This document shows, piece after piece, positions 1 to 64,000 of a DNA stretch of 64,000 nt. Location: positions 329,423 through 393,422 of the forward strand of contig MFRA01000005.1 of assembly GCA_001783215.1 (NCBI GenBank). Direction: 5' to 3'. The stretch is from Candidatus Magasanikbacteria bacterium RIFOXYD1_FULL_40_23 (GTDB taxonomy: Bacteria > Patescibacteriota > Patescibacteriia > Magasanikbacterales > GWA2-37-8). The translations under genes were made by a program, and so were the position numbers. The notes under the pieces are model-generated. The model saw only the letters and a program-made list of their open reading frames with translations. It made no database searches and had not been told where the DNA came from. The stretch's first letter is position 1. Each line of letters starts with the position of its first letter.

Positions 1-14
1 CACAATCAAAGTCA

Positions 15-905
15 ATGACTCGAGCCGACGCCGGTTCTCTTTTGGAAGAAAAAATACCGGCCAAAACTTCGGGTGGCTTGGTTAGTTCCAAACGAGAGGG
101 TCAGGTAGAAGAAGTAATTAGAAAAATTGGTTTTGGAGTAGCTCCAGATTTGCAGGGTAGATTAAAAAGTTTAATTTTGGCTAGATTGAAAGATATAAAA
201 AGTGAAGATGAAACACGAGAGGTTCTTTCTAGAGCAACGAAAAACAGCGGCTTAGGTCTTTCTGATACTCAAGCAGATAAAATTATTAAAACTTGTAAAG
301 AAGTTTTGGCAGCCGAAAGTTCTTTGGTAAAAGAAAACAATGTTGATATCCCGGGATTAAAAGGAAAACCAAGTAGTATGTCTCTAATGGTAGAGCCACC
401 GGAATTGCCAATGGTAATTCCTGTAAAGGATAATTTTGCTACAAAAAATTCTACCCCAGTTTCGGCACCAATTAAGCCAGTAGGCAATAGTGTAGTTTCT
501 AAATTGATAAATGAAAGCATGGGTAATGAGCCGGTATTTAAGATTAGTACCAAGCCAGTAGTGAAATCAATGGTTCAAGACGTATCTGCTCCGCCAGATC
601 TAGAAATGGGACCAGTAGAAGAATTTAAATCCCTCACAATTGCAGAGTTTAGAAGACTGTCTAGCAATCCAGAAGAAGCCGCCAAAAGACTGCATCAAAA
701 AATGGTTAATTTACAGGAAGAATCTTTTGTGTGGTATCTGGATGCTGTGGCCGCATATCATAGTTCGCCGTTATATTTAGAGTATATGTTGGCAGTCAGC
801 CAGTCTTTAGCTGACAGAAAATCTTTGGCCAATGTACTTGCTGTGAAAAATGGTATAAAATTAAACGAAGTAATGGCAATAGTAGAAATGGAAAAGACGT
901 TGTAA
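15..905 (+). CDS. hypothetical protein (may be 5'-truncated by the window edge)
   Basis: 296-aa ORF with no recognisable motif; the in-frame sequence upstream of ATG at 15 has no stop, so the gene may start outside the window. Confidence 0.3.
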   Translation: MTRADAGSLLEEKIPAKTSGGLVSSKREGQVEEVIRKIGFGVAPDLQGRLKSLILARLKDIKSEDETREVLSRATKNSGLGLSDTQADKIIKTCKEVLAAESSLVKENNVDIPGLKGKPSSMSLMVEPPELPMVIPVKDNFATKNSTPVSAPIKPVGNSVVSKLINESMGNEPVFKISTKPVVKSMVQDVSAPPDLEMGPVEEFKSLTIAEFRRLSSNPEEAAKRLHQKMVNLQEESFVWYLDAVAAYHSSPLYLEYMLAVSQSLADRKSLANVLAVKNGIKLNEVMAIVEMEKTL

Positions 906-912
906 GGTAGCT

Positions 913-983
913 GTCATTCTGAGCAAAGCGAAGAATCCCTTTTGTTAGACGTAGAGGGATCCTTCACTCCGTTCAGGATGACA
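913..983. repeat. palindromic intergenic element family A, copy 1 (GTCATTCTGAGCAAAGCGAAGAATCCCT ... AGGGATCCTTCACTCCGTTCAGGATGAC)
   Basis: imperfect inverted-repeat arms of about 28 nt flank an 8-16-nt variable centre; five copies at 913, 1445, 6083, 7398, 9583. Confidence 0.8.
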
Positions 984-991
984 AAAACAAT

Positions 992-1417
992 ATGGAACAA
1001 TTTGTAGTGCCACAATTTATAGAAGTGGAAGATAAGATCTTTGGCCCTATTACCACCAGACAGTTTATTATTTTACTGGTAACTGGGTTGGTTTTATTTA
1101 TTATTTTTAAATTAGCCGACGTAACGTTATTTATTTTTCTAGCTGTGTTAATAGGCGGTTCGGCTGTGGTAGTGGCCTTTGTAAAAGTAAATGGCCAGCC
1201 ATTCCATTATTTTTTATTAAATATAGTGCAAACATTGCGCCGTCCAAGCAGAAGAGTGTGGTATAAGAGTTTTAGCAAGACTGAGCTGTCAGAGTCAATT
1301 AAGTCCGGAAAACTGGAGGTAGTCGAAGTAATAAAAGAAGTTCCGCGAATGTCTTATAGCAGAATCCGGGATCTATCACTTATAGTAAATACAGGAGGGT
1401 ATTACAAACCAGAGTAG
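992..1417 (+). CDS. PrgI-family-like small membrane protein (T4SS-associated)
   Basis: N-terminus VPQFIEVEDKIFGPITTRQF followed by two TM helices is the typical PrgI-family pattern; it lies just upstream of a VirB4-like ATPase. Confidence 0.45.
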   Translation: MEQFVVPQFIEVEDKIFGPITTRQFIILLVTGLVLFIIFKLADVTLFIFLAVLIGGSAVVVAFVKVNGQPFHYFLLNIVQTLRRPSRRVWYKSFSKTELSESIKSGKLEVVEVIKEVPRMSYSRIRDLSLIVNTGGYYKPE

Positions 1418-1444
1418 CGTCTTTTTTATAGAGTTTCGTAGTGT

Positions 1445-1514
1445 GTCATTCTGAGCAAAGCGAAGAATCCCTCTCGTTCGGGTGTAAGGGATCCTTCACT
1501 CCGTTCAGGATGAC
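1445..1514. repeat. palindromic intergenic element family A, copy 2
   Basis: near-identical to copy 1; lies between the PrgI-like gene and the next ORF. Confidence 0.8.
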
Positions 1515-1549
1515 AGTTGAAGCGAGTCTCATTTGCAATTATCAAAAAT

Positions 1550-2227
1550 ATGGAAGAAAAACCACAAAAAAAGAAAATATCAGTCCCAAGTGCTCAAAGC
1601 CATCTGCCTTTTGCCGAAATCAAATTTGATACGGCAATCATGAAAGATGGTACTTTGCGTGCTGTTCTTATGGTTTCTAGCATTAACTTTGCTTTGAAAA
1701 ATGAAGACGAGCAAAACGCCATTATTTCTTCCTATGTTTCTTTTTTAAACGGCATTGATTTTCCTTTGCAGATTGTGATTCAGTCTCGTCAGTTATATAT
1801 CAAACCGTACTTAGAAAAATTATTAAAAAAAGAGCGTGAACAAACCAACGAATTATTGCGAGTACAAATAGCGGACTATAGATCTTTCGTATCCGAGCTT
1901 GTTAGTCTGGGCAACATTATGAGTAAACAATTCTTTGTGGTTGTGCCTTTTGATCCGCTATCCAACAAAAAAAGAGGTTTTTGGTCCAGAATAAAAGAAG
2001 TTATAAACCCGGCGATAACTATTAAGCTTAAAGATGAGAGATTCCAGCAGCGGAAGCGTGATTTGGATATGAGAGTGCGACAGATACAATCTGGACTTGC
2101 AAGTATGAACTTGGAAGTAGTAAGACTAGATACACAATCGCTAATTGAGTTATTTTATTCTACATATAATCCTGATATTGCCTTTAGCGAACACTTGCCA
2201 TCGGTAAGTGAGTTAAGAGTGGAGTAA
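1550..2227 (+). CDS. hypothetical protein (T4SS-module associated)
   Basis: ORF in the same orientation between the PrgI-like and VirB4-like genes; the start was moved to ATG 1550 because the 1517 start overlaps repeat copy 2. Confidence 0.35.
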   Translation: MEEKPQKKKISVPSAQSHLPFAEIKFDTAIMKDGTLRAVLMVSSINFALKNEDEQNAIISSYVSFLNGIDFPLQIVIQSRQLYIKPYLEKLLKKEREQTNELLRVQIADYRSFVSELVSLGNIMSKQFFVVVPFDPLSNKKRGFWSRIKEVINPAITIKLKDERFQQRKRDLDMRVRQIQSGLASMNLEVVRLDTQSLIELFYSTYNPDIAFSEHLPSVSELRVE

Positions 2228-2251
2228 GCAAAGTTAACTTATATTTCGAAT

Positions 2252-4120
2252 ATGGCTTTTCAACCAAAATTTGCCGTTCCATCTTTCAAGAAAAAAGGGC
2301 CTTTATCCAGTAAGGAGATTGAGATTGCCAAAAAAGCAGGCGAGGAATTGATTACTCTGGAAGAAGAGAGGGTCTATCGCGAAGGCACGGTTTCCATAAA
2401 AGATCTGTTGGCGCCTTCGGCTTTTAATGTTGAATCTAATTTTATAAAGTTGGGCGACATATTTTGTCGTACTATATTTGTGGTAACTTATCCTAGATAT
2501 ATTTCTATTGGCTGGAGCTCTCCTGTGCTTAATCTTTCTATTACCATGGATGTGGGTATGTTTTTTTACCCTGTGCAAGCTCCTGTGATTTTGAAACAAT
2601 TAAGAAACAAAGTAGGTGCTTTGGAAGCCCAGTTAAATGCAGATTCAGAAAAGGGTGCGCCTCGCGATCCGGTGCGTGAAACCGCTTTGCGCGACATAGA
2701 GCAGCTGCGCGATGATCTTACCCAAGGCATTGAGCATTTTTTCCAGTTTTCTTTTTACGTAACTCTTTATGCCAAAACAAAAGAAGAGCTTGATCAAACT
2801 TCCGAAGATGTAGAAAACATTTTTGGTTCCAAACTTATTACCAGTCGTAAAGTTTTGTATCAAGCGGAACAAGGGTTTAATTCTACTCTGCCTTTGGCAA
2901 ATGATGAGCTGATGATATCTTTTAACCTGAACTCTTCGCCAATTGCTGCGTCTTTTCCATTTACTTCCGCAGAGCTTACTTCAGACGATGGTATTCTCTA
3001 TGGTGTAAACCGTCACAACAACAGCCTTATTTTATTTGATAGATTCTCTTTGCAAAACGCCAACATGGCAGTGTTTGCCACTTCTGGTGCTGGTAAAAGT
3101 TACGCTATCAAGTTAGAAATTTTGCGCAGTATGATGATGGGCGCAGATATTATTGTTATTGACCCGGAAATGGAATATAAACATTTGGCAGATGCTGTGG
3201 GTGGTACCTATATAAACATTTCTCTTTCTTCCGAAAGTAAAGTAAATCCTTTTGACTTGCCAAGACCAACTGGCGGACAAGATTTTTCTACAGAAGATAT
3301 AATTCGTGGCGCTGTTATAACTGTAAAAGGCTTGCTCCGTATCATGCTCGGCACGCTTACCACTGAGCAGGATTCTGTAATAGACCGCGCGCTGATAGAA
3401 ACCTATGCCAAAAAAGATATTACCCCTGAAGCAGATTTGGCTGTAGTGCAGCCACCGATAGTTCAAGATTTGCAAGAAATTCTAGAAGGCATGGAAGGTG
3501 CGGGTGATTTGGTTCTTCGATTAAAAAAATATACTGAAGGTACTTTTAGTGGTTTGTTTAACGCGCCTACCAATGTAAATATGAAAAATCAGTTGGTAGT
3601 ATTTAGTGTGCGCGATTTGGAAGACGAGCTGCGCCCTATGGCCATATATGCTATAGTTAACTATATATGGAATGTAGTAAGATCCGAACATAAGAAAAGA
3701 ATACTAGTCATCGATGAAGCCTGGTGGCTTATGCAACACGAAGACAGTGCCAGATTTATCTTTGCTTTGGTAAAACGCGCTCGTAAATATTATTTGGGTG
3801 TTACAACTATTACCCAAGATGTAAATGACTTTTTGAAATCTCAGTACGGACAGGCAATCGTGACCAACTCTGCTTTGCAAATGTTGTTGCGCCAATCACC
3901 GGCATCCATAGATTTGGTGCAGAAAATTTTCTTGCTTACCGAAGGCGAAAAATATTTACTCCTAGAGAGTGGAGTAGGGGAAGGGATATTTTTCGCCGGC
4001 AATAAGCATGCAGCCATTAAAGTGGTGGCTTCATATACCGAAGATCAGTTGGTAACCACCAATCCGGAGCAGATTTTGGAGATAGAAAAATCTAAGAAAG
4101 AGTTCGAAAAACAAGCATAA
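2252..4120 (+). CDS. virB4: VirB4/TrsE/PrgJ-type conjugative-transfer ATPase
   Basis: Walker A (VFATSGAGKSYAIK) and Walker B (ILVIDEAWWLM); N-terminal LAPSAFNVESNFIKLGDIFCRTIFVVTYPRYI is a VirB4-like block. Confidence 0.7.
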   Translation: MAFQPKFAVPSFKKKGPLSSKEIEIAKKAGEELITLEEERVYREGTVSIKDLLAPSAFNVESNFIKLGDIFCRTIFVVTYPRYISIGWSSPVLNLSITMDVGMFFYPVQAPVILKQLRNKVGALEAQLNADSEKGAPRDPVRETALRDIEQLRDDLTQGIEHFFQFSFYVTLYAKTKEELDQTSEDVENIFGSKLITSRKVLYQAEQGFNSTLPLANDELMISFNLNSSPIAASFPFTSAELTSDDGILYGVNRHNNSLILFDRFSLQNANMAVFATSGAGKSYAIKLEILRSMMMGADIIVIDPEMEYKHLADAVGGTYINISLSSESKVNPFDLPRPTGGQDFSTEDIIRGAVITVKGLLRIMLGTLTTEQDSVIDRALIETYAKKDITPEADLAVVQPPIVQDLQEILEGMEGAGDLVLRLKKYTEGTFSGLFNAPTNVNMKNQLVVFSVRDLEDELRPMAIYAIVNYIWNVVRSEHKKRILVIDEAWWLMQHEDSARFIFALVKRARKYYLGVTTITQDVNDFLKSQYGQAIVTNSALQMLLRQSPASIDLVQKIFLLTEGEKYLLLESGVGEGIFFAGNKHAAIKVVASYTEDQLVTTNPEQILEIEKSKKEFEKQA

Positions 4121-4143
4121 GTATATAATCTAACATTAATTGT

Positions 4144-4725
4144 ATGTCACTTCGCGTTCGCATTTTTATCATCGTCAGTGTTGTGGTGCTTTTGGTTTTA
4201 TCTGTAAGTATATTTTTGATAGTTAAAAATAAAAATAAAACTACAGACACTACTACAACCCCAGGCACAGACACAACTTTGCCTAGCACAAGTGGCGGTA
4301 CTCAGTCCGATGTCCAAGTATTAATCGACAAAGGTCTTCCGGCCAAAACACCTACCCCTTTGGAAGTTGAACAAAATGCAGTGGAGCAGTTAGCCAAGAT
4401 TTTTGTAGAGCGCTACGGTACTTATTCCACAGATAACGAATTTCAAAACATAAAAGAATCCCAGACTTTGGTTACCAAATCTTTATGGTCTAGAATTAGT
4501 GTGGGTATAAATGCAAAATCAACCAGTCAAGATTTTTTGGGTCTTACTACCAAAGTAATGAGTACCAGATTGGCTATTTGGGAAGATGCTCGCGCTACTG
4601 TAGAGATAAAAACTATGAGAACAGAAGATAAGGGCGGAGTTGTATCAACTCGTTATCAGAATGCCGCTGTAGGTATGGTAAAAGAAGACGGTGTATGGTT
4701 GGCCAATACATTGGTTTGGAATTAA
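4144..4725 (+). CDS. membrane-anchored protein with Thr-rich linker
   Basis: N-terminal TM helix followed by a TTDTTTTPGTDTT low-complexity linker and a globular C-terminus. Confidence 0.35.
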   Translation: MSLRVRIFIIVSVVVLLVLSVSIFLIVKNKNKTTDTTTTPGTDTTLPSTSGGTQSDVQVLIDKGLPAKTPTPLEVEQNAVEQLAKIFVERYGTYSTDNEFQNIKESQTLVTKSLWSRISVGINAKSTSQDFLGLTTKVMSTRLAIWEDARATVEIKTMRTEDKGGVVSTRYQNAAVGMVKEDGVWLANTLVWN

Positions 4726-4726
4726 C

Positions 4727-5374
4727 ATGTCTGGCAATGTGGTAGGTTGGTTGAAAGATTTATTGTTTCCCAAATTTTGTGTAAGTTGCAAGCAAGAAAG
4801 TGATTGGTTGTGCGAAACGTGTCTGCAAGCAATTTTAAATTTAAAAGACTATTCTTCTATAGATAACCAAGCCGTTTCTAATCTGGATAAGATAACGGCT
4901 TTGTTTGATTATGGAGAAAATACAGTATCAAAATTAATTCAGATGTTTAAGTACAACTATTTAATTGAGCTAGAAGATGTTTTTAGAAAGATGATATTTG
5001 CAAGCCGGCTAGATTTTATTATAAAAGATTTTGTTGTTATGCCTGTACCGCTTCATCCGCGCCGAGAGCGAGAAAGGGGCTTCAATCAATCAGAAATTTT
5101 AGCAAACCTATTTGCAGAAAAACTTGGGCTAGAAATAAATAAAGATTTGCACCGTGCCGTATATACCAAACAGCAAGCCAAGCTTTCTGGTGTTGCTAGG
5201 CGAGATAATTTAAAAGATGTTTTTGTGTTTCGCCAAATAGATAAAATAGTACCAGAAAAAGTTCTACTTATAGATGATGTATATACTACTGGTGCAACTA
5301 TGGAGGAGTGTGCCAAAGCGCTAAAAAGCGTTGGGGTAAAAGTTGTTTGGGGGTTGGTAATGGCCAGAGGATAG
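4727..5374 (+). CDS. comFC: ComF-family competence protein (phosphoribosyltransferase-like)
   Basis: N-terminal Cys cluster (CVSC...CETC) and C-terminal PRTase motif (LLIDDVYTTGATM); the start was set to ATG 4727, just after the previous stop. Confidence 0.65.
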   Translation: MSGNVVGWLKDLLFPKFCVSCKQESDWLCETCLQAILNLKDYSSIDNQAVSNLDKITALFDYGENTVSKLIQMFKYNYLIELEDVFRKMIFASRLDFIIKDFVVMPVPLHPRRERERGFNQSEILANLFAEKLGLEINKDLHRAVYTKQQAKLSGVARRDNLKDVFVFRQIDKIVPEKVLLIDDVYTTGATMEECAKALKSVGVKVVWGLVMARG

Positions 5375-5380
5375 GCCTTC

Positions 5381-5707
5381 CTATATAGGAAGCATGGCTC
5401 GGGCGTCTGGGTCCATCATATCTATTGTCCACATTGGGTTCCAGACCAAGTCTACTGTAACTTTTTTTATTTTAGGAAGCTTTGCCATTTCTTCTTTTAC
5501 TTGCTCAATTAGGCTGGCGCCAAACGGGCAGCCCATACTAGTAAAGGTCATGGTCACCATAGCGGTGGTATTTTTGATTTCTATATTATATACAAGTCCT
5601 AAATCTACAATACCCATACCTACTTCTGGATCAAAAATAGTATTGAGAATTTTCCAATATTCTTGGGTGCGTTGTTCGGGTGGGGTAGGGGTTATTTTTT
5701 TGCTCAT
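5381..5707 (-). CDS. DUF59/MIP18-family Fe-S cluster assembly protein (SufT-like)
   Basis: GMGIVDLGLVY...MTFTSMGCP motif characteristic of DUF59; it lies at the end of the suf operon. Confidence 0.55.
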   Translation of the reverse strand: MSKKITPTPPEQRTQEYWKILNTIFDPEVGMGIVDLGLVYNIEIKNTTAMVTMTFTSMGCPFGASLIEQVKEEMAKLPKIKKVTVDLVWNPMWTIDMMDPDARAMLPI

Positions 5708-5710
5708 ATA

Positions 5711-6067
5711 TTAGTGTAGATTTTTTTGTAATGCGTTGAGTCCTAGTAAAGCGCATTTGGTTCGTCCGGGGCTTATAGTTATTCCCAGTAGATTGTATAT
5801 ATCTTTTGGTTTTAGTTTTTTTAATACAGAGATTTTTTTGCCTTCTACATAATCTGCTAGCATAGACATAGAAGCTTGGCTTATAGCGCAACCATTGCCT
5901 ACAAAACCAATTTCTTCCACTGTGTCTTTATTTATTTTTAAATCAAGACGAATAACATCTCCGCAAAGTGGATTGTGTTCGGTGGTGCTAATTGTAGGTT
6001 TGCCAAGCGCACCCGCATGATGTGGGTGTTGATAGTGATCAAGAATTGTTTCGGTATATATGTCCAT
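5711..6067 (-). CDS. sufU: SufU/IscU-like Fe-S scaffold
   Basis: NifU N-terminal domain motifs LCGD...GNGCAISQAS. Confidence 0.75.
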   Translation of the reverse strand: MDIYTETILDHYQHPHHAGALGKPTISTTEHNPLCGDVIRLDLKINKDTVEEIGFVGNGCAISQASMSMLADYVEGKKISVLKKLKPKDIYNLLGITISPGRTKCALLGLNALQKNLH

Positions 6068-6082
6068 AAGTAATTGGTAGTT

Positions 6083-6150
6083 GTCATCCTGAACGCAGTG
6101 AAGGATCCCTTAAGCCATGAGAGGGATTCATTCGCTCTGCTCAGAATGAC
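6083..6150. repeat. palindromic intergenic element family A, copy 3 (inverted orientation)
   Basis: GTCATCCTGAACGCAGTGAAGGATCCCT ... AGGGATTCATTCGCTCTGCTCAGAATGAC between sufU and sufS. Confidence 0.75.
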
Positions 6151-6165
6151 AACCTGTATTTATAA

Positions 6166-7383
6166 TTATAGTTTAAATATTTTCAATACTTTTTTTAAAG
6201 CTATTTCGACTGTGTCTATATCTTTTTTTGTATTATAAATATAAAAGCTCAATCGCGCGGTGCCATTTGGTGCGCCTAGTTTTTGTAAAAGCGGTTCGGC
6301 GCAATGTAGTCCGGAGCGAATAGCTATGCCGTGGTCGTTAAATATAGTAGCAATGTCGTGCGGGTGTACGCCGTCTATAGCAAAAGATAATACTGCTCCA
6401 GTGTCTTGTGGTTTAGATGGAGAGAAAACTTTTACTTGCGGGTAGCGTGCCAACATCTTTTTTGCGTAAGCGAGCAGTTCTTTGTCGTGATCGGCAATAT
6501 TTTTTAAGCCAATTTTGTTTATATAATCTATGGCTGCACCATATGCAACTACGCCTGCAATGTTTGGCGTACCAGCCTCAAATTTCCAGTGGCCAGTGCG
6601 GTAGGTAGCAGATTTTTCTTGTACAGATTCTATCATTTCGCCACCATACATAAATGGCGTCATTTCGTTCATCAAGTCGCTTCTTATATATAGCACTCCT
6701 ACGCCGGTTGGGCCCATCATTTTGTGGGCAGAAAAAGCAAAGAAATCACAACCAAGACTGGTTAAGTTGGTAGGCGTGTGTCCCACGCTTTGTGCGCCAT
6801 CCACCATTACTTTTGCGCCTACTATATGTGCCATTTCTACTATTTTTTTAACAGGCGTAATTGTGCCAGTTACATTGGATTGAGCGGTAACACAAACCAA
6901 TTTTGTTTTTGCAGAAAGAAGTTTTTGGTAAGCGTCTGTGTCCAAAATATAATTTGCAGTTAGAGGGATAATTTTTAAAATAGCCTTTTTATTTTTGGCC
7001 AATTCTTGCCACGGTACCAAGTTGGCATGATGTTCTAGAGCGCTAACAATTATCTCGTCTCCGGCATTAATATGTTTTTGTCCCCAAGCTACCGCTACGC
7101 AGTTTATAGATTCGGTAGCGCTTTTGGTAAAGATTATTTCTTCTTCTGTGGCGCCAATAAATTTGGCAACTTTTTTTCTTACTTCTTCGTACTTATCAGT
7201 AGCTTCTTCGGATATGGTGTGTATGCCACGATGAATATTGGCGTTAGAGGTAGAATAAAAATCTACCAGTGCCTTTAGTACTGTTTTTGGTTTTTGGGTG
7301 GTGGAGGCGTTATCTAAATAGATTAGCGCTTTGCCATTAATTTTTCTTTTGAGAATAGGGAAGTCTGATTTGATGTTTTGCAT
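6166..7383 (-). CDS. sufS: cysteine desulfurase SufS
   Basis: 405-aa class V aminotransferase; N-terminus LIYLDNASTTQKP; SAHKMMGPTG PLP-lysine region; C-terminal RSGLHCAEP. Confidence 0.85.
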   Translation of the reverse strand: MQNIKSDFPILKRKINGKALIYLDNASTTQKPKTVLKALVDFYSTSNANIHRGIHTISEEATDKYEEVRKKVAKFIGATEEEIIFTKSATESINCVAVAWGQKHINAGDEIIVSALEHHANLVPWQELAKNKKAILKIIPLTANYILDTDAYQKLLSAKTKLVCVTAQSNVTGTITPVKKIVEMAHIVGAKVMVDGAQSVGHTPTNLTSLGCDFFAFSAHKMMGPTGVGVLYIRSDLMNEMTPFMYGGEMIESVQEKSATYRTGHWKFEAGTPNIAGVVAYGAAIDYINKIGLKNIADHDKELLAYAKKMLARYPQVKVFSPSKPQDTGAVLSFAIDGVHPHDIATIFNDHGIAIRSGLHCAEPLLQKLGAPNGTARLSFYIYNTKKDIDTVEIALKKVLKIFKL

Positions 7384-7397
7384 ATGTATTATTGATT

Positions 7398-7476
7398 GTC
7401 ATCCCGAGCGAGGTTTTTGGCCGACGAGGGATCTATACTTTAATGAGTAGATTCCTCACGCAAGGTTCGGAATGAC
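7398..7476. repeat. palindromic intergenic element, divergent subfamily of family A, copy 4
   Basis: arms GTCATCCCGAGCGAGG...GGGATC and GATTCCTCACGC...GGAATGAC between sufS and sufD. Confidence 0.6.
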
Positions 7477-7478
7477 AG

Positions 7479-8150
7479 TTATGAAAGAAAATTTTTAACC
7501 GATGTACGAATTATTTCGGCTATTTTTTCATTTTGTATATTCATTATTTCTGATTCAAAAAATCCTTGTACTAGCAGTGCTCGTGCTTGTGTTTCGTCTA
7601 AGCCGCGAGAAAGTAAATAAAATAAAGCCTCTTCGTCTATTTTTCCTACGCTAGCGCTATGACCGGCTTTTATATCATCTGTTTTTATTTCTAGATTTGG
7701 TGATGTTTTGGCCTTGGCTTCATCGGACAAAAGTAGGGTGTGATGAGAAAAATAGGCATTGGCGCCTTTGGCAGTCTTTTCTATTTTCCAATCGCCTTCA
7801 ATATGGCAGGTTGCCTGATCTGTTAGACCAGCTCTTATTCTGGCTCTGATTTGTGTGTTCGGTGCTCCGTGAATAGCCTCTATTTTTGCTGAGTAAGAAA
7901 AATTATTTTTTCCTAAGATGAAAATTATACAATCGCATTTGGCGCCACGTTCTTTGGCGTTTATAATAAATTTGCGTGAATCTTCCCAGCCTTCGGTAAT
8001 TAAACAAATCAAAGTTAAATCAGCATTTTTTTTCAAAGTTATTTTACCATCGGGAATGGTGTCCAAAAAACAGAGCGCCTTTTTGTTTGCGCCAACCACC
8101 AAAACTTTTTTAAATTTTGTGATAGTTTTTGTTTGTGACATACTATCCAA
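7479..8150 (-). CDS. sufD: SufD-like Fe-S assembly protein (short form)
   Basis: C-terminal SufBD block ...[12 protein letters not shown]; only 223 aa, i.e. lacking most of the N-terminal domain. Confidence 0.6.
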
Positions 8151-9561
8151 CTGAACCAGTCATTTCTAATGCCAAAAGACGGTTTAGTTCTACCGCATAT
8201 TCCATCGGCAGTTGTCGTACAATCGGACTGGCAAAACCATTTACAATAAGCGTGGCTGCCTGCTCTTCGGAAAGTCCACGGCTCATCAGATAAAATAATT
8301 CATCTTCACCAATACTGGCCACAGTAGCTTCGTGAGCAATGGCGACGTCTTTTTCTTTTATATCCATAGTAGGGTAGGTGTCCGAGCGAGAAGCAGGATC
8401 AAGCATTAGAGCATCGCAAACTACGCGAGTTTTTACATTCTTGGCGCCTTTGATTACTTTTACTAAACCGCGATAGGTGGTGCGACCACCGTTTTTGCTA
8501 ATGGATTTAGAAACAATAGTAGAGCTGGTATCTGGGGCTAAGTGAATTACCTTGCCGCCAGCATCTTGGTGTTGTCCTTTGGAGGCAAAAGCTAGAGATT
8601 GAATTTCTCCTTTGGCGCCACGTTCACGCAAAATAATACTAGGGTATTTCATTGTTGCTTTGGAGCCAAGGTTGCAGTCCAGCCAAAACATTTCGGCGTT
8701 CTCAAAGGCAGAAGCACGCTTGGTAACCAGATTATAAACATTGCCAGACCAGTTTTGGATAGTGGTATATTGGACACGTGCGCCTTTTTTTACCACTATT
8801 TCTACTACCGCCGAGTGGAGTGAATCACTGGAGTAGGTGGGTGCGGTACAGCCCTCTACATAGTGCACAGAGCTGCCTTCGTCGGCAATGATAAGTGTGC
8901 GTTCAAATTGACCCATGTTTTCTATGTTTATGCGGAAGTAGGCTTGTAATGGCAATTCTATATGTACGCCTTTTGGTACATAGATAAAACTTCCACCAGA
9001 CCAGACTGCCGAGTTGAGGGCAGAGAATTTATTGTCGTGTGCGGGTACTACAGTACCAAAATATTTTTTAAATAATCCCGGATGGTTTTTTAAGGCGTCA
9101 TCGGTGGATTCAAAAATTACGCCTTTTTTGGCTAGTTCTTTGGCTAGAGAATGATAAACCATTTCGGATTCAAATTGAGCGCCGCTGCCAGATAAAAATT
9201 TTTGTTCCGCTTGTGGTACGCCTAGTTTATCAAAAGTATTTTTAATTTCTGCGGGTACGTCTTCCCATTTGCGTTTGGTTTTATCTTGCGGGCGAACGTA
9301 GTAGTGAATATTATCAAAATCAATGCCGGACAAATCTGCACCCCAATTCGGCATATGCTTTTCCAAAAATACCTCGTAAGCCTTTAAGCGAAAATCAAGC
9401 ATCCATTCTGGTTCGGATTTTTGGCGGGACAGATCGCGGATCACTTCTTCGTTTAAACCTTTTTTGGAAGTAAAGACACTATTTGTTTTGGTACGAAAAT
9501 TAGAGGCGGATTTATTGCCAGTCTTGTTTATTATTTTTTTTGTTTTTGTAGGGATTGCCAT
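8143..9561 (-). CDS. sufB: Fe-S cluster assembly protein SufB
   Basis: 472 aa with SufB conserved blocks ([20 protein letters not shown]...); overlaps sufD by 8 nt. Confidence 0.85.
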
Positions 9562-9582
9562 AAGTTTAAAATTACCTCAATT

Positions 9583-9653
9583 GTCATTCTGAGAGAAACG
9601 AAGAATCCCTTAAGCTTAAAACGAGAGGGATCCTTCATTGTATTCAGGATGAC
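9583..9653. repeat. palindromic intergenic element family A, copy 5
   Basis: GTCATTCTGAGAGAAACGAAGAATCCCT ... AGGGATCCTTCATTGTATTCAGGATGAC between sufB and sufC. Confidence 0.75.
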
Positions 9654-9672
9654 AGTGAAGGTAAGTATTTGT

Positions 9673-10434
9673 TTATTTTTTCTTTATAAATGATCCAAAA
9701 CCATTCTTTTCTATCTTTTTCAAAATTTCTGAACCGCCTTGAGCGACGATTTTACCTTTGGACATAATATGAATTTTGTCTGGCTTGATGAAGTCCAAGA
9801 TGCGAGGGTTGTGACTTACAATTACTAGTCCCATGCCTTGCTTGGCATGGATCTCATTTATTTGTTTGCTCACAATTTTTAGAGCATCTATATCCAATCC
9901 AGAATCAATTTCATCTAAGAAAGCAAAAGCAGGTTGTAAAATCGCCATCTGTAAAACTTCTGATTTTTTCTTTTCTCCACCAGAAAATCCATCGTTTACG
10001 GAGCGAGAAATAAAAGCAGGGTCTATCTTTAATTTTTCCATTTCTTCACGCATAGTGGCAGCAAAAGCAACTGGTGCAATAGCTGGTGTTTTGTCTTTTT
10101 TAGAAGCGGAAATAGTATTTTTGGCTATGCGTAAAAAGTTACCCAATGGTACGCCAACCACCACTTGTGGGTGTTGGAATCCCAAAAATAATCCAGCCTG
10201 CGCGCGTTGGGTAGGAGTTAGCTTTAGGATATCTTTCTTGTCTAACGAAGCCGAACCCATAGTAACGGTATATTTTGGACTACCCATAAGCACAGAAAGT
10301 AGAGTGCTTTTACCAGAGCCGTTTTGACCCATAATTATATGGATTTCACCGGAAGATACGCTTAAAGAAACACCGTTTAATATTTTGGTATTGCCAATAG
10401 TGGCGTGTAAGTTTTTTATGTTTAAAATAGGCAT
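9673..10434 (-). CDS. sufC: Fe-S assembly ATPase SufC
   Basis: ABC ATPase Walker A (GQNGSGKST), signature (FSGGEKK), Walker B (LDEIDSGLD). Confidence 0.85.
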   Translation of the reverse strand: MPILNIKNLHATIGNTKILNGVSLSVSSGEIHIIMGQNGSGKSTLLSVLMGSPKYTVTMGSASLDKKDILKLTPTQRAQAGLFLGFQHPQVVVGVPLGNFLRIAKNTISASKKDKTPAIAPVAFAATMREEMEKLKIDPAFISRSVNDGFSGGEKKKSEVLQMAILQPAFAFLDEIDSGLDIDALKIVSKQINEIHAKQGMGLVIVSHNPRILDFIKPDKIHIMSKGKIVAQGGSEILKKIEKNGFGSFIKKK

Positions 10435-10544
10435 AATTTTGTTTAATCAATAGCTATACTACAGCGAAAAACCCTCTTGGTCAATGCCAGAAGATACAAA
10501 AAATCCCGCCAGAAAGGAGGGATTTTTGTGGTTTGTTATAAGGA

Positions 10545-10958
10545 CTATTCGGTAACTTTGAGGGTGCCCCATTGTCCGCCAGCTCTGTGGCCAGGTTTGG
10601 AGCAGTAATATACGAATTCTCCGGCTTTATCGGCTGTAAATTCGATTGTTACTTCTTCATTTAGAGGCAATTCTTTAGCTACTGCAAATTCGTCTATTAC
10701 GAAGTCGTGCATTCCTAGAGTGTTGGTTACTTTAATTTTTACTTTATCTCCCTTTTTTACATTCATTTCTGGGATAGAGTATATAGGTTTCTTTAGAGCT
10801 GGGTCATAGTAGGCGGTCATGGTGAATTCTTTTACGGCTTGAACGGACGCAGTTTCTGGAGCGGTGTTTGTAGGGGCGCTTGCTTGTTTGGATTTCCACA
10901 TAAACAAACCTCCCACGACTACGACTGCTACTAATGCTGGGACCAATAATTTACGCAT
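10545..10958 (-). CDS. cupredoxin-like (plastocyanin/azurin family) secreted protein
   Basis: signal/TM N-terminus; type-1 copper-site-like motifs MHDF...YYCSKPGHRAGGQWG. Confidence 0.5.
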   Translation of the reverse strand: MRKLLVPALVAVVVVGGLFMWKSKQASAPTNTAPETASVQAVKEFTMTAYYDPALKKPIYSIPEMNVKKGDKVKIKVTNTLGMHDFVIDEFAVAKELPLNEEVTIEFTADKAGEFVYYCSKPGHRAGGQWGTLKVTE

Positions 10959-10988
10959 ACAATTTTTATTATTTAATTAATGTTTATA

Positions 10989-11246
10989 TTATATCATTGA
11001 TTTTTCTTTTTGCAATATTTTCTTTTTTTGTTCTGTTCCGCCGCGGTTGTATCCACCCATTTTGCCATCGGATCGTATTACGCGGTGGCAGGGGATATCT
11101 GGGTTATAGTTTTTCTTTAAAGCCGAGCCCACAGCTCTGGCCGCATCTGGCTTACCAATTTTTGTAGCCACTTGTTTGTAGGTAAGAGTTTTTCCTTTGG
11201 GAATTTTTTTCACAACATTATAAACTTTTTGTTGGAACGTCAGCAT
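10989..11246 (-). CDS. MGMT-family DNA-binding domain protein (stand-alone Ogt C-terminal-like domain)
   Basis: active-site motif IPCHRVIRSDG with a helix-turn-wing preceding it; only 85 aa. Confidence 0.6.
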   Translation of the reverse strand: MLTFQQKVYNVVKKIPKGKTLTYKQVATKIGKPDAARAVGSALKKNYNPDIPCHRVIRSDGKMGGYNRGGTEQKKKILQKEKSMI

Positions 11247-11250
11247 AATT

Positions 11251-11463
11251 TTATTGGTTTATTTCCGGGCAAACAAATTCACAGTTTGGGCCAGTACGGC
11301 CAACGTATGTTCCGTCTGGGCATTGTTTTGCATCCATTGTGCATGCGATAGGTTCTGGCTCGGGAGTTATGGTTTGCGCACCGTTGCTATCTTTTGCAAC
11401 ACAGCCCACACCAGTAAGTAGCAATAGTATAACAATTGCGATAAGTGAATTTTTCGTATGCAT
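11251..11463 (-). CDS. small secreted Cys-rich protein
   Basis: 70 aa, hydrophobic signal-like N-terminus, about six Cys. Confidence 0.3.
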   Translation of the reverse strand: MHTKNSLIAIVILLLLTGVGCVAKDSNGAQTITPEPEPIACTMDAKQCPDGTYVGRTGPNCEFVCPEINQ

Positions 11464-11481
11464 ATAGTAAATTTAAATTAA

Positions 11482-12213
11482 TTATAATCCTTTAGGAGTT
11501 TTGGCTAAGTGGATACACGTATTGTTTGTAGGATTTGTTTCTTTGGATAATAAAAAGATAAATTTCCCTGAAAATAAATTTGGCCACGATTTTAGTAGGA
11601 ATAATCGGAAAAAAGCAGGTGTAAATCTAGTTGGTATAATACCGCACCCCATAAAATTAAATTGAGAAATCTTTGGGTTCCAACCGTTGGCTTGAAAAAC
11701 ACTATATAATTCTGGCAGTGAAAAAAAGCGTATATGCGCATAGTTCCAGGCATTTTCTCCAAATCGTACATGATCCCAATGTATTATACCTTTGCCAAGC
11801 AGGCTGCGAAATCTTTGTCTCAAATCAAAATGATTTGGTACGCCAAAAATTAATTTGCCATCGCTATTTACAACCCTTTTGGCTTCGCGCAAGATATGGG
11901 CTGGGTCATAGACGTGTTCGGGTACGTCTGTAGTTATTACCAAATCAAAGCTACTGTTTTCTATTGGCCAAGGCAAGTTTATATCGCAATTAATAAAGTT
12001 TGGATCATTAGCTGGCAAATCTGGATGAATGTCTAGGCCAACTACTGTATGCCCCAGATTTCGTAGGTAGTTGCTTAAGATACCTGGGCCACAACCTACA
12101 TCTAAAATTTTAAGTTTTTTACCTTGTTCAAAATCCAAAAGCCTTTTTACTTTTTCGTAACTATTAATATCGTGGAAGGTTTTTTTGGATTGATGCCAAG
12201 CGGTTTGGTCCAT
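11482..12213 (-). CDS. class I SAM-dependent methyltransferase
   Basis: motif I ILDVGCGPG; Methyltransf_11-like layout. Confidence 0.6.
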   Translation of the reverse strand: MDQTAWHQSKKTFHDINSYEKVKRLLDFEQGKKLKILDVGCGPGILSNYLRNLGHTVVGLDIHPDLPANDPNFINCDINLPWPIENSSFDLVITTDVPEHVYDPAHILREAKRVVNSDGKLIFGVPNHFDLRQRFRSLLGKGIIHWDHVRFGENAWNYAHIRFFSLPELYSVFQANGWNPKISQFNFMGCGIIPTRFTPAFFRLFLLKSWPNLFSGKFIFLLSKETNPTNNTCIHLAKTPKGL

Positions 12214-12297
12214 AATGGTATGGTTAATTTACTTGATAATCATATAATAAAACAACCCTGTTGCATAGAGTTGTTTTTGTAGTAAATTTGATGGGTT

Positions 12298-12666
12298 TTA
12301 AAGGCACGCGCGAGCGGTGAAATAGTCTGCGGCTGTTGGTTGGAATCCGTTTTTAATTTCGTTGGCGCGTTTGGTGCCTAGTTTTTCGTAGAAACAGGTA
12401 GTCATGGCTGGTGTGATATTGGTTGGAAGAGCGGCGGGGTCAATGCCGATTTTTTCTAGAGCTTGCTCTTGGGTAGGGGATAAAAGAGGATTTTTGTCTG
12501 TAGGAGAGCTGGTTTGTTTTGTGGTCGGCTCTGGTTGTTGGTAGAAACTTTTTATAATTGGTTTTATTCCGTATGGATCAGCGACATAAAAATAAACACC
12601 GCCCAAAATAAGTAAAAAGAAAATCACTCCAAGAGTTGTAAAAAATATTTGTAGAAATTTTTTCAT
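12298..12666 (-). CDS. hypothetical membrane-anchored protein
   Basis: 122 aa with an N-terminal TM helix; no recognisable motif. Confidence 0.3.
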   Translation of the reverse strand: MKKFLQIFFTTLGVIFFLLILGGVYFYVADPYGIKPIIKSFYQQPEPTTKQTSSPTDKNPLLSPTQEQALEKIGIDPAALPTNITPAMTTCFYEKLGTKRANEIKNGFQPTAADYFTARACL

Positions 12667-12765
12667 ATATGAAATGAATGAGATAAAGCCTGTTAGATGT
12701 TTATATTATTATATAATAAAAACACTCCACCGTATAGGATAATTTTAGAGTAGGCGACAAAGACA

Positions 12766-12981
12766 TTAGTTTCTTTTTTTAAGAAACATTGTTTTGAGTA
12801 CGAGAGTGGTTTTTCCGTCGCGGCATTCAACTGTTTCGGTGTCGGAGGGAAGTCGGATATTTTTAAAGACAGTTCCAATTTTATAGGTAACCGAAGAACC
12901 TTTTAATTTTAAATCTTTATTTAGTTGTACGGAATCACCTTCGGCAAGTACGTTGCCGTTACAATCTTTTGTTTCTGACAT
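12766..12981 (-). CDS. PhnA/YjdC-like protein (C-terminal domain only)
   Basis: CNGNVLAEGDSVQLNKDLKLKGSSVTYKIGTVFKNIRL aligns closely with the E. coli PhnA C-terminal domain; the start was set to the internal MSE at 12981. Confidence 0.55.
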   Translation of the reverse strand: MSETKDCNGNVLAEGDSVQLNKDLKLKGSSVTYKIGTVFKNIRLPSDTETVECRDGKTTLVLKTMFLKKRN

Positions 12982-13024
12982 AGTGTATGAATAAATAAAT
13001 AATTTATTTAGCGTTTGGGTTTGC

Positions 13025-13351
13025 TTAATGAAGTCCAAGCACACTTCCTTTTTTAGCTTTTCTACCAAGCATAAATTTCTGCGTAGAACTCAAAGCCTTA
13101 TCCTTTCGGTGAACACAGCCATACCAGCAGCAAGGGCGGCGCATTCCTTCTTTAAGTTCCGAGACGACTCTATCGACATGTTCTTTTCTCTTCTCTGGAG
13201 TTTTAACATATATAGTCCAGCAAATCCATTCATTACGGGAAAGTGGTGTGATATCTTCCCAAACCGCCAATGCTGTTGCGTCAGAAGATAGAGCTTTTCG
13301 CAAGTCTGTCGGCAGCTCATGCGCGACACCGCCGGAAATTTTTTTGCTCAT
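13025..13351 (-). CDS. YdeI/OmpD-associated-family-like protein with a Cys-rich C-terminal extension
   Basis: VPTDLRKAL...WEDITPLSRNEWICWTIYVKTPEKRKEHVDRVV fits the YdeI/OmdA pattern. Confidence 0.4.
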   Translation of the reverse strand: MSKKISGGVAHELPTDLRKALSSDATALAVWEDITPLSRNEWICWTIYVKTPEKRKEHVDRVVSELKEGMRRPCCWYGCVHRKDKALSSTQKFMLGRKAKKGSVLGLH

Positions 13352-13443
13352 AAGTTTTTTATTTGTCTATTAAATAGAATTATACGGCAATCATGCGGTT
13401 TTTACAAGTAAAATCCTATGTATTGTTTATCAACAACAATATA

Positions 13444-13472
13444 TTGACAAACGATAAGGGATAATTTATACT
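13444..13472 (+). promoter_or_regulatory. near-consensus sigma70-type promoter (TTGACA-17-TATACT) for the DUF2975 gene
   Basis: TTGACA at 13444-13449, 17-nt spacer, TATACT at 13467-13472, about 33 nt upstream of ATG 13505. Confidence 0.4.
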
Positions 13473-13504
13473 AAATATATACCTAAACTTAAAAATTAAT
13501 TTAT

Positions 13505-13996
13505 ATGTCCAGCGGTTTAAAAAAATGCTCAACAGTATTTCTTCAAGTAGTAATCGGGCTCATCGGCATCGTGGCGTTGGCTATCCTGATTCGTTTTCCT
13601 TTAACCGAGGGTAGGGCAGTAAACCTGGACTTGTTTAGTATTTACGCTGACCCGTTCATTATATATGGATATCTGGTATCTATCCCATTTTTTGTGGCGC
13701 TGTACTGGGCATTTAAATTACTTGGGTTTATCGGCCAAAATAAAGTATTTTCACTAAACTCTGTGAAGGCTTTGAAGAATATAAAATATTGCGCCATCAT
13801 ATTGGGTATCTTGATTATGTCGACCGTGGTGTACATTACGATATTTCATGCAACAGATGACGATCCAGCGGGCTTTATCGCTATCAGTATTTTGACTACT
13901 TTTATTTCTATCGTAGTTGCTACTGCTGCAGCGGTGTTTGAAAGAACTTTGCAAAGTGCTGTGGAAATAAAATCCGAGAATGATTTAACTGTCTAA
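13505..13996 (+). CDS. DUF2975-like four-TM membrane protein
   Basis: 163-aa polytopic protein immediately upstream of a YozG-like XRE HTH regulator, which is the canonical gene pair. Confidence 0.55.
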   Translation: MSSGLKKCSTVFLQVVIGLIGIVALAILIRFPLTEGRAVNLDLFSIYADPFIIYGYLVSIPFFVALYWAFKLLGFIGQNKVFSLNSVKALKNIKYCAIILGILIMSTVVYITIFHATDDDPAGFIAISILTTFISIVVATAAAVFERTLQSAVEIKSENDLTV

Positions 13997-14001
13997 AATA
14001 T

Positions 14002-14205
14002 ATGTCAATTATAATCAACATAGATGTGATGTTGGCAAAAAGAAAAATGAGCGTCACCGAGCTTGCAGAAAAAGTGGGCATAACCATGGCCAATATTTCT
14101 GTATTAAAAAATGGCAAAGCAAAGGCCATTCGATTCTCGACATTGGAAGCAATTTGCAAAGCTTTGGATTGCCAACCTGGTGATATTTTGGAGTACAAGG
14201 GATAG
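14002..14205 (+). CDS. XRE/Cro-C1 family HTH transcriptional regulator (YozG-like)
   Basis: MLAKRKMSVTELAEKVGITMANISVLKNGKAKAIRFSTLEAICKALDCQPGDILEY is a typical 67-aa HTH_26/XRE protein. Confidence 0.8.
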   Translation: MSIIINIDVMLAKRKMSVTELAEKVGITMANISVLKNGKAKAIRFSTLEAICKALDCQPGDILEYKG

Positions 14206-14230
14206 TGAAAATAATGTATAAAAATAAAAA

Positions 14231-14257
14231 AGAGCGATTTTAAATCGTTCTTTTTTG
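14231..14257. terminator. bidirectional intrinsic terminator between convergent HTH and LigT genes
   Basis: hairpin AGAGCGATTT/TAAATCGTTCT with a T-run on the + side (14251-14256) and an A-run on the other side (14221-14231). Confidence 0.45.
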
Positions 14258-14265
14258 TGTTTAAT

Positions 14266-14303
14266 GCGGAGAGGGAGGGATTCGGCTTCGATTAAAATTT
14301 TGT
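14266..14303 (-). repeat. tRNA-Ser 3'-end-like fragment (att-like direct repeat, copy 2) just after the LigT stop
   Basis: minus-strand reading AATCGAAGCCGAATCCCTCCCTCTCCGC matches the 3' 15-17 nt of the tRNA at 15242-15326. Confidence 0.6.
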
Positions 14304-14858
14304 CTAGTTAGTTCCAAATTTTATATCCATTACTTTATGCCACGATTTAGCCCCATCATTTTTCTGATAAATTCGAATCGAATTAACTTCAAACGCAGGT
14401 AAATTTTTCAGTTCTCGCCTTGCTTTTTCCACCATCTCTAGCGTATCTTCTTTGGTGAGGCCCCACTTTATAGCTCCTAGAGTCAGGTGTGGATGGTATT
14501 CATTATTTTCAAAATATTTTTTTGCTGGATCTTTGTAGTATGGCCCAACTGCACTAAATAAGGTTTTATGAAGATTGATAAGTTCTTGAGAAAAAGCCGG
14601 TTTAAGGAAAATGACATTTTCGTCAAAATTTCCTACTCCTTCAAAAGAGATTTGAAATTTACTAAAACCATTTATTGCTGATTCTATTTTAGGTAGCCAC
14701 AACTTATCTTCTGTTAGTCCTCCCGTGGATTTCACTGTGATATGTGGCTCGACAAGATTAGGTACGTCATTATTAAGGAAGTTTCTTTGGAAAGAAATAA
14801 TTTTTTCACTTATTGTTTCTGGTGGTGTGATTCCTATAAAAAATTGCATAAGTTCCAA
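14304..14858 (-). CDS. 2H phosphoesterase superfamily protein (LigT/ThpR-like RNA 2',3'-cyclic phosphodiesterase)
   Basis: two H-x-T-x motifs (HITV, HLTL) with the appropriate spacing; 184 aa. Confidence 0.6.
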   Translation of the reverse strand: MELMQFFIGITPPETISEKIISFQRNFLNNDVPNLVEPHITVKSTGGLTEDKLWLPKIESAINGFSKFQISFEGVGNFDENVIFLKPAFSQELINLHKTLFSAVGPYYKDPAKKYFENNEYHPHLTLGAIKWGLTKEDTLEMVEKARRELKNLPAFEVNSIRIYQKNDGAKSWHKVMDIKFGTN

Positions 14859-14862
14859 TTTT

Positions 14863-14901
14863 GGCGGAGAGGGAGGGGTTCGGCTTCGACTAAAATTTTT
14901 T
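14863..14901 (-). repeat. tRNA-Ser 3'-end-like fragment (att-like direct repeat, copy 1) just after the GIY-YIG #1 stop
   Basis: minus-strand reading TAGTCGAAGCCGAACCCCTCCCTCTCCGCC, compared with the tRNA 3' end GGTTCGAATCCCTCCCTCTCCGCC. Confidence 0.6.
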
Positions 14902-15132
14902 ATCCAAATGTTTTTTTAAAAAAGCTCTGCCAGAACCAGATTTTAAATATTTTTCAAATTCAAATGCTGTGTATTTATCTTTGAATGCGAAGTAGGCTGT
15001 AAGTTCAACTGGTAAGCGCTTAGCTGTGGCTGGTACTTGGCCTTTTTGATGTCTAGCCATACGTTCTTTTAAATCGGATGTACAGCCAGAATAAAAACCG
15101 TCTTTGCATTTTAATATATAAACATAGTGCAT
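14890..15132 (-). CDS. small GIY-YIG nuclease-family protein (YhbQ/UPF0213-like), copy 1
   Basis: HYVYILKCKDGFYSGCTSDLKERMARHQ contains the GIY-YIG motifs and aligns with E. coli YhbQ; 80 aa. Confidence 0.7.
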   Translation of the reverse strand: MHYVYILKCKDGFYSGCTSDLKERMARHQKGQVPATAKRLPVELTAYFAFKDKYTAFEFEKYLKSGSGRAFLKKHLDKKF

Positions 15133-15241
15133 AAGCGGATTTTATCACGCCGAAGCTTCATCTTTGATAATTCGCATGAACCAAGTATTATGAAAAACTT
15201 AGAACTCGCCTCTGCCCTAAAGGGCTACGGCGAAGCGAAGG

Positions 15242-15326
15242 CGGAGAGGGAGGGATTCGAACCCTCGGTGCCTTGCGGCACACAGCTTTAGCAAAGCTGC
15301 ACAATCGACCACTCTGACACCTCTCC
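15242..15326 (-). tRNA. tRNA-Ser (anticodon GCU by hand fold), type II with long variable arm
   Basis: 7-bp acceptor GGAGAGG/CCTCTCC; anticodon stem CAGCT/AGCTG with loop TTGCTAA; variable arm GTGCC-GCAA-GGCAC; T-arm GAGGG-TTCGAAT-CCCTC; CC but no A encoded. Confidence 0.7.
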
Positions 15327-15362
15327 AGGTGTTGTCGTTTTATAATAAATCTTTTTAATTTT

Positions 15363-15764
15363 TTATTCGTATTGGCTCAGCATTTCTTCTAGTTCACGGG
15401 CCTCCCTCGCTTCTTTTTCTGCTTCAGTTTCGGTGGGTGTTTCAGTTAGCATTTTATTTTTAACTTCTGCAAAGAGTGCATCTACCTCTGTTTCAAGTAT
15501 CACGCCGCCTTGTTTGGCAATACTGCGCACACTATCTAGGCCGTAACCGTCTCTAATTCTTTTTTCCAAATGACCAAGGGCGAATGTCTTTACCTCTGTT
15601 TCCGGCGCGCCTAATTTTAAAAGCTCTCGAACTAAATCACCGCCATGTTCGGTATTTTTGCATGCCTGAGCATATTCTGGTCTTTGGGTAATATTTTTTT
15701 GTTCTGCGGTTTCTGTCGGATTCATTAGTTCCGCTTCTGTTGGGCCAGGTCCTTGCTCGGGCAT
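15363..15764 (-). CDS. hypothetical acidic protein
   Basis: 133-aa ORF with Glu-rich termini and no recognisable motif; sits between the two tRNA/GIY-YIG units. Confidence 0.35.
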   Translation of the reverse strand: MPEQGPGPTEAELMNPTETAEQKNITQRPEYAQACKNTEHGGDLVRELLKLGAPETEVKTFALGHLEKRIRDGYGLDSVRSIAKQGGVILETEVDALFAEVKNKMLTETPTETEAEKEAREARELEEMLSQYE

Positions 15765-15831
15765 ATTGGTATGAACAGTTGTTTAAACTAATTTGAAGTA
15801 TAGCACTGGTGGGTGAGCGGTGACAATTTGT

Positions 15832-15856
15832 CTGGAGAGATATGATTCGGCTTCGA
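15832..15856 (-). repeat. degenerate tRNA 3'-end-like fragment (att-like, copy 3), matching the 3' end of the second tRNA
   Basis: minus-strand reading TCGAAGCCGAATCATATCTCTCCAG, compared with the tRNA at 16209-16295 3' end TCGAATCTCTATCTCTCCGCC. Confidence 0.5.
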
Positions 15857-16099
15857 CTAAAATTTTTTATCCAAATGTTTTTTTAAAAAAGCTCTACCAG
15901 AACCAGATTTTAAATATTTTTCAAATTCAAATGCAACGTATTTATCTTTGAATGCGAAATAGGCTGTAAGTTCTAGTGGTCGGCGATTGATTGTGGCGGG
16001 AACCTGGCCTTTCTGATGTCTTGATATGCGTTCTTTTAGGTCTGAGGTGCAACCAGAATAAAAACCGTCTTTGCATTTTAATATATAAACATAGTGCAT
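15857..16099 (-). CDS. small GIY-YIG nuclease-family protein (YhbQ-like), copy 2
   Basis: 80 aa, identical to copy 1 at both ends but diverged in the centre (ERISRHQKGQVPATINRRPLEL vs ERMARHQKGQVPATAKRLPVEL). Confidence 0.7.
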   Translation of the reverse strand: MHYVYILKCKDGFYSGCTSDLKERISRHQKGQVPATINRRPLELTAYFAFKDKYVAFEFEKYLKSGSGRAFLKKHLDKKF

Positions 16100-16208
16100 A
16101 AGCGGATTTTATCACGCCGAAGCTTCATCTTTGATAATTCGCATGAACCAAGTATTATGAAAAACTTAGAACTCGCCTCTGCCCTAAAGGGCTACGGCGA
16201 AGCGAAGG

Positions 16209-16295
16209 CGGAGAGATAGAGATTCGAACTCTAGAGGCCCTTTCGAGCCCGGCAGTTTAGTAAACTGCTGCCTTAAACCACTCGGCCATCTCTCC
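16209..16295 (-). tRNA. type II tRNA (Ser-like); anticodon reads ACU in my hand fold, which is atypical
   Basis: acceptor GGAGAGA/TCTCTCC; D-arm GCC-GAGTGGTTTAA-GGC; anticodon stem GCAGT/ACTGC with loop TTACTAA; long variable arm; T-arm TAGAG-TTCGAAT-CTCTA. Confidence 0.6.
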
Positions 16296-16406
16296 TGATT
16301 ATGGAATTTTTGTAGCGATAGTGTATCAAAAAACCAGATAAAGTCAACCCTAAAGTTGCTGTAATTTTGCCCGGTTTTATTATATAATATCTTCTCTAGC
16401 AAACGT

Positions 16407-17348
16407 ATGAAAAAATTTCTCGTATTTCTACTTAAATTTATCATAAATATCGCCATTATTGGCGGGTTAGTTTTTGTGTTCCGTGAACCTTTGTGGAACT
16501 TGTGGAGCGTGGTTCAGACCCAATATTTTCCTTGTGCCCAACCTATTGCATATAGCCTGGGTTCTTTTGATAAAAAATTTGGTTTGTCCGAAAAAGAATT
16601 TCTTAGCGCTATAGCGGATGCCGAAGCTGTTTGGGAAAAGCCGGTTGGAAAAAATTTGTTTGAGTACAAAGAAAATGGAAAATTAAAAGTTAATTTGATT
16701 TATGATATTCGCCAAGAGGCAACTGTAAAATTACAAAAATTAGATATAGACGTAAGAGACGATCAGAGTTCGTATAATTCTGTAAAAGCAAAATACGATT
16801 CTTTGAAAGCGGAATATATAAAAGAAAAAGCTGCGCTAGCCGCCAAAGTAGCCGAGCTGGAAGCTGCCAAAAGTAAATATGAAGCGGAAGTAGAATATTG
16901 GAATAGTCACGGAGGTGCAAACAAAGAAACACGTGCACAATTAGAAAAAGAAAGATTGGCGCTCAACGTTATGATAGATCAGATAAACGGAATGCAGGAC
17001 AGGCTAAATGCCAAAGTAGAAAATATAAATGCATTGGTAGTGGTGCTAAACAGATTGGCGCAAACTTTAAATATTACCGTAGATAAATATAATCAAGTGG
17101 GTGACCAGCTGTCAGGAGAATTTGAAGAGGGTTCTTATCAGAGCGGTCCGGAAGGGCAAAAAATAGATATTTATCAATTTGATAATCGTGCAAAATTAAT
17201 ACGCGTGTTAGCGCACGAGCTGGGGCATGCTTTGGGGCTAGACCATATAGAAGAACCTAAAGCGATAATGTATCGGTTGAATAATGGTATAAACGAAAAG
17301 CTGACAGAAGGGGATCTGTCAGTTGTAAAGATGTACTGTAAAATTTAG
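16407..17348 (+). CDS. matrixin-like (M10 family) zinc metalloprotease with N-terminal TM helix and coiled-coil
   Basis: HELGHALGLDH zinc-binding motif plus a Met-turn (IMY) downstream; N-terminal hydrophobic helix. Confidence 0.6.
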   Translation: MKKFLVFLLKFIINIAIIGGLVFVFREPLWNLWSVVQTQYFPCAQPIAYSLGSFDKKFGLSEKEFLSAIADAEAVWEKPVGKNLFEYKENGKLKVNLIYDIRQEATVKLQKLDIDVRDDQSSYNSVKAKYDSLKAEYIKEKAALAAKVAELEAAKSKYEAEVEYWNSHGGANKETRAQLEKERLALNVMIDQINGMQDRLNAKVENINALVVVLNRLAQTLNITVDKYNQVGDQLSGEFEEGSYQSGPEGQKIDIYQFDNRAKLIRVLAHELGHALGLDHIEEPKAIMYRLNNGINEKLTEGDLSVVKMYCKI

Positions 17349-18814
17349 AGAGTTTCCAAATCCAAAACTTGGTCAATTTTTATTTGATCTACAAATTCTG
17401 GTACGTGGCTAACGAGAATAATCGCGCCTTCAAACTCGTCTAGAGCTTTGGCGATAATAGGTAAGTGGCGGAAGTTAATGTGGTTGGTAGGCTCGTCCAT
17501 AATAAGAAGCCCTGGTTTTTGCAAAACAAATCTAGCGTAGCAGAGTAAACCTTTTTGCCCTTCGGATAATGAGCCGACCTTGTTCTTTAATATTTGAGAA
17601 GAGAGTAAAAATTGGGCGCCAGTGGCGTAGATTTCTTGGTTCCATGGGTTGTGCATCATTTCTTCTAGTGCTTGGTATCCTGTTTTATCAAAATCTAAAC
17701 CAGAAAAATCTTGGCGATAATAGCCCACACGCACGTCTGGGGTAATAATTGCACCCTCTTCGGTGCCAGAAGCCAAAGCTTGCAGTAGAGTGCTTTTGCC
17801 AATACCATTTGGTCCTTTGATTAGTAAACGTTGTTTTTTGCGTACCGTAATAGCTGGAGAAATTGTTTTGTGCACTGGTTCGTTGTTTATCATTACACCA
17901 ACAGATTTTATTTCTACCATTGGTCCGATAATTTCTGGTTGAGAGGGGATAGTGAAATCATTTATAGTTTTGTCTTCTTGGCGTTCCTCTACCATATTGT
18001 CTTCGGCTTCTTCTATTTGGTCGCGAAGTTTACTGGCAAGCGCACGCATCTTACCACCTTTGTTGGCAAAAAAGTTTACTTTGTCTTTTCTGTCTTGAAT
18101 ACTTTTTCGTAGCTGAGCGTTTTTGGCGCGTTCACGTTCTATGCGAGCTTCTATTTCTCCGAGTACATTGTAGTAGTCGCCTACGTAGTATTCTACTTTT
18201 TGAGTGAAAGAATCTAGGTACAGCACACCATCGGTAAATGCGTTTAAGAAATTTGCATCGTGAGAAATAACCAGAACAGTTTTTTGGTAGGACATTAGAA
18301 ACGCTGTGAGGTGGTCTATGCCCTGAGTGTCCAAATTGTTGGTTGGTTCGTCTAGAAGTAAAATATCTGGTTTTTGGATAAGTGCATAAGCCAAAAGAAG
18401 TCTGGCTTGTTGGCCGCCGGAGAATTGTTTTACTTTTTTATCTAGCGGAGCGGTTAGGTGCACAATCTCCAAAACTTCAGCGATACGTTTTGGTAAATCG
18501 TAAATTTTTTTATCTTGATCAAAAACTTGTCCAAAAAATTCTTCAATGGTTTTTTCCAAGTTTTCTGGCTTCATTACTTGGGTAGCGATAGCAATTGTGG
18601 CGCCAAGGCTTACATTGGCTTGGCCACTCTCTGGTTTAATTTCTTTGGTGATTAGTTTAAAAATAGTGCTTTTGCCGGCACCGTTTTGGCCCATGATAGT
18701 GATTTTGGAATTTTGGCGAATAGAAAAACTAGCCTCTTCCAAAATAGGCTTGTTTGGGTTGTAGGCGAATTTCACCTTATCAAAGCTGATTATAACGTTT
18801 CCGTGGTCGGCCAT
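17345..18814 (-). CDS. ABC-F family ATPase (tandem ABC domains, no TMD)
   Basis: two Walker A motifs (GQNGAGKST, GPNGIGKST), two signature motifs (FSGGQQ, LSEGQKG), and an inter-domain linker. Confidence 0.8.
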   Translation of the reverse strand: MADHGNVIISFDKVKFAYNPNKPILEEASFSIRQNSKITIMGQNGAGKSTIFKLITKEIKPESGQANVSLGATIAIATQVMKPENLEKTIEEFFGQVFDQDKKIYDLPKRIAEVLEIVHLTAPLDKKVKQFSGGQQARLLLAYALIQKPDILLLDEPTNNLDTQGIDHLTAFLMSYQKTVLVISHDANFLNAFTDGVLYLDSFTQKVEYYVGDYYNVLGEIEARIERERAKNAQLRKSIQDRKDKVNFFANKGGKMRALASKLRDQIEEAEDNMVEERQEDKTINDFTIPSQPEIIGPMVEIKSVGVMINNEPVHKTISPAITVRKKQRLLIKGPNGIGKSTLLQALASGTEEGAIITPDVRVGYYRQDFSGLDFDKTGYQALEEMMHNPWNQEIYATGAQFLLSSQILKNKVGSLSEGQKGLLCYARFVLQKPGLLIMDEPTNHINFRHLPIIAKALDEFEGAIILVSHVPEFVDQIKIDQVLDLETL

Positions 18815-18899
18815 ATATAAAATACTTTGTAAATTTCAACTTCAATATACTAGCAGAAAAAAGCGGTTTGGTCAACCCAGTTAAATGTCGCCTTGCGAC

Positions 18900-18926
18900 A
18901 ATTTTGCTTTGTTTGTAAGCAAAATT
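18900..18926. promoter_or_regulatory. perfect 10-bp inverted repeat (AATTTTGCTT-N7-AAGCAAAATT), candidate operator in a divergent intergenic region
   Basis: seen directly; it lies between the ABC-F start and the 19001 gene. Confidence 0.3.
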
Positions 18927-19000
18927 ATTTAACAGGGTCAATCTGATTGTCTTTGTTTTAGGTTTTGTGGTAGTTTTAAAGGCAACAGGAGGAAGTTTTT

Positions 19001-19234
19001 ATGGGCAAGCCACCGCTGGAGTTTACTCCATTCCATGAGCCAATAGAGAAGAAGATAGCCCGTTGGTGGGCTGGAACCAAGCGTTTGGTCGGCACTTCCG
19101 CTGTAGGCGGAGTAGTAGCTGTGCTTGCACCAATTCCCGGTCCGCACACCGTGGTGATGTTGGGCGGTATGGTTGTGGGAGCAGCCGTTGCTGTAGTTAC
19201 GCGTAAGAAAAGAGTCCCTATTGTGAAGAAGTAG
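19001..19234 (+). CDS. small membrane protein
   Basis: 77 aa, two hydrophobic helices, preceded by an AGGAGG Shine-Dalgarno 8 nt upstream. Confidence 0.4.
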   Translation: MGKPPLEFTPFHEPIEKKIARWWAGTKRLVGTSAVGGVVAVLAPIPGPHTVVMLGGMVVGAAVAVVTRKKRVPIVKK

Positions 19235-19263
19235 CAGTTGGCAAAGGAAGGCTGTTTGGTCGC

Positions 19264-19296
19264 CCTGAGTTGCGCGTTGCGGTTCAGGGTTTTTTA
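19264..19296 (+). terminator. intrinsic terminator
   Basis: CCCTGAG-loop-TTCAGGG followed by TTTTTT. Confidence 0.5.
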
Positions 19297-19414
19297 ATTC
19301 ACAACTAAAATATAGGAAAGTATGTTATAATATAAATAGATATAAAGAGGGGAAAACAATCTCGACAAAATCGGGATTGTTTTTATTAAAATAATTAATA
19401 CATTTTTTGTAAAC

Positions 19415-19920
19415 ACTCCTTCATCATCCCATTTTGTCAGCAAAAACCTCTATAGCCGCTTTCTTTAGAAGAAAGTGGCGGAAAGAATCGCTCGCGGTGG
19501 AAAGGATTCAGAAAATTTAGGACTCGTTTTCGTTAATTTTCAAAACTCACCAGCTTTTTGTTCGCAAAAAGCTGTCTCAAACATTAAAAATTTCCTTTAA
19601 GGAACTCTCAAACTCATCTCTAAATTTTAACTTCACCTTTCCAAAGCTCGCCTGGACAATCGACGGACAACCAATTGTCCCCGAGCATATGGATATCGAG
19701 CCGAGCAGTTCGAGATGAGTTTTTCGTGTCTGGCTCTGTGTTTGAACCCCCGAGGGGGTGAGTTCAGAGTCAGAGAAAAATGAGTCCGAACTGGCTGTGA
19801 GATATTCATCCGCGAGGCAGTTTTGGGGTATCACCCCGTTTTGTTGACAAAATGGGGTGATAAAGGTTAGCGAGCGATTCTTGCCCACTTCTACTAAAGA
19901 AGTGGGGAGAAGAAAGGTTT
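19415..19920. other. structured non-coding region / candidate ncRNA or decayed element with long-range inverted repeats
   Basis: a perfect 15-bp hairpin at 19830-19863 with a partial copy at 19417-19445; 19456-19500 is roughly reverse-complementary to 19867-19918; CCCCCGAGGGGG hairpin at 19748-19759. Confidence 0.3.
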
Positions 19921-20034
19921 GTAAAGGCGGAATGTATATTTGACATTAAAGTTAAAAAAATATAAAGTATCGTGGTAATTTTAAGTATATACAGCTGGAA
20001 AATTCCGGCTGTAATTAAATATATCCATATCTCT

Positions 20035-22110
20035 ATGAAGCAAAATATAGTGAAAGCGGTGAAACTTTTAATCTATGCGACATTTTTTGTACCGCTACTG
20101 GTTCTGCCGATGTCATTTATCTTTCCTTTCATCGTTCCAAAGATTTTAGTATTTCGATCTTTGGTAGAACTAATGCTGGCCGGGTATATTTTACTTCTTA
20201 TTATAAACTGGAAAGAGTTTAAGCCTAAATTTACTTTGTTAAATTTGGCTTTGGCTGCTTTTTTTGCCAGTTTTACAGCTTCTACTTTTATTGGTGTAGA
20301 TCCTTATCATAGTTTTTGGGATAATCACGAAAGAATGTTAGGTCTGTTTACTATTTTTCACTACGTTGCATATTATCTTGTTTGTAGTTCTGTATTCAAA
20401 ACTTGGGAAGATTGGAAAAAGGCTCTAAAAATATTTTTGGTAGCTGGCTCGGCCGTAATGTTTATTGGTATTTTGCAACACTTCAAATCCGGTATACTGC
20501 TTAACCAAGATATGGGCAGAGTCGCTAGTACTTTGGGTAACTCTATCTATGTTGGTGGGTACGGTTTGTTCTTAATCTTTGTATCATTTTTACTTTTCAT
20601 CAAAGAAAATAATAAAGTTTGGAAATGGCTAGAAGTGGCTGCTGGTATTTTGGCAGTATTTGGTATGTTCTTCAGTGGTACCCGTGGTTCTATACTTGGT
20701 TTGGTAGCTGGTTTGGGTATAGCTGTGCTTGGTTATATTATCGTGTTGCGAGACTTTCCTAAAGCCAGAAAAATTATGGTTGGTGTAGCAGTAGGTGGTG
20801 TGGCTGTTATTTCTTTATTGTATGCATTTAGACAAACTAGTTTTGTGCAAAGCATTCCAGCAGTTAACCGCACTATCAATACTTCTTTTACCAGCGTAAA
20901 GAATAGTCCGCGCTGGATAGCTTGGGAAGTGGCTGTAGAAAGTTGGAAGAAAAAGCCAGTATTTGGTTGGGGGCCAAACAATTTCTTTTACGCTTTCAAT
21001 GCGCACTATCAACCAAGATCTTTGGAGTATGGTTATGGAGAAACTTGGTTTGATAATGCTCACAATATTATAATGAATACTTTGGCAGTACAGGGAGCTA
21101 TAGGTTTGGTCAGCTACCTATTTATTTTCTTGGCAGCTATTATTATGTTGGCGCTTGCTAGAATCAGAAAAACTTTGGACTTACACGTGGCTGTAATTGG
21201 CGCTTCGTTTTTGGTGGCCCACTTGGTGCAAAATGTAACCGTGTTTGAAAATCCAACTTCTTATTTATATTTTATGTTTTGGTTGGCGATGGTAGGTAGC
21301 TTGTCAGTAAGAGTAGCTGAACCAGTTGTGGCCGCAATAAAAAATAATGTAAAACCAAACAATACTACACCAGATAAAACTATGAAAATGGGTGGTGTAA
21401 CCACTGCTGGTGTATTGGCTTTGCTTGTCGTGTTTATATTTAATATCCAGCCGGCCAGAGCCAATATGAAGACGTTGGAGGCGCTTAAATTTTTAAGTTA
21501 CCAACCGGAAGTAGGAGTAGAAACAATGAAAATGGCGTTGGCTTTTAACTCTCCTCACATAGACGATATTCGCAGTGATATTACCCGTACGCTTATCTCT
21601 GTGCTTAGCGCCGAAAAATCCAAATTAAGCAAGGAAAAAAACTTGGAAGTATTTAATATAGCTTCCGAAGCGATTAAAGCCAATATAGCGCTTCATCCTT
21701 ATGATATAAGAAACTATCTTACATTGGGTCAGTTGAGTCAGGTTGGTTATATGTTAACCGGTGATGCAAAATATATCGGAGAATATGGAACTAATTTAGA
21801 AGTAGCTAGAACTTATTCTCCTAAACGTCAGCAAATTATATACAATATCGCCAATTTTTATTTACAGATTGGTAGAAACGACGAAGCTGTTAAGCTGTTA
21901 GAAGAAACTATAGATGATGATCCAAAAATAGCAGAAGGTTATTGGCGTTTGGCTTATCTATATAAGTTAATTGGAAAATTAGATAAAGCCAAAGAGGTTT
22001 TGGATTGGGCTACGAAGAATAATATAGTATTTAGACCGGAAGAGCAGACATTGGTAGACGAAATCCTAGACGCTATAAAAGCTAGTGGCGTTAAAGCCAA
22101 AGTGAAATAA
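20035..22110 (+). CDS. O-antigen ligase/PglL-like (Wzy_C) polytopic membrane protein with C-terminal TPR repeats
   Basis: about 12 TM helices with an FSGTRGSILG Wzy_C-like loop; C-terminal 200 aa TPR-like (AEGYWRLAYLYKLIGKLDKA); the start was moved to ATG 20035. Confidence 0.5.
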   Translation: MKQNIVKAVKLLIYATFFVPLLVLPMSFIFPFIVPKILVFRSLVELMLAGYILLLIINWKEFKPKFTLLNLALAAFFASFTASTFIGVDPYHSFWDNHERMLGLFTIFHYVAYYLVCSSVFKTWEDWKKALKIFLVAGSAVMFIGILQHFKSGILLNQDMGRVASTLGNSIYVGGYGLFLIFVSFLLFIKENNKVWKWLEVAAGILAVFGMFFSGTRGSILGLVAGLGIAVLGYIIVLRDFPKARKIMVGVAVGGVAVISLLYAFRQTSFVQSIPAVNRTINTSFTSVKNSPRWIAWEVAVESWKKKPVFGWGPNNFFYAFNAHYQPRSLEYGYGETWFDNAHNIIMNTLAVQGAIGLVSYLFIFLAAIIMLALARIRKTLDLHVAVIGASFLVAHLVQNVTVFENPTSYLYFMFWLAMVGSLSVRVAEPVVAAIKNNVKPNNTTPDKTMKMGGVTTAGVLALLVVFIFNIQPARANMKTLEALKFLSYQPEVGVETMKMALAFNSPHIDDIRSDITRTLISVLSAEKSKLSKEKNLEVFNIASEAIKANIALHPYDIRNYLTLGQLSQVGYMLTGDAKYIGEYGTNLEVARTYSPKRQQIIYNIANFYLQIGRNDEAVKLLEETIDDDPKIAEGYWRLAYLYKLIGKLDKAKEVLDWATKNNIVFRPEEQTLVDEILDAIKASGVKAKVK

Positions 22111-22115
22111 AAGTT

Positions 22116-22862
22116 ATGGAAACAAAGGAGTACGAAATAATGGACAGAATTGAACATGATCATTTTTGGTTTGTTGCAAAAAGAAAATACTTATCAGTGG
22201 TACTAGATAAATACTTCTCGCAGGGCGGAAAAATGTTGGATGTTGGTTGCGGTACGGGCGCAGTAATGGAATTTTTGAAGAGCAGAGGCGAAGTAGAGGG
22301 GGTGGATATGAGTGAAACCGCTCTTAACTATTGTCGTCAAAAAAATTTAAAAGTAGAAAAGGGCTTGGCTAACGAAATGCCGTATAGTCAAAATACTTTT
22401 GATGCTGTATTTGCTTTGGATGTGTTGGAGCATTTGGATAATCCAGTCGGAGCAGTAAAAGAGGCTTCTAGGGTGCTAAAAGATGGTGGTTTGTTTTTTG
22501 CCACCGTGCCAGCTCATCAGTGGCTTTGGTCTCCACATGATGTATCTATGCATCACAAAAAAAGATATGCCAAACAAGATTTTGCCCAACTGTTTGCAGG
22601 CGAATTTGATATTTTAGCGTTGTCTTGGATACACGCATTTATACTGTTGCCGGCTATGGCGGTTAGATTGATTAGAAATCTTTTAAATAACAAAAGCAAT
22701 AGTTCGGATGTAAAAGAGTCTTCAGCTGTAATAAATAAAATAATGTCGTTGCTTTATTTTATAGAAATATCTATATTTAAAGTTTTTTACTCTTTACCTT
22801 TTGGGCTTTCTTTGCTGGTTGTTGCCAAGAAAAAATCATCTGGAGAAGTGGCTAAAAGTTAA
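22116..22862 (+). CDS. class I SAM-dependent methyltransferase with C-terminal hydrophobic tail
   Basis: motif I MLDVGCGTG; DVLEHLDNP; Methyltransf_11-like. Confidence 0.6.
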   Translation: METKEYEIMDRIEHDHFWFVAKRKYLSVVLDKYFSQGGKMLDVGCGTGAVMEFLKSRGEVEGVDMSETALNYCRQKNLKVEKGLANEMPYSQNTFDAVFALDVLEHLDNPVGAVKEASRVLKDGGLFFATVPAHQWLWSPHDVSMHHKKRYAKQDFAQLFAGEFDILALSWIHAFILLPAMAVRLIRNLLNNKSNSSDVKESSAVINKIMSLLYFIEISIFKVFYSLPFGLSLLVVAKKKSSGEVAKS

Positions 22863-22980
22863 AGAAGCTAGTACTCAAAACGCTGTTGGTAATATAAGTT
22901 TTTGAGTTGTCAGTTTTTGATAAGTTTGTTAGAATAGGGTTCGTGGAGTTTGTCTTGAACTTTGCGTAAAGTATTTTTAT

Positions 22981-23718
22981 ATGAATGAAAATCCTTCTGT
23001 TAAGCCAGAACTATCCGTGGTAATTTTGTGTTACCGCGCCGAAGATTTTGTGCCGGTTTTTGTAAAAGAAATGAAGGAAGCTTTGGATAAAGAAAATTTT
23101 AATTATGAATTAGTTTTGGTAGCAAACTACCATAAAGACGCCCCAAAACCAGACAAGACACCAGAAATTGTTCGCCAGTTGGCTCAAAACGACCCTCGTA
23201 TAGTCGTAGTTGCAAGAGAAAAAGAGGGGATGATGGGTTGGGATATGAGAACTGGGCTAGACGCCGCTACCGGAGAAAATATTGCCGTAATAGATGGTGA
23301 TGGTCAAATGCCTCCGCAAGATATAATTAAAGTTTATAATTTGCTTAAAGAAGGCAAGTTTGATGTTGCCAAAACATATCGTGACGCACGGTTTGATGGC
23401 TTGGTTAGAGTGGTTATTTCCAGAGTTTATAACTTCTTGTTCAAGGTTTTATTTCCTAAGGCCACTGTTCGTGATGTTAATTCTAAACCAAAAATTTTTA
23501 CTCGTGCTGCGTTTGATCAGCTCAAATTAACATCGGACGATTGGTTTATTGATGCAGAAATTATAATAAGAGCAACCCAGCTAGGGTTTACCATTGGTGA
23601 AGTAGAGACTCAATTTTTCCCAAATAAATACCGAAACTCCTTCGTTCGCTTTACTACTATCTTTGAATTTATCAAAAACTTTTTGCGTTTTCGTTGGGGC
23701 AATATTTTTAAGAAATAA
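22981..23718 (+). CDS. family-2 glycosyltransferase (polyprenyl-phosphate sugar synthase-like)
   Basis: LSVVILCYRAE ... DGDGQMPPQD GT-A fold DxD region. Confidence 0.6.
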   Translation: MNENPSVKPELSVVILCYRAEDFVPVFVKEMKEALDKENFNYELVLVANYHKDAPKPDKTPEIVRQLAQNDPRIVVVAREKEGMMGWDMRTGLDAATGENIAVIDGDGQMPPQDIIKVYNLLKEGKFDVAKTYRDARFDGLVRVVISRVYNFLFKVLFPKATVRDVNSKPKIFTRAAFDQLKLTSDDWFIDAEIIIRATQLGFTIGEVETQFFPNKYRNSFVRFTTIFEFIKNFLRFRWGNIFKK

Positions 23719-23784
23719 GTAATCTCAGTTTGACTAAGAAGTCGGGTGAAGTACCTTGACTTTTGATAATTTTTATTGTAAGGT

Positions 23785-24672
23785 GTGCAAATGAAAACCA
23801 ATCGGACAATTTCTGGTGATTTGCTCATACTCATCGCCATGGCGATGTTTGGATCACTGTCACTGTTTTTGCGAATTTTGCCGCACGTTTCACCTCTTGC
23901 GTTTCTAGGTGCGTTTCAGGTAGTTGGCATGGTAAGTTTTTTCATTCTTGCCCGTGCTCAGGGAATGCCACGCCTTACAAAACGTGACTACCTTCTTCTG
24001 GTTGCTCTTGCCGTTACGGCAACCTTGAACGATTTGTGCTACTTCTTTGCATTTACCATGACTTCAGTGGCCAATGCGGCCGTAGCGCACCAGTCGGTTT
24101 CAATATTCCTGCTTATCCTTGCTCCGCTTTTGTTGCGTGAGCGTACGCGCAAGGAAGAGTGGGTTGCACTAATCATTTCTCTTGTCGGTATCGTTGTACT
24201 TTATAGCGATCAATTCGGAATGAGCGGCGATAACAGGTCGAGTCTTATCGGCATTTCGCTCGCAGTGATTTCCGGGCTCTTCTATGCGCTCATCATAGTG
24301 CTCTATCGAATTATCCCCAATCCAGATCGGGGCATCACCATTAGCGTAGTAAACTTTTGGCGACATTTGATAAGCGCTGTGCTTCTTCTGCCATTTCTGC
24401 CACTAATGAATCTTGGTAATTTGCATGTGCAAGATGCATTGCCAATTGTCGGCTTCGGTCTAGCCTTCGCATTTGTCGCCTCTGGAATTCACAATTACGG
24501 GATTAGCAAGACGCGTTCGCTTCATGTCTCCATCCTAGGGAAAAGTGAACCAGTATTTGCAATTGCCTATGCGGCGATGATTTTGCATGAAATGCCAACC
24601 ATACGAGTCTTAATTGGCGGAGCTCTTATCGTAGGGTCAAGCCTGTGGCTCGCCTTGAAGAAAGAAAAATAG
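23785..24672 (+). CDS. EamA/DMT-family transporter
   Basis: 10-TM protein with duplicated EamA halves; raised GC compared with flanking DNA. Confidence 0.65.
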   Translation: MQMKTNRTISGDLLILIAMAMFGSLSLFLRILPHVSPLAFLGAFQVVGMVSFFILARAQGMPRLTKRDYLLLVALAVTATLNDLCYFFAFTMTSVANAAVAHQSVSIFLLILAPLLLRERTRKEEWVALIISLVGIVVLYSDQFGMSGDNRSSLIGISLAVISGLFYALIIVLYRIIPNPDRGITISVVNFWRHLISAVLLLPFLPLMNLGNLHVQDALPIVGFGLAFAFVASGIHNYGISKTRSLHVSILGKSEPVFAIAYAAMILHEMPTIRVLIGGALIVGSSLWLALKKEK

Positions 24673-24711
24673 CACGTATCAATTTATAAATTATCTTCGG
24701 TTCACCGGTCG

Positions 24712-24756
24712 GCACTTTGGAAAAATTCGTAACAACGAACCCCAAAGTGCTTTTTT
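24712..24756 (+). terminator. candidate intrinsic terminator after the EamA gene
   Basis: GCACTTTGG ... CCAAAGTGC stem followed by TTTTTT. Confidence 0.35.
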
Positions 24757-24911
24757 AATAAAATTAAGCGAAAAATCTGGATATATCTTATATTGACAAA
24801 TAGAGTTTTATATGGTATTTATTAATATTCTTTTTAGTATGGTTGGGTAAAAATTATAGTCTAATTGATTATAGTTTTAACCCAATCATACAACTTGGAT
24901 AGGAGGTATCT

Positions 24912-25364
24912 GTGGAGAAGCGCAATCTGGATGTAGAGGAAGCTGCTCGCAATGGTATTTCGACTATCTATGAGCAGATGCCGAACGGAGAGTTCCGTTA
25001 CAAGCTCATGCATAGTGGTTTCGGCAATGTTGGTATCGGTATTGCTGGTATGCATGGTGTTTGGCAGAATAGCCACTACCACAAGGGTGTGCAAGAGTTC
25101 ATGGCAGTTCAAGAGGGTTGGATAGCTTTTGTTGAAATGACACCCGGCGGTCTTGGCTGGATCATTTTGCGCAAGGGCGATACAGTTATCAGCAAGCCAA
25201 ACATTGCGCACAATGTGTATGTGTCGGCTGGCACGGTGTTCTACGGCGTAAAGTTCGGCGATATTGATCCGGAAAAAGGGGATTGGTATCCCAGTCCGGA
25301 ACTCGACGTTCTTGTCAAAGGCATGAGCGAGAGTGAGATTCTTCTGGTTGGTGGAAAGAAGTAG
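24912..25364 (+). CDS. cupin-domain protein
   Basis: HYHKGVQEFMAVQEG ... two-His cupin motifs; GTG start 6 nt after an AGGAGG Shine-Dalgarno. Confidence 0.45.
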   Translation: MEKRNLDVEEAARNGISTIYEQMPNGEFRYKLMHSGFGNVGIGIAGMHGVWQNSHYHKGVQEFMAVQEGWIAFVEMTPGGLGWIILRKGDTVISKPNIAHNVYVSAGTVFYGVKFGDIDPEKGDWYPSPELDVLVKGMSESEILLVGGKK

Positions 25365-25606
25365 GTTTGGTCGGATTGCATTCGTCCAACCTCAGATTAT
25401 CCGAAGTCGGTCGCGTTAGCTACCGGCTTTTATATTTATTTAATATATTTGTCATCTTTATGGATAAAACCATATTGTAGCGTTAGGTGGTTCCAGTAGT
25501 TTAGGCTATTTCATAGGTGTGCATTCCCTTGACTTTTGTGTTTATTTATTATAGATTAATCTGTCCTCTCGATTTACAGTGAGTCGGAGACAAAAAGGGG
25601 AAAGTC

Positions 25607-26299
25607 ATGAAAATCCAGGGATTCGCGTTTGATCTTGAAGGTACGGTAGTGAATGTGGAGCCTGCACATCACAACGCCCATTTCGCCACTGCGGCGGAGG
25701 TTGGCTTGGAGATCAACTCCGATAATGCGTTTCAGCTCTTGCCACACTTCATCGGTGGGCCGGATATCAAGGTGATGGAGGACATTTGGGCACTTAGCCA
25801 GAAGAAGGTCTCGCCCGGTGAGCTATTGAAGCGCAAGCAGTTCCACTACGAGCAGCTGCTCGCAACGATGGACGTGGCTCCGCGCAGAGGCTTTCGGCAC
25901 TTCTTCAACACGGTTGTCGATCTTGGTCTGTCTGTTTCGATCGGTTCGCTTACTCCGATGGTTCAGGCCAGGGTGCTTCTGGATCGCTCAGGTGTGGGCA
26001 AGGTGATTGGGGAGGCGAACATTGTCTTGGCCGAGCATGTGCAGAATCACAAGCCGGCGCCCGATGTGTTCTTGGAGACCGCACGACGGATGGGAATCAA
26101 TCCCACGCGCCAGCTGGTTTTCGAGGATTCACCTCGAGGAGTTCAAGCGGCAATCTCTGCTGGCTCCCGAGCTGTTGGCATGCCGGTCTACAACCGGCCC
26201 GAGGCCACCGTGCCGCTCATCCAGGCGGGCGTTTGCCGGCTGTTCATGGAATGGGACGAGATTAGCGTCTTGCCGTTCCTTCAGAACCTGGCGATGTAG
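25607..26299 (+). CDS. HAD-superfamily hydrolase (beta-phosphoglucomutase-like subfamily)
   Basis: motif I FDLEGTV and a C-terminal FEDSPRGVQAA motif III/IV region; high GC; Shine-Dalgarno AAGGGGAAAG. Confidence 0.6.
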   Translation: MKIQGFAFDLEGTVVNVEPAHHNAHFATAAEVGLEINSDNAFQLLPHFIGGPDIKVMEDIWALSQKKVSPGELLKRKQFHYEQLLATMDVAPRRGFRHFFNTVVDLGLSVSIGSLTPMVQARVLLDRSGVGKVIGEANIVLAEHVQNHKPAPDVFLETARRMGINPTRQLVFEDSPRGVQAAISAGSRAVGMPVYNRPEATVPLIQAGVCRLFMEWDEISVLPFLQNLAM

Positions 26300-26318
26300 A
26301 CACGGTATTAGTAACAAC

Positions 26319-26366
26319 GGCCATCCGACACACGTCGGATTCAAATGAGGGCTTGGCCACCCTCAT
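26319..26366. repeat. island-specific double-hairpin repeat, copy 1 (GGCCATCCGACacacGTCGGAT + GAGGGcttggccaCCCTC)
   Basis: two adjacent perfect hairpins; a near-identical copy at 27203-27250. Confidence 0.6.
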
Positions 26367-26456
26367 CTAATGGCATTCCGAAGTGGTTTCGGGGTGGCTT
26401 GGATCCACCACGGGAATAATCGTGATGGAAAAACAATGAGTACAGGAAGGTGAGCC

Positions 26457-27185
26457 GTGGACATTCTCCTCATTCTCGGGCGTGGTATTCAGATGCTTCA
26501 GGCAACGGATCCGGTCTCGGAAGTTCGTTCATGGCAGTTGACCGAAGATCTTGAGATGTGTACTGAGTTGGGTGCGCACCCGCAAGTGCGTGTGCCCGTC
26601 GACGACAACGACCCCAATTGTCTGGTGGGGGGTGCTCAGTTGAACTTGGAAGCAGGCAAGGTGCTGATTCGGCAACATTCGCCACAGGTTGTCGTTTGTG
26701 CATACGGAGACCGTTCCAAGTATTTGAAAGATATTGGCGGGCCTTCAGAGAGCCAGGTGATGACCGGAGTTCTCCAGAAGGATCTTGTCGATGCAGATTT
26801 GGCCAGAAAGCCAGAATTGGTTATCTGGGATCCGGCGCGTTCAAAGGGCGCCCATTCGAACACTCGGCAGGAAATCCTCAACGTCTTCGATCTGGCTATC
26901 GAGCTTGGGTTGGAGCGAATCGGATTCGTGACTGTCGGAGTCCATGTTCCGCGGACAGCGACTTTCATTGCGAAGCACATTTCCACTTTCTCCAAGTACC
27001 AACATCTCTCGCCGGTCATGTTCGAGAGCGAAGAGGTGTTGCTCGGATCTTCCGACCAGTGGAAGTCTCGGGTTGATACTCTCCGCAATTCTCAGGCTTT
27101 CTCTCGCAACCTGACCAATGAGTTCAGAGGCACCTTGGCAGCGCTTACTGGGAAGTATAATGCCGTGAAGGAGCAGACGAAGTAA
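26457..27185 (+). CDS. hypothetical protein (weakly DUF218/YdcF-like)
   Basis: GTG start 6 nt after an AGGAAGG Shine-Dalgarno; ILLILGRG ... VVCAYGDRS blocks; high GC. Confidence 0.3.
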   Translation: MDILLILGRGIQMLQATDPVSEVRSWQLTEDLEMCTELGAHPQVRVPVDDNDPNCLVGGAQLNLEAGKVLIRQHSPQVVVCAYGDRSKYLKDIGGPSESQVMTGVLQKDLVDADLARKPELVIWDPARSKGAHSNTRQEILNVFDLAIELGLERIGFVTVGVHVPRTATFIAKHISTFSKYQHLSPVMFESEEVLLGSSDQWKSRVDTLRNSQAFSRNLTNEFRGTLAALTGKYNAVKEQTK

Positions 27186-27202
27186 GCCCTTCGTAGTTAC
27201 GT

Positions 27203-27250
27203 GGCCATCCGACGCATATCGGATTTTAAATGAGGGTTTGGCCACCCTCA
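27203..27250. repeat. island-specific double-hairpin repeat, copy 2
   Basis: GGCCATCCGACgcatatcGGAT + GAGGGtttggccaCCCTC, matching copy 1. Confidence 0.6.
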
Positions 27251-27423
27251 ATTATCAGTAATCTGATTTTTATAAATGAGATTAGTGATAAGCAAAAATA
27301 CAAAAATATTTTTGTAAAAAGTTCTTTTCAATTTATTTTTTGCACAACACGTTTATTATTTTAAAATTTTTGAACTAATAAGTGTGTTGTGCAATGGGTG
27401 CACATGCGAACCAGGAGAACGAC

Positions 27424-28431
27424 ATGGATACTGATTTTTTCACGTGTGATTCGCAGTTTGTTATGGAATTGTCTGCCCCTGTTCGGGCGGCTGTATTCGC
27501 CGTTCTGGCAGCCGGTGATGTGGCCCAATGGGAAGATCGCGTGCCGAGAGTAAAGGCCGGCGAAGGACAACGTTCCGTTGTTACCGATGGAGATACAAGC
27601 GCAGAGGCGGTCATGGTGAGGAGACTGTTCTATTATGCTGGCTACAACGCACTTATTCTCTCCGAAGAGGACGCCAAGGGTGTCAATATTCTGTCAAAAG
27701 ATAACCCTGTGGGTATCTTGGAAGCAGAGGTTGCTTTCGTGATTGATCCCATCGACGGTACCGCACCCTATTCCGGCTATTTGGGCACATGGTGTGTGTC
27801 GGTTGGGGTGCTGAGTAAGGGCGAAATTATCGGCGGAGCTGTCTATGCTCCGGATCTCAACGGCGGGATGCTGGTCTTTTCGGAGAGGGGGTTGGGAACG
27901 ACTCTGATGAAGTACTGTTCGTTGCCCGCTCGTACACAGATTAGTAAGATTCCATTCCTTACGGCTTCAACCAAGGTGAAGAAGGCTAGGATTGGGCGTG
28001 GTGTAGATACGGATCTCTATCGTCTGATCGGTGAGCTGGTGAGCGCAGAAATCGCTCCCAGCGTGAACATGACCGCGGTGTGCAATTCTGGCATCCTGGG
28101 CCTAACGCAGGTCGCTTGTGGCCAGCTTACGGCTATCATTCAGATGCCGCAGAAGTCATGGGATTGGGCAGGTGCATTTCGCGCCGTGCTAGAAACCGGA
28201 CGGACTGTGTCGTTCTTCCGTCTACTGCCAGATCCAAGCGCTCAGAAATCGGATATGCTGGTGGAAGTGGACGGTTATGACTTCGATGCGTTTAGGTATG
28301 CCAAGCAGCATCGGCTTGGTTTCGTGGCTGGTGAGCCGGACATGGTTCGGCGCATCATGGAGCAGATGCCTCGTACGGGCTACAACCGCACCAACCCGGA
28401 GACGGTTGCCGGAGTTTGGAAGGACAAGTAG
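27424..28431 (+). CDS. inositol-monophosphatase/CysQ-family phosphatase
   Basis: metal-binding motif VAFVIDPIDGT; the start was set to ATG 27424, 6 nt after an AGGAGA Shine-Dalgarno; high GC. Confidence 0.6.
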   Translation: MDTDFFTCDSQFVMELSAPVRAAVFAVLAAGDVAQWEDRVPRVKAGEGQRSVVTDGDTSAEAVMVRRLFYYAGYNALILSEEDAKGVNILSKDNPVGILEAEVAFVIDPIDGTAPYSGYLGTWCVSVGVLSKGEIIGGAVYAPDLNGGMLVFSERGLGTTLMKYCSLPARTQISKIPFLTASTKVKKARIGRGVDTDLYRLIGELVSAEIAPSVNMTAVCNSGILGLTQVACGQLTAIIQMPQKSWDWAGAFRAVLETGRTVSFFRLLPDPSAQKSDMLVEVDGYDFDAFRYAKQHRLGFVAGEPDMVRRIMEQMPRTGYNRTNPETVAGVWKDK

Positions 28432-28565
28432 ATAAGGAGTAAGCAATGACGCTCTGTCATCAAGTCCAAAGCGGACAAGATGGCAGGGCGTGTTTTTATA
28501 TTGCATTCTTAGGCAAAAATTGGTAAAGTATAGGGCATATAATCGTAGATAAATCTACTAAACCT

Positions 28566-30086
28566 ATGTCGAAAAAGTATCTGTACATTGGCTATATTTT
28601 AAGCTGGCTAGTATTTTTTGGTTTTTCTTTGTATCGCTACGCCCAAATTTTGGCGGGAGAGTGTAGGTTTTTCACAAATGGATGGTTGGCGTGTGCGCCT
28701 CAATCAGAATTAAGCAGTCTAGGAAAGTTCGGTATTATTTTTTTAATCGTGGCGGTGTTTGGTTATTTTTTATATACCACTTGGTTGCTTTGGCAAAGTA
28801 ATGATCAAACGATTGGTATTTCCAATAAATTAAAGTGGATGTTATTTGGTCTTGGGGTTTTGGCAGTGTTTGTGGTGCCACTCGGTACAACCGATATGCC
28901 TTTTGATTTTTCGGCTGGAAAAGCAATTAGTAATAATTTAAATCCATACGTTGATAAATGGGTATTAGAAGTAGATTTTTCGGATAGAGGTAATTTTGCG
29001 CCAACTGCTGGATTTCCTTATGGCCCAATTATGGCCAGTGCTTTTTATTGGGTTTATAGTATAAGTTTCAACAATGTGTTGGTCTTTATGTTATTTTGGA
29101 AGATTTTGATGCTACTATTTTTTGTTGGTTGTGGTTTTCTAACAATGAAATTGGGCGGTTTATTATCGAATGGTAAAAATAATACAACTTGGTATGTGCT
29201 TTGGTTTGCACAGCCTATATTTTTGTTTGAATGGATGGTGAATGGGCATTTTGACGGCGTGTGGTTATTTTTTGTACTTCTTGCTTTTTATGCGGCCCAC
29301 ACCAAACGTTGGTGGCTTATGGCGCCAGCTTTTGCAATAGGTGTGTGGACTAAATTTATACCTATTTTTATCGCCCCATTTTTTGCCCTATGGTGGTGGC
29401 AAGATATAAGCAAAGAAACATGGAAAAAAAGTGTGTCAAAGATGGCGGTTGGTTTGGCGCTGGCTATTTTAATTACATTTTTAAGCTGGAAACCATTTTG
29501 GACTGGCCCAGCTGTATTTGCTTCGCTAATCAGTCAATCCAAATTTGCTTCAATGAGTATCTTTGCAACTGCATATTATTCTTTAAAGCCTTTGTTTGTT
29601 TGGTTGTTGGCAGATCAAGCCCACTGGTATCTTACTCGTTTGTTGCAAGGAAGTTTGTTGCTAATAGTTATCTATTTATTATATCCAATAATCAAAAAAT
29701 GTTTGGCTGTGTTGTTTAGAAAAGTAAAATTAGAAAGCGGGGATTATATACAGACCATGTTGATTTTTTTGCTAGTTTATCTTATAGTATGGCAAAAATC
29801 ATTTTGGCCGTGGTATGGCGTATGGTTTATACCTTTAGCTTTAATTTCTTACAAAGCCTATCAGCATCCATATGTGCTAAAAATTGCTGCCTGGTTTAGT
29901 CTGGCATCTCCTATTTACCACATAATTGCTTGGGCAACATTAAAAAATGACGCTGTATCAAAAGATGAATTATGGTTTTATTATTTAATAGTTTGTAGCG
30001 CTTTGCTGTATCCTCTGTATTTAATTTTCCTTTGGCGAAAAAAAGATTTTGCTAATACAAATGAACTACCGGTTAATAATACATAA
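28566..30086 (+). CDS. polytopic membrane protein, putative GT-C-fold glycosyltransferase (DUF2029-like)
   Basis: 506 aa with about 13 TM helices and a Trp-rich first loop; it opens the glycan gene cluster. Confidence 0.4.
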   Translation: MSKKYLYIGYILSWLVFFGFSLYRYAQILAGECRFFTNGWLACAPQSELSSLGKFGIIFLIVAVFGYFLYTTWLLWQSNDQTIGISNKLKWMLFGLGVLAVFVVPLGTTDMPFDFSAGKAISNNLNPYVDKWVLEVDFSDRGNFAPTAGFPYGPIMASAFYWVYSISFNNVLVFMLFWKILMLLFFVGCGFLTMKLGGLLSNGKNNTTWYVLWFAQPIFLFEWMVNGHFDGVWLFFVLLAFYAAHTKRWWLMAPAFAIGVWTKFIPIFIAPFFALWWWQDISKETWKKSVSKMAVGLALAILITFLSWKPFWTGPAVFASLISQSKFASMSIFATAYYSLKPLFVWLLADQAHWYLTRLLQGSLLLIVIYLLYPIIKKCLAVLFRKVKLESGDYIQTMLIFLLVYLIVWQKSFWPWYGVWFIPLALISYKAYQHPYVLKIAAWFSLASPIYHIIAWATLKNDAVSKDELWFYYLIVCSALLYPLYLIFLWRKKDFANTNELPVNNT

Positions 30087-30095
30087 AATATATCT

Positions 30096-31148
30096 ATGTC
30101 TCATACAAAAAGTCCAGCTAAAAAAGCTCTTATTACCGGCATAACAGGACAGGACGGCTCTTACCTGGCAGAATTTTTGTTAGACAAGGGCTATGAAGTT
30201 CATGGAATCATGCGTCGATCTAGTAGTTTTAACACTAGTAGGATCGAACATATTTATCAGGATCCGCACGAAAAGGGCATAAGACTAAAAATGCACTACG
30301 GAGACCTAACAGACGGTAGTAATTTAAATAGAATTATTGAAGAAATTAAACCGGATGAAATATATAATTTGGGTGCACAGAGCCACGTGCGAGTTAGTTT
30401 TGAATTGCCGGAATATACTTGCGATAGTGTAGGTTTGGGCACCTTACGTCTTCTAGATGCTGTACGAGATACTGGTTTGAAGGTTAAATTTTATCAGGCC
30501 GGATCTTCCGAAATGTTTGGTAAAGTAAGAGAAACACCTCAAAAAGAAACTACGCCATTTTATCCTCGCAGCCCATATGGTTGCGCCAAAGTTTTTGCGC
30601 ACAATTTGGCTGTAAATTATAGAGAATCGTACGGCATGTTTATTTGTAACGGTATATTATTCAATCATGAGTCTCCTCGTCGTGGTGGAACATTTGTAAC
30701 CAAAAAAATAGTAGATGGCTTTGCGCAAATTAAAAGCGGCAAACGCGACAAAATTTATTTGGGCAATTTAGAAGCCAAGCGCGACTGGGGTTATGCCAAA
30801 GATTATGTGGAAGCAATGTGGCTTATGTTGCAACAGCCCCAGCCGGATGATTTTGTAATTGCTACGGGTGAAGCGCATAGCGTTCGAGAATTTGCTGAAG
30901 AAGCAGCTTTGTATTTTGGTTACGAATTAAAATGGGAAGGTGAAGGCTTGCAAGAAAAAGGAATAGATAAAAAATCCGGACAAGTTTTGGTTGAAATAGA
31001 CCCCGAATATTTCCGTCCGGCCGAGGTAGAATTTTTGCTTGGAGATGCTAGTAAGGCCAAGAATGTTTTGGGCTGGGAAGCAAAAGTAAGGTTTAAAGAG
31101 TTGGTAAAGATAATGTGTGAGGCAGAAATAGATAAAAAAGATAACTAA
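30096..31148 (+). CDS. gmd: GDP-mannose 4,6-dehydratase
   Basis: [48 protein letters not shown] is near-identical to the E. coli Gmd N-terminus. Confidence 0.9.
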
Positions 31149-31178
31149 CCCATATTGCTACTAACCTGTTTATTTTGT

Positions 31179-32123
31179 ATGGATAAAAATTCAAAAATCT
31201 ATGTAAGCGGTCATAACGGTCTTGTTGGAACAGCGCTTGTTAACGAACTCAAAAGACAAGGTTATGAAAACATTGTTACCAGATCCCACAAAGATTTGGA
31301 GCTGCTAGATCAAGTGTCAGTAAATAAATTTTTTGAAGAAGAAAGACCAGAGTATGTTTTTCATCTAGCTGCGAAAGTGGGAGGAATTATTGGTAATAAA
31401 ACCTATCCAGCTGATTTCACTTATGAAAATACAATAATTAATTTTAATGTCATTCACGCAGCGCATCAAGTGGGTGTTAAGAAGTTGTTGAATTTTGGGA
31501 GTATTTGTATTTATCCGCTGAAAGCAGAAGTTCCAGTGAAGGAAAGTTCTTTGCTAACAGGACCGTTAGAATCTTCCAATGAAGGTTATGCGATTTCCAA
31601 GATTGCTAGTCTTATGCTTTGTAAGAAATATAAAGAGCAGTATGGCAGTAATTTTATTTCTGTTATGCCAGCTAATCTATATGGTCCACATGATAACTTT
31701 CATCCTCAAAATGCCCATGTAATTCCCATGCTTATGGATCGGTTTCATAAGGCCAAGGTAAATGGCGATCAAGAGGTTGTAGTTTGGGGAACAGGAAAAC
31801 CAACCAGAGATTTTCTCTACTCCGAAGATTTAGCTGAAGGTTTGGTATTGTTAATGAATAAGTATGATGAGCTAGAGCATATAAATATTGGTCCCGGAGC
31901 GGAAACTTCAATTCGGGAGTTGGCAGAAACAATGAAAGAAGTAGTAGGCTTTAACGGAGGGCTTGTATTTGATATTTCCAAACCGGACGGGACTCCGAGA
32001 AGGTATTTAGATATTGAAAAGATGAATGGTTTAGGATGGAATGCGAAGACTTCGTTAAAGAATGGATTGTCGAGTATGTATGCTTGGTATCTTGATAATG
32101 CAGACCATCTTAATAGTAAATAA
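31179..32123 (+). CDS. fcl: GDP-L-fucose synthase (GDP-4-keto-6-deoxymannose 3,5-epimerase/4-reductase)
   Basis: IYVSGHNGLVG ... AAKVGGI ... YPADF ... PANLYGPHDNFHP ... KPDGTPR aligns with E. coli Fcl along its whole length. Confidence 0.85.
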   Translation: MDKNSKIYVSGHNGLVGTALVNELKRQGYENIVTRSHKDLELLDQVSVNKFFEEERPEYVFHLAAKVGGIIGNKTYPADFTYENTIINFNVIHAAHQVGVKKLLNFGSICIYPLKAEVPVKESSLLTGPLESSNEGYAISKIASLMLCKKYKEQYGSNFISVMPANLYGPHDNFHPQNAHVIPMLMDRFHKAKVNGDQEVVVWGTGKPTRDFLYSEDLAEGLVLLMNKYDELEHINIGPGAETSIRELAETMKEVVGFNGGLVFDISKPDGTPRRYLDIEKMNGLGWNAKTSLKNGLSSMYAWYLDNADHLNSK

Positions 32124-32180
32124 TTTTGTAGAAGCATAAAATTGATTTGGAAAAAGGCATTAAACTAACCTGCAAATGGT

Positions 32181-32975
32181 ATGAGTCTGCACAAAAATAA
32201 TTTTCTTAGTAATCCGGTATTGTTTCTATTGCGTCAAATCTATAGAGTATTTTTTATATGGCCATTTCAGTTTGTAGTGATAGTGTTTAGTTTTTTTGCC
32301 AAGAGCAATCAATTTGCAGACAAAGAAAAGTCGCCATATTGTTTTATTATAACTTCGGTAATTTATCCGAAACCAGGTAAGCAGATTCAGTACAACGCGC
32401 CCCGTTCCGTTTTTAGTCCAGAAGATAGGGCCAAACAAACTCAACAAACCATAGATTCTATACGCAGTCGGGTGCCGGGAGCCAAAATAATTTTGGTAGA
32501 AAGCGGTCTGCAAAAGGCGCTGCCGTTTGATGTAGATAAAAAAGCCGATCAATATATTTATGTTGGAGATAATAAATTAGTGCGTTGGTCTTGTGATAGT
32601 AAACAGAAAAGCTTGGGTGAAATAATGATGTTATATTTTGCGATGAAAAAGTTTGAGTTTTCGGCCGATTTTTATTTTAAAATAAGCGGACGGTATTTTT
32701 TAAACGAGGAGTTCGATTTGAACGCTTGGAAGCAGGGGGATTTTGTTTTGCAATACATTAAAGAAGACTATATTTGTACACGGCTATATGGTTTTCGCAG
32801 TTCAGTGTTTTCTGTATGGAAATATGCGCTGTTAAAAGGAATTCCATTAACTATGGTTGCTTACCCAATAGAAAACACATTGGCAAAGTATATACCAAGA
32901 AATCGGGTGCATAGATTGGTGCGGCTTGGAGTATCTGGGGTAGGGGCATCATCTAGTGAAATTATTAGGGATTAA
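32181..32975 (+). CDS. hypothetical protein (possibly a nucleotide-sugar transferase-like fold)
   Basis: 264-aa ORF in an operon-like position with no confident motif. Confidence 0.3.
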   Translation: MSLHKNNFLSNPVLFLLRQIYRVFFIWPFQFVVIVFSFFAKSNQFADKEKSPYCFIITSVIYPKPGKQIQYNAPRSVFSPEDRAKQTQQTIDSIRSRVPGAKIILVESGLQKALPFDVDKKADQYIYVGDNKLVRWSCDSKQKSLGEIMMLYFAMKKFEFSADFYFKISGRYFLNEEFDLNAWKQGDFVLQYIKEDYICTRLYGFRSSVFSVWKYALLKGIPLTMVAYPIENTLAKYIPRNRVHRLVRLGVSGVGASSSEIIRD

Positions 32976-33018
32976 CTAAAATTAAATTTATTCTATAATT
33001 CATTAATTCATCTTACGT

Positions 33019-33807
33019 ATGAATCCAAAACTTAAACAATTTTTAAAGAAAACTTTTCCACTGGGATTATTGGTGGCTGCAGATAGAATAAAAAATAAAA
33101 TACTTAATAAGTTTAGATATTTAGAGTTTTTAAAAGAGTGGAAGCAATTTAAAGAGATGTCAGGCCAACTTGGAGACAATAGATTTGTTCTATCTTCCAA
33201 AAATTTTTATCCTATTCTACACGAAAAGGCTAGTACGCATGATTACGATCATCATTATATTTATCATCCAGCTTGGGCTGCCAGAAAATTGGCCGAAATT
33301 AAACCAGAATTTCATGTAGATATTAGCTCAACACTCCATTTTAGTACTATTGTTTCAGCTTTTATTCCTGTAAAATTTTATGATTATCGACCCGCTGTAG
33401 TAGATTTAAATAATTTTACTTCAGGGTCCGCTGATTTGTTAAAGCTGCCGTTTGAGGACAATAGTATAAAATCTCTTTCTTGCATGCATACGCTTGAACA
33501 TATTGGTTTGGGTAGATATGGCGACCCGATTGATCCGATTGGTGATGTTAAGTCTATGAAAGAGTTAGGGCGAGTTTTGGCTGTGGGTGGAAGTTTGTTA
33601 ATTGTAGTACCGGTAGGGAAGCCGAATGTAATGTTTAATGCCCATAGAGTTTTTGCTTATGAACAAGTGATAAATGCTTGTGCTGGTCTTCAAGTGCGAG
33701 AGTTTACTTTGCTTACTGACGATGGAAGGTTTATTACCAATGCCGACAAATCTTTGGTAGAGCAACAAATTTACGGTATGGGATGTTTTTGGTTTGTTAA
33801 GCCGTAA
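33019..33807 (+). CDS. putative SAM-dependent methyltransferase (DUF268-like)
   Basis: LKLPFEDNSIKSLSCMHTLEHIG ... LAVGGSLLIVVPVG is a Methyltransf_11-like core. Confidence 0.45.
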   Translation: MNPKLKQFLKKTFPLGLLVAADRIKNKILNKFRYLEFLKEWKQFKEMSGQLGDNRFVLSSKNFYPILHEKASTHDYDHHYIYHPAWAARKLAEIKPEFHVDISSTLHFSTIVSAFIPVKFYDYRPAVVDLNNFTSGSADLLKLPFEDNSIKSLSCMHTLEHIGLGRYGDPIDPIGDVKSMKELGRVLAVGGSLLIVVPVGKPNVMFNAHRVFAYEQVINACAGLQVREFTLLTDDGRFITNADKSLVEQQIYGMGCFWFVKP

Positions 33808-33827
33808 ATTTATCTGAGCGTTAAATT

Positions 33828-35129
33828 ATGCAAATGATAGAGTGGGTACAATCTATTTTTAAAAAAAAAGCATTGCACCAAACGGCTTTTGTTACGGTTG
33901 GGTCGTTAATAAACGGCGTATCATTGCTTGTACTTAATATAGTTTTGGCCAGAGCTTTGAGCAGAGAAGTCTTTGGAATCTTTTCATTGTCTGTTTTAGC
34001 ACTGAGCACAGCGGCGGAATTGTCTGACTTTGGTTTGAATTTAGGCCTTCTTAGGTTCGCCCCCTATTACATCGCTACCAATCAAACAGAAAAGTTAAAA
34101 CAGTTAATCAAAACAATCTGGCGTTGGAGAGTTATACTTACTTGGGTGCTCACAGTAGGCGGCATAGTTTTGTCCTATCCTTTGGCCAAGTATATGTTTG
34201 GCCAAGCCAAGGTGGCCCCGTACCTAGCTTATTCCTTTTTAGGCATCGGTGGTGTTATACTGCTTGGTTTTTTGGCTACTTTTTTGCAAGCAAAGCAAAG
34301 ATTTTTTTATCAAGCTTCCGTCCAATCGCTAAAAGGTTTTTTACGTTTGGCTATAGTTGTGATTTTGGCTATATTCGGTGTAGAAAATTTGTTTGCATAT
34401 TTATCTGTATATATTTTTGTTCCTTGGATTTTGTTTATAGTAAACTATGGGGTTTTCCCGGAAAAGTTTAGGACAGTCGAAGTGGACGGAGAGGTTAAGA
34501 AAAATTTACATTCCCAGTTAGCCAAATTTAGTTTTTGGCTTACGATTTCTTCGTTACTAGGGATTATCGGTGGCAAAATAGACCAAGTAATTATTAGTCA
34601 TTACCTTGGATTAGAATACGTTGCAGTTTTTACTGTTGCTTGGCAATTTTTGCAGATTTTTATGGTGCTTAATGGTTCTATTAGTTCTGTTTTAATGCCG
34701 AAGATAAGTAGTTTGAAGAATAAAGCGGAATTAGTTATTTTTGTTAAACGAGTCTTTAAATGGGTGCTTGTCGGAACAATTGGTATCGCGTTTTTAATCT
34801 ATCCATCTCAATATTTAATTAATTTCATTTTTGGCCAGAAGTACGTAGAAGCGATGCCAGTTTATTTAATCTTAGCCTATAGTATGTTATTAAATATTTT
34901 GGCTATCCCGCTGTCTATGACCATTACTGTTTTCAACAAAACCCACATAATGGCTGTGGCTGCGTTTTTTCAGACCGTTATCTTTATTATTTCTAATTTA
35001 GTATTTATTCCTCGATATGGTATTATGGGGGCAGCCTATGCGTATGTGGTTGTGCAGGTAGCCACATTTATGTGGAATCTCATATGGTCTCTGTATTTAA
35101 TAAAAAAGAAAGATTTTAATATAGTATAA
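33828..35129 (+). CDS. wzx: Wzx-type oligosaccharide flippase (MOP superfamily polysaccharide biosynthesis protein)
   Basis: 433 aa with about 12 TM helices; the N-terminal TVGSLINGVSLLVLNIVLAR is a typical Wzx start. Confidence 0.6.
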   Translation: MQMIEWVQSIFKKKALHQTAFVTVGSLINGVSLLVLNIVLARALSREVFGIFSLSVLALSTAAELSDFGLNLGLLRFAPYYIATNQTEKLKQLIKTIWRWRVILTWVLTVGGIVLSYPLAKYMFGQAKVAPYLAYSFLGIGGVILLGFLATFLQAKQRFFYQASVQSLKGFLRLAIVVILAIFGVENLFAYLSVYIFVPWILFIVNYGVFPEKFRTVEVDGEVKKNLHSQLAKFSFWLTISSLLGIIGGKIDQVIISHYLGLEYVAVFTVAWQFLQIFMVLNGSISSVLMPKISSLKNKAELVIFVKRVFKWVLVGTIGIAFLIYPSQYLINFIFGQKYVEAMPVYLILAYSMLLNILAIPLSMTITVFNKTHIMAVAAFFQTVIFIISNLVFIPRYGIMGAAYAYVVVQVATFMWNLIWSLYLIKKKDFNIV

Positions 35130-35133
35130 AAGT

Positions 35134-36123
35134 ATGCAAGAAATTACTGGGTCAACTCAAGATAAGACTTTTTCTACTAATCGGCTCCTAAAAAGATCGG
35201 ACACTCCTTTTGTAGGTAATTTTAAAAGTTACGGTGGGTTGCGAACTGAAGGTTGGAAGAAAGAATCGTTAGATGGCAAACCTTTAGTCAGTGTGGTTAC
35301 GGTTGTAAGAAATGACGTTGCTAATATAGAGAAAACAATCTTAAGTGTCTTAAACCAAACTTATAGCAACGTGGAATATGTTGTGATTGATGGTAATTCA
35401 ACCGACGGTACTTTGGAAGTTATAAAAAAGTATGCCAAATATATTGACCTTTGGGTTAGCGAGCCGGATGAAGGTTTGTTTTATGCATTTAATAAGGGTG
35501 TAGATTTGGTAACTGGAGAATGGGTGCAAATTTTAAATTGCGGTGATTTCTTGTATAATAATACGGTTTTTGCTGATATTTTTGAAGGAAAGAAAATAGA
35601 CGTTGACGGACTCTATGGCAGCGCAGCATGTTACGTTAATGGGCGTATGGCCATTGTTGAAGCCCACGAAGATTTGTATGAAAAAGCGTGGCAGGGGATG
35701 AGGCTCATTCACGAGACGCTTTTTGTAAAAGCAGAGATAATAAAAAAATTTAAATTTGATACGAAGTATAAAGTCTCTGGCGACGGTGACTTTGTGTTAA
35801 AATGTGTGAGTAAAGGGTATAAGTTTCGTAAAGTGAATGTGGTTGTATTTGAGACTGGCCCCCAAGGTTATTCGGCCAAACATTGGCGTTTAGCTAGAAA
35901 AGAAAATTGGTTAATTGCCCGTAGTTATTATCCAGGCTTAAAAACCGATCTCTTTAATTTGCAAGGGTGGGTATACGACGAAGTTTTTAGAGTTTTTAAA
36001 AGAATCATGTCCGCCGTAGGTGTTTATGATTTTTTAAAGAAATACTATAGGCGTTATTGGGGAGATAAAATTATGCGAGAAAAATATCATTATATGGTAG
36101 TTGATGAAAAGAATAAGAACTAG
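35134..36123 (+). CDS. family-2 glycosyltransferase
   Basis: VSVVTVVRNDVANIEKTILSVLNQTYSNVEYVVIDGNSTDGT. Confidence 0.65.
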   Translation: MQEITGSTQDKTFSTNRLLKRSDTPFVGNFKSYGGLRTEGWKKESLDGKPLVSVVTVVRNDVANIEKTILSVLNQTYSNVEYVVIDGNSTDGTLEVIKKYAKYIDLWVSEPDEGLFYAFNKGVDLVTGEWVQILNCGDFLYNNTVFADIFEGKKIDVDGLYGSAACYVNGRMAIVEAHEDLYEKAWQGMRLIHETLFVKAEIIKKFKFDTKYKVSGDGDFVLKCVSKGYKFRKVNVVVFETGPQGYSAKHWRLARKENWLIARSYYPGLKTDLFNLQGWVYDEVFRVFKRIMSAVGVYDFLKKYYRRYWGDKIMREKYHYMVVDEKNKN

Positions 36124-36128
36124 AGTTT

Positions 36129-36914
36129 ATGGCTTCTATTACAGCCCACTGTTTGGTAAAAAATGAAGAAAATTTTGTTTATTACACTATAAAATCCGTA
36201 GTTAATTTTGTTGATACCATAATGGTTTTTGATACTGGCTCTACCGATAAAACTGTAGAAATTATAAAAGACCTAGTAAAAGAATATCCAAACAAAATAA
36301 TTTTTGAAGAAAAGGGCGTTGCAGACGGTAAAAGACATACGGAGTTGCGACAAGAAATGCTAGATAGAACAAAGACTGAATGGTTTATGGTGCTTGATGG
36401 CGATGAAGTTTGGACCAAACGAGTAATGGAAGAAGCGCTGGGTGTTATAAAAAGTAAATCTACAGTAGAGGCAATTTTAGCCCCATTTTACTTGTGTGTT
36501 GGCGATATTTATCACCGCACATTTAGAAAAGGTCCAATGAAGATGTTGGGCAGGCAAGATTTTTTTTATCCGAGGTTTATAAAAATTGTAAATGGCGTAC
36601 ATTGGAGCGGGGATTATAATCAAGACACCCTGCTAACAGGCGATAAAAAAGTTTTTTGTGCAGATAACAATTCTGTAATTTTGCAGGAAAAGTATTGGCA
36701 TATGACCCACCTAAAAAGATCTTCGCAAGATGATAACGACTACAGTTCTGGCGGTAATCGTCGCATAAAGAGAAGATTGAGTTATTTTATTATCGGCAGA
36801 AAAATTAACGAACCTGCCCCAGAAGTTTTTGCAGGCAAGGAAGCAGAGCTTAAAATGCCATACCCAATTTCATTTATTAATTTTTTTAAATTATTATTTA
36901 AAATAAGTATTTAG
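36129..36914 (+). CDS. family-2-like glycosyltransferase
   Basis: ITAHCLVKNEENFV ... FDTGSTDKT ... VLDGDE. Confidence 0.5.
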   Translation: MASITAHCLVKNEENFVYYTIKSVVNFVDTIMVFDTGSTDKTVEIIKDLVKEYPNKIIFEEKGVADGKRHTELRQEMLDRTKTEWFMVLDGDEVWTKRVMEEALGVIKSKSTVEAILAPFYLCVGDIYHRTFRKGPMKMLGRQDFFYPRFIKIVNGVHWSGDYNQDTLLTGDKKVFCADNNSVILQEKYWHMTHLKRSSQDDNDYSSGGNRRIKRRLSYFIIGRKINEPAPEVFAGKEAELKMPYPISFINFFKLLFKISI

Positions 36915-36915
36915 T

Positions 36916-37692
36916 ATGACGGAAGAAAATAAATTTGGAGGAGAAAGGTTGGATTCAAAAAGTAGTTTATCCAGAAACGGACTAATGGAACATTTAGCTC
37001 GTTATAATTTTGTGACTGGCGATCAGGGGAGTGAAGTTTTAGATATTGGTTGTGGTTCCGGACATGGTAGTAATAAATTGGCAGCCAAATTTAAAAAAGT
37101 ATATGCGGTAGATGTGTCCGAAGATGCATTGGCTTATGCCAAAGAAAACTGGTCAGCACCAAATATAGAATTTATTGTCGGTTCAGGCACCAGCATTCCG
37201 TTTCCTGATAACTCTTTCGATATCGTGGCTTCGTTTGAAGTGTTTGAACATATAGAAGATTGGAAAAAATTCTTGTCAGAAATAAAAAGAGTATTAAAAA
37301 ATAATGGACGGCTTTTCATGTCTACGCCAAACAGAGATGTGTATTCTCCAGGTAAAAAATTAACTGATAAGCCTAGAAACCCGTTTCATTTTTTTGAAAT
37401 GTCAGTGCCAGAATTCAAGAATGCGCTGGGTGAGTTTTTTACAATTGAAAAGTTTTATGGACAAAGAACTCCTATATATAATGATCGTTGGTTTTGGCCC
37501 GTTTTAAACCCCGTTTTATTTTTATTACAACGTCTGCACATTGTAAGTTATAAGGCTGCTAATACATTTAAATTAAGTATAGTAAATTGGATAAAGCCAG
37601 AATTGGAGTTAAGTGACATTAAATTTTTTGAAGATGAAGCTAATATAAATAAATCAAGGAATATGTTGGCAGTATGTAAAGTAAGTAAGTAA
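36916..37692 (+). CDS. class I SAM-dependent methyltransferase
   Basis: VLDIGCGSGHGS ... FEVFEHIED ... LKNNGRLFMSTPN. Confidence 0.65.
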   Translation: MTEENKFGGERLDSKSSLSRNGLMEHLARYNFVTGDQGSEVLDIGCGSGHGSNKLAAKFKKVYAVDVSEDALAYAKENWSAPNIEFIVGSGTSIPFPDNSFDIVASFEVFEHIEDWKKFLSEIKRVLKNNGRLFMSTPNRDVYSPGKKLTDKPRNPFHFFEMSVPEFKNALGEFFTIEKFYGQRTPIYNDRWFWPVLNPVLFLLQRLHIVSYKAANTFKLSIVNWIKPELELSDIKFFEDEANINKSRNMLAVCKVSK

Positions 37693-37707
37693 TCCTAACC
37701 ACACTAA

Positions 37708-39048
37708 ATGTTAGAAAAAATTCGTGTTGCCTCTCTTGCCAACGATATGGGAATAGGAGGCACCGCCAGACAAGCTGTGTCGATTGATAAGCACCTGAAC
37801 AAGGAATTTTTTGAGCATTTTATAATTTCTTTAAGTTCCCAAGGGGATACAAGGTCTAAATTTGTAGATAGTAAAAAAGTATTTTTTATCTCTGACCCAA
37901 AAGAAATTGCCGATGTGTTGGAAAAAAATAAGGTGAATATTTTGTATGTGCACAGGCATGGCCGAAATGATCCAAGGCACGACGCGATTGCTAAAGAGGT
38001 AAGTAGTGATGTAGAAATTGCAGAGATGAACACCTTTAGTGTAGAAGACAAAGGTTATTTTGGGCAAAGATGTAATAAACATATATTTGTTAGCCAAACC
38101 AATGTTGTAAAGTATTGTGCGCAAAACAATATAAACTTTGATTTCAAAAAACACAAAGTTTTGTATGGGTTAGTTGATTCGGAAAATTTTATCTCTAAAT
38201 CACCCACAGAATCGGAAATAAAAGAATATAAAAATAAGTTCGGTATAAGTGGGCATCCGGTAATGGGTAGGCTGGCCAGGCCAGTTATGGAGAAGTGGGA
38301 CGACCAGATGTTAGTGATGTGGAAAAAACTATCTCAAATAAATCCGCAGACCAAGTTTGTAATTTATGGTGTACCGGAAGAAAAAAAGAAGTTATTACAA
38401 TCTGCCGGCAATTTAGAAAATTTAATAATGCTCGATCCAACTGATTCTGACAAAGAGCTGGCGTTGTTTTATTCAGCCATTGATGTGTTTGTCCACGATA
38501 GCCAAATTGGCGAATGTAATTGCGGAGCGATCGCAGAGGCAATGTTGTTTAAAAAACCTTGCGTTATAATGTCTACACCATTTCCTAAATATATATATGG
38601 GAGAAACCATACCAATGATAATGGTCAGATAGAACAGATTAAAAATGGGGAAAATGGCTATGTAGTTACAAGTGGAACTGCTATGGCTTACGCAGTTGAT
38701 AGTTTGTTTAAAAATCCAGATTTGGCTAAGAAAATGGGAGAGAGGAACGGTAAAGAGTTGTTAGATAGGTATGATGTTTCGGTCGGTATAAAGACTTTGG
38801 AGAAGATTTTTATGGAAATTATGTTAGATAGGGGTATTTCTTTGCCAGAATCTGCGTTAAATTACTATAATTCATTCAAGTTTTATCCAGATGAAAATGA
38901 GGTGAAAAACTGGTTTAAAGAGTACTATTTTAGACTTGACGATGTTTATGGGAAGGAGTATTCTAATTCTGCGCTTGATAAAGCGATTTTGTTTTATTTA
39001 AAATACCATAGAAAATTTAAAACTGTATTAAAAAAGCTAGGAATTTAA
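37708..39048 (+). CDS. family-4-like (GT-B) glycosyltransferase
   Basis: C-terminal GECNCGAIAEAMLFKKPCVIMS ... NGENGYVV resembles the GT1/GT4 EX7E region. Confidence 0.55.
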   Translation: MLEKIRVASLANDMGIGGTARQAVSIDKHLNKEFFEHFIISLSSQGDTRSKFVDSKKVFFISDPKEIADVLEKNKVNILYVHRHGRNDPRHDAIAKEVSSDVEIAEMNTFSVEDKGYFGQRCNKHIFVSQTNVVKYCAQNNINFDFKKHKVLYGLVDSENFISKSPTESEIKEYKNKFGISGHPVMGRLARPVMEKWDDQMLVMWKKLSQINPQTKFVIYGVPEEKKKLLQSAGNLENLIMLDPTDSDKELALFYSAIDVFVHDSQIGECNCGAIAEAMLFKKPCVIMSTPFPKYIYGRNHTNDNGQIEQIKNGENGYVVTSGTAMAYAVDSLFKNPDLAKKMGERNGKELLDRYDVSVGIKTLEKIFMEIMLDRGISLPESALNYYNSFKFYPDENEVKNWFKEYYFRLDDVYGKEYSNSALDKAILFYLKYHRKFKTVLKKLGI

Positions 39049-39084
39049 TAATATTTAAGCATTAATTATTAACTTAATTCATAT

Positions 39085-40005
39085 ATGTCCAAGATTCTTA
39101 TCACAGGTATTGCTGGTTTTATCGGAAGTAACTTAGCAGTTCGTTTATTAGAAGAAGGTCATCAAGTTGTTGGTATAGATGATCTTTCTCACGGTCTTCA
39201 AGAACAAGTTCCGGAAGGTGCTACTTTTATTAAGCAAGATATTAGATCAAGAGATATATATTCCTTATTTGAAGGTGTAGATTATGTTTTTCATCTAGCC
39301 GCTCTTAGCTCTATCCCAGATTGCCAGCGCGATCCAGTAAGTGCTTGTGACGTAAATACAACTGGTACAGTAAATGTATTTGAAGCTAGTGCGAGAGCTG
39401 GTGTGAAAAAAGTTATTTTTGCAGAAACCTCCGCAGTATACGAAGGTATTCAACAATGGCCAACTCCAGAAGCAAATGTCGATCCACACAGTGTTTATGC
39501 TGTAGGCAAAATGGCTGCTCGTCTTTTTGCAAAACCTTATAAAGAATTCCGCAATTTAGATAGTGTTGGTGTACGCTACTTTAATGTTTATGGTCCAAGA
39601 CAAGATTATAGACGCAGTATTCCACCTCTAATGTCTGCATTTATTCTTGCTTTGTTGCGCGGCGAAAAACCAGTTATCTATGGTGATGGAGAAAAGAGAC
39701 GTGATTTTATTTATGTAGACGATGTAAATGACGCTCACCTGTTGCTTATGAAAGACGACAGAGCTAATAATAATATTTATAATATTGGCTCCGGTACAAA
39801 CAACTCTATCAATGAAATTTATAAAATGACCAAGGAGTTGTTGGGAACAGATATTGAGCCAGTTCACAAAGATAATTTAGAGGCCGAAGCTCAAATAACA
39901 TTGGCCGATTGCAGTGCCTTAAAGAATTTGGGATGGCAGCCAAAAATGAGTCTTGAAGAAGGGATTAAAATTCAGCTTGAATATATCAAGAAGCATGTTT
40001 TATAG
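39085..40005 (+). CDS. NAD-dependent nucleotide-sugar epimerase/dehydratase (UDP-hexose 4-epimerase family)
   Basis: ILITGIAGFIGSNL Rossmann motif; YAVGK catalytic YxxxK. Confidence 0.65.
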   Translation: MSKILITGIAGFIGSNLAVRLLEEGHQVVGIDDLSHGLQEQVPEGATFIKQDIRSRDIYSLFEGVDYVFHLAALSSIPDCQRDPVSACDVNTTGTVNVFEASARAGVKKVIFAETSAVYEGIQQWPTPEANVDPHSVYAVGKMAARLFAKPYKEFRNLDSVGVRYFNVYGPRQDYRRSIPPLMSAFILALLRGEKPVIYGDGEKRRDFIYVDDVNDAHLLLMKDDRANNNIYNIGSGTNNSINEIYKMTKELLGTDIEPVHKDNLEAEAQITLADCSALKNLGWQPKMSLEEGIKIQLEYIKKHVL

Positions 40006-40035
40006 AGTTTTAATACTATCTAAAATCAGTTTATA

Positions 40036-40106
40036 GGAGCTAAAGCCCATATATTCTCATTCGTTCGGAAATAATTAAGCAAGTTTAATTATCTCACTCA
40101 CTTATT
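40036..40106 (+). promoter_or_regulatory. conserved hairpin+leader cassette (family B), copy A, ending at the ATG of the GHMP-kinase gene
   Basis: GGAGCTAAAGCCC hairpin + ATATATTCTCATTCGTTC ... CTCACTCACTTATTTTGATTATG. Confidence 0.6.
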
Positions 40107-41099
40107 TTGATTATGATTTTGACAAGAACCCCATTTAGAATTCCTCTTGGTGGAGGAGGTACTGATTTACCATCTTTTTATCAGCAGCATGGTGGTTTTT
40201 TGTTTAGCGCCGCCATAGATAAATACATGTATATTGCCATCAATCGTCCGATTGTGGATCCGCTTGTATACATCAGATATTCACGCACCGAAATTGTAGA
40301 ACATGTATCTCAAATCCAAAATCAATTGGCTCGGGCTGCTCTAGAACAGTATGGCATACAAGATCGCATAGAAATTTCTTCTATGTCTGATGTGCCAGCT
40401 GGTACAGGAATGGGTTCATCCGGTTCTTATTTAGTTGGAATACTAAAAGGTTTGCAAGCTTTAACTCGTAGGGGTTCCAGTGTGCAGGATCTTGCGGAAG
40501 AGGCTTGTCATATTGAGATTGATTTATTGAAGAAACCGGTAGGTAAACAGGATCAGTATCTAGCAGCTTTTGGGGGCTTTACTATAATGGATATAGATAA
40601 AGATGGAAAAGTAAAAGTTTCTAATGCTAATGTAAGCTATGAAACTATAGAAGAGCTTCAGAGTAAGTTAATTTTATTTTATACCGGTATTTCACGAGAT
40701 GCGATGAGTATTTTGGGAGAACAAAGTGCAGCAGCCAAAAAAGAAGAAAGCGATGTTTCCAAATCATTATTGCAAATCAAAGACATTGGCATGGAAATTA
40801 AAAATTCAATTGAACAAGGTAATTTGGATAATTTTGGTAGATTGATGGATGAGCATTGGAGAGTAAAGAAAATGATGTCTAATAAAATGTCTGATCCAAA
40901 GATTGATCGTCTTTATGCGTTAGCCAAAGAAAAAGGCGCTTTGGGTGGAAAAATTATGGGTGCAGGAGGCGGAGGTTTCTTTGTGTTCTATTGCCCTAAT
41001 GATAAAAAAGGAGTGCGCGAAGCAATGAGAGCAGAAGGTTTGAAAGAAATGCCTTTTAGGTTTGAAAACGAAGGCGCAAAAACAATGGTTGATTTTTGA
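40107..41099 (+). CDS. hddA: GHMP-family sugar kinase (D-glycero-D-manno-heptose 7-phosphate kinase-like)
   Basis: GHMP motif PAGTGMGSSGSYLVG; it lies in a cluster with a SIS isomerase, GmhB and a nucleotidyltransferase; TGA stop. Confidence 0.65.
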   Translation: MIMILTRTPFRIPLGGGGTDLPSFYQQHGGFLFSAAIDKYMYIAINRPIVDPLVYIRYSRTEIVEHVSQIQNQLARAALEQYGIQDRIEISSMSDVPAGTGMGSSGSYLVGILKGLQALTRRGSSVQDLAEEACHIEIDLLKKPVGKQDQYLAAFGGFTIMDIDKDGKVKVSNANVSYETIEELQSKLILFYTGISRDAMSILGEQSAAAKKEESDVSKSLLQIKDIGMEIKNSIEQGNLDNFGRLMDEHWRVKKMMSNKMSDPKIDRLYALAKEKGALGGKIMGAGGGGFFVFYCPNDKKGVREAMRAEGLKEMPFRFENEGAKTMVDF

Positions 41100-41158
41100 T
41101 TTAACGAAACCATGTCGGGTAACGACCATTGAAACCTGACGAGAACTCTTCATATTAT

Positions 41159-42472
41159 ATGGGTAAGGATTCAGCAAAAGTAGCCGTAATCGGCTTATGG
41201 CATTTAGGGTGTACTGCTTCTGCCGGTTTGGCCGAAGCGGGTTATGTTGTTACTGGAGTTGATTTTGATAAAAAAATAGTTAATGATTTAGCAGAGCAAA
41301 GTGCGCCACCTCTATTTGAGCCTGGTTTGGTAGATTTGATTAAAAAAAATAAAGATGCTGGTAGGTTAAATTTTACCGCTGATTTTAAAAGCGCCTTACA
41401 GGGAAAGAAGTTCGTAGTTATTGGTTTTGATACCCCAGTAAATGATAATGATTATCCTGATCCAAAGGTGATATATAAAGCGTGCGAAGAAATTGCCAAG
41501 TTTGCCGACGATAATTGTTTTGTTATAATTATGAGTCAGGTGCCAGTTGGCAGTTGCCGCGAGATGAAGAAATTAATTTTAAAACGTAGACCAGGGATGA
41601 AATGTAATATAGTTTATAACCCGGAAAATTTGCAGTTGGGCCAGTCTATAAAAAGATTTTTAGAACCGGACAGAGTAATAATCGGCTTGGAGAATGAATC
41701 CGCGCGTCAGTCAGTAGAAGGTTTTTTTCAAGCAATTGGTGGGCAGAAATTATACATGGATTTAGAAAGCGCAGAGATGGTAAAACATGCTACCAACACT
41801 TTTCTGGCCATGTCTATAAGTTTTATAAATGAAATTGCTGATTTTTGTGAAATTACTGGTGCGGATATACGCAGGGTGGTAGAGGGTCTAAAGGCAGATG
41901 CTAGAATAGGAGCTAGGGCATTTTTAAGTCCGGGAATTGGTTATGCCGGCGGTACTTTAGGTCGTGATATTGCGGTGTTAAGAGATTTGGCAAAATCCAA
42001 AAAATTAAAAACGCACATTATCGGCGCGGTTAGAGAAGTCAACCGCAGTCGTCAAAAAAAGATTATAGAAAAAATAAAAGGCATTATCGGTTCGTTGCGG
42101 AATAAAAAAGTTGCTATTTTGGGACTAACCTATAAACCGGGCACAAGCACTCTGCGTCGTTCCATGTCACTCGAGATAGCGCAAAAATTATTGGCAGTAG
42201 GCGTAAAAATTAAAGCCTATGATCCAAAGATTATTACTCCGATCAAAGGTTTGTCAAAAATGAAAGTGTGCTTGGACCCGTATCAAGCCATTCTTGGCGC
42301 CGATGTAATTTTGTTGGCCACCGATTGGCCGGAATTTAAAGAATTAGATTTTGTCAAAATTAAAAAAATAGCCAATCGGGCTATAGTAGTAGACTGTAAG
42401 AATTTTTTATCGCCCGAAGTTATTAAAAATCATGGCTTTTCGTATTATGGCATAGGCTTTAATTTGGAGTAA
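41159..42472 (+). CDS. UDP-glucose/GDP-mannose dehydrogenase-family nucleotide-sugar dehydrogenase
   Basis: N-terminal VAVIGLWHLGCTASAGLAEAGYVV Rossmann motif; the central helix and C-terminal UDP-binding domain match the family. Confidence 0.7.
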   Translation: MGKDSAKVAVIGLWHLGCTASAGLAEAGYVVTGVDFDKKIVNDLAEQSAPPLFEPGLVDLIKKNKDAGRLNFTADFKSALQGKKFVVIGFDTPVNDNDYPDPKVIYKACEEIAKFADDNCFVIIMSQVPVGSCREMKKLILKRRPGMKCNIVYNPENLQLGQSIKRFLEPDRVIIGLENESARQSVEGFFQAIGGQKLYMDLESAEMVKHATNTFLAMSISFINEIADFCEITGADIRRVVEGLKADARIGARAFLSPGIGYAGGTLGRDIAVLRDLAKSKKLKTHIIGAVREVNRSRQKKIIEKIKGIIGSLRNKKVAILGLTYKPGTSTLRRSMSLEIAQKLLAVGVKIKAYDPKIITPIKGLSKMKVCLDPYQAILGADVILLATDWPEFKELDFVKIKKIANRAIVVDCKNFLSPEVIKNHGFSYYGIGFNLE

Positions 42473-42481
42473 ATTATTTAT

Positions 42482-43339
42482 ATGATTTTAAAAAATAAAG
42501 TAGCTATAGTTACGGGTGGCAGTCGAGGGATTGGCAAAGCCGTAGTAATATCTCTTGCTAAATCTGGCTGCAAAGTTGTGGTTGCTTCTATAATTTCTGA
42601 AGATTTAAAAAATTTGCAAAAAGAGCTTTTGCGCGAAAGTTTTCGTATAGAAATAAAAAAAGTGGATGTTTCTGATTACAGCCAAGTACAAAGAGTAGTA
42701 AAGGCTGTGGTGAAGAAATTCGGTACTGTAGATATTTTGGTAAACGCTGCCGGAATATATGGACCAATTGGATTGTTTAAAGATAACGATATTCAAAAGT
42801 GGGCGCAAACATTGCAAGTAAATTTACTTGGCACTGTTAATTGTGTGCATGCTGTTTTGCCTATAATGATGAAGAAAAAATCTGGTAAAATTATTGATTT
42901 TTCTGGTGGGGGCGCCGTAAATAGTTTCCCTAATTTTTCTGGCTATGCCACCTCCAAAGCTGCAGTAGTTCGTTTTACCGAAACAATTGCTGAAGAGTTA
43001 AAGCCATACAATGTGCAGATTAATGCGATTGCGCCGGGAGCGGTAAACACCAAATTGCTAGATGAATCTTTGGAAGCAGGTAAAAAAGCTGTAGGCGACA
43101 AATTTTATACAAAGATTGTGCAGCAGAAAAAAGAAGGCGGAGACTCGCCTCAGTTGGCGGTGGATTTAATTTTATTCCTTATCTCCGATAAGTCCTTTAA
43201 TCTAACCGGCAAATTGATAAGTGCAAAGTGGGATAATTGGAAAAATTGGAAAAAAGAAGATATTGAGAAATTAAAAAATAATTCGGAATATAATTTGAGA
43301 CGAATTGATAATAAAGATTTCCGAGAAGTAAAAAAGTAA
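42482..43339 (+). CDS. short-chain dehydrogenase/reductase (SDR)
   Basis: VAIVTGGSRGIGKAV; NAAG; YATSKAA catalytic YxxxK. Confidence 0.7.
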   Translation: MILKNKVAIVTGGSRGIGKAVVISLAKSGCKVVVASIISEDLKNLQKELLRESFRIEIKKVDVSDYSQVQRVVKAVVKKFGTVDILVNAAGIYGPIGLFKDNDIQKWAQTLQVNLLGTVNCVHAVLPIMMKKKSGKIIDFSGGGAVNSFPNFSGYATSKAAVVRFTETIAEELKPYNVQINAIAPGAVNTKLLDESLEAGKKAVGDKFYTKIVQQKKEGGDSPQLAVDLILFLISDKSFNLTGKLISAKWDNWKNWKKEDIEKLKNNSEYNLRRIDNKDFREVKK

Positions 43340-43354
43340 TTATCATACTTTATA

Positions 43355-43465
43355 GGGGCTAAAGCCCATATATTCTCATTCACTCAGAAATATCCAGATT
43401 CGGTATTTATAATTCGCAAGCAATTATAAATACCTCACCGGCTATTTCACTCACTCATTTCGAAT
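43355..43465 (+). promoter_or_regulatory. conserved hairpin+leader cassette (family B), copy B
   Basis: GGGGCTAAAGCCC + ATATATTCTCATTCACTC ... TTTCACTCACTCATTTCGAATATG. Confidence 0.65.
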
Positions 43466-44467
43466 ATGAAAGTTGGAATTATTGGCGCGGGGCTTATTGG
43501 GACAAAAAGAGCGGAAGTTATATATAATTTAAAAAAAGACAAACTAGTCTCTGTTTTTGATATTGATTTTAGTAAGAGTGAGCAGCTAACTGCAAAATTC
43601 GGAGGAAAGGCTGTAAAAAGTAAAGACGATATTTTTAAAGATAAAAGCATAGATACAGTAATTATCGCTACCTGGAATAATGTTTTGGCAAAGTTATGTT
43701 TGGAAGCTATAAAAAACAACAAAAATGTTTTGTGCGAAAAACCCCTTGGCATAAATTACGAGGAGGCAAAGAAAATTTATTCGGCGGCAAAAAAGAAAGG
43801 CGTAACACTTAAAGCTGGATTTAATCATCGTTTTCACGGTTCGGTATGGAAAGCGCATCAGCTTGTAAAAAGTGGAGCCATCGGCGATCTTATGTATATG
43901 CGCGCAGTATATGGGCATGGAGGAAGAAAGGGCTATGATTTAGAATGGAGAAGAAATAAAAAAATCTCTGGTGGGGGAGAGCTATTGGAAAAAGGTGTAC
44001 ACTTGCTAGACTTATTCCGCTGGTTTATGGGTGAGTTCAAAGAAGGGGTGGCCTTTTGTGAGAACATGTTTTGGGATAGGACAAAACTAGAGGATAATGC
44101 CTTTTGTACCCTGCGTACACGCGATGGTAAGGTAGCTCAAATGCAGGTAAGTATTACTCAGTGGAAGAACAAGTTTAATATTGACATCTTTGGCAAGAAA
44201 GGCTATGTTAGCGTAGAGGGAAAAGGAGGCAGTTATGGTCCGGAAAAGCTAGTAATCGGCAGAAGAAAAGAGTTGGGAGTTAAGCCAATTGAAGAAGAAT
44301 TTTTGTTTGACAAAGATACTTCTTGGGAAGAGGAATGGAAAAATTTTAGCACAGCTGTGGCAAAAAAGATTGAGCCAATCGGTAGTGGCTATGACGGCAT
44401 GATGACAAATAAATTGGTAGCAGGTTTATACGCTTCGTCTAAAAATAGAAAAATTATTAATTTTTAA
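43466..44467 (+). CDS. Gfo/Idh/MocA-family NAD(P)-dependent oxidoreductase
   Basis: MKVGIIGAGLIG ... EKP ... family layout. Confidence 0.7.
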   Translation: MKVGIIGAGLIGTKRAEVIYNLKKDKLVSVFDIDFSKSEQLTAKFGGKAVKSKDDIFKDKSIDTVIIATWNNVLAKLCLEAIKNNKNVLCEKPLGINYEEAKKIYSAAKKKGVTLKAGFNHRFHGSVWKAHQLVKSGAIGDLMYMRAVYGHGGRKGYDLEWRRNKKISGGGELLEKGVHLLDLFRWFMGEFKEGVAFCENMFWDRTKLEDNAFCTLRTRDGKVAQMQVSITQWKNKFNIDIFGKKGYVSVEGKGGSYGPEKLVIGRRKELGVKPIEEEFLFDKDTSWEEEWKNFSTAVAKKIEPIGSGYDGMMTNKLVAGLYASSKNRKIINF

Positions 44468-44474
44468 TTATATA

Positions 44475-44546
44475 GGCTGCGGCATATATTCTCGTTCGCT
44501 CTGATAAAATTAAAACATTTAATTCTTTCACTCATTCATTTCATAT
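44475..44546 (+). promoter_or_regulatory. conserved hairpin+leader cassette (family B), copy C
   Basis: GGCTGCGGC + ATATATTCTCGTTCGCTC ... TTTCACTCATTCATTTCATATATG. Confidence 0.6.
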
Positions 44547-45116
44547 ATGGACAAACACAGCTATATTGATCAGTATCTAAAAAGAACAGCCCAGATCGCC
44601 AACGAATGTAGTCGCGAAAGTTTGGAAAAGATGGCCAATATTTTAGCTATTACCCGAGAAGTAAAGGGTAGGGTATTTTTTTTGGGCATAGGTGGAGGGG
44701 GAGCATCTACTTCTCACGCTACCAACGATTTTAATAAGATTGCCAAAATTTCTACATTTTGTCTTTCTGATAACGCTGGACTTCTTACTGCTTTAGCAAA
44801 TGATGAGGGTTGGGATTCTATTTTTCAACGACAATTGGAAATGCACCATCTAACCGCCAAAGATTGTTTATTTATTTTTTCAGTAAATGGGGGAACTCTA
44901 AATATTTCTAGCAATTTAGTTAAGGCTATGGAATATGGCAAAGTGATTGGGTCCAGGATTCTGGCTGTAGTGGGCCGATCAACTGGCGTAGCCGCTCAGC
45001 TTGCCGATGCCTGTTTGGTTGTGCCGACTGTGGACGAGTCTATGGTAACTGCACACACCGAAGATTTTCAATTACTTGTTAACCACTTGTTAGTAAATTT
45101 GCTCAAACAGGTATAA
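44547..45116 (+). CDS. gmhA: SIS-domain sugar-phosphate isomerase (phosphoheptose isomerase-like)
   Basis: SIS-domain layout with GIGGGGASTSHATNDF; it lies in the heptose-pathway cluster. Confidence 0.6.
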   Translation: MDKHSYIDQYLKRTAQIANECSRESLEKMANILAITREVKGRVFFLGIGGGGASTSHATNDFNKIAKISTFCLSDNAGLLTALANDEGWDSIFQRQLEMHHLTAKDCLFIFSVNGGTLNISSNLVKAMEYGKVIGSRILAVVGRSTGVAAQLADACLVVPTVDESMVTAHTEDFQLLVNHLLVNLLKQV

Positions 45117-45142
45117 GGGCTAAAGCCCCACTCATTTCGTAT
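45117..45142 (+). promoter_or_regulatory. conserved hairpin+leader cassette (family B), minimal copy D
   Basis: GGGCTAAAGCCCC + ACTCATTTCGTATATG. Confidence 0.5.
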
Positions 45143-45751
45143 ATGTTAAAAAGTCAGTCCGCTAAGACCAAAAAAAATTCTAAGTCCGGCCGCAAGGCCG
45201 TTTTTTTGGATAGAGATGGAACTATTATAAAACAGGTAGAGCTTATGCATTCTGTAGAAGAGTTGCATTTACTGCCTGGTGCAGCCCGTGCAATAAACGC
45301 TTTAAATAAATTAGGTTTTTTGGTAGTTATTGTTACTAATCAGCCAGTAGTGGCACGAGGTATTATAGGGCCAAAAGAAGTGGACCAAATACATGCGGTT
45401 TTAATCGAGCGATTAAATGGCAAGGGGGCTAAAATAGACGGTGTGTATTTTTGCCCACATCACCCGGAAGCTACTATGCCGGAATACCGTTTGCGCTGCC
45501 GCTGCCGCAAGCCGGAGCCGGGAATGATTTTAAAAGGCTTAAAGAAATTAAATATAAATCCGAAAAAAAGTTTCATGATTGGCGATGCCTTGATAGATGT
45601 GGTTTCTGGTAAAAAAGCAGGTGTAAAAACAATTTTGGTAAAAACCGGTCCGGGGCATGCTCGTTTGGATGAAAAATATAAAGATATTAAACCAGATTTT
45701 ACAGTTAAAAATTTGATGCAGGCAGTTAAAGAAATAACAAATAGTATTTAA
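45143..45751 (+). CDS. gmhB: D,D-heptose 1,7-bisphosphate phosphatase (HAD IIIA)
   Basis: HAD motif I FLDRDGT; GmhB-specific zinc loop CPHHPEATMPEYRLRCRCRKPEPGM. Confidence 0.75.
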   Translation: MLKSQSAKTKKNSKSGRKAVFLDRDGTIIKQVELMHSVEELHLLPGAARAINALNKLGFLVVIVTNQPVVARGIIGPKEVDQIHAVLIERLNGKGAKIDGVYFCPHHPEATMPEYRLRCRCRKPEPGMILKGLKKLNINPKKSFMIGDALIDVVSGKKAGVKTILVKTGPGHARLDEKYKDIKPDFTVKNLMQAVKEITNSI

Positions 45752-45755
45752 TATT

Positions 45756-46490
45756 ATGTCTAATATAAAACAAGCGGTTATTCTATGTGCTGGTTTGGGT
45801 ACTCGTTTGCGCCCCCTTACAGATACAATGCCCAAACCAATGATACCAATTTTAGGTAAGCCACTTTTGGAGTGGAATATAGAACAGTTTAAAAAACACG
45901 GAGTTACGGAATTTTTTATAAATCTTTATTATTTGCCGGATGTTATTCGTGATTATTTTGGCGATGGTGCCAAATGGGGAGTGAAGATTAATTATTTTCA
46001 GGAGAAAGATATTTTGGGTACTGCCGGCGGGGTGAAAAATTTCGCCAGTATGTTGGATGATAAGTTTTTTCTAATATACGGAGACATGATTAGTTTGATG
46101 GATTATTCCAAGATGGCCGAAGAGTTTGCCTCTCACCCAGATGCTATCGGTATGCAAAGAATGCAAAAAACCGATAATTATGCAGATGCAGATGTGGCTG
46201 AACTGGGGCCAGACGGCAGTTATCTTAAGATACATGCTAAGCCGCACACAGAGAGTTACCCAAATGCCTATCGTATGAAGGGTATATTTATTTTGCGAAA
46301 AGATATTTTGGAGTATGTTCCAGCTAGTACTTTTTATGAGCTTGGCAAGCAGCTTTTGCCAGACGCGGTAAAGGATGGTAAGAAGTTTTATAGCTATGAA
46401 TGCAAAGAGTATACAAAAGGCATAGATACAATGGAAAAATACCAGGAAGTAGAAGAATATTTGAAAAATAACGAAATTACAGTTTCATAG
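45756..46490 (+). CDS. hddC: sugar-1-phosphate nucleotidylyltransferase (heptose 1-phosphate guanylyltransferase-like)
   Basis: ILCAGLGTRLRPLTDTMPKPMIPILGKPLLEW NTP-transferase signature. Confidence 0.65.
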   Translation: MSNIKQAVILCAGLGTRLRPLTDTMPKPMIPILGKPLLEWNIEQFKKHGVTEFFINLYYLPDVIRDYFGDGAKWGVKINYFQEKDILGTAGGVKNFASMLDDKFFLIYGDMISLMDYSKMAEEFASHPDAIGMQRMQKTDNYADADVAELGPDGSYLKIHAKPHTESYPNAYRMKGIFILRKDILEYVPASTFYELGKQLLPDAVKDGKKFYSYECKEYTKGIDTMEKYQEVEEYLKNNEITVS

Positions 46491-46564
46491 GCCAATTCTT
46501 GACAGTTTTGATTATACAGGTTAGTTTAACCATAATAATTTCAATTTATTATATATAATATACT

Positions 46565-47287
46565 ATGAAAATATTTATAGATAGTGCTGATCTTAAGGAG
46601 ATTGAAAAGTATGTCAGTTGGGGAATTTGTGATGGTGTTACCACCAATCCTAGCATTTGTTTAAAATCCGGAGTAACGGGCGGTGAAGAAGGAATGAAGC
46701 AAAGATCAATTGAAATTGCTAATCTTATTGCGCCTCAACCACTAAGTGTAGAGGTAACTTCCGATGATATAGACCAGGTCTTTGCTCAGGCTAGAAAGTT
46801 TAATACTTGGGCAGACAATATTTCCGTAAAAGTTACTATTACCGATAGAAACGGTGCTTCACTTTTGCCTGCAGTATATAGACTCGTTAGCGAAGGTATT
46901 TCGGTAAATGTTACTGCTATGATGACCTTTAACCAAGCTATTATGGCTGCCAAGGCTATAAATGCCGGTTTAGAAAAAACCAATATTAAGAAAACTCATT
47001 TTATTAGTATTTTTGCCGGCAGAATTTCAGAAGAGCATGGGGTAGAGCATTCGCAAAAAGTTCTTGAAGATGTAAGGCAGTGGCTTGATTTTCATAACTA
47101 TAAAAATATTGAAATTATTGTTGGCTCAGTACGTAGTCCGGAAAATGTAAAATTGTGGGGCAAGAGTGGTGCCCATATTCTTACTATACCTCCAGAAGTA
47201 ATTGGTAAATGTTTGATGAATGCTCGTACCAAAGAAACAGTTGTGCAGTTCTTAAATGATGCCAATAAGGCCATGCAATCTCTCTAG
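46565..47287 (+). CDS. transaldolase / fructose-6-phosphate aldolase (TalC/FSA subfamily)
   Basis: FIDSADLKEI ... GVTTNPS and overall alignment to E. coli FSA; about 220-240 aa. Confidence 0.75.
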   Translation: MKIFIDSADLKEIEKYVSWGICDGVTTNPSICLKSGVTGGEEGMKQRSIEIANLIAPQPLSVEVTSDDIDQVFAQARKFNTWADNISVKVTITDRNGASLLPAVYRLVSEGISVNVTAMMTFNQAIMAAKAINAGLEKTNIKKTHFISIFAGRISEEHGVEHSQKVLEDVRQWLDFHNYKNIEIIVGSVRSPENVKLWGKSGAHILTIPPEVIGKCLMNARTKETVVQFLNDANKAMQSL

Positions 47288-47323
47288 TCTCAGGTAGTTC
47301 AGCCATGGTATACTAATTCTACT

Positions 47324-48418
47324 ATGTCAAAGAATGGCGCCCAAACAATATCCGCTTGTCTTGTTATTTATAATGAAGAAAAAGTAATCAAGCAGTGTTT
47401 AGAAAGTATTAAAGATTTAGTTGATGAAATTATAGTTGTTCATGACGGGCAGTGTACGGACAGAACTTTAGAAATAGTTAAGCAATATACAGATAAAATA
47501 TTTGTTAGAGACCATCTAGTTCTCAACGAACCGCACTTAGTATTTGCTTTTGATCAAGCTAAATGTGAGTGGTTATTGCGCATGGATGCGGATGAGTTTT
47601 TTGATACTGCCGATCATGACAAGCTTCGCAAAATGCTAGCTTCTTCTGTTGCTGTAGACGGCTATACTTTAAATTGGGAGTTGTGGGACGGCGAAAAAAT
47701 AGTAACCTTTAAAGGCTTGCAGAAGTCTTGTTTTTTTAGGCGAAAGAATTTTCATTATATTGGTGTTTCACAAGAGGTTGGGTGGGTAGATGGCGAAATG
47801 AAAAAAGAAGAAATAGTTTTACATCACCGTCCTAATTATAATAATGTGGTGGGCGAGGCAGTAATGAAAAAAGCAAGCAAGTGGGTGCCTATCTACGCAA
47901 AATCTTTTTTTCCGGAGCTTTCTACATATGCCTGTTATAATACAACCCCAGACAAGTGGGTTAATTATGCCAAAAAAGTTCGCAAACACCCTGTTTTATA
48001 TTTACTTTTTTATCCGCTTAAAACATTCTTGGCTCAATTAAAAAACGGTCTATTATTTAGTTGGGTAGGGTGCAAGGTTGCTTTTCAGCATTATATTATT
48101 TATACATGGCTCTACTTACAGATATGGCAATTGCAAAGAAAAGTTGAGCCAGAAAAAACTGTTATTGGTGTTTTAAAAAAAATAGGAAAAGTATTGTATA
48201 AATACTGGATGAAGTTCGCTCATGTTTTGGGAACTATAAACGGTTTTATTATCCTCTTCGTTTTTTATTTTGTGATTATTGGCTTGTATGCGCTGGTGCA
48301 AAAAAGCATAATGTTGATTTCTAGATTAGTAACAAGAGAAAAAAAGAACGAGCCTACTTTTTGGAAACAAAAAATGGAGAAGGGTGATGGCTTGGATCAT
48401 TTAAAGTATCAATTTTAA
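47324..48418 (+). CDS. family-2 glycosyltransferase with C-terminal TM region (paralog of the 54992 gene)
   Basis: ISACLVIYNEEKVIKQCLESIKDLVDEIIVVHDGQCTDRTLEI; two C-terminal TM helices. Confidence 0.6.
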   Translation: MSKNGAQTISACLVIYNEEKVIKQCLESIKDLVDEIIVVHDGQCTDRTLEIVKQYTDKIFVRDHLVLNEPHLVFAFDQAKCEWLLRMDADEFFDTADHDKLRKMLASSVAVDGYTLNWELWDGEKIVTFKGLQKSCFFRRKNFHYIGVSQEVGWVDGEMKKEEIVLHHRPNYNNVVGEAVMKKASKWVPIYAKSFFPELSTYACYNTTPDKWVNYAKKVRKHPVLYLLFYPLKTFLAQLKNGLLFSWVGCKVAFQHYIIYTWLYLQIWQLQRKVEPEKTVIGVLKKIGKVLYKYWMKFAHVLGTINGFIILFVFYFVIIGLYALVQKSIMLISRLVTREKKNEPTFWKQKMEKGDGLDHLKYQF

Positions 48419-48420
48419 GT

Positions 48421-50220
48421 ATGTCCAAAGAAAATATTTACATCTTAGGACTGTCATTTGACTATCACGACTCTGCTGCCGCTTTAATAAAAGATGGCAA
48501 GGTTGTGGCAGCTGCTCAAGAAGAAAGATTTACACGAGAAAAACAAGATTCATCTTTGCCAGAAAATGCAATTAAATATTGTTTGGATTTTGCCGGTATT
48601 TCTGCCGACCGTTTGGACTACGTGGTATTTTACGAGAAGCCATTTATAAAATTTGAGCGTTTGATAAAAAATTATATTAACACATGGCCAAGAGGATTTA
48701 TATCTTTTGTTAAAGCCATGCTTGTTTTTCTTAAAACAAAACTTTGGGTAGAGAGTAGAGTTCGCAAAGCGTTGGGCGGGTATAAAGGCCAAGTATTGTT
48801 TACCGAGCATCACTATTCGCATGCTGCCAGCGCTTATTATTGTTCTAATTTTGAAGATGCGGTGGTAGTTACTATGGACGGAGTGGGTGAATTTGATACG
48901 AGTACCTTTGGTTATGGCAAAGGGAGCGACTTAAAGCTAACTCATACTATAGAATTTCCACATTCTTTGGGTCTGTTTTATTCCGCACTTACTTATTATT
49001 TGGGTTTCAAAGTAAACAGCGCTGAATATAAAGTTATGGGGCTTGCGCCTTATGGAGATCCGGATAAATATTACGATAAGTTTAAAGAGTTAATGGAAGT
49101 AAAAGAAGATGGGGGAATAAAACTAAACATGAAATATTTTTCATACGAGTATGGTTTGCGTATGACAAATAAAAATTTTGATAAGTTGTTTGGTGGTCCA
49201 GCCAGAAAACCAGAATCACCGCTAACTCAAAAAGAAAAAGATATTGCAGCTGCTTTGCAAAAAGTAACCAACGAAGTAGTGTTGAAAATTGTTGATTATG
49301 CCAGGTCTGTGCACCCTTCAAAAAACCTTTGCTTGGCTGGTGGTGTGGCCCTAAATTGTGTGGCAAATGGCAAGATTTTGGAGAAGAACTGGTTTGAGCA
49401 TATCTATATCCAACCAGCCGCAGGAGATGCTGGAGGGGCTGCTGGAGCGGCCTTGTTTGCCTATTTTAGCGGCTTGGGCAACACCTATCCGCTTGTCGAG
49501 GGTAAGGTAATGGATACGATATATCTTGGTCCAGAATATAGCGAAGCAGAGATAGAGAAGTTTTTAAATGATGAGGTAAAAAGTATTATTGGAGAAAATA
49601 ATAAAGTTATTTATACAAAATTATCCGGAGAAGAGGTTGTAAAACAAGTCTCTGATTTAATTACCGGCAATAATGTAATTGGTCTTTTTGGTGGGCGTAT
49701 GGAATATGGTCCGCGCTCTTTGGGCAATCGTTCTATTATTGCAGATGCACGCAACAAAGAAAATTGGCAAAAAGTAAATTTAAAAATAAAATTTAGAGAA
49801 AGCTTTAGGCCTTTTGCGCCTACTGTTTTAGAAGACAAATTATCCGAATGTTTTGATATTCCAGTACCAAGTCCCTATATGCTACTAGTGGCGCCAGTAA
49901 AAAGAACAGATGTACCAGCCATTACTCATGTAGATAATTCGGCCCGCATTCAATCTGTAAGCAGAGAGCAGAATCCAAGATATTACGATATTATAAAATC
50001 GTTTTACGACAAAACAGGTTGCCCAATAATAATAAATACATCATTTAATGTGCGTGGAGAGCCTATCGTGATGTCGCCTCGCGACGCTTTCAATACGTTC
50101 TTAAATACATTCATGGACTATCTTATTTTGGGAGATTTTATAATTTCCAAAAAAGATAATGAGCATTTGGTGGACAGCGAAAAAATGAAGACCTATTTGG
50201 GTAAGTTTAAATTGGATTAG
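48421..50220 (+). CDS. carbamoyltransferase (NodU/CmcH family)
   Basis: N-terminal ILGLSFDYHDSAAALIKDGKVVAAAQEERFTREK, HHYSHAASAYY, and a C-terminal YrdC/Kae1-like domain. Confidence 0.8.
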   Translation: MSKENIYILGLSFDYHDSAAALIKDGKVVAAAQEERFTREKQDSSLPENAIKYCLDFAGISADRLDYVVFYEKPFIKFERLIKNYINTWPRGFISFVKAMLVFLKTKLWVESRVRKALGGYKGQVLFTEHHYSHAASAYYCSNFEDAVVVTMDGVGEFDTSTFGYGKGSDLKLTHTIEFPHSLGLFYSALTYYLGFKVNSAEYKVMGLAPYGDPDKYYDKFKELMEVKEDGGIKLNMKYFSYEYGLRMTNKNFDKLFGGPARKPESPLTQKEKDIAAALQKVTNEVVLKIVDYARSVHPSKNLCLAGGVALNCVANGKILEKNWFEHIYIQPAAGDAGGAAGAALFAYFSGLGNTYPLVEGKVMDTIYLGPEYSEAEIEKFLNDEVKSIIGENNKVIYTKLSGEEVVKQVSDLITGNNVIGLFGGRMEYGPRSLGNRSIIADARNKENWQKVNLKIKFRESFRPFAPTVLEDKLSECFDIPVPSPYMLLVAPVKRTDVPAITHVDNSARIQSVSREQNPRYYDIIKSFYDKTGCPIIINTSFNVRGEPIVMSPRDAFNTFLNTFMDYLILGDFIISKKDNEHLVDSEKMKTYLGKFKLD

Positions 50221-50831
50221 AGTTCTACCGGTTTTATCCGAGCCGAAAGAAGTTTCTTGTAAAATTGATTGGTCCAGCCAATAAAGTTTTTGCCGCCGGC
50301 AATGCGTTTGGCTGTAGGCGTGCGTAACCAATAAAAATCATCATATATTAAACGAATATCATTTTGTATTTTTTTCCAATCAGCACTTGGGTTTTGTTTT
50401 TCTCGTGTCCAAAGTATTGGTCCAAACAGATCTAGTTTATCGGCGTCGCGTAGTATTACTGCCTCCCAGTATTTATCAGCAAAGTTATTCCAGTGGTTGC
50501 GTATGGAGTAAAGTATGATGGTTTTTTCTTGACGAGACAGGGAAGAATACATAGGGTCTGCACGAAACCATTGGCGGCATAATTCGTATGAAATTTCGTG
50601 GTGGGTAATACCCGGGAATTTTTGTTCGTCGGCCCGGCCTATATCGTGCAGCAGCCCGCTTAGAGCTGATAAAAAAATATTGCCACCGTGAGCCTTTGCT
50701 AAACGTATGGCGAAAAGTCGAACTCTGTCAGCGTGGCCGTAGTCGTGGCTTGGAGCAGGGTTACTTTTCAAAAAATCACGGACTTTACTCTCTGTGTGTT
50801 TAATAATAGATTTTTGTTCTTTTGTGTACAT
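50217..50831 (-). CDS. HD-domain phosphohydrolase
   Basis: H...HD...D motifs (SHDYGHADRV, LLHDIGR, LRDADKLD). Confidence 0.6.
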   Translation of the reverse strand: MYTKEQKSIIKHTESKVRDFLKSNPAPSHDYGHADRVRLFAIRLAKAHGGNIFLSALSGLLHDIGRADEQKFPGITHHEISYELCRQWFRADPMYSSLSRQEKTIILYSIRNHWNNFADKYWEAVILRDADKLDLFGPILWTREKQNPSADWKKIQNDIRLIYDDFYWLRTPTAKRIAGGKNFIGWTNQFYKKLLSARIKPVEL

Positions 50832-50934
50832 AGTCTATTTAGTAGATAAATTAGAGCATCTTCTAAGGCTTAATTTTATCATAAATAGACGCCTGGTCAA
50901 CTAAAATTAAGTGTTTTTTGCTAGGCAATGTTAG

Positions 50935-50964
50935 TTGACTGTAATTTAAGCGGCATGCTACAAT
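50935..50964 (+). promoter_or_regulatory. candidate sigma70-type promoter (TTGACT-18-TACAAT) in a divergent intergenic region
   Basis: hexamers seen directly; flanked by direct repeats AACTAAAATTA(A)G at 50899-50912 and 50981-51004. Confidence 0.35.
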
Positions 50965-51009
50965 AATAGCGTATTTTTAACTAAAATTAGAAGTAAAATT
51001 AAGTAAAGT

Positions 51010-52191
51010 ATGTCCGAGGGGAAGAAAAATATAATAACACTCGCAGTTGCGGTAGTCTTTTCTCTTTTGGTTATAGAGGGGATGCTTCGTCTTTTTGAAA
51101 CTCAAACCTATGTGGCTCTTTGGCAGGTAAACAAAGACAATATGGTGGTTTTAAAACCAAATTTAGATAAAAATATTTTTGATAATGAAGATTTAAAGTA
51201 CCATCATGTAAAAATTAATAGTTTAGGTTTTTTGGGAGAAGACGTAAACCAAGAAAAACCAATCGACACTTTGCGTATTGCAGTTATGGGGGATTCATAT
51301 GTGGCGGCCACTGGCGTTGATTTTGATAAAACTTTTCCGTACTTATTAACAAAAAAGGTGCAAGATTTGCTTGCCACTGCCACAAGTTCAGCATACAAAA
51401 AAGTAGAAGTCTTAAATTTTGGTATGGGTGGTACCGGCACGGTAGACGAGATGAAGTATTATGAAAAGTATGCGCAAAAGTATAATCCAGATGTAGTAGT
51501 TTTAAGTTTCTATCTTCAAAACGATACAGTTGATAATAGTTTGAATTATGAGCATCGAGATGCAATGCTATCTTCCAAGGAACAATGGAGTACTTTTCCT
51601 CAGTATGGATCAACACAAGTAAAAAGTTTTGTATCTATTAAAGATAAAGTATATAGAAAATCAGCTATTGTAAGGTTTGTAGATAGGGTGGTGAGAAGTA
51701 GTCCTAAATTAAGCGGTCTAGCTGTAAAGCTTGGACTGCATCGTCCGCCAGTTAAAGGTGAGTCTGGATTAGATATTCCATTTGATGATTATTATTACAT
51801 AGAGCCGTTAGATAGCCAGCGCGCAGAATACCTAAAGTTTAGTTCTGATCTATTGAATAATTTTAAAAAGCAGTTAGACACAGACGGTGTTAAATTTGCA
51901 ATCATGTTTATTCCAGAAGGAAAGACTATAAACGACGATTTGATAAATGCGTTCAAAAATACCTACCCTAAACTAAAAGATTTTAATTTTAATCCTAAGG
52001 GGATGGAAAATAAGCTAATTTCTGCAGTAGATCCTTCAGTAAAAGTTTTGAATTTACGCGAAACAATGACAAAACAAGTATCAGAAAATAAAGAAATGTA
52101 TAAAAATGGTACGGGTCATTTTGCCGAAGGCGGGCACGAGGTAGCTTCGGATGCTTTGGCTAATTTTATCTTTGATTCATTTTTTAAGTAA
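51010..52191 (+). CDS. SGNH/GDSL-family hydrolase or O-acyltransferase-like protein, membrane-anchored
   Basis: N-terminal TM helix; GDS block IAVMGDSYVAATG; C-terminal GHF...GGH. Confidence 0.5.
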   Translation: MSEGKKNIITLAVAVVFSLLVIEGMLRLFETQTYVALWQVNKDNMVVLKPNLDKNIFDNEDLKYHHVKINSLGFLGEDVNQEKPIDTLRIAVMGDSYVAATGVDFDKTFPYLLTKKVQDLLATATSSAYKKVEVLNFGMGGTGTVDEMKYYEKYAQKYNPDVVVLSFYLQNDTVDNSLNYEHRDAMLSSKEQWSTFPQYGSTQVKSFVSIKDKVYRKSAIVRFVDRVVRSSPKLSGLAVKLGLHRPPVKGESGLDIPFDDYYYIEPLDSQRAEYLKFSSDLLNNFKKQLDTDGVKFAIMFIPEGKTINDDLINAFKNTYPKLKDFNFNPKGMENKLISAVDPSVKVLNLRETMTKQVSENKEMYKNGTGHFAEGGHEVASDALANFIFDSFFK

Positions 52192-52222
52192 ATCGATTTA
52201 ATAAATAATCAATAGTAATTAT

Positions 52223-52384
52223 ATGAATGATACGATAGGAATATTAAAACAACTTTGGAGCTTTTTAAAGATGAGAAAGAAGTGGTGGTTGGCGCCGATT
52301 TTAGTAATCTTATTTTTGTTTGCGGGGCTTTTGGTCTTTGCACAGACATCTCCACTTGCGCCGTTTATTTATACATTGTTCTAA
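52223..52384 (+). CDS. small hydrophobic ORF (53 aa) immediately upstream of, and overlapping, the GT2 gene start
   Basis: MNDTIGILKQLWSFLKMRKKWWLAPILVILFLFAGLLVFAQTSPLAPFIYTLF contains a single TM helix; its stop overlaps the GTG start at 52387. Confidence 0.25.
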   Translation: MNDTIGILKQLWSFLKMRKKWWLAPILVILFLFAGLLVFAQTSPLAPFIYTLF

Positions 52385-52386
52385 AT

Positions 52387-53079
52387 GTGAAGCTTTCTAT
52401 AATAGTTCCGGTATATAATGAGAAAAATACTATACAAGAAATCTTGAAAAGATTAGATGTTTTAGATTTGGGTGTGGTAGAAAAAGAATTAGTTATTATC
52501 GACGATTATTCCACCGACGGCACCCGCCAAATTATTGAGGGCTTGCCTGCAAAATATAAAAAGATTTTTCATAATCAAAATCAGGGCAAGGGCGCCGCCA
52601 TTCGCAGCGGCCTAAAGGAAGCAAGTGGTGATTATATCGTGATACAGGATGCGGATATGGAATATGACCCGAACGATTTGAAAGTTATGGTCGACAAGAT
52701 GATTGCGGAAAAGCTTCAGGTATTGTATGGTTCGCGCCGGCTTAAAAAAGAGAATGTTCAGTATTCTGGTTTATTGTATTACTTTGGAGGTTGGTTGCTT
52801 ACGGTAATAGCCAATATTTTGTACGGACAAAAAATAACAGATGAGCCTACTTGCTATAAAATGTTTCAAGCAAATTTTATTAAAAGTTTACCGCTGCAAT
52901 GCAGTCGTTTTGAGTTTTGTCCAGAGGTAACAGCGCTGTCGGCTTTGCGAGGTGTAAAAATAACCGAAGTGCCAATTTCGTATTTTCCTCGCCACAGAAA
53001 CGAAGGTAAAAAAATTCGTTGGCAAGATGAGTTTGTGGCTATCTGGGTGTTATTAAAGTATAGGTTCAAAAAGATATGA
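52387..53079 (+). CDS. polyprenyl-phosphate sugar synthase-type GT2 (DPM1/ArnC/GtrB-like)
   Basis: from the GTG start: KLSIIVPVYNEKNTIQEIL ... IIDDYSTDGT ... IVIQDADMEYDP. Confidence 0.7.
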   Translation: MKLSIIVPVYNEKNTIQEILKRLDVLDLGVVEKELVIIDDYSTDGTRQIIEGLPAKYKKIFHNQNQGKGAAIRSGLKEASGDYIVIQDADMEYDPNDLKVMVDKMIAEKLQVLYGSRRLKKENVQYSGLLYYFGGWLLTVIANILYGQKITDEPTCYKMFQANFIKSLPLQCSRFEFCPEVTALSALRGVKITEVPISYFPRHRNEGKKIRWQDEFVAIWVLLKYRFKKI

Positions 53080-53684
53080 GGGAACTAGCATTTGGTGAAA
53101 ACAAAATATCTGTTTTAGATAAAGTAATATTTTTTTTCCGAGCAAGGCGCATAAAAAAATATTTGCAAGATTGTGATGTAGTTGTAGATGCTGGCTGCGG
53201 CCATTCTGCTACTCTTCTGAAATGGATTTTGAAAACCTTTTCTGTCAAAAAGGGGATTGGCCTAGATGTTTCTTTTGAAGGTGGTCTAACAGACGAAAAA
53301 TTGAATTTAATAAAAAGTGATTTTTCTAATCCGTTACCGCTTGGCGACAACCTGGCTGATTATGTTATTTCTACGGCGGTTGTAGAACATTTATCAGATC
53401 CTTTGTTTCATGCAAAAGAAATAGAGAGGGTATTAAAGCCCGGTGGTAAGTTGTTGCTTACCACGCCCTCAAAGTTGGCAAAACCAATTTTGGAGTTTTT
53501 GGCTTTTAAATTGGGTGTTATAGACAGAGACGAAATAGCCGATCATAAACAATATTTTAATGTTGCAGAGCTAAAGGAGCTGCTGGTTAAATGTGGGTTC
53601 CGCCCTGAAGATATTTCTGCCCACACTTTTTTATTTGGACTAAATAATTTTATTTTAGCAAAAAAGTATGTCAAATCTAATTGA
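53076..53684 (+). CDS. class I SAM-dependent methyltransferase
   Basis: VVDAGCGHSAT ... VEHLSDP ... LKPGGKLLLTTP; ATGA overlap with the upstream gene. Confidence 0.6.
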   Translation: MRELAFGENKISVLDKVIFFFRARRIKKYLQDCDVVVDAGCGHSATLLKWILKTFSVKKGIGLDVSFEGGLTDEKLNLIKSDFSNPLPLGDNLADYVISTAVVEHLSDPLFHAKEIERVLKPGGKLLLTTPSKLAKPILEFLAFKLGVIDRDEIADHKQYFNVAELKELLVKCGFRPEDISAHTFLFGLNNFILAKKYVKSN

Positions 53685-54873
53685 AAAGTTAAAAAAACAT
53701 AAAATAATATTAGCCCTCTTTTTGTTGGCGACCCTAAACCTCCTTGTTTTTTGGAGATTGTATGGTTTTCATCCAAACAACGATACGGGCGGATTTATTG
53801 ATCTGATTAATTTTTTTAGAGGCCAAGACATTGCCTTTTTTGTGCCAGCTAGATATTTGAACCCGTTCTATGCGATAGTTGGTTCTAAGATATTGTTTTT
53901 CATGTCTGCGGAGCATAGTTTGATTACCACTAACATATTTTTTTATTACGGTCTTGTTTTCCTTACTTATGGTTTGATTAGGCGCGTATTTAAAAATAAT
54001 TTTATTGGTTTTACATCGGCTATTATCGTGATGACTGGCTATGCTATGGTGCGATATGCCCTTACTCAAGTTCAGGATATTGGTGGTTATTTCTGGTTTC
54101 TTTTAACTTTGTATGCCGGATGGAGATGGTGGGAGGAAAAAGACAAAAAGTGGCTTTATTTAGGCGGTGTAGCCGTAGCTTTTGGGCTTTTAACAAAGGA
54201 GAGTGGCGCTATGGGGGCCTTGTTTGTGGGTATTTTGTTTTTACTTGATAAAGTTTCTTGGAAAGAAAGAATATTTAATTTTATTAGGTTCTCTATTCTT
54301 CCATTTGCGACTATTGTTATCAATGCGTTTAGAGGAATGGATGTAGATTATAATTCCGCTCGTTGGTTTGTCTTTGCTTGGAAAGAATATGCCAAAGATA
54401 ATTTTACTCTGTTTAAATGGTTTGGTGTTCACACCACCACGTATAATATTCTGTGGTTTTTTATTTTGGTTGGTTTATACTTCTTAATCAAAAATTGGAA
54501 AGATTTGGATAGAAATATAAAAATTTATTTATTGGCAGTCATACCTTCAAGCCTCTCTTATTACATGTGGTCGTTATTTATAGCCAGAACTGTATTTATT
54601 TCCGCTTGGCTTTTCGTGCCGATTGCTAGCTATGGTATATATAGCGTATATGCCAAAGGGCGTATGTATAAGCACGTAGCCGTAGGAATGATTATTTTGG
54701 CTATGGTTACCCCGTACGTTCTGCAAAGTACCCTTCGTTACGCTACTATTTTTACAATAATGAATATTTGTAAGAATAATATCCCTTGTACTTGGAACTA
54801 TTTTTGGAAAAATAGACAGCAGTTTAGCACGACTGGGGACGTGCTTTACTTTCAGTATAAATTGGACCAATAG
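53668..54873 (+). CDS. polytopic membrane protein, putative GT-C-fold glycosyltransferase
   Basis: 401 aa with about 11 TM helices, directly downstream of a polyprenyl-phosphate sugar synthase. Confidence 0.4.
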   Translation: MSNLIEKLKKHKIILALFLLATLNLLVFWRLYGFHPNNDTGGFIDLINFFRGQDIAFFVPARYLNPFYAIVGSKILFFMSAEHSLITTNIFFYYGLVFLTYGLIRRVFKNNFIGFTSAIIVMTGYAMVRYALTQVQDIGGYFWFLLTLYAGWRWWEEKDKKWLYLGGVAVAFGLLTKESGAMGALFVGILFLLDKVSWKERIFNFIRFSILPFATIVINAFRGMDVDYNSARWFVFAWKEYAKDNFTLFKWFGVHTTTYNILWFFILVGLYFLIKNWKDLDRNIKIYLLAVIPSSLSYYMWSLFIARTVFISAWLFVPIASYGIYSVYAKGRMYKHVAVGMIILAMVTPYVLQSTLRYATIFTIMNICKNNIPCTWNYFWKNRQQFSTTGDVLYFQYKLDQ

Positions 54874-54991
54874 ACCAGGATTATCGCTTAAATGGCTTGC
54901 TTTTGGGGCTAAAACATGCTAGCATTAAGTGTGCTAGAGGTGGTAATTTTTTGTAAAAACGGTTGGTTTGTTAGGTGTAAATGGTTGCCCT

Positions 54992-55801
54992 ATGCCAAGT
55001 AAAAAAGACACAATTTCTGCTTGTTTGGTAGTTTATAACGAAGAAGCTGTTATTGAGCGTTGCTTGCAAAGTATAAAAGGTCAGGTGGATGAAATAATAA
55101 TAGTCCATGATGGCCCTTGCGCAGACAAGACTTTAGAAATAGCAAAACGCTATACTGACAAAATTTTTGTAAGAGATCATGCCGGGGTAATGGAGGCGCA
55201 TTTGGTATTTGCGTTCCAGCAAGCCCAAAGCGAATGGTTGTTGCGCATAGATGCAGATGAGTTTTTGGATGCAGATAGTTTTTTAAAAATTAAAGAAGCG
55301 ATACAGCCAGAAACTGTAGATGCACTGATTTTGAACTGGGAAATGTGGAATGGTCAAGAAACAATCAGTTTGCCGGGGTTGCAAAAAATGTGTCTGATGA
55401 GAAAAAACAGATTTCATTATTGTGGTGTGCCCCATGAAAATGGCGAGGTAGATGGTCAAGTAAAAAAGATTGACGCATTTTTACATCATCGTCCAGCGTA
55501 CAACAATGTGGCCTGGTCATCCTTTCTGCGAAAGAGTAAAAAATGGGTTCCAATACACGCCAACTATTTTTTTCCAGAAAACATTTCTTTTACATGTTTT
55601 AATAGTAGTTCAGACAAATGGATAGAACACGCAAAGTATGTGCGTACACATATTTGGCGATATTTATTTTTTAAACCAATTAAAATGTCTCTAGGCCAGC
55701 TCAAAAATGGTCTATGGAAAAGTTTTATTGGTATACAGGTTTCCGTTCAAGTTTATGTCTATTACACCATGCTTTATTGGCAAATAATAAAAAAACTATA
55801 A
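54992..55801 (+). CDS. family-2 glycosyltransferase (paralog of the 47324 gene)
   Basis: ISACLVVYNEEAVIERCLQSIKGQVDEIIIVHDGPCADKTLEI, about 60% identical to the N-terminal half of the 47324 product. Confidence 0.6.
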   Translation: MPSKKDTISACLVVYNEEAVIERCLQSIKGQVDEIIIVHDGPCADKTLEIAKRYTDKIFVRDHAGVMEAHLVFAFQQAQSEWLLRIDADEFLDADSFLKIKEAIQPETVDALILNWEMWNGQETISLPGLQKMCLMRKNRFHYCGVPHENGEVDGQVKKIDAFLHHRPAYNNVAWSSFLRKSKKWVPIHANYFFPENISFTCFNSSSDKWIEHAKYVRTHIWRYLFFKPIKMSLGQLKNGLWKSFIGIQVSVQVYVYYTMLYWQIIKKL

Positions 55802-55824
55802 TATAAAAACTTATTTCGAATATA

Positions 55825-55900
55825 GGGGCTAAAGCCCATATATTCTCATTCACTCGCATAAAGTTAAATACATTTAACTTTATGCTCATTCATTTCGAAT
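55825..55900 (+). promoter_or_regulatory. conserved hairpin+leader cassette (family B), copy E
   Basis: GGGGCTAAAGCCC + ATATATTCTCATTCACTC ... CTCATTCATTTCGAATATG, preceded by a partial tail copy CTTATTTCGAATAT at 55810-55823. Confidence 0.65.
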
Positions 55901-57013
55901 ATGCAAAAGAATTTTTGGTATGGTAAAAGAGTGCTAGTAACCGGAGGAGAAGGTTTTCTTGCGTCCCATTTAGTTAAACAGCTTATCGATGTGGGTGCAT
56001 GTGTAACCACTACCGTTCGTCATGCTCGTCCGCTTAACACTTTAAATCTTATTCAAAAAGGTCCTAAGAAATCTGCTAGCCCAGATGTAGAGCACTCCGA
56101 TTTGTTGGATTTTTTTGCTTTGCGCCGAATTTGTGACCGTCACCAGATAGATACTATATTTCATCTAGCCGCCTCTGCTATTGTAAGTGATGCTGCCAAT
56201 TCTCCAATGTCTACAATAGAAAATAACGTGGTAGGAACTTTAAATATTTTAGAAGTAGCTCGCATCAACCATATTCCGCGCGTGGTAATTGCTTCGACAG
56301 ACAAATCCTACGGAGATCATGCCAACGATAATTTGGAGAAATTACCTTATAGAGAAAATTATGCTTTGCGCGGACTGGATGTATATAGCGCCTCCAAAGT
56401 TTGTGCAGATGTTTTGAGCCAGACATATTCCTACCAGTTTAAATTACCGGTTGTTGTTTTGCGACCTTGCAATATGTATGGTCCTGCAGATCTAAATTTT
56501 TCTCGTCTTATTCCGCGCACTATTATGTGTTTGTTGTCTGGCAGAGCGCCGCATATCAATGCAGGCAACGCAGATGTATTGCGAGAGTATATGTATATAG
56601 AAGATGTAGTGCAGGGCTATTTGTTGGCAGCCGAAAAGGTGTCAGATATTTATGGAGAAAACAATCAAAATATGCCAAAGCATGGCAAAGAAACCTATGG
56701 CTGGGCTGCGTTTAATTTGGGATCATACACAGAAAAAGATTTACAAAATATTTCCAAATGCGACAAGATCCGCAGCGTTACCACAGTTATTGATATGTTA
56801 AGAAAAAAGATTAAAAATATTGAGCCGGTTGTAAAAGCAAAAGCAGCTAATTTTATAGAAATCCCAGATCAGTATTTAGATGGTGGTAAATTAGGCAAGT
56901 TAGGATTTAAACCCAAAGTTAATTTTGAACAAGGCATAGACAAAACTATTAGCTGGTACAAAGAACACTTTGACGATTTGTCCGGCTTAGCAGAGAGATA
57001 CATAGCCAATTAA
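55901..57013 (+). CDS. NAD-dependent nucleotide-sugar epimerase/dehydratase (4,6-dehydratase-like)
   Basis: VLVTGGEGFLASHL Rossmann motif; YSASK catalytic YxxxK. Confidence 0.6.
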   Translation: MQKNFWYGKRVLVTGGEGFLASHLVKQLIDVGACVTTTVRHARPLNTLNLIQKGPKKSASPDVEHSDLLDFFALRRICDRHQIDTIFHLAASAIVSDAANSPMSTIENNVVGTLNILEVARINHIPRVVIASTDKSYGDHANDNLEKLPYRENYALRGLDVYSASKVCADVLSQTYSYQFKLPVVVLRPCNMYGPADLNFSRLIPRTIMCLLSGRAPHINAGNADVLREYMYIEDVVQGYLLAAEKVSDIYGENNQNMPKHGKETYGWAAFNLGSYTEKDLQNISKCDKIRSVTTVIDMLRKKIKNIEPVVKAKAANFIEIPDQYLDGGKLGKLGFKPKVNFEQGIDKTISWYKEHFDDLSGLAERYIAN

Positions 57014-57066
57014 ATTACGCGCCGCGTTTCAAATGACGTTACGCGGCATGATTTCGCTAAATCAAT

Positions 57067-58236
57067 ATGTCTACCAGAAAAATAACCGTAGCTCAGATCC
57101 GTGGAGATGGGTTAAGTGATCGCGAAACCAAAACCTGGGAATATTTTTCTGACGATATTGTGCAGACAGTTTTTGCATCTCGAAAAAACGTTTATTCTCA
57201 ATCCGCTTTGCCTTTTCCAATCATAACATTGCCAGCTAGTAGTGATAATTTTTTATTCAAAAATTACTATAAATATTTTTTTGGTCAATACAAAAGAATG
57301 TTTGGTTTAGAAAAACATTTAGCCGGGTTTGACGTGGCGCATGCGGGTGAGCTTTATAATTATTATACGTACCAAGCTGTCTCGGCAAAAAAGATAAATA
57401 AGAATTTAAAAGTAGTAGCTACAGTTTGGGAAAATAGTTTTGGCAGATTTGAATATAATTACTGGCCGGGATTTAAAATCCCACCAGCTTATTGGCGTCG
57501 TCAGCTCAAAGCGGTTATGGATCGCAACAAAGATGGAGTAGATAAGTTTTTACCAGTCTCTCAAGATGCGGCTGGTTTGTTGTCAGATTACGGCGTTGCA
57601 GATAGTCAAATTCAAGTAGTTGTTCCTGGCATCATCCCAACTCCTGAAGGCAAAATAGTTGTACCTACGCAATTCGCTGGTAAGCAAATTTACTTAATGG
57701 TTAATCGTCTGGTAAAGGAAAAAGGGGTCTATGATGTTTTGTATGGCTGGAGAATATATCTTTCCAAAGCATCAGACGCCAGTCGCAAATTACTTGTTAT
57801 CGTAGGAGAAGGTCCGGAGCTAGGTAATATGCGCCGACTCGTTAAAGAGTGGCAAATGGAGAATAAAATTGCTTTTGTTAATCAGATGCCGTATAGCGAA
57901 GTTTTGGGTCTTTATAAGGGTGCGCAGTGCTTAATTTTGGGCAGTATTCCACGACCAACCTGGCAAGAACAGTTTGGCTATGTGCTCGCCGAAGCTATCT
58001 GTGCCGGTGTGCCTATTGTAGCCACCTATAGTGGTGCAATCCCAGAAGTGGTGGGTGAGGCTGGTTTGCTTGTGCCGCCCGCTCATCCTATTGCGCTGGC
58101 AAATGCCTTGCTTTCAACAGATGACGCCTCTGTTTATAATCGTCTAAAAACAGGTTGTCAAAAAGAAGCAAAGAAGTTTGCGGCTGAAAGCTACGCTCGT
58201 CAAGTCAGTGATATTTACAGATCTTTAGTTGGTTAA
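57067..58236 (+). CDS. family-4 (GT-B) glycosyltransferase
   Basis: C-terminal EQFGYVLAEAICAGVPIVATYSGAIPEVV EX7E region. Confidence 0.55.
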   Translation: MSTRKITVAQIRGDGLSDRETKTWEYFSDDIVQTVFASRKNVYSQSALPFPIITLPASSDNFLFKNYYKYFFGQYKRMFGLEKHLAGFDVAHAGELYNYYTYQAVSAKKINKNLKVVATVWENSFGRFEYNYWPGFKIPPAYWRRQLKAVMDRNKDGVDKFLPVSQDAAGLLSDYGVADSQIQVVVPGIIPTPEGKIVVPTQFAGKQIYLMVNRLVKEKGVYDVLYGWRIYLSKASDASRKLLVIVGEGPELGNMRRLVKEWQMENKIAFVNQMPYSEVLGLYKGAQCLILGSIPRPTWQEQFGYVLAEAICAGVPIVATYSGAIPEVVGEAGLLVPPAHPIALANALLSTDDASVYNRLKTGCQKEAKKFAAESYARQVSDIYRSLVG

Positions 58237-58256
58237 AATAGTAATTAGACTGAAGT

Positions 58257-58955
58257 GTGGTTATGCTAAGGGTTTCAATTGTTATTCCTACTTATAACGA
58301 AGCAAAAAACCTTCCGCTTTTGGCCGAAGAAATTTTTGGCGTAGTTGATCGAAATCAATTTGATGTGGAGTTAATTATTGTAGATGATAATTCTCCAGAC
58401 GGAACTGGAGCGGTGGCAGATGATTTAGCCAAAAAATATCCAATACAAGTTATTCATCGCGCAGGCAAGCTAGGTTTGGGTAGTGCAGTTCGTGAAGGGT
58501 TTGCCAAATCCAATCGTGAAGTATTGGGGGTAATGGATGCCGATCTAAGCCACGATCCGCAGCATCTTAATCAAATGCTTTCACTTTTAAGTGAGTATGA
58601 TTTGGTGGTAGGCAGTAGATTTGAGCAGGGAAGTACTGTAGAGCAATGGAAATGGTGGCGACGTATTATTTCGCAAGTAGGCGTGTTTGTTACGTATATG
58701 CTTACAGGCGTAAAAGATCCGCTTAGCGGCTTTTTCTTCTTCCGCCGTTTTATTTTAGCCAATGTCGAACTTAGCACCACTGGTTATAAAATATTATTAG
58801 AAATTTTAGTTAAAGGTAATCACAAAAAAGTAAAAGAAATCCCGTTTCGTTTTCGTATCAGGAAATTTAGCACCTCTAAACTGGACAAGAAAGAATATTG
58901 GTTATTTTTAAAACAAATTATTTCCTATAGCTTGTATAAAATTTTTAAGAAATAG
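58257..58955 (+). CDS. polyprenyl-phosphate sugar synthase-type GT2 (DPM1/ArnC-like)
   Basis: VSIVIPTYNEAKNLPLL ... IIVDDNSPDGT ... GVMDADLSHDP. Confidence 0.75.
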   Translation: MVMLRVSIVIPTYNEAKNLPLLAEEIFGVVDRNQFDVELIIVDDNSPDGTGAVADDLAKKYPIQVIHRAGKLGLGSAVREGFAKSNREVLGVMDADLSHDPQHLNQMLSLLSEYDLVVGSRFEQGSTVEQWKWWRRIISQVGVFVTYMLTGVKDPLSGFFFFRRFILANVELSTTGYKILLEILVKGNHKKVKEIPFRFRIRKFSTSKLDKKEYWLFLKQIISYSLYKIFKK

Positions 58956-58959
58956 AGTT

Positions 58960-60504
58960 ATGTGGTTGAGAATTAAAAATTGGTGCAGTCTAAATAAGTT
59001 TTTGGTTGCCCTATTAATTTTATCTGCGTTTCTGCTTTTTTATCGTATTTCTTATAGAACTTTTTGGGGAGACGAAATGGCAGTTCTAGATTACCTCAAA
59101 GAAAGTCCGCGAGAATTTTTAGTTAATTATTGGAATAAACCGGATAATCATCCGCCTCTGTATTATTTTTTGGTTGTTTTGGTTAGTAAGATCTTGCCAT
59201 GGAATGAATTTATGGTGCGTTTTGTGTCTGCAGTATCTGGGTTAGCTACTGTGTATTTGGTATATATATTTTCGTTTCGTGTTAGTGGTCAAAAAAAGTT
59301 GGCACTGCTCGCAGGGCTATTTACCGCCGTTTCATCTTATTTTGTCCTTATTTCACAGATGGCTAGGTATCATAGTTTGGCGGCGTTGTTTTCGCTTCTA
59401 ACCTTTTATTTTTTCTACCAGCTTTTCGTAGAGGGGTATTCTAAGCGGGCGTGGTATTTGTTTTTAGTTTCGTTAGTAGCTACTGGTTATACAGACTACC
59501 CGCATTGTTTTTATGTGGTTGTGATTGTAAATACCTTTTATTTATACAGCCTAATAAAGCGTAAAGCCAGCGTGTCGTTCTTGAAATGGGTGGGGGGACA
59601 ATTGGCGGCAGTTGTTTTGCTTAGCCCTTTGGCGTGGATGATTTATAACAGAATTGCGGTGCAAGGCGATGGTGGTTGGGATAAAATAAACTTGCTAGCG
59701 AATTCTTGGGTGCATATTGTAATGGCTATATTTTTCCATATTTACAGTTTTTTATTTGGAGAAAATGTTTTTCCTTGGAATTATTTTTTCTTTTTATCTG
59801 GGGTGGCTGTGTTGTTGGGGGTGTTGTTTGGGTTTATATATGGACTCCGCAAAAAGTCGTGGACCTCTAGCCAGTTGTTTGTGGTAGCTTTAAGTGTATT
59901 TACAGTGGTCTTAAATACATTCTTCATGAACATGGCTAACCCTCGTTATAATTTTATAGTGTATCCAAAGTTTGGTTTTGTGGCTTTTCCTTTGTGGGTT
60001 ATGGTATTTGTCTTATGTTTAAGCAAACTGCCAGATAAAATTAGGATAGCTTTATTTTCTTTATGGGCAGTGGTGGCTATTTTTGGCTTATATAATTTTT
60101 ATCAGGCAACAAATTATTTAAACCCTAGTTATTTTCGCACCTTTGAATCTTTTGAATATATTCGTGATCATGCCAAAGAGGGTGAGTATTTTGCAATTTC
60201 TCCACATGCTGGACCTGGTTTTTTTGAGTTTTATAAAGGCAAATATTTTAATAGCTTAAAAACAGCTGATTGGAAGCAGATTCCGATTCTAGAAAAACAG
60301 GCAAGGCTTTGGTATTTCTCGGCTGGTTCAGAAGGTGCCGAAACTACCTTTGATCCATCTATGGTAGTTCCGGAAGGTTACAAAATTCTAGAACAGTTTG
60401 ATAGCGTGCCGCTTGATCCAACATTTAAAAAAGTAAAAGAAAAAGTATTGGGTCGTCCTGGCTATACTTATAAATATAGTCTATTTTTATTAGAAAAAAT
60501 TTAA
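58960..60504 (+). CDS. GT-C-fold membrane glycosyltransferase (ArnT/PMT, GT39/83-like)
   Basis: 514 aa with about 12 TM helices and a first-loop acidic motif FWGDEMAV; directly downstream of an ArnC-like gene. Confidence 0.55.
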   Translation: MWLRIKNWCSLNKFLVALLILSAFLLFYRISYRTFWGDEMAVLDYLKESPREFLVNYWNKPDNHPPLYYFLVVLVSKILPWNEFMVRFVSAVSGLATVYLVYIFSFRVSGQKKLALLAGLFTAVSSYFVLISQMARYHSLAALFSLLTFYFFYQLFVEGYSKRAWYLFLVSLVATGYTDYPHCFYVVVIVNTFYLYSLIKRKASVSFLKWVGGQLAAVVLLSPLAWMIYNRIAVQGDGGWDKINLLANSWVHIVMAIFFHIYSFLFGENVFPWNYFFFLSGVAVLLGVLFGFIYGLRKKSWTSSQLFVVALSVFTVVLNTFFMNMANPRYNFIVYPKFGFVAFPLWVMVFVLCLSKLPDKIRIALFSLWAVVAIFGLYNFYQATNYLNPSYFRTFESFEYIRDHAKEGEYFAISPHAGPGFFEFYKGKYFNSLKTADWKQIPILEKQARLWYFSAGSEGAETTFDPSMVVPEGYKILEQFDSVPLDPTFKKVKEKVLGRPGYTYKYSLFLLEKI

Positions 60505-60522
60505 TCTTTGTTGTTTTGTTCT

Positions 60523-61380
60523 ATGTTGTGTATTAATTGTGGTACAAAAATGGATGCATATTTTGTAAAAAAGAGTTTCAGTATTGTGCGTTGTTTTACC
60601 TGTAAACTTATGGCCGTAGAAAATGTACCCGCTGACCTAAGCCCATATTATAGGGAAGGGTACTTTACCGGTGATGTGACCTTAGACGGTTATATGGATT
60701 ATGATTCAGACAAAGAAGTTAGTAAGAAAACCTATGTGGATTTTCTTGGAGTAATGAAAAAATTTGTTAAAAACCAACATAGTCCTAGTATGTTAGAAGT
60801 TGGTTGTGCTACTGGATTTTTTATGAATTTGGGCAAGCAGCAGGGGTGGCAAGTAGAGGGGATAGATATATCGGAATATGCAGTCCAAAAAACCAAAGAA
60901 AAGGGAATGGTAGCGTCGGTTGGTACATTAGAAACATATGTAACAGATAAAAAATTTGACGCCATCGTAGCCCAAGATGTAATTGAGCATGTAAAAGACC
61001 CTATTAACGATATTAAAAAATCCGCTGATTTACTCGCAGACAATGGCTTGTTGGTGCTCACCACTCCAGACGCCGGTAGTCTGTGGGCCAGGGTATGGGG
61101 TAAGCGTTGGCATGCTTTTGTGCCGCCTCAGCACTTATTTTATTTTTCAGTCAAAAACCTCTCTTCTGTTTTAGAGAAAAATGGCTTCAAGGTAGAGTAT
61201 TGCGCCCATCACGGTAAGTGGTTTGCAGTTCCATATATTATCAGGCTCTTGTATAGCTGGACTGGTCTTGGAATTTTTTCCAAACTAGCGAGCTGGTCTA
61301 GCAATTCTTTTTTAAAAAAAATATCCCTGCCTATAAATGTCAGAGATACTATTTTTTTGATTGCTCGAAAGATTAACTAA
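60523..61380 (+). CDS. class I SAM-dependent methyltransferase with N-terminal Zn-ribbon
   Basis: CINCGTKM...CFTCKL four-Cys ribbon, then LEVGCATGFF motif I and DVIEHVKDP. Confidence 0.6.
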   Translation: MLCINCGTKMDAYFVKKSFSIVRCFTCKLMAVENVPADLSPYYREGYFTGDVTLDGYMDYDSDKEVSKKTYVDFLGVMKKFVKNQHSPSMLEVGCATGFFMNLGKQQGWQVEGIDISEYAVQKTKEKGMVASVGTLETYVTDKKFDAIVAQDVIEHVKDPINDIKKSADLLADNGLLVLTTPDAGSLWARVWGKRWHAFVPPQHLFYFSVKNLSSVLEKNGFKVEYCAHHGKWFAVPYIIRLLYSWTGLGIFSKLASWSSNSFLKKISLPINVRDTIFLIARKIN

Positions 61381-61381
61381 T

Positions 61382-62509
61382 TTATTCCGCTAGAGTTTTT
61401 TCTATAGACTTCCAAAGATCTGCCGCTGATTTATCCCAAGAGAATTTTTGACATTGGATTTTTCCTTTTTCAATCAGCATATGGCGCAGGCTTTCGTCGG
61501 CAGTTATCCTTACCATAGCATCTCTGACTTCTTGGATTTGAAACGGATTAACAAATACGGCTGCGCCGCCCGCTATTTCTGGCATAGAAGTAAGACTAGA
61601 AGAGATAATAGGTACGTGTGCCCGCATGGCCTCTACTAGAGGTACGCCAAAACCTTCAAAATATGGGATGTAGGTTAAGCAGAAAGCTGAACCCAAAAGT
61701 AGTCTCATTTCATTGTCGTCTACTCGGCCAGTAAAAATAATATCGTTTTTAAATTCTAGTTTGTTCAAAGTTTCGTTGAGTTTGTCTTGTCCCCAAAAGT
61801 TTGCGCCAGCTATGATTAGTTTAAGGTTATTCTTATTTTCTTTTTTAAATAAATCAAAGGCTTCCATTAGCCGCCCTATATTTTTGCGAGGCGATACAGA
61901 TCCGATAAAAACGAAATAGTCTTCTCCTTTAGAATATTTTTGGCGCGTTTCTCTTTTTTCCTCTGCTGTTATTGGTGCGAAGATTTCATCCGCCGCATTG
62001 TATACAACGTCTATTTTATCTGAGCTTGTGCGGTATTCCTGCATTAGATCTTTTTTTGTGTATTCTGAAACAGTAACAATTCTATTGGCTGCGAAAGCGT
62101 ATTTAGGGAAGTAGTAATTAAAAAATTTACCGGTCCAGAACTTAAGATCTTCGGGGTAGTGTTTAAAGTTGATGTCGTGGATAACTGCCAACTGCTTACA
62201 CTGGGCACCCAAAGGTAGAAGTCCGTCCGGAGACAAAAACAGGTCTGGTTTAATTTTTTTTAGGGCTAGTTTTACTGATATTTGAAACCATAAGTAATAT
62301 AAAAAAGGATGCCTGGTTGGGGGTGGAATAACCATCGGGGTTACGTTTTTGGAAAAAATAAATTCATCGCTAAATTTTCTGTCGAATAAAAATACAAACT
62401 CAACTTCGGGATGAGCCTTGGTGATCCTGCTTAATGTGTGATAGGCAAATCGACCGATACCGTCTAGGCGGTCTTTTAGGAGCATGCGTGTATTTACTGC
62501 AATTTTCAT
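61382..62509 (-). CDS. family-4 (GT-B) glycosyltransferase
   Basis: EGFGVPLVEAMRAHVPIISSSLTSMPEIAG EX7E motif; N-terminal MKIAVNTRML. Confidence 0.7.
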   Translation of the reverse strand: MKIAVNTRMLLKDRLDGIGRFAYHTLSRITKAHPEVEFVFLFDRKFSDEFIFSKNVTPMVIPPPTRHPFLYYLWFQISVKLALKKIKPDLFLSPDGLLPLGAQCKQLAVIHDINFKHYPEDLKFWTGKFFNYYFPKYAFAANRIVTVSEYTKKDLMQEYRTSSDKIDVVYNAADEIFAPITAEEKRETRQKYSKGEDYFVFIGSVSPRKNIGRLMEAFDLFKKENKNNLKLIIAGANFWGQDKLNETLNKLEFKNDIIFTGRVDDNEMRLLLGSAFCLTYIPYFEGFGVPLVEAMRAHVPIISSSLTSMPEIAGGAAVFVNPFQIQEVRDAMVRITADESLRHMLIEKGKIQCQKFSWDKSAADLWKSIEKTLAE

Positions 62510-62636
62510 ATTCGAAATGAGTGAGTGAAATAGCTAGTGAGATATTTATAATCGCTTGCGAGTTATAAATATTGAATCTGGATATTTTTGAGCGAATGAG
62601 TATATATGCGGCGCAGCCCATATAATAAAATGGGCG
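62510..62636 (-). promoter_or_regulatory. conserved hairpin+leader cassette (family B), copy F on the minus strand
   Basis: the reverse complement reads GGGCTGCGCCGC + ATATATACTCATTCGCTC ... TTTCACTCACTCATTTCGAATATG, about 85% identical to copy B. Confidence 0.65.
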
Positions 62637-62797
62637 TATAAACTAGGTTTTAGTATAGCATATAAGTCAAATTTACCTCAATTAGCCAGCTTGCCAAGGG
62701 GGCGTATTTTATTATATACTATCGTATATTAGTAACTTGCTCGGAAAAGTTTGCAAGCGACCTTTTCTCTCGTTTCATTACTAATATAATCAACCAT

Positions 62798-63349
62798 ATG
62801 GAATCAACTAAATTAAACATTGGCTGCGGAAATCATATTTTGCCTGGATGGGTCAATTTAGACATATCCGCCTTACCGGGCGTAGATGTCGTGCACAATA
62901 TAGAAAGTTCCCCCTTTCCTTTTCCAGACGGCAAATTTGAAGAAGTCCTCTGCCAAGATGTATTGGAACACGTTGACTATATACCTGTTTTACGGGAAAT
63001 TTTGCGTATCATGAAAAAAGATGGGTCTTTAACTATTCGCGTTCCTCATTTTACATCCAAGCATAATTTTATGGATCCAACCCATAAAAAAATGTTTTCT
63101 ATCAACACCTTTGATTTTTTTGTAAAAGGTTCGTCCGAACAAGATAGCAGGGGTTATTATTTTGATTTTAGCTTTTCCTCTTGCCGCGAAGCCAAAATAG
63201 TTTTTGAACGCGACTCAATAGTGTTTTTGTTAAACCCCCTAATTGAAAGTTTGGTAAACTCCAGTCCCAGAATGCAAAGAATATACGAATCCACCTTTCT
63301 TTCCAGACTTTTTCCGGCTGGTAATATTCTTGTAACTCTTATTAAATAG
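62798..63349 (+). CDS. class I SAM-dependent methyltransferase
   Basis: LNIGCGNHILPGWVNLD ... VLCQDVLEHVD ... MKKDGSL. Confidence 0.6.
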   Translation: MESTKLNIGCGNHILPGWVNLDISALPGVDVVHNIESSPFPFPDGKFEEVLCQDVLEHVDYIPVLREILRIMKKDGSLTIRVPHFTSKHNFMDPTHKKMFSINTFDFFVKGSSEQDSRGYYFDFSFSSCREAKIVFERDSIVFLLNPLIESLVNSSPRMQRIYESTFLSRLFPAGNILVTLIK

Positions 63350-63359
63350 TTCCAAAATT

Positions 63360-64000
63360 ATGGTTTCATTAATTGCAACTGTTTTAAATGAGGGTAACAA
63401 TATATCCGATTGGTTGAATGGAATCCTGTCTCAGACTGTTTTGCCAGATGAAATAATTATTGTAGACGGAGGATCAAAAGACGGTACATGGGAAATTTTA
63501 ACAAAAAAAAGCCAAGAAAATAATCGTATTAAAATTTTTCAACACGCAGGCAATATATCCTCTGGCAGAAATTTCGCTATAAGTAAAGCCGGTGGAGAAA
63601 ATATAGTAGTAACTGATGCTGGCTGCACATACGATAAAAATTGGTTTAAAAAAATTTCAGATCCGATTATTTCCGGTGCGCAAGTTTTTGTAGCCACAGG
63701 TTTTGGTCCTTGGTTCAAGCCAAGCGACAATTTATTAGCGTATTTAGTAGCCGCCGCCACCACTCCTGCTCCGGCTGAATTTAGCAGAAATTGGCTTCCC
63801 TCAAGCCGCTCAGTTGCTTTCAAGAAAGATGTTTGGGCAAAAGCTGGCGGTTATCCGGAATGGATTCCTCTCTGTGAAGATGTAGTCTTTGATTTCAAGA
63901 TTTTTAAAACAGGAATAAAGCCGAATTATATCCGTGAGGCGTTGGTTTTTTGGCGTCCGCGCACGACACTTTCTTCATTCTTCAAGCAATTGTTTGGTTA
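63360..64000 (+). CDS. family-2 glycosyltransferase (3'-truncated by the window end)
   Basis: MVSLIATVLNEGNNISDWLNGILSQTVLPDEIIIVDGGSKDGT; the ORF runs off the window end. Confidence 0.55.
   Translation, partial: MVSLIATVLNEGNNISDWLNGILSQTVLPDEIIIVDGGSKDGTWEILTKKSQENNRIKIFQHAGNISSGRNFAISKAGGENIVVTDAGCTYDKNWFKKISDPIISGAQVFVATGFGPWFKPSDNLLAYLVAAATTPAPAEFSRNWLPSSRSVAFKKDVWAKAGGYPEWIPLCEDVVFDFKIFKTGIKPNYIREALVFWRPRTTLSSFFKQLFG

Follow-up and report, generated by a model that had tools for sequence, protein, structure and literature searches.

Five palindromes of about 70 bp occupy short gaps between genes of the suf and T4SS-like operons in the stretch of Magasanikbacteria DNA analysed here (64 kb, hereafter the window), which raises the question of whether such elements serve these operons or belong to a system of their own. 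All five copies listed by an earlier sequence-only reading were recovered at their positions, and the junctions that they fill (ORF/PrgI, PrgI/TraC-like, sufU/sufS, sufS/sufD and sufB/sufC) were as that reading described. The end pattern GTCATYC-N40-70-GRATGAC matched the window five times, compared with 0.00 matches expected from 100 shuffles, and looser scans yielded zero further copies, in line with the claim that the other 54 kb carry none.

The elements, here called doublets, are inverted pairs of arms and have no strand assignment of their own. Doublet 1 (912-983) lies between an ORF (15-905) and PrgI (992-1417), and consists of arm A (912-937, sense on +, TGTCATTCTGAGCAAAGCGAAGAATC), a centre (938-957) with an inner CCT/AGG stem and a 14-nt spacer, and arm B (958-983, sense on −, TGTCATCCTGAACGGAGTGAAGGATC). 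Doublet 2 (1444-1515; arm A 1444-1469 on +, arm B 1490-1515 on −), located between PrgI and a TraC-like gene (1517-2227), has the same arms as doublet 1 around a different spacer. Doublet 3 (6082-6151) separates sufU (5711-6067, −) from sufS (6166-7383, −) and has the opposite arm order in the window (arm B 6082-6107 on +; arm A 6125-6151 on −, with a 1-nt insertion), such that the transcribed strand reads A then B. The transcribed strand of doublet 5 (9582-9654; arm A 9582-9607 on +, arm B 9629-9654 on −), between sufB (8143-9561, −) and sufC (9673-10434, −), reads B then A. Doublet 4 (7397-7477), between sufS and sufD (7479-8150, −), represents a divergent ATYCC/GGRAT subfamily, with a long tip hairpin (GGTTTTTGGCC) in one arm (7397-7433, +) and the other arm at 7450-7477 (−). 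This subfamily also fills the sufC/sufB junction at another locus (L249) and brackets a nuclease gene of the type discussed below (ssn) at a further one (L386). No T-run or terminator-like site accompanies any copy, supporting the earlier view that these are not canonical terminators: 0 of the 18 terminator-like sites in positions 1-11000 coincided with an element, and the flanks were also read directly.

Each window copy is a pair, with tags outward, of a 25-36-nt module in which a T/C-GTC tag that stays unpaired is followed by a hairpin (AT-Y-C-Y / R-G-R-AT) and then by a C. From the base upwards, the stem runs through A-T, T-A, Y-R, C-G and Y-R to two G·A pairs in tandem, above which sits a mini-hairpin, usually GCGNAGC and sometimes longer. 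Covariation was evident at positions 6/22 (T-A 92, C-G 54, T-G 1 and C-A 0 in 147 unique instances) and at positions 11/17 of the same instances (G-C 124, A-T 19). With loose anchors, all three free stem pairs were complementary in 613 of 660 instances (shuffle mean 378, maximum 392), and all four combinations of the covarying pairs were common. Because the covarying pairs lie within one arm, the conserved unit is the single arm module and not the long palindrome. The tag was TGTC in 391, CGTC in 41 and other bases in 33 of 465 instances, and the base after the palindrome, when left free, was C in 617/625 (partly circular for seed copies); the sampled loci were fetched by patterns that fix parts of the module, which makes some conservation figures partly circular. 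The arms of the doublets had been described previously as imperfectly complementary. They do differ, but rather than reflecting decay the difference is that between two variants of one self-folding module (ATTCT..AGAAT versus ATCCT..AGGAT, with a G-C or an A-T tip stem). A rule that doublets are heterodimers was considered and dropped, given 51 hetero versus 35 homo pairs outside the pattern-biased set, about the random expectation. Pairs with tags outward outnumbered those with tags inward (163 versus 17), a geometry that places one sense-oriented module on each DNA strand, and about half of the modules sampled (347/673) lay outside any recognised doublet. Nearest-neighbour folding predicted a long inter-arm hairpin instead of two arm hairpins in 136/140 doublets, although such minimum free energy models cannot judge G·A and mini-hairpin features.

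A protein partner is indicated by gene context. At 11/11 loci examined (L129, L155, L228, L261 and L274; L384-L387; L378, from the source genome; and L383, from Planktothrix), modules bracket a gene for a 93-102-aa GIY-YIG protein, in the order sense module, ssn, antisense module. This was the case for 5/5 GIY-YIG genes at loci sampled through the module and for 4/4 CPR homologues sampled through the protein, and the ssn-like copy on a Planktothrix plasmid is bracketed too. GIY-YIG was the sole domain found in these proteins by a Pfam search. The CPR Ssn-like protein and a 94-aa Neisseria gonorrhoeae protein share 48% identity (E 1e-16). The latter carries Y6, Y17 and E64, is encoded among 10 NTS repeats and, in these features, matches SsnA as described by Chenal et al. 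(2025, PMC11893778). The source-genome protein (P0167), which occurs in assemblies that also contain the window (GCA_001783315.1, ERZ4902915 and 3300025152), is 73% identical to the L274 protein. Its gene, the nearest of the ssn type, lies outside the window at the carA/carB junction, with TGTCATTCTGAGCAAAGCGAAGAATCCCT and a doublet as its flanks. The arms of this doublet are identical over 26-29 nt to those of window copies 1 and 2, while the spacers differ. Two other groups of candidate partners were set aside. The window's own two 80-aa GIY-YIG genes are members of another subfamily of shorter proteins (33% identity; in the PDB, UPF0213 is the best match), lack flanking modules and, among about 320 loci, were present in the source species only. 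Ssn relatives on viral contigs bear their own YGTCAT-tagged hairpins with CCA tails in place of the present module.

The Neisseria enzyme suggests what such a partner could do. Binding of SsnA to its hairpin requires ssDNA and the sense strand, RNA is not bound, and the enzyme cuts a few nucleotides upstream of the hairpin; the C after the palindrome is the most crucial base for binding, the three bases before the palindrome are needed for cleavage, and transformation by repeat-carrying DNA is lowered (PMC11893778). The module resembles the corresponding repeats (NTS/SRM) in being an oriented hairpin with an unpaired (C/T)GTC tag directly before AT and a C after the palindrome (CGTC-ATTCCCGC-GMAV-GCGGGAAT-C for SRM/NTS, TGTC-ATTCTGAGC-GNA-GCGAAGAAT-C here). 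Further shared features are the repeat-ssn-repeat arrangement around a single-domain GIY-YIG gene of about 94 aa, a partner with Y17 and E64 at the gonococcal positions, and intergenic repeats that bracket other genes as well. Several properties that characterise SRMs are present, namely a 20-50-nt hairpin inverted repeat with an unpaired upstream HGTC (as seen from intra-arm covariation and tag counts), the C right after it, repeats on both sides of an SsnA-homologue gene, a GIY-YIG partner homologous to N. meningitidis SsnA (cd10448; by Pfam and the 48% identity), and an ssn homologue in the repeat-carrying genome (P0167, with ACG at the expected start). The module differs from SRM/NTS in its tandem G·A pairs, its 3-nt GNA loop or long tip hairpin, and its CYC/CCT tail in place of CCA or YRG. 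The hosts of the module extend to CPR bacteria and phage-like contigs, neither of them reported in PMC11893778 (RefSeq representative genomes). Moreover, the published SRM pattern, HGTCWYN(0-2)YYVSBRHN(0-5)WNVSBRGN(0-2)RNCYNB, matched NTS and NTSvar examples and none of 517 unique modules or window sites, although this pattern is a search tool from 29 genomes and not a functional definition. Hence, these hairpin repeats are of a kind already described in 2025 (Ssn/SRM), and the present subfamily is new to it.

A second comparison is with the CGTC-tagged REP superfamily, which includes Neisseria dRS3 and Rickettsia RPE-4/-6 and has no known linked transposase (Di Nocera et al. 2013, PMC3733652). 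These repeats share with the module a terminal CGTC tag that many copies carry as TGTC, A-T pairs at the first two stem positions, a short unpaired tail, frequent inverted dimers (often heterodimers), and a location in intervals flanked by unidirectional or convergent ORFs, a few copies lying in frame within genes. The module likewise shows an unpaired CGTC (or TGTC/CCTC) tag followed by A-T and T-A pairs, and occurs mostly as inverted dimers in unidirectional or convergent settings with no adjacent transposase. CGTC REPs are described there as having 8-9 Watson-Crick pairs, a 4-5-nt loop and a 3-nt tail that is mostly CCA, whereas the module has nine stem positions, two of them G·A, a 3-nt loop (5 nt without the closing C-G) and a C-T/C-C tail. 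BLAST of the module consensus returned no alphaproteobacterial CGTC repeats, which argues that the module is probably a separate family. In its commonest variant, the module has as its tip precisely the d(GCGNAGC) mini-hairpin of Hirao and colleagues, a structure of two G-C pairs and a sheared G·A that in DNA is exceptionally heat-stable and nuclease-resistant (review PMC13037366). That work concerns isolated oligonucleotides and phage origins, whereas here the motif caps a longer tagged stem of a dispersed repeat, and many copies have a longer hairpin at the tip instead.

Taken together, we consider it probable, with good confidence, that the window elements are gene-less inverted doublets of an Ssn-related motif, the predicted ssDNA recognition site of a small, single-domain GIY-YIG Ssn nuclease. 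They are a subfamily of CGTC/TGTC-tagged REPs missed by the published SRM search pattern. Judging from homology and synteny, the module would be bound or cut by its Ssn, and the doublets would mark the DNA around PrgI, sufS and sufBD for such recognition whenever either strand turns single-stranded, for example during uptake, transfer or replication. Most likely, the doublets would have originated as internal-deletion derivatives of a module-ssn-module cassette. On this reading, a hairpin repeat abundant across phyla is connected with the Ssn family, the Ssn system reaches into ultra-small CPR bacteria and phage-like contigs, and enzyme work gains a sharply defined new candidate ssDNA recognition site (tag, tandem G·A and mini-hairpin). 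The repeat had escaped other routes of detection in addition to the SRM pattern. It is absent from Rfam (only two tRNAs in the window reached the gathering score, and permissive searches around copies 1 and 2 gave only sub-threshold miRNA-like hairpin matches), and a literature search by sequence strings returned unrelated primer matches only. Hammerhead, K-turn, attC and dif identities were dropped upon inspection, as their core motifs did not fit and Rfam gave no match.

Module matches were found in at least 120 viral contigs and at least 120 genome stretches from many phyla, and the A/B-CCCT subfamily pattern matched 76 metagenome stretches (some of which are not true doublets). Copies are also present elsewhere in the source genome, outside the window, including one in frame inside tgt. 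In related Magasanikbacteria, the suf and T4SS-like junctions orthologous to those of the window are empty (1-4 nt gaps) or contain unrelated hairpins. For example, the sufU/sufS junction that holds doublet 3 measures 1-2 nt in three relatives, and the sufB/sufC junction of doublet 5 is empty in L248 and L250. The elements are thus gained and lost between related species, and this occurs without target-site duplication: none was detected among 138 doublets, duplication-like repeats at the exact ends occurring in 3 of them compared with about 6.5 expected by chance (shuffled-partner control). This refutes the alternative, raised earlier, of a pure MITE with target-site duplications. Gene settings were more often convergent than divergent (40 versus 10, p = 2e-5). 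Apart from phage structural genes, there were no recurrent neighbours around modules; clustering of neighbouring ORFs for 305 modules recovered nothing beyond common enzymes and the structural genes of a single phage clade, its 70-aa and E-value cut-offs having excluded the small GIY-YIG genes. The previously suggested preference for operon junctions is real, and applies to the nuclease cassette too (carA/carB, dnaK..dnaJ and cox1/cox3), although it may mean no more than that insertions in a compact genome survive at such places.

These distributions bear on whether the cassette itself moves. Tentatively, and with appreciably less confidence than for the recognition-site interpretation, we suggest that module-ssn-module could be a mobile element with a GIY-YIG ssDNA nuclease at its core, active and spreading horizontally. 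It would insert in operon junctions (those above, suf and T4SS-like) in phages and in many phyla, CPR bacteria included, and give rise to gene-less doublets mobilised by Ssn in trans. We know of no strand-transfer activity for Ssn. If true, this would represent a REPIN/RAYT-like system with an unrelated enzyme, mostly missed by the SRM pattern. The mobility of Ssn cassettes can be tested with evidence of the sort obtained here, namely a cassette in operon junctions and, elsewhere in the same genome, gene-less doublets with identical arms.

Alternatively, the doublets could be inert relics of past ssn-cassette activity, a start-codon change having left nothing to act on them here. In all four assemblies, the source-genome ssn frame reads ACG at the position of the ATG found in relatives, and its first ATG follows the GIY tyrosine; accordingly, the nuclease may be decaying, poorly expressed or capable of binding only. 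In addition, the arms of copies 3, 4 and 5 have indels and substitutions, and insertions of 26-30 nt interrupt the right arm beside ssn and the arm inside tgt. However, identical arms in copies 1 and 2 and the ssn-adjacent doublet, despite differing spacers, point either to recent spread or to constraint acting on the arms. Apart from its start, the ssn frame is intact, its product is 73% identical to that of an intact relative, and translation could still begin at ACG or at the internal ATG. We consider the relic interpretation unlikely, while giving it more weight than those that follow.

The proposal that the elements are functional RNAs (processing sites, 3'-end stabilisers or translational-coupling modulators) kept for the suf and T4SS-like operons appears improbable. 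In its favour, the position of the elements within apparent operons means that they would be transcribed, and as RNA their hairpins would be very stable (predicted folding of the window hairpins, −29 to −39 kcal/mol; z −3.8 to −8 versus shuffles). E. coli REPs stabilise upstream mRNA, which provides a precedent. The A-then-B order is co-directional with flanking genes in a 16:3 ratio, which could mean a transcription-related constraint, and the 3' end of arm B (CAGGAUGACA) places AGGA 8-20 nt upstream of several start codons. Against this, relatives manage the same junctions with 1-4 nt or with unrelated hairpins, one copy is in frame within tgt, there is no Rfam match, and G·U is not in excess over A·C in the stems (G·T pairs are about as frequent as A·C mismatches). 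Contrary to what a role in transcripts would suggest, solo modules showed no orientation bias relative to transcription, either in co-directional settings (31 versus 26) or in genomes (35 versus 35). Further, an enzyme specific for ssDNA, without RNA binding, depends on just the features conserved here, the tag and the 3' C (PMC11893778). Accordingly, the REP/MITE-like half of the sequence-only reading stands (the elements are dispersed, non-coding, palindromic, gained and lost, and found elsewhere in the genome), but its RNA-level half is unsupported. Under the Ssn recognition-site interpretation, any effect of the transcribed hairpins on operon mRNA would be a side effect.

Mobilisation of the elements as REPINs by a RAYT (Y1 HUH transposase), like the GTAG REPs of Pseudomonas and E. 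coli, is highly improbable. In REPIN-RAYT systems, reportedly as set out by Bertels and Rainey in 2011, and in E. coli BIMEs, two inverted REP hairpins and a spacer form the repeated unit. The doublets share this architecture, as well as an extragenic location with few copies between divergent genes, a lack of target-site duplications, and a single-copy enzyme gene flanked by the same repeats, with predicted ssDNA hairpin recognition. Unlike REPINs, they carry TGTC/CGTC instead of GTAG, the bracketed gene encodes a GIY-YIG nuclease instead of a Y1 transposase, and zero Y1-transposase-like ORFs were found in 2.1 Mb around modules (with probes of limited sensitivity). Least credible is a classical MITE, i.e., terminal inverted repeats of an IS moved by a DDE transposase, which would fit the TG...CA termini, inverted ends of about 28 bp, short variable centre and presence/absence polymorphism, but not the missing target-site duplications, the covariation within each arm, the many modules outside doublets, or the lack of a transposase between distant arm pairs (convergent pairs, considered as IS ends, enclosed phage structural genes alone).

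Two further observations concern strand and spacer. By local GC skew, a replication-strand bias was strong only for solo modules on viral contigs (31:109); it was absent in bacterial genomes (30:40) and was set aside as evidence. In 19/78 spacers, one end reads GT(G/T)TA|AGGG, resembling the last codons and stop of ssn genes, a likeness that is no more than suggestive of a link to the nuclease. For annotation, the module accounts for many spurious small ORFs and oddly long gaps in tightly coupled CPR operons.

The five palindromic elements lie at 912-983 (junction ORF/PrgI), 1444-1515 (PrgI/TraC-like), 6082-6151 (sufU/sufS), 7397-7477 (sufS/sufD) and 9582-9654 (sufB/sufC) of the window, where the sequence-only reading had placed them, and a pattern built from their ends (GTCATYC-N40-70-GRATGAC) matched exactly these five sites, with 0.00 expected in shuffles. 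Looser scans added none in the other 54 kb, and Pfam domains together with the genes called on identical public contigs confirmed these junctions (the sequence was also assembled in other data sets, on 300-434 kb contigs). Folding against shuffles gave hairpins of -29 to -39 kcal/mol (z -3.8 to -8). No T-run follows any copy and none overlaps a terminator-like site, so they are not canonical terminators, in line with the sequence-only reading. The arms do differ, but the imperfect complementarity described earlier arises because they are two variants (A and B) of one self-folding module, placed in inverted orientation. We consider it likely that the elements are doublets of hairpins related to the motifs of Ssn, a family of small single-domain GIY-YIG nucleases.

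The conserved unit is one arm, a 25-27-nt module of the form T-GTCATYCTGARCGNAGYGAAGRATC-T/C-C: when viral contigs were scanned for a single arm (at least 120 matches), an inverted partner could be recognised within 220 nt for only 41 of the 151 listed modules. Sequence flanking the module instances carried no information. The stem consists of A-T, T-A, Y-R, C-G and Y-R pairs followed by two tandem G·A pairs, above which stand R-Y and C-G pairs and a G-N-A loop. The resulting tip, GCGNAGC, is described as an extraordinarily stable DNA mini-hairpin (review, PMC13037366), and many copies instead carry a longer, itself complementary hairpin. Bases covary inside the arm at positions 6/22 (T-A 92, C-G 54, T-G 1, C-A 0) and 11/17 (G-C 124, A-T 19), and a third compensatory change, T8-A20 to C8-G20, marks the subfamily to which window copy 4 belongs. 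Every combination of the covarying pairs is common, a pattern that speaks against simple clonal linkage. A loose-anchor scan returned 660 instances in 2.43 Mb, with all three free stem pairs complementary in 613 (shuffle mean 378). Module pairs across the sample were arranged tags-outward in 163 cases versus tags-inward in 17. As a caveat, folding programs favour the long inter-arm hairpin in such doublets. One viral contig (L099, 9434-9750) carries head-to-tail module arrays that repeat every 30-33 nt, without spacers.

Modules were found to bracket a nuclease gene. When all fetched loci were scanned by motif, five small GIY-YIG ORFs (93-102 aa) emerged, each 0-37 nt from a module and each with a sense module before and an antisense module after the gene. 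Locus L274, with the layout ..GAAGAATCCCT, gene, AGGGATCC..GGATGACA, is the window A/B doublet with a gene in place of the 14-nt spacer. Four more homologues from CPR bacteria, picked from the protein side, were likewise bracketed (4/4): in the dnaK..dnaJ region of a Magasanikbacteria genome (L384), on a 400-kb contig, between cox1 and cox3 in Liptonbacteria (L386; copy-4-type arms) and beside comEC in Absconditicoccaceae (L387). L386 also holds a second GIY-YIG gene before cox4. On a Planktothrix plasmid (L383), a RefSeq "GIY-YIG nuclease family protein" sits amid ten modules, between an MmeI-type enzyme (RM) and DISARM drmA. The positions of these cassettes in conserved-operon junctions or a defence island (L384, L386, L387 and L383, and the source-genome carA/carB locus, L378) suggest that module, ssn gene and module were inserted as a unit. 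The CPR Ssn-like protein shares 48% identity (E 1e-16) with a Neisseria gonorrhoeae protein of 94 aa. The latter has the three residues, Y6, Y17 and E64, that the study of the Neisseria nuclease SsnA mutated (PMC11893778), and its gene is surrounded by ten copies of the Neisseria repeat NTS in 3.2 kb. Further tblastn matches came from Azospirillum, Novosphingobium, Sphingobium and Sinorhizobium, genera from which CGTC-tagged REPs have been reported (PMC3733652).

Searching with the L274 protein also identified such a gene in the source genome: P0167, an annotated endonuclease of Magasanikbacteria RIFOXYD2_FULL_39_9. It shares its longest contig with the window's SufS and its three assemblies with the window, and its gene lies between carA and carB. 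There, the carA stop codon is followed by TGTCATTCTGAGCAAAGCGAAGAATCCCT, which matches the left arm of window copies 1 and 2 base for base, and then by the ssn-like frame. Immediately behind the ssn stop comes a B arm in antisense, split by a 26-nt insertion, and after it a complete doublet with both arms identical to those of copies 1 and 2. Further copies occur in this 20-kb region, so the repeat family is not confined to the window. In all four assemblies (L378 9962-10003, L379, L380 and L381), the source-genome ssn frame reads ACG at the position of the relatives' ATG start codon; its first ATG lies downstream of the GIY tyrosine, and gene callers give an 86-aa product. Hence, this Ssn may be weakly made, may lack the first catalytic tyrosine, or may be decaying. 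In the same region, a 99-nt doublet with a right-arm insertion (L378 6968-7066, 33 codons) lies, on a contig other than the window's, apparently in frame in the called tgt gene (queuine tRNA-ribosyltransferase), recalling the Rickettsia palindromic elements (RPEs) found inside genes.

The modules resemble two described kinds of repeat. The CGTC-tagged REP superfamily was defined by Di Nocera et al. 2013 and includes Neisseria dRS3 and Rickettsia RPEs; that source describes a stem begun by two A-T pairs, a short tail, mostly inverted dimers (often heterodimers), and locations between unidirectional and convergent ORFs without a linked transposase (PMC3733652). The longer Neisseria repeat NTS, CGTCATTCCCGCGMAVGCGGGAATCYRG, was studied by Chenal et al. 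2025, who found that SsnA, a single-domain GIY-YIG nuclease of 94 aa, binds and cuts it, acting on ssDNA only and on the sense strand only. Binding depends most on the C right after the palindrome and cleavage on the three bases before it; the cut site lies a few nucleotides upstream, ssnA genes typically have their own "Ssn-related motifs" on their flanks, and SsnA lowers transformation by NTS-bearing DNA (PMC11893778). The module shares these determinants: (T/C)GTC abuts a stem that opens with AT, and C stands immediately behind that stem. GTC and C occurred together in 459/472 instances when left free, a count with some circularity, since the patterns used to fetch the loci fixed those bases in at least one copy. 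The module differs from the described motifs in its two G·A pairs, its loop of 3 nt or long hairpin, and its CYC or CCT rather than CCA tail, and the published search pattern for Ssn-related motifs, which NTS and NTSvar do fit, matched 0/517 unique modules and no window site. Based on the shared determinants, the bracketing and this misfit, we place the window elements as a subfamily of the Ssn-related-motif or CGTC-tagged REP kind. The closest Ssn relatives on viral contigs are accompanied by other YGTCAT-tagged hairpins with CCA tails, which fits co-evolving nuclease-motif pairs.

Among the matches listed in a scan of MAGs and isolates, the module was present in Nitrospirota, Acidobacteriota, Chloroflexota, Gemmatimonadota, Bacteroidota, Planctomycetota, Verrucomicrobiota, Omnitrophota, Clostridia, several Proteobacteria classes, Saccharibacteria and Gracilibacteria. 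Cultured plasmids of Planktothrix, Calothrix and Phocaeicola carry it, and records of cultured phages have essentially none. With the A/B-CCCT subfamily pattern, 76 metagenome stretches were hit, among them many groundwater contigs; roughly 50 proved to be full window-like doublets and the remainder chance matches. Many of the IMG/VR contigs with modules come from a single phage clade whose modules lie directly upstream of the RBS and ATG of structural genes. Solo modules in IMG/VR loci (L007-L126) favoured the locally C-rich strand (109 versus 31), a bias not seen for solo modules in bacterial genomes (40 versus 30).

Comparison of orthologous junctions in four related Magasanikbacteria (SufS 77-89% identical) showed gain and loss of the elements. 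The sufS/sufU gap is 98 nt in the window versus 1-2 nt in three relatives; sufD/sufS is filled in the window and in one relative (with other arms in another orientation) and is 4 nt in two relatives; sufC/sufB is filled in the window and one relative and empty in two. No target-site duplication was detected in 138 doublets, and probes of limited sensitivity found no Y1 transposase near modules in 2.1 Mb. The earlier "REP/MITE-like" label was right in spirit.

The sequence-only reading had favoured RNA-level elements or a miniature mobile element. Most module copies fall between genes, and divergent promoter regions are avoided (convergent 40 versus divergent 10). Solo modules are not biased towards either orientation with respect to genes, and no Rfam family matched the module. 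An A-then-B order running in the direction of the genes prevails 16:3 (p = 0.004), a bias that may be inherited from cassette orientation or may reflect a transcription-level constraint. Overall, an RNA-level function is not supported, and Ssn-related doublets are preferred. A cognate Ssn would recognise the modules, and a tags-outward doublet would offer one recognisable module per strand, such that either strand could be recognised when single-stranded. Doublets bracketing PrgI, sufS and sufD-sufB would then act like the NTS-gene-NTS arrangement, and the doublets themselves would derive from the cassette by gene loss. In 19/78 spacers, one end (GT(G/T)TA|AGGG) resembles the last ssn codons, a likeness that is no more than suggestive of such a cassette origin. 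These findings add no new kind of system but enlarge the very recently described Ssn one by an abundant, cross-phylum subfamily reaching CPR bacteria and phage-like contigs, and supply concrete loci to test the mobility of Ssn cassettes.

Other repeats were observed in the same settings. Unrelated palindromic inserts occupy the same junctions in related Magasanikbacteria (sufD/sufS and sufS/sufU in L250, sufB/sufD in L248), making the suf and T4SS-like junctions recurrent landing sites for several hairpin families. A second family in the window is a leader of ~126 nt ending at an ATG start codon (43350-43475, + strand; 62500-62625, - strand; 87% identical), which contains the hairpin TATAGGGGCTAAAGCCCATATA, has partial copies near 40024, 44483 and 55813, and occurs where glycosyltransferase-like sequence is repeated. 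In related species, similar hairpins occupy the operon junctions VirB4/TraC (L247) and TraC/PrgI (L249). Finally, positions 14263-16295 of the window hold two 91%-identical cassettes; the 80-aa GIY-YIG gene that each contains (14890-15132 and 15857-16099, - strand) lies a short way downstream of a tRNA gene (15242-15326 and 16209-16295). The encoded protein belongs to a shorter subfamily, 33% identical to Ssn-like proteins, with UPF0213 (1zg2) as its best PDB match. The 3' end of the tRNA is partly repeated after each cassette (14861-14899 and 15831-15866) and once more at 14263-14301, an arrangement that looks like an integrative or homing cassette targeting tRNA 3' ends.

Follow-up and report, generated by a model that had tools for sequence, protein, structure and literature searches.

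A probably non-conjugative, Patescibacteria-type type IV secretion system whose operon ends in comFC

Why does a gene for the competence protein ComFC close a run of type IV secretion system (T4SS) genes in a Patescibacteria chromosome, and what might the secretion system do there? The genes concerned occupy positions 992-5374 of the window, by which is meant the whole stretch of 64,000 nucleotides that was analysed, and a first-pass annotation had read them as a minimal module suited to DNA import. We consider it likely that the locus is half of a chromosomal, vertically inherited and non-conjugative T4SS of the Patescibacteria type, with which ComFC is co-regulated. T4SSs of this type, characteristic of ultra-small Patescibacteria that depend on a host, derive from the MPF-FATA conjugation machinery of Gram-positive bacteria. 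The host genome is Magasanikbacteria-like, which we take to place it in GTDB class ABY1.

The five forward-strand genes that had been described in a row are all present, with only small corrections, and the call of a T4SS-like module containing PrgI and VirB4 is borne out by Pfam and NCBIfam matches. The impression of a minimal module, however, comes from where the window was cut. Position 1 falls within the gene of a 379-residue protein (p379), so that the left edge truncates the operon, and the genes at 992-5374 form the downstream, promoter-distal half of the cluster. The upstream half can be read on a longer contig from this genome; it encodes a secreted, Cys-rich protein of 2579 residues, a VirB6-like protein of the extended kind and two conserved but unassigned proteins of 374 and 379 residues (p374 and p379). 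The full order is the giant secreted protein, VirB6-like, p374, p379, PrgI/VirB3, TrsD, VirB4 ATPase, VirB8-like and ComFC. The genes share one strand, and the gaps separating trsD, virB4, the virB8-like gene and comFC measure 24, 23 and 1 nucleotides. A convergent gene at 5381-5707 closes the transcription unit after comFC, a convergent SUF operon lies downstream, and the housekeeping genes KsgA, Sua5 and SUF flank the cluster. Promoter and terminator scans gave scores no better than those of shuffled sequences. Of 80 species-level genomes, about 55 share this gene order, which recurs in more than 50 Patescibacteria species with VirB4 identity down to about 65%; as each gene also has many homologues, the gene set lies far beyond chance. 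The earlier reading thus stands as to the T4SS module, its non-conjugative character without relaxase or coupling protein, and the inclusion of ComFC in the unit, and falls as to its minimal extent and its unknown ORFs.

The first gene complete within the window (992-1417, forward strand) encodes a small membrane protein of the PrgI family, the analogue of VirB3. It matches PF12666 above the gathering score (E = 4.9e-12; 46.7 bits against a cutoff of 27) and carries the two transmembrane segments previously proposed for it, as hydrophobic helices at residues 16-34 and 46-64. In related loci PrgI is kept immediately upstream of TrsD and VirB4, and it may dock VirB4 at the membrane. The ORF that follows, formerly an unassigned entry of 226 residues, is a real gene of 225 residues (1550-2227, forward strand) for a TrsD-like protein, a homologue of the N-terminal domain found in full-length VirB4. 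Its start at ATG 1550 is backed by the family alignment; the longest ORF, from TTG 1517, has 236 residues. Among NCBIfam models it matches VirB4_plasma (model positions 95-232, E = 3.6e-8), TrsD/TraD (E = 1.6e-7) and CD1110 (positions 23-93), the first two of which are matched by all 30 family members, and its precomputed annotation is PF26593 (TraC-like). A profile search of the family against PDB sequences returned noise only.

The VirB4-type ATPase itself (2252-4120, forward strand, 622 residues) is of the Gram-positive type (MPF-FATA, CD1110). Its best model is NCBIfam conju_CD1110, at 356 bits against a cutoff of 325, of which it covers positions 174-730 only, with the canonical N-terminal 170 or so residues absent. 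Because the NCBIfam matches of TrsD and of the ATPase are collinear, the two genes appear from their sequences to be a split VirB4. Lengths of 800-1100 residues are common among the closest VirB4 representatives; the idea that TrsD is fused N-terminally in these longer proteins was dropped after a BLASTP search with TrsD gave no hit in either of two that were compared. Pfam assigns PF19044, PF12846 and PF01935 to the ATPase. The P-loop (ATSGAGKS) and Walker B motif (ILVIDE) are intact, with the GxGKS, DE and R residues invariant, in agreement with the VirB4/TrsE-type ATPase first proposed. A homologue search produced 9914 library matches, and the nearest genomes are those of Magasanikbacteria, Uhrbacteria, Falkowbacteria and other Patescibacteria MAGs.

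The Thr-rich, membrane-anchored protein noted at 4144-4725 (forward strand, 193 residues) is confirmed as such, and it too can now be given a tentative identity. Its AF2 model (pLDDT 84.6) has a transmembrane helix at residues 3-31, a disordered Thr-rich linker at 34-56 and an extracytoplasmic alpha+beta domain of NTF2-like fold at 72-192. Foldseek matches this model to CagV (6iqt, TMt 0.68), PrgL (7aed), R388 VirB8 (8rtd_Y), TcpC (3ub1) and an IcmL-like protein (5cnl), and the gene directly follows virB4 in each of 55 related loci. The bitopic topology of VirB8, with a short N-terminus, one transmembrane helix and an NTF2-like domain in a T4SS operon, is thus seen in the model, in the hydropathy and in the gene position. 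As Pfam, NCBIfam and PDB-profile searches gave no sequence-level match to VirB8, PrgL, TraM or TcpC, and Foldseek ranks the VirB8 homologues alongside generic NTF2 folds, the CaMKII hub among them, the designation VirB8-like is a structural and positional one.

Of the upstream members, p379 is represented in the window by its C-terminal 300 residues (1-905, forward strand, cut by the window edge), the full gene lying at 7515-8654 of locus L001. It is a conserved protein of the T4SS operon, whose gene immediately precedes prgI in about 50 related loci, and has no match in Pfam or NCBIfam. Its AF2 model (pLDDT 68) is that of a soluble, mostly disordered protein with two small helical domains and no transmembrane helix, for which Foldseek found no significant fold match in the PDB. 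The VirB6-like protein of 1110 residues has seven or eight hydrophobic helices followed by a charged tail of about 730 residues; members of the TrbL/VirB6 family are polytopic, with five or more transmembrane helices, and extended forms add large hydrophilic domains. This genome's protein has only a weak match, to CD3337/EF1877 (E = 0.003), a profile search of the family against PDB sequences gave noise only, and PF04610 (TrbL/VirB6) is matched by 4 of 31 family members (best E = 3.9e-7); the VirB6-like assignment is accordingly a putative one, carried over from relatives rather than drawn from a direct significant match. A homologue search with the C-terminus of the 2579-residue protein returned only three matches, one of which led to the upstream contig. 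This giant secreted protein is a candidate for a role at the cell surface or in contact.

ComFC (4727-5374, forward strand), a ComF family protein and the last member of the operon, combines an N-terminal four-cysteine zinc finger with a phosphoribosyltransferase-type domain that has a PRPP-type loop. It matches TIGR00201 (E = 2.4e-28; 99 bits, below the curated cutoff of 233) and GntX (E = 1.9e-23), and contains the motifs CVSC, CETC and VLLIDDVYTTGAT. The start is most likely ATG 4727 rather than GTG 4691, which places it one base past the stop codon (TAA, 4723-4725) of the virB8-like gene. That ComFC follows immediately had already been noted. comFC is co-transcribed with the T4SS genes as their terminal gene.

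Gram-positive MPF-FATA systems, such as TrsC/TrsD/TrsE of pGO1, PrgI/PrgJ/PrgL/PrgH of pCF10 and CD1110 of CTn2, are built of these protein families in this local order (VirB3-like, TrsD, VirB4, VirB8-like), and the architecture is likewise a monoderm one; profile matches and Pfam tables revealed no homologue of VirB7, VirB9 or VirB10, nor of CedA. Unlike these systems, the present locus is chromosomal and vertically inherited, ends in ComFC, and has no relaxase, coupling protein (T4CP), oriT or PrgB-type adhesin, an oriT being recognisable only together with a relaxase family. The absence of a relaxase and coupling protein had been claimed for the window. Pfam tables of the called genes, which begin about 16 kb ahead of the giant gene and run to window position 64000, list neither of them, nor any integrase, within a span reaching some 26 kb upstream and 60 kb downstream of virB4; the neighbouring relaxase or T4CP that would have pointed to an ordinary conjugative element was thus sought over this wider span and not found. 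It is nevertheless from such elements that the best matches of VirB4, PrgI and TrsD come (CD1110/CTn2, TrsD of pGO1, a Mycoplasma ICE), and a Gram-positive-type integrative conjugative element (ICE) that decayed by losing its relaxase and coupling protein could be imagined. Yet no flanking direct repeats or tRNA are found at the cluster borders, GC (0.38-0.40) is like that of the flanks, and every ORF and ATPase motif is intact. The order and housekeeping neighbourhood have been kept across dozens of species, which argues for long-term purifying selection in the chromosome and against an integrated element. Descent from conjugation machinery is moreover ancient, according to a recent survey (PMC12102498). 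A decayed ICE is therefore scarcely credible and effectively refuted, and the earlier view that this is not an ordinary conjugative element gains support.

The closest likeness is to the Patescibacteria clade of T4SSs, known from that survey (Quinonero-Coronel et al. 2025, PMC12102498) and from S. epibionticum SEML1_0006-0019 (Wang et al. 2023, PMC10633639). The survey describes chromosomal VirB4 proteins of MPF-FATA ancestry, with TrsD and PrgI, no relaxase and KsgA nearby. In the present chromosome the MPF-FATA affinity of VirB4 is evident from its NCBIfam match and nearest genomes, separate TrsD and PrgI/VirB3 proteins are encoded directly upstream, VirB6-like and VirB8-like proteins accompany them, no T4CP is adjacent, and KsgA is in the neighbourhood. 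The survey further links the clade, in class ABY1, to comF, recG and radA, and it is comF that is found here. The giant Cys-rich protein, p374 and p379 are conserved members of the locus that the accessible part of the survey does not name. In contrast to other members of the clade, no array of VirB2-like pilins or VirB1-like hydrolase adjoins virB4. Pilin genes lie near virB4 in about 1135 of 1948 assemblies and are not treated as universal (PMC12102498); PF18895-like ORFs are present in related loci and absent from the window and from loci L001 and L089. Neither the window nor the 26 kb upstream encodes a VirB2-like pilin, a VirB1-like hydrolase or a T4CP; the visible machine therefore lacks parts, which may be encoded elsewhere in the genome.

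The analysis shows what the genes are, how the operon is laid out, that mobility genes are missing from the span covered and that synteny is conserved; from this we infer how the machine would be assembled, what role it might serve, and the direction and nature of its substrate. Judging from characterised homologous systems, a membrane translocon would be built from PrgI together with the polytopic VirB6-like and bitopic VirB8-like proteins, and the split VirB4 (TrsD and the ATPase) would dock on it, powering assembly, substrate passage or both, with the giant secreted protein as a possible element of surface contact. The T4SS most likely serves a host-dependent (epibiotic) lifestyle. In S. 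epibionticum (Saccharibacteria), the only Patescibacterium with genetics, the T4SS is essential for epibiotic growth (PMC10633639); essentiality and a role in host interaction are here extrapolated to ABY1 from this distant class, Saccharimonadia. The position of ComFC would then reflect co-regulation of cytoplasmic single-stranded DNA handling with deployment of the host-contact machine, rather than prove passage of DNA.

Could the T4SS instead import DNA from the host or environment, as do ComB of H. pylori and the crenarchaeal Ced system, with ComFC, or RadA in sister lineages, receiving the single strand in the cytoplasm? ComFC abuts the last T4SS gene translationally and keeps this position in 27 of 52 resolvable related loci, with VirB4 identity from 92% down to 65%, and RadA, another protein of recombination and transformation, often fills the slot elsewhere or stands at the end of an adjoining pilin module. 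The missing relaxase and T4CP make conjugative export unlikely and are shared with ComB, which cooperates with competence proteins (ComEC), and ComFC is needed for H. pylori transformation (Damke 2022, as cited in PMC10633639). Functional coordination is also suggested in the survey (PMC12102498), and Patescibacteria have no nucleotide synthesis (PMC10633639). All of this is guilt by association, however, drawn from gene neighbourhood. ComB belongs to the MPF-T class, is diderm and includes VirB7, VirB9 and VirB10, whereas the present VirB4 is of Gram-positive type and scores 133 bits with VirB4_CagE (cutoff 643); Ced shares a VirB4/HerA-like ATPase and a polytopic membrane protein, its use in import being a feature of Ced, but it differs in lineage and envelope, and the likeness to CedB is a generic P-loop one (52 bits against a cutoff of 700). 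The usual partners of ComFC are ComEC and type IV pili, and Pfam tables and profile searches found no ComEC, ComEA or pilin in the window. In S. epibionticum, comEC, comF and dprA are dispensable, and loss of comEC abolishes transformation with growth unaffected (PMC10633639, PMC12857230), so that the essential role of its T4SS is independent of the Com pathway. DNA import is therefore unlikely to be the main role. The narrower proposal that the ABY1 system is a host-to-symbiont conduit, in which a VirB6/VirB8/VirB4 translocon would hand DNA to the co-translated ComFC (RadA in sisters), is a long shot; if true, it would give nucleotide-auxotrophic cells a ComEC-independent route to DNA or nucleotides.

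The adjacency might also carry no functional meaning, a housekeeping competence gene having landed at the operon end in one ancestor and been carried along since. CPR genomes are compact, and mixed-function operons are common in them. The arrangement is found in 23 of 25 loci of the window's own VirB4 subclade, and a neighbour-joining tree of VirB4 concentrates it in one clade with four scattered cases; being so confined, it could be a single ancestral rearrangement kept by descent, which also tells against DNA import. In roughly half of the related loci the slot is taken by other genes, and in locus L045 ComFC lies about 9 kb away on the opposite strand. Against this, the one-base spacing is retained across genomes whose VirB4 proteins have diverged to about 65% identity, and the alternative occupants are not random, RadA and DsbA-RadA being DNA-processing or T4SS-linked; in related ABY1 loci a pilin-p410-DsbA-RadA module lies beside virB4 or a few kb off. 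An adjacency without meaning is thus rather improbable, and co-regulation of ComFC with a host-contact T4SS is the reading we prefer.

As the 2025 survey already describes this arrangement (PMC12102498), the locus is a clean but ordinary example and introduces no new principle. Patescibacteria T4SSs are the only ones known to be essential to their own carrier bacterium, and ABY1 loci, with their physical linkage of the T4SS to ComFC or RadA, are the ones best suited for asking whether the substrate is DNA. The persistence of this linkage hints at a DNA-related role, which our preferred reading treats as co-regulation only. Intact throughout, the present locus shows where the operon ends, with ComFC directly against the VirB8-like gene, and it offers a fuller ABY1 parts list that adds the VirB8-like, extended VirB6 and giant Cys-rich secreted proteins, p374 and p379.

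The intergenic regions around prgI also hold two copies of a 70-nucleotide palindromic repeat, a REP/MITE-like hairpin, one just upstream of prgI (913-982) and one between prgI and trsD (1445-1514), neither assigned to a strand. An ORF at 1441-1629 is spurious, created by the second copy. The repeat arms have seven matches within the window against none expected, and the RNA folds of the first and second copies reach -37 kcal/mol (z = -7.3) and -43 kcal/mol (z = -4.8), respectively.

The five + strand genes at 992-5374 described by the first-pass annotation are all present by ORF and gene calls and by family matches. PrgI (992-1417), with two hydrophobic helices, matches PF12666 above the Pfam gathering score (E 4.9e-12) and precedes a TrsD-like gene. 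The 622-aa VirB4 ATPase (2252-4120) is recognized by the NCBIfam CD1110-type (Gram-positive) VirB4 model, at 356 bits against a curated cutoff of 325, and retains both the P-loop ATSGAGKS and the Walker B motif ILVIDE. A 193-aa VirB8-like protein (4144-4725), so named from its position after virB4 and its predicted fold, comes next, and the ATG of comFC (4727) lies one base past its TAA stop. The ComFC protein matches TIGR00201 (E 2.4e-28) and has a PRPP-type loop as well as a 4-Cys finger. The remaining intergenic gaps in the trsD-virB4-virB8-like row are 24 and 23 nt. Because a convergent SUF iron-sulfur operon begins 6 nt beyond comFC, this gene is the terminal member of the unit.

The TrsD-like gene had been noted as a 226-aa ORF of no assigned function; the gene stands, but it encodes 225 aa from ATG 1550, a start backed by independent gene calls and the family consensus, and its model matches identify it as a TrsD-like T4SS part. 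It resembles the N-terminal part of full-length VirB4 models as well as the pGO1-type TrsD family, matching positions 95-232 of the Mycoplasma ICE VirB4 model (E 3.6e-8), positions 23-93 of the CD1110 model and TrsD/TraD (E 1.6e-7), and all 30 of its 30 orthologues match the VirB4_plasma and TrsD models. The 622-aa ATPase covers CD1110 positions 174-730 only. These collinear matches therefore show that VirB4 is encoded as two collinear genes, as it likewise is in pGO1.

The Thr-rich, membrane-anchored protein after virB4 was also correctly detected, but it need not be left without assignment. A confident AlphaFold model (pLDDT 84.6) contains a TM helix (3-31) joined by a disordered, Thr-rich linker (34-56) to an alpha+beta domain (72-192), which Foldseek places among NTF2-like folds. 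Matches include the VirB8 homologues CagV (6iqt; TMt 0.68, rmsd 3.4), PrgL (7aed), R388 VirB8 (8rtd_Y), TcpC (3ub1) and the IcmL-like 5cnl, and also generic NTF2 proteins, the CaMKII hub among them; homology to VirB8 was not demonstrable by sequence and profile comparisons. From its modelled NTF2-like fold, its bitopic topology and its fixed place after virB4, we regard the protein as a VirB8-like component.

Contrary to what had been proposed, the module is not minimal, since the window edge cuts the operon: position 1 falls within the gene for p379, a conserved 379-aa T4SS-operon protein, as seen in L001 and L089, contigs with an identical VirB4 that reach further upstream. There the order is KsgA, a 196-aa TM protein, a 2579-aa protein, a GC-rich insert, a 1110-aa protein, p374 (a conserved 374-aa operon protein) and p379. 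The 1110-aa protein has seven to eight hydrophobic helices followed by a charged tail of ~730 aa, in agreement with the “extended VirB6” description in PMC12857230; Pfam TrbL/VirB6 is matched by 4/31 of its orthologues (best E 3.9e-7), and the copy from this genome weakly matches the CD3337/EF1877 mobilome membrane family. p379 is predicted to be soluble and largely disordered, and no fold match was found for it. The 2579-aa protein (L089 3726-11446; L001 1-1787) carries a signal peptide and ~4% Cys, has no Pfam domain, and in many related loci is encoded directly 5' of the VirB6-like protein; one assembly has it broken by either a frameshift or a stretch of unresolved residues (X). The 196-aa protein preceding it bears Ca-binding-type, thrombospondin-type-3-like Asp-rich repeats. 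The giant protein is a candidate for a surface or adhesin role at the T4SS locus. The insert (L001 2000-2600) is an island of 600 nt whose GC of 0.56-0.66 contrasts with 38% for the genome; it lies some 5.1-5.7 kb before window position 1, between the giant secreted-protein and VirB6-like genes, and holds a - strand ORF of 225 aa whose N-terminus is TM/lipobox-like and whose body is rich in Cys, Asp and Thr. Only some close relatives (L006, L034) have a gap of similar size; in L015, L020 and L041 the two genes abut and the island is missing.

As the first-pass annotation stated, no relaxase or coupling protein lies nearby, and no integrase was found either, among the genes called between ~26 kb 5' of virB4 and the window end. 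Beyond the operon, the window encodes SUF, assorted housekeeping functions and a 40-kb glycosylation/polysaccharide cluster. Operon GC (0.38-0.40) equals that of the flanks. Among the best 80 loci of 592 VirB4 relatives (one genome per species), the order giant protein, VirB6-like, (p374), p379, PrgI, TrsD, VirB4, VirB8-like is conserved in ~55, down to ~65% VirB4 identity; the named relatives belong to Magasanikbacteria, Uhrbacteria, Falkowbacteria and other Patescibacteria. That the operon is a decayed ICE is effectively excluded. A survey of Patescibacteria T4SSs (PMC12102498; Quinonero-Coronel et al. 2025) describes a VirB4 clade that is specific to Patescibacteria and sister to MPF-FATA, the Gram-positive conjugative class. 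By that account TrsD is the component most abundantly associated with it, PrgI-type VirB3, VirB6 and VirB2-like pilin arrays also occur, relaxases are nearly absent, KsgA/DnaA neighbourhoods are frequent, VirB8 homologues are rare and “nearly all” from class ABY1, and comF, recG and radA are linked to the T4SS in that class. Given this agreement, the operon is an instance of the published system and, its most interesting feature included, already known.

The contiguity of ComFC with the T4SS, also claimed earlier, is borne out by the one-base spacing and by comFC directly following the VirB8-like gene in 27/52 related loci whose sequence extends far enough downstream. In a rough NJ tree of VirB4, built without bootstraps, this state occurs in 23 of the 25 resolvable loci of the window's own subclade, with four cases outside it. 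Sister lineages fill the slot with RadA (Zn ribbon, KaiC/RecA-like ATPase and Lon-C/ChlI domains), with DsbA-RadA, or with a T4SS-pilin-domain protein, p410 (a protein of ~410 aa), DsbA, pilin and RadA. In ABY1 relatives, ~400-aa PF18895 (T4SS_pilin) proteins, p410, a DsbA-like thioredoxin and RadA form a second conserved T4SS-linked module, right after the VirB8-like gene or inverted a few kb off (L042 12448-19000; L048 12535-18149; L020 16815-21867, - strand); several ComFC-type loci carry it 4-7 kb downstream on the opposite strand, and none of its members occurs in the 64-kb window. The recurrence of comFC and RadA therefore makes the link to DNA-processing genes real, and descent within clades largely explains it.

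We consider the identity and the non-conjugative status of this T4SS highly probable, and our preferred reading is that it serves host interaction. VirB6-like, PrgI and VirB8-like proteins would form a translocon energised by the split VirB4, with the giant Cys-rich protein as candidate surface element, and co-transcribed comFC would allow ssDNA handling to be expressed along with the contact machinery. Tn-seq showed that S. epibionticum requires the homologous cluster to grow epibiotically, whereas its comEC, comF and dprA are dispensable (PMC10633639; Wang et al. 2023), and T4SS essentiality cannot depend on ComEC according to a review (PMC12857230). Direct DNA import through the T4SS, a reading drawn from gene neighbourhood, is improbable and runs contrary to Saccharibacteria genetics. 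About as unlikely is pure hitch-hiking of comFC beside the operon. The original interpretation as a whole, a minimal T4SS-like module with a DNA-import role, is partly supported.

A ~70-nt palindromic, REP/MITE-like intergenic repeat (arm consensus GTCATYCTGARCRMAGYGAAGRATCC; seven arm matches against 0 expected) occurs at 913-982, 1445-1514, 6083-~6150 and 9583-9653. Two copies bracket prgI exactly, with very stable predicted hairpins (-37 and -43 kcal/mol; z -7.3 and -4.8), and may affect the stability or attenuation of mRNA near prgI; other copies lie within the SUF operon. The repeats give rise to spurious ORFs at 1441-1629 and 6074-6238, and were found only in contigs of the same genome, being absent from the best 80 of the 592 related loci. 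A 300-nt direct repeat of 91% identity (14879-15178 and 15846-16145) encodes in each copy an 80-aa GIY-YIG protein and adjoins a - strand tRNA-Ser gene (ARAGORN; 15240-15326 and 16207-16295); the ACT anticodon called for the second, unusual for bacteria, may reflect a mis-call or a variant tRNA. From 20000 to 64000, ~40 kb almost throughout on the + strand encode glycosyltransferase, sugar-nucleotide, methyltransferase, Wzy_C, PMT_2 and flippase functions, a cell-surface glycan cluster very large relative to the small genome. At its start, a GC-rich island (25000-28500; 0.46-0.56 against ~0.38 for the genome) containing genes for a HAD hydrolase and an inositol-phosphatase family member, plus two ORFs that match nothing in Pfam (24912-25364 and 26457-27185), may have been horizontally acquired.

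Follow-up and report, generated by a model that had tools for sequence, protein, structure and literature searches.

Gene Content of the Locus

The 64-kb stretch of DNA analyzed here (hereafter the window) contains exactly two tRNA genes according to ARAGORN, both for serine and both on the minus strand (Table 1; Infernal places their boundaries at 15242-15326 and 16209-16295). Each is followed on the same strand by an identical 107-nt leader and then by an open reading frame (ORF) for an 80-aa GIY-YIG protein, and the two units form a direct repeat of 387 nt (14879-15265 and 15846-16232; 92% identity), in which the tract that is identical between the copies covers the leader in full and 56 nt of the GIY-YIG ORF. 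An earlier interpretation of this DNA without database searches (the sequence-only reading) had described two minus-strand tRNA-Ser genes with the same downstream gene order, and both the ARAGORN check and the repeat search agree with this description. Orthologues of tRNA-Ser(ACT) are present in two related loci, L017 and L197, and the same anticodon also occurs in L029 and L056. A consensus scan returned promoter-like sites ahead of tRNA-Ser(ACT) and ahead of ORF133, and none on this strand between either tRNA of the window and its own GIY-YIG gene, which is why the GIY-YIG genes are probably expressed by read-through from the tRNA promoter.

Table 1. Positions of the features of the locus within the window.
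Feature	Position	Strand	Basis or remark
Terminator-type inverted repeat I4, T runs on both sides	14219..14263	.	22-nt arms, 86% complementary
tRNA 3'-end copy 2 (CGAATCCCTCCCTCTCCGC), followed by A and the terminator	14266..14284	-	19/19 identical to C56-C74 of tRNA-Ser(GCT)
Arm copy 2 (CTAGACAAAATTTTAATCGAAGC), collapsed full arm hairpin	14285..14307	-	Compare GGCTAGACAAAATTTTCGAAAGAAAATTTTAGTCGAAGCC in L205, L183, L172
LigT-like 2H phosphoesterase gene, 181 aa from ATG	14304..14849	-	Pfam PF13563, E 2.7e-18
tRNA 3'-end copy 1 (CGAACCCCTCCCTCTCCGCC)	14863..14882	-	19/20 identical, C56 to 3' end of tRNA-Ser(GCT)
Arm copy 1 (AAAATTTTAGTCGAAGC)	14883..14899	-	Sequence, repeats
GIY-YIG gene 1, 80 aa	14890..15132	-	Pfam GIY-YIG, E 6e-12
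Leader of cassette 1	15133..15239	-	Sequence; identical to leader 2
tRNA-Ser(GCT), ends ...CTCTCCGCC	15240..15326	-	ARAGORN and Rfam
ORF133, 133 aa, between the two units	15363..15764	-	Orthologue in syntenic L197
Promoter-like site TTGTCA-18-TATACT with TG, ahead of ORF133	15797..15826	-	Consensus scan, 10/12 matches
tRNA 3'-end copy 3 (CGAATCATATCTCTCCAG)	15832..15849	-	Diverged copy, C56 to 3' end of tRNA-Ser(ACT)
Arm copy 3 (AAAATTTTAGTCGAAGC), holds stop codon of GIY-YIG gene 2	15850..15866	-	Sequence, repeats
GIY-YIG gene 2, 80 aa, UPF0213/YhbQ type	15857..16099	-	Pfam PF01541, E 2.7e-12
Leader of cassette 2	16100..16206	-	Sequence; same as leader 1
tRNA-Ser(ACT), type II, long variable arm, ends ...CTCTCCGCC	16207..16295	-	ARAGORN; Rfam tRNA model, 54.5 bits
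Promoter-like site TTGACT-16-TACACT with TG, ahead of tRNA-Ser(ACT)	16320..16347	-	Consensus scan match only

By their sequences, the two 80-aa proteins are assigned to the GIY-YIG nuclease superfamily and, within it, to the UPF0213/YhbQ branch: the YhbQ-like identity suggested earlier is backed by both Pfam and PDB relatives. PF01541 matches them with 46.1 and 47.2 bits (cut-off 22.6) over profile positions 1-73 of 78, and the closest PDB structures are two UPF0213 proteins, 1ZG2 (BH0048; E 1.8e-9) and 1YWL (EF2693; E 5.9e-5), beyond which the PDB search gave no matches. In the alignment with 1ZG2, which is a reading of aligned residues and not of a structure, HYVYIL, FYSG and KER..H line up, so that the two motif tyrosines (GIY, YIG) and the Arg are present, and the Glu is read from FEFEKY. 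A DNA-binding or target-recognition module is absent from these proteins: the ORFs encode 71-89 aa, and the Pfam domain takes up residues 1-68 of 80. The two copies in the window share 91% of their amino acids (dN/dS 0.11), and the ORFs are intact and constrained (dN/dS 0.03-0.30); all 82 examined ORFs are intact, in a sample whose 80 related loci were chosen as best protein matches, so that decayed copies would escape. Between lineages, synonymous divergence is saturated while the proteins are still 70-90% identical, which fits an old useful gene and a persistent selfish gene alike. Such small GIY-YIG proteins (UPF0213/YhbQ type) are very common, with no known function; we know of no description of a linkage between them and tRNA genes, and none was found in the literature searched.

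The LigT-like product was recognized as a 2H phosphoesterase in the sequence-only reading, and the PF13563 match bears this out (the score against TIGR02258 is under the cut-off of that model). The stop codon of its gene, TAG, sits in the CTAGAC of an arm element. Profile searches returned no family match for ORF133, and neither this protein nor the GIY-YIG protein or LigT matched the PADLOC and PHROGs models. Inverted repeat I4, which the terminator scan did not list, closes both the minus-strand unit and a converging HTH gene.

The Cassette Leader

The cassette consists of a structured leader followed by the GIY-YIG gene, with one copy behind each tRNA-Ser of the window. The leader starts with TTCG, abutting the ...CCGCC of the tRNA, contains a hairpin (CTTCGCC..GCCCTTTAGGGC..GGCGAG), and ends 2 bases ahead of the ATG with a second hairpin, GGCGTGAT-AAA-ATCCGC, whose motif the window contains only twice. 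The GCCC/GGGC hairpin that had been noticed between tRNA and gene is thus present, but it is one part of a larger structured leader. Related short-form leaders form a three-helix covarying hairpin with a symmetric purine-rich internal loop, in which 97% of cells pair and 46 cells are changed on both sides, compared with 14.8 in shuffles. The inner hairpin copies the 3' hexamer of the tRNA, with TCCGC behind Ser and Asp (51 of 52) and CCCGC behind Trp. Solo leaders and tandem leader arrays occur as well. Searches of the window region, eight cassette loci, L060 and L205 against Rfam 15 gave only tRNA and antisense-tRNA matches; neither the leader nor the tail element described below matches a family in Rfam, and both are absent from the literature searched.

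Arm-Plus-Fragment Blocks and tRNA-Like Tail Elements

Each cassette, and also the LigT gene, runs into a 36-nt block composed of a common arm and a copy of a tRNA 3' end. The three blocks lie at 14266-14301, 14864-14899 (94% identity to the first) and 15831-15866 (69% identity to the first). There are exactly three occurrences of TCGAAGCCGAA on this strand, with 0.87 expected within one mismatch, and three of CCCTCCCTCTCCGCC within two mismatches, with 0.01 expected. The sequence-only reading had put the tRNA-like copies at 15-17 nt and directly after the stop codons. They are in fact 18-20 nt long and start in the T-loop at CGAA(T/C), position C56, and both GIY-YIG ORFs as well as the LigT ORF end inside the common arm; the C-terminus DKKF encoded by GIY-YIG gene 1 comes from the arm, while the proteins of relatives end with ...KKHLT (comparison with L017 and L020). 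In copy 3, the tRNA fragment has one base deleted and a mutated end, and the arm is the 3' half of the arm hairpin of a tail element, homologous to the 3' hairpin in the intact elements of L183, L205 and L172.

These intact elements are about 110-150 nt in length, tRNA-like and non-coding, and are located behind tRNA-Lys and tRNA-Asn without a GIY-YIG gene. They carry the common arm, sit between the tRNA and a terminator, and fold with very low free energy (z -4.1 to -8.4) into an acceptor-like and a T-like stem. At their 3' end, they bear a near-exact copy, about 19 nt long (C56-C74), of the preceding tRNA, which is perfect (19/19) at the two tRNA-Lys loci; one and the same arm goes with perfectly cognate copies from very different tRNAs (Lys, Asn and several Ser). 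The fragment pairs with an upstream complement, and this complement changes along with the fragment, which speaks for a selected structure and against a scar. The three fragments of the window, by comparison, fold no better than shuffles (z +0.5 to +0.7). Behind a tRNA, cassette and tail element are found in either order, and syntenic L197 has the orthologous arm and fragment behind tRNA-Ser(ACT) with neither a GIY-YIG gene nor a leader. The arm-plus-fragment blocks are the 3' stumps of a family of tail elements that is separate from the GIY-YIG cassette. Since the stop codons of the GIY-YIG and LigT genes fall within the arm, it is the 5' parts of tail elements that they overwrote in the window.

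Distribution and Exchange of the Cassette

The cassette recurs behind tRNA-Ser genes across the Patescibacteria, to which the source genome, of Magasanikbacteria type, belongs. Among 80 loci of other genomes, 67 have a tRNA on the same strand upstream of the GIY-YIG gene, mostly at a distance of 68-140 nt (maximum 344 nt); 58 of these tRNAs are for serine, with all five anticodons represented, and the others are for Trp (six), Asp (two) and Glu (one). The association spans many Patescibacteria lineages. A homologue of LigT occurs in none of the 80 loci, and LigT is thus no recurrent cargo. Cognate copies of the tRNA 3' end accompany 17 of 71 GIY-linked tRNAs and 2 of 42 other tRNAs (p = 0.006).

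Genomes carry several copies of the cassette, and copies at different tRNA-Ser genes are mutual closest relatives; L032 and L043, for example, are 100% identical across about 175 nt of the ORF. Such comparisons suggest that cassette copies within one genome keep exchanging sequence. Presence varies at the same two tRNAs among close relatives, with two GIY-YIG copies in the window, one in L017 and none in L197: L017 has leaders without the gene behind tRNA-Ser(ACT) and, overall, one GIY-YIG gene plus solo leaders, and L197, although syntenic, has neither leader nor gene at both tRNAs. As with homing genes, a nuclease gene hence lies beside a conserved host gene and differs in presence among close relatives. 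Solo cassettes away from tRNA genes retain a 12-17-nt piece of a tRNA 3' end, and one of them resides on a 3.3-Mb Dehalococcoidia chromosome. What stands of the proposed tRNA-Ser-targeting cassette family is therefore a compact, multi-copy, tRNA-Ser-linked unit of variable presence; the view of the fragments as its own integration scars is not supported.

A Serine-Recombinase Element at tRNA-Ser(GCT)

In other strains, the end of tRNA-Ser(GCT) is the exact insertion point of an element that encodes a 537-aa large serine recombinase (precomputed Pfam families: Resolvase, Recombinase and zinc-ribbon domains). Junction sequences, which were read directly, show that the variant contigs break at 15240 or 15247, and the element has a short shared core, CCGCC, surrounded by an imperfect inverted repeat in the reconstructed attP. 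In those strains, this element attaches at a site made up of the last bases of tRNA-Ser(GCT) and the first ones of the leader, and the window represents its empty site. The element is separate and larger, and has no sequence relation to the arm-plus-fragment blocks.

Proposed Origin of the Units

The explanation we prefer, with confidence that is about evenly balanced, is that the locus is a composite of two kinds of tRNA-tail elements, a selfish GIY-YIG nuclease cassette superimposed on remnants of tail elements, and not a series of integrase-type mini-islands. The cassette would be an element of the homing or gene-conversion type that targets tRNA 3' ends (...CCGCC): the nuclease would break tRNA-like 3' ends that lack a cassette, and repair would copy the cassette in, the left homology being provided by the conserved ...YCCGCC end. 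We infer that the GIY-YIG protein mobilizes the cassette, for which the identical tracts between copies may be taken as an indirect sign of copying by repair. Once cassettes and LigT had taken over the 5' parts of tail elements, a shared tRNA end on the left plus a shared arm on the right would have made it possible to copy or convert the complete unit from one tRNA-Ser locus to the other, while cassette copies in one genome would continue to swap sequence. Points against this explanation are that the protein lacks a DNA-binding domain like those of characterized homing endonucleases and that the strain population contains no empty allele. The first insertion behind each tRNA of the window, whatever its cargo, may have created the fragment.

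A rather unlikely alternative is that the GIY-YIG gene is an old, immobile host gene co-transcribed with tRNA-Ser, with the leader as a cis-regulatory or processing RNA, copies that arose by duplication and gene conversion, and the fragments as unrelated neighbors; the substrates of the protein might then be tRNA precursors or the tRNA-like tail elements. Strong purifying selection in every copy and saturated synonymous sites are what such a gene would show, as are the RNA-type features of the leader (its covarying helices and internal loop), the inner hairpin, which resembles the tRNA 3' end and varies along with it, the association across many lineages, and, in the window, the presence downstream of LigT, an enzyme of the RNA-end-healing type. 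However, a housekeeping role needs no separate copy for each tRNA-Ser gene, and a host gene is difficult to reconcile with two, one or no copies at the same two tRNAs in close relatives, or with solo copies that carry a tRNA stub away from tRNAs, including on a chromosome from outside the Patescibacteria. Moreover, solo and tandem leaders resemble decay products, and LigT is unlinked to the GIY-YIG gene elsewhere.

It is improbable, in our estimation, that cassette and tail elements together make up one undescribed, integrase-free mobile system of Patescibacteria at tRNA 3' ends, whose insertion duplicates about 19 nt (C56-C74) of any tRNA that it hits. Nuclease and leader would be its autonomous form and the tail elements its small, structured, non-coding members, and the duplication could result, e.g., from nicking at two places, the T-loop and the 3' end. 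This reading would explain why Lys, Asn, Trp and several Ser tRNAs each have a perfectly cognate copy attached to one arm family.

Classical site-specific integration, the origin advocated in the sequence-only reading, appears quite improbable. A mini-element would have recombined with the T-loop-to-3'-end part of the tRNA, restored the tRNA and displaced the original end, driven by an integrase in trans as in cis-mobilizable elements. Indeed, each insert lies between an intact tRNA and a second, displaced copy of the tRNA's 3' part in direct orientation (18-20 nt from C56), and repeats from the T-loop to about C74 correspond to the geometry of tDNA islands (PMC4383910). The enrichment of cognate 3'-end copies at GIY-linked loci would agree with this, and the fragments end with CCGC and then A, like tRNA-Ser genes without a cassette, while cassette-bearing tRNAs end with CCGCC and then TTCG. 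Yet the units hold only a GIY-YIG gene or LigT and no integrase, and the neighboring genes are without an integrase domain, too. The only recombinase at tRNA-Ser(GCT) is of the large serine type, its junctions share just CCGCC, and its arms are unrelated to the common arm. Empty sites were not found: all contigs with LigT or ORF133 carry the same units, and the exact empty-site pattern had no match in metagenome contigs. Furthermore, the joining of the same arm to cognate Lys, Asn and several Ser copies is impossible for a fixed attP core, the co-changing complement in intact elements speaks for a selected structure, and the tail element occurs intact without a GIY-YIG gene. An integron does not fit either, because an integrase is absent and the cassette ends are tRNA copies instead of attC-type imperfect palindromes.

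Finally, that the blocks of the window are functional punctuation, at which RNase P, RNase Z or the CCA enzyme releases the GIY-YIG and LigT messages, is very improbable, since the well-folded relatives between tRNA and terminator on which this idea draws possess the 5' strands of the stems, which all three window copies have lost along with any folding above shuffles, and copy 3 has diverged even at its end.

Comparison With Known Systems

That UPF0213 proteins are so closely and so widely tied to the 3' ends of tRNA-Ser genes, behind a conserved structured leader that copies the 3' end of the tRNA, leads to a concrete, testable idea about their substrate. In these reduced genomes, tRNA tails are crowded with nuclease cassettes, tRNA-like non-coding elements and, at the tRNA-cassette junction, a serine-recombinase element; for annotation, this means that tRNA fragments in such genomes are not automatically the scars of integrated islands.

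SegB of phage T4, a free-standing homing endonuclease of the GIY-YIG type with about 220 aa and a DNA-binding part, is encoded in the T4 tRNA gene cluster. Like the cassette gene, it is a GIY-YIG gene among tRNA genes, and it promotes its own inheritance by breaks near them (SegB is the subject of PMC13096335). Unlike the cassette, it is phage-borne, has no tRNA 3' end fused to it and lacks a comparable structured leader. The window proteins share fold family and size with 1ZG2 and 1YWL, and differ from characterized homing endonucleases in that they consist of the catalytic domain only, without a DNA-binding domain.

Prophages and genomic islands that tyrosine integrases insert into tRNA genes (Islander; PMC4383910) show the same succession of intact tRNA, insert and a direct repeat that starts in the T-loop, as well as successive units at one tRNA; the repeat geometry goes back to Williams (2002), as far as it is relayed in PMC4383910 and PMC9897764, and the attP core of Ms6 lies in the T-loop of tRNA-Ala (PMC1762012). 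By contrast, the units described here measure 0.15-0.6 kb and are integrase-free, one arm family goes with cognate copies of many tRNAs, and the fragment of intact elements belongs to a selected fold.

A further parallel is provided by free-standing mobile endonuclease ORFs of fungal mitochondria, which bring a replacement for the 3' end of their host gene (Allomyces atp6; Glomus atp6, atp9, cox2 and nad3; PMC3630166). In both cases, the 3' end of a conserved host gene is joined by a small gene for an endonuclease (of the GIY-YIG kind in Glomus atp9), which is transcribed along with the host gene (in the cassette, probably), another copy of the host-gene end lies downstream, and content varies among close relatives; the tRNA 3'-end piece kept by solo cassettes adds to the resemblance. 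The systems differ in that the host here is a tRNA, the nuclease is a bare UPF0213 domain of 77-80 aa with a proposed cleavage activity, and the second copies found downstream in the window are part of a different element that occurs separately.

Composition of the tRNA-Ser Locus

The region is well supported as a composite of two GIY-YIG tail cassettes, three tail-element stumps, and two lineage-specific open reading frames (ORFs). Over the 64 kb, ARAGORN calls only two tRNA genes; both lie on the minus strand, and Infernal agrees with the two calls. Read on that strand, both tRNAs terminate in ...CTCTCCGCC and are followed by the same 107-nt spacer, which begins TTCGCTTCGCCGTAGCCCTTTAGGGCAGAGGCGAG, finishes GGCGTGATAAAATCCGCTT, and leads into an ORF of 80 aa with a match to the Pfam GIY-YIG domain. 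Together the units make up a direct repeat of 387 nt with 92% identity. Its pattern is mosaic, without differences in the leader, the first 56 nt of the ORF, and the 3' end, and with a diverged central part of the ORF. In addition, a 36-nt block occurs three times, behind both GIY-YIG genes and behind a LigT-like 2H phosphoesterase gene (LigT), and consists of an arm, AAAATTTTA(G/A)TCGAAGC, followed by CGAA(T/C) and the remainder of the cognate tRNA 3' end. The repeated tRNA/spacer/GIY-YIG units and the three arm-fragment blocks reported in the sequence-only reading are thus confirmed with small corrections: the tRNA-like copies are present, with a length of 18-20 nt from T-loop base C56 instead of 15-17 nt, and the blocks are tied to ORF stops, except that all three ORFs terminate inside the arm and not before it. 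A scan of the window placed promoter-like sites in front of tRNA-Ser(ACT) and of ORF133, which encodes a 133-aa protein between the two units, and found none between tRNA and GIY-YIG gene.

The tRNA-Ser(ACT) gene, with A at position 34, adjoins an ordinary tRNA-Ser(GCT) and is kept in several related genomes. A34 is unusual in bacterial tRNAs, with the exception of tRNA-Arg(ACG).

Coordinates of features in the window and at loci or contigs from other genomes and metagenomes (L numbers)
Feature	Locus	Position	Strand	Remark
tRNA-Ser(GCT)	window	15240-15326	minus	ARAGORN, Infernal
tRNA-Ser(ACT), type II	window	16207-16295	minus	ARAGORN, Infernal
tRNA-Ser(ACT)	L017	1-55
tRNA-Ser(ACT)	L197	1112-1199
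tRNA-Ser(ACT)	L029, L056
Innermost leader hairpin	window	15135-15151, 16102-16118
Leader array	L088	1-336		period ~67 nt
Leader array or solo leader	L063	3500-3660
Leader array or solo leader	L070	3760-3900
Leader array or solo leader	L065	1-207
Leader array or solo leader	L017	56-286
Cassette without adjoining tRNA	L030	3930-4228		OZ252215.1
Tail element, tRNA-Lys	L183	1515-1713		as oriented for comparison
Tail element, tRNA-Lys	L205	3405-3595		as oriented for comparison
Tail element, tRNA-Asn	L172	121-290		as oriented for comparison
Homologous tail-element core	L025, L027, L055, L060, L080, L089
Landing site of serine-recombinase element, tRNA-Ser(GCT) 3' end	window	15240-15247	minus	left junction L012-L015; right junction L004, L005, L009
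AAAAAACA-CCGCC in place of tRNA	L020	1-30
AAAAAACA-CCGCC in place of tRNA	L031	~150-198

The GIY-YIG Cassette in Other Genomes

Relatives of the GIY-YIG protein at ~70-90% identity number more than 2,300 and bear names from many Patescibacteria lineages; solved structures exist for only two relatives, both UPF0213 proteins. Taking one genome per species among the best protein matches gave 80 loci, in which tRNAs were called with ARAGORN. A same-strand tRNA lies just upstream in 67 of these, mostly 68-140 nt and at most 344 nt away; the loci without one are mostly cut by a contig end. The upstream tRNAs comprise 58 for Ser (all five anticodons), six for Trp, two for Asp, and one for Glu, and those preceding cassettes all finish C-G-C-C, with the spacer starting TTCG. 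Five cassettes have no tRNA nearby, and all five still carry CCGCC before the leader, which in three (L030, L045, L046) is part of a 12-17-nt tRNA 3'-end piece. One of them (L030), on a 3.28-Mb Dehalococcoidia chromosome, is a complete cassette with 76% protein identity, preceded by a 16-nt tRNA-Ser 3' piece (AATCCCTCCCTCCGCC), which, if not a product of chimeric assembly, suggests that the cassette was transferred horizontally along with a tRNA stub.

The ORFs are intact (71-89 aa), and their dN/dS values of 0.03-0.30 (0.11 between the two window copies) indicate strong purifying selection. Since synonymous sites are also saturated between lineages, the high protein identity reflects constraint and not recent spread. 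Searches of PADLOC, PHROGs, and NCBIfam found no family for the GIY-YIG, LigT, or ORF133 proteins, and ORF133 has no family match. A role of LigT and ORF133 as recurrent cargo is not borne out: none of the 80 loci contains a homologue of either.

The spacer in its short form aligns well (alignment A1) and folds into one extended hairpin with three helices and a symmetric purine-rich internal loop. This pairing is kept in 97% of cells, compared to 23-45% in slid controls, and both sides have changed in 46 cells vs. 14.8 in shuffles; a three-hairpin fold, with 91% paired, is less well supported. The 3' strand of the innermost hairpin repeats the final bases of the tRNA in front and varies along with them, reading TCCGC with Ser and Asp (51/52) and CCCGC with Trp; the motif GGCG(T)GAY-NNN-RTCCGC is found in the leaders of L017-L096 as well as in the window. 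Solo leaders, with no GIY-YIG gene after them, and tandem leader arrays also occur.

Several observations hint at movement of the cassette or at exchange between its copies. Cassettes behind different tRNA-Ser genes of one genome are mutual closest relatives, and the GIY-YIG sequences cluster only weakly by anticodon (shared by 21 of 69 nearest neighbors vs. 13 expected). The proteins of L032 and L043 are 97% identical and ~175 nt of the ORF are 100% identical, with different leaders; the window copies are 91% identical. At tRNA-Ser(GCT) of L017 and L020 (~86% nucleotide identity), leader and GIY-YIG gene are followed by an exonuclease III gene, without arm, fragment, or LigT, and behind tRNA-Ser(ACT) L017 has two leaders and no GIY-YIG gene. 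Contig L197 is syntenic with the window at 76-94% nucleotide identity; the shared stretch comprises an ABC-F gene, the two tRNAs, ORF133, and further genes past these. Behind either tRNA, L197 lacks both leader and GIY-YIG gene.

Tail Elements and tRNA 3'-End Copies

A copy of the cognate tRNA 3' end lies ≤200 nt past the GIY-YIG stop in 12 of 62 loci, compared to 0.9% of control windows (p = 3e-13), and within 900 nt of 17 of 71 GIY-linked tRNAs vs. 2 of 42 other tRNAs (p = 0.006). C56 is a frequent start (position -19 or -20 in 9 of the 17 copies), and several copies stop at ~C74. Both the order tRNA-cassette-fragment and the order tRNA-insert (130-190 nt)-fragment-cassette are seen, and the inserted material is homologous in the two (L025 vs. 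L060 and L055). A search of metagenome contigs for the arm motif returned 118 hits, of which about six are informative and most are due to chance, the 17-base pattern being too short.

Behind tRNA-Lys, tRNA-Asn, and tRNA-Ser genes there is a family of tRNA-like, non-coding tail elements of ~110-150 nt. At the tRNA-Lys and tRNA-Asn loci L183, L205, and L172, a terminator is followed by a ~110-nt conserved element, the tRNA copy, and a second terminator. The conserved element finishes in the full, A/T-rich arm hairpin (GGCTAGACAAAATTTT...AAAATTTTAGTCGAAGCC), its core reads ..CGGAGCGAT-hairpin-CGCGAG.., and the tRNA copy spans C56-C74, exact (19/19) at both tRNA-Lys genes and divergent at tRNA-Asn. 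The element folds into a tRNA-like Y (z-scores -4.1 to -8.4) with an acceptor-like stem, a 9-bp hairpin, and a T-like stem enclosing two hairpins, in which a complement lying upstream, variable according to the tRNA, pairs with the fragment. A ribozyme or box C/D-like reading of the core was dropped, as no model matched.

The three window fragments have no such fold (z ~+0.6), and their upstream halves are coding sequence: the window GIY-YIG proteins run into the arm and gain three residues (...KKHLDKKF vs. ...KKHLT in relatives), and the LigT stop codon is the TAG of the arm's CTAGAC. Behind tRNA-Ser(ACT), L197 carries the orthologous arm and fragment without a GIY-YIG gene. Together with the independent tail elements, this identifies the window blocks as stumps of cassette-independent elements, and the proposal that the fragments are insertion scars of the cassette is not demonstrated.

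The tRNA End as a Landing Site

Several contigs from other samples track the window to the last base of tRNA-Ser(GCT) (15240) and then enter a 537-aa large serine recombinase gene at one end of an inserted element; others exit at the opposite end, which bears an amidase (lysin-like) gene, and resume the window sequence at 15247. CCGCC is all that the junctions have in common, and reconstruction of attP yields an imperfect inverted repeat, GGGTTCTAACTTCGGGACATCGTCA-CCGCC-AGATGTCCAAGTTAGAACC. A separate integrating element therefore uses the tRNA end plus the first part of the GIY-YIG leader as its landing site (attB), and the window is the empty site for it. As an origin of the fragments this element was rejected, since its arms show no relation to the common arm and nothing beyond CCGCC is shared with the site. 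At L020 and L031, cassettes are preceded by ...AAAAAACA-CCGCC in place of a tRNA, and this resembles the right junction of a further element that had also integrated at this CCGCC core.

Alleles lacking the units themselves, as sought following the sequence-only reading, did not appear: exact-protein look-ups of GIY-YIG, LigT, and ORF133 gave the same arrangement, or variants that a different element or collapse of the repeat can account for, and an exact-pattern search of metagenome contigs for tRNA-Ser(GCT) joined directly to the terminator had no match. In the one-unit variant contigs L002 and L006, the tRNA-Ser(ACT) unit runs straight into GIY-YIG copy 1 and LigT, with ORF133 and tRNA-Ser(GCT) missing, and the chimeric contigs L010 and L106 swap partner within the identical leader; either recombination across the 387-nt repeat or its collapse during assembly would account for all four.

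Possible Modes of Cassette Maintenance

With moderate confidence, we regard the cassette as a selfish homing or gene-conversion element whose nuclease activity is predicted. Read-through from the tRNA promoter would express the GIY-YIG gene, the nuclease would break tRNA-like ends that lack a cassette, and repair would copy the cassette in, with the conserved ...YCCGCC end as homology and, in the window, the shared arm as further homology on the right. Such homing fits the many copies per genome, the patchiness among relatives, the identical tracts between copies, the solo copies bearing a tRNA stub, and the solo and tandem leaders as decay products. However, the protein consists of a catalytic domain alone, the population yielded no empty allele, and the strong, old constraint suits a gene useful to the host just as well. 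The alternative of an old host gene whose leader is regulatory seems to us rather unlikely. For mini-islands mobilized by an integrase acting in trans, the repeat geometry agrees with that of tDNA islands (PMC4383910); however, the units contain no integrase, and the joining of one arm to many cognate tRNAs would be left unexplained, which makes this origin improbable. A present-day processing role of the window fragments is highly improbable.

Relation to Known Systems

The leader has no matching Rfam family and the tail element nothing similar there, so that both are absent from this collection; the tail-element family, with its ~19-nt tRNA 3'-end copy, may be the more unusual part compared to the cassette. 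Nothing in the searchable literature links UPF0213-type (YhbQ) GIY-YIG genes with tRNA-Ser. The cassette resembles mobile endonuclease ORFs known from fungal mitochondria, which bring along a substitute 3' end for their host gene while the native one stays downstream (PMC3630166). With moderate confidence, it can be classed with the free-standing selfish nuclease genes that reside beside a conserved gene, as a new variant.
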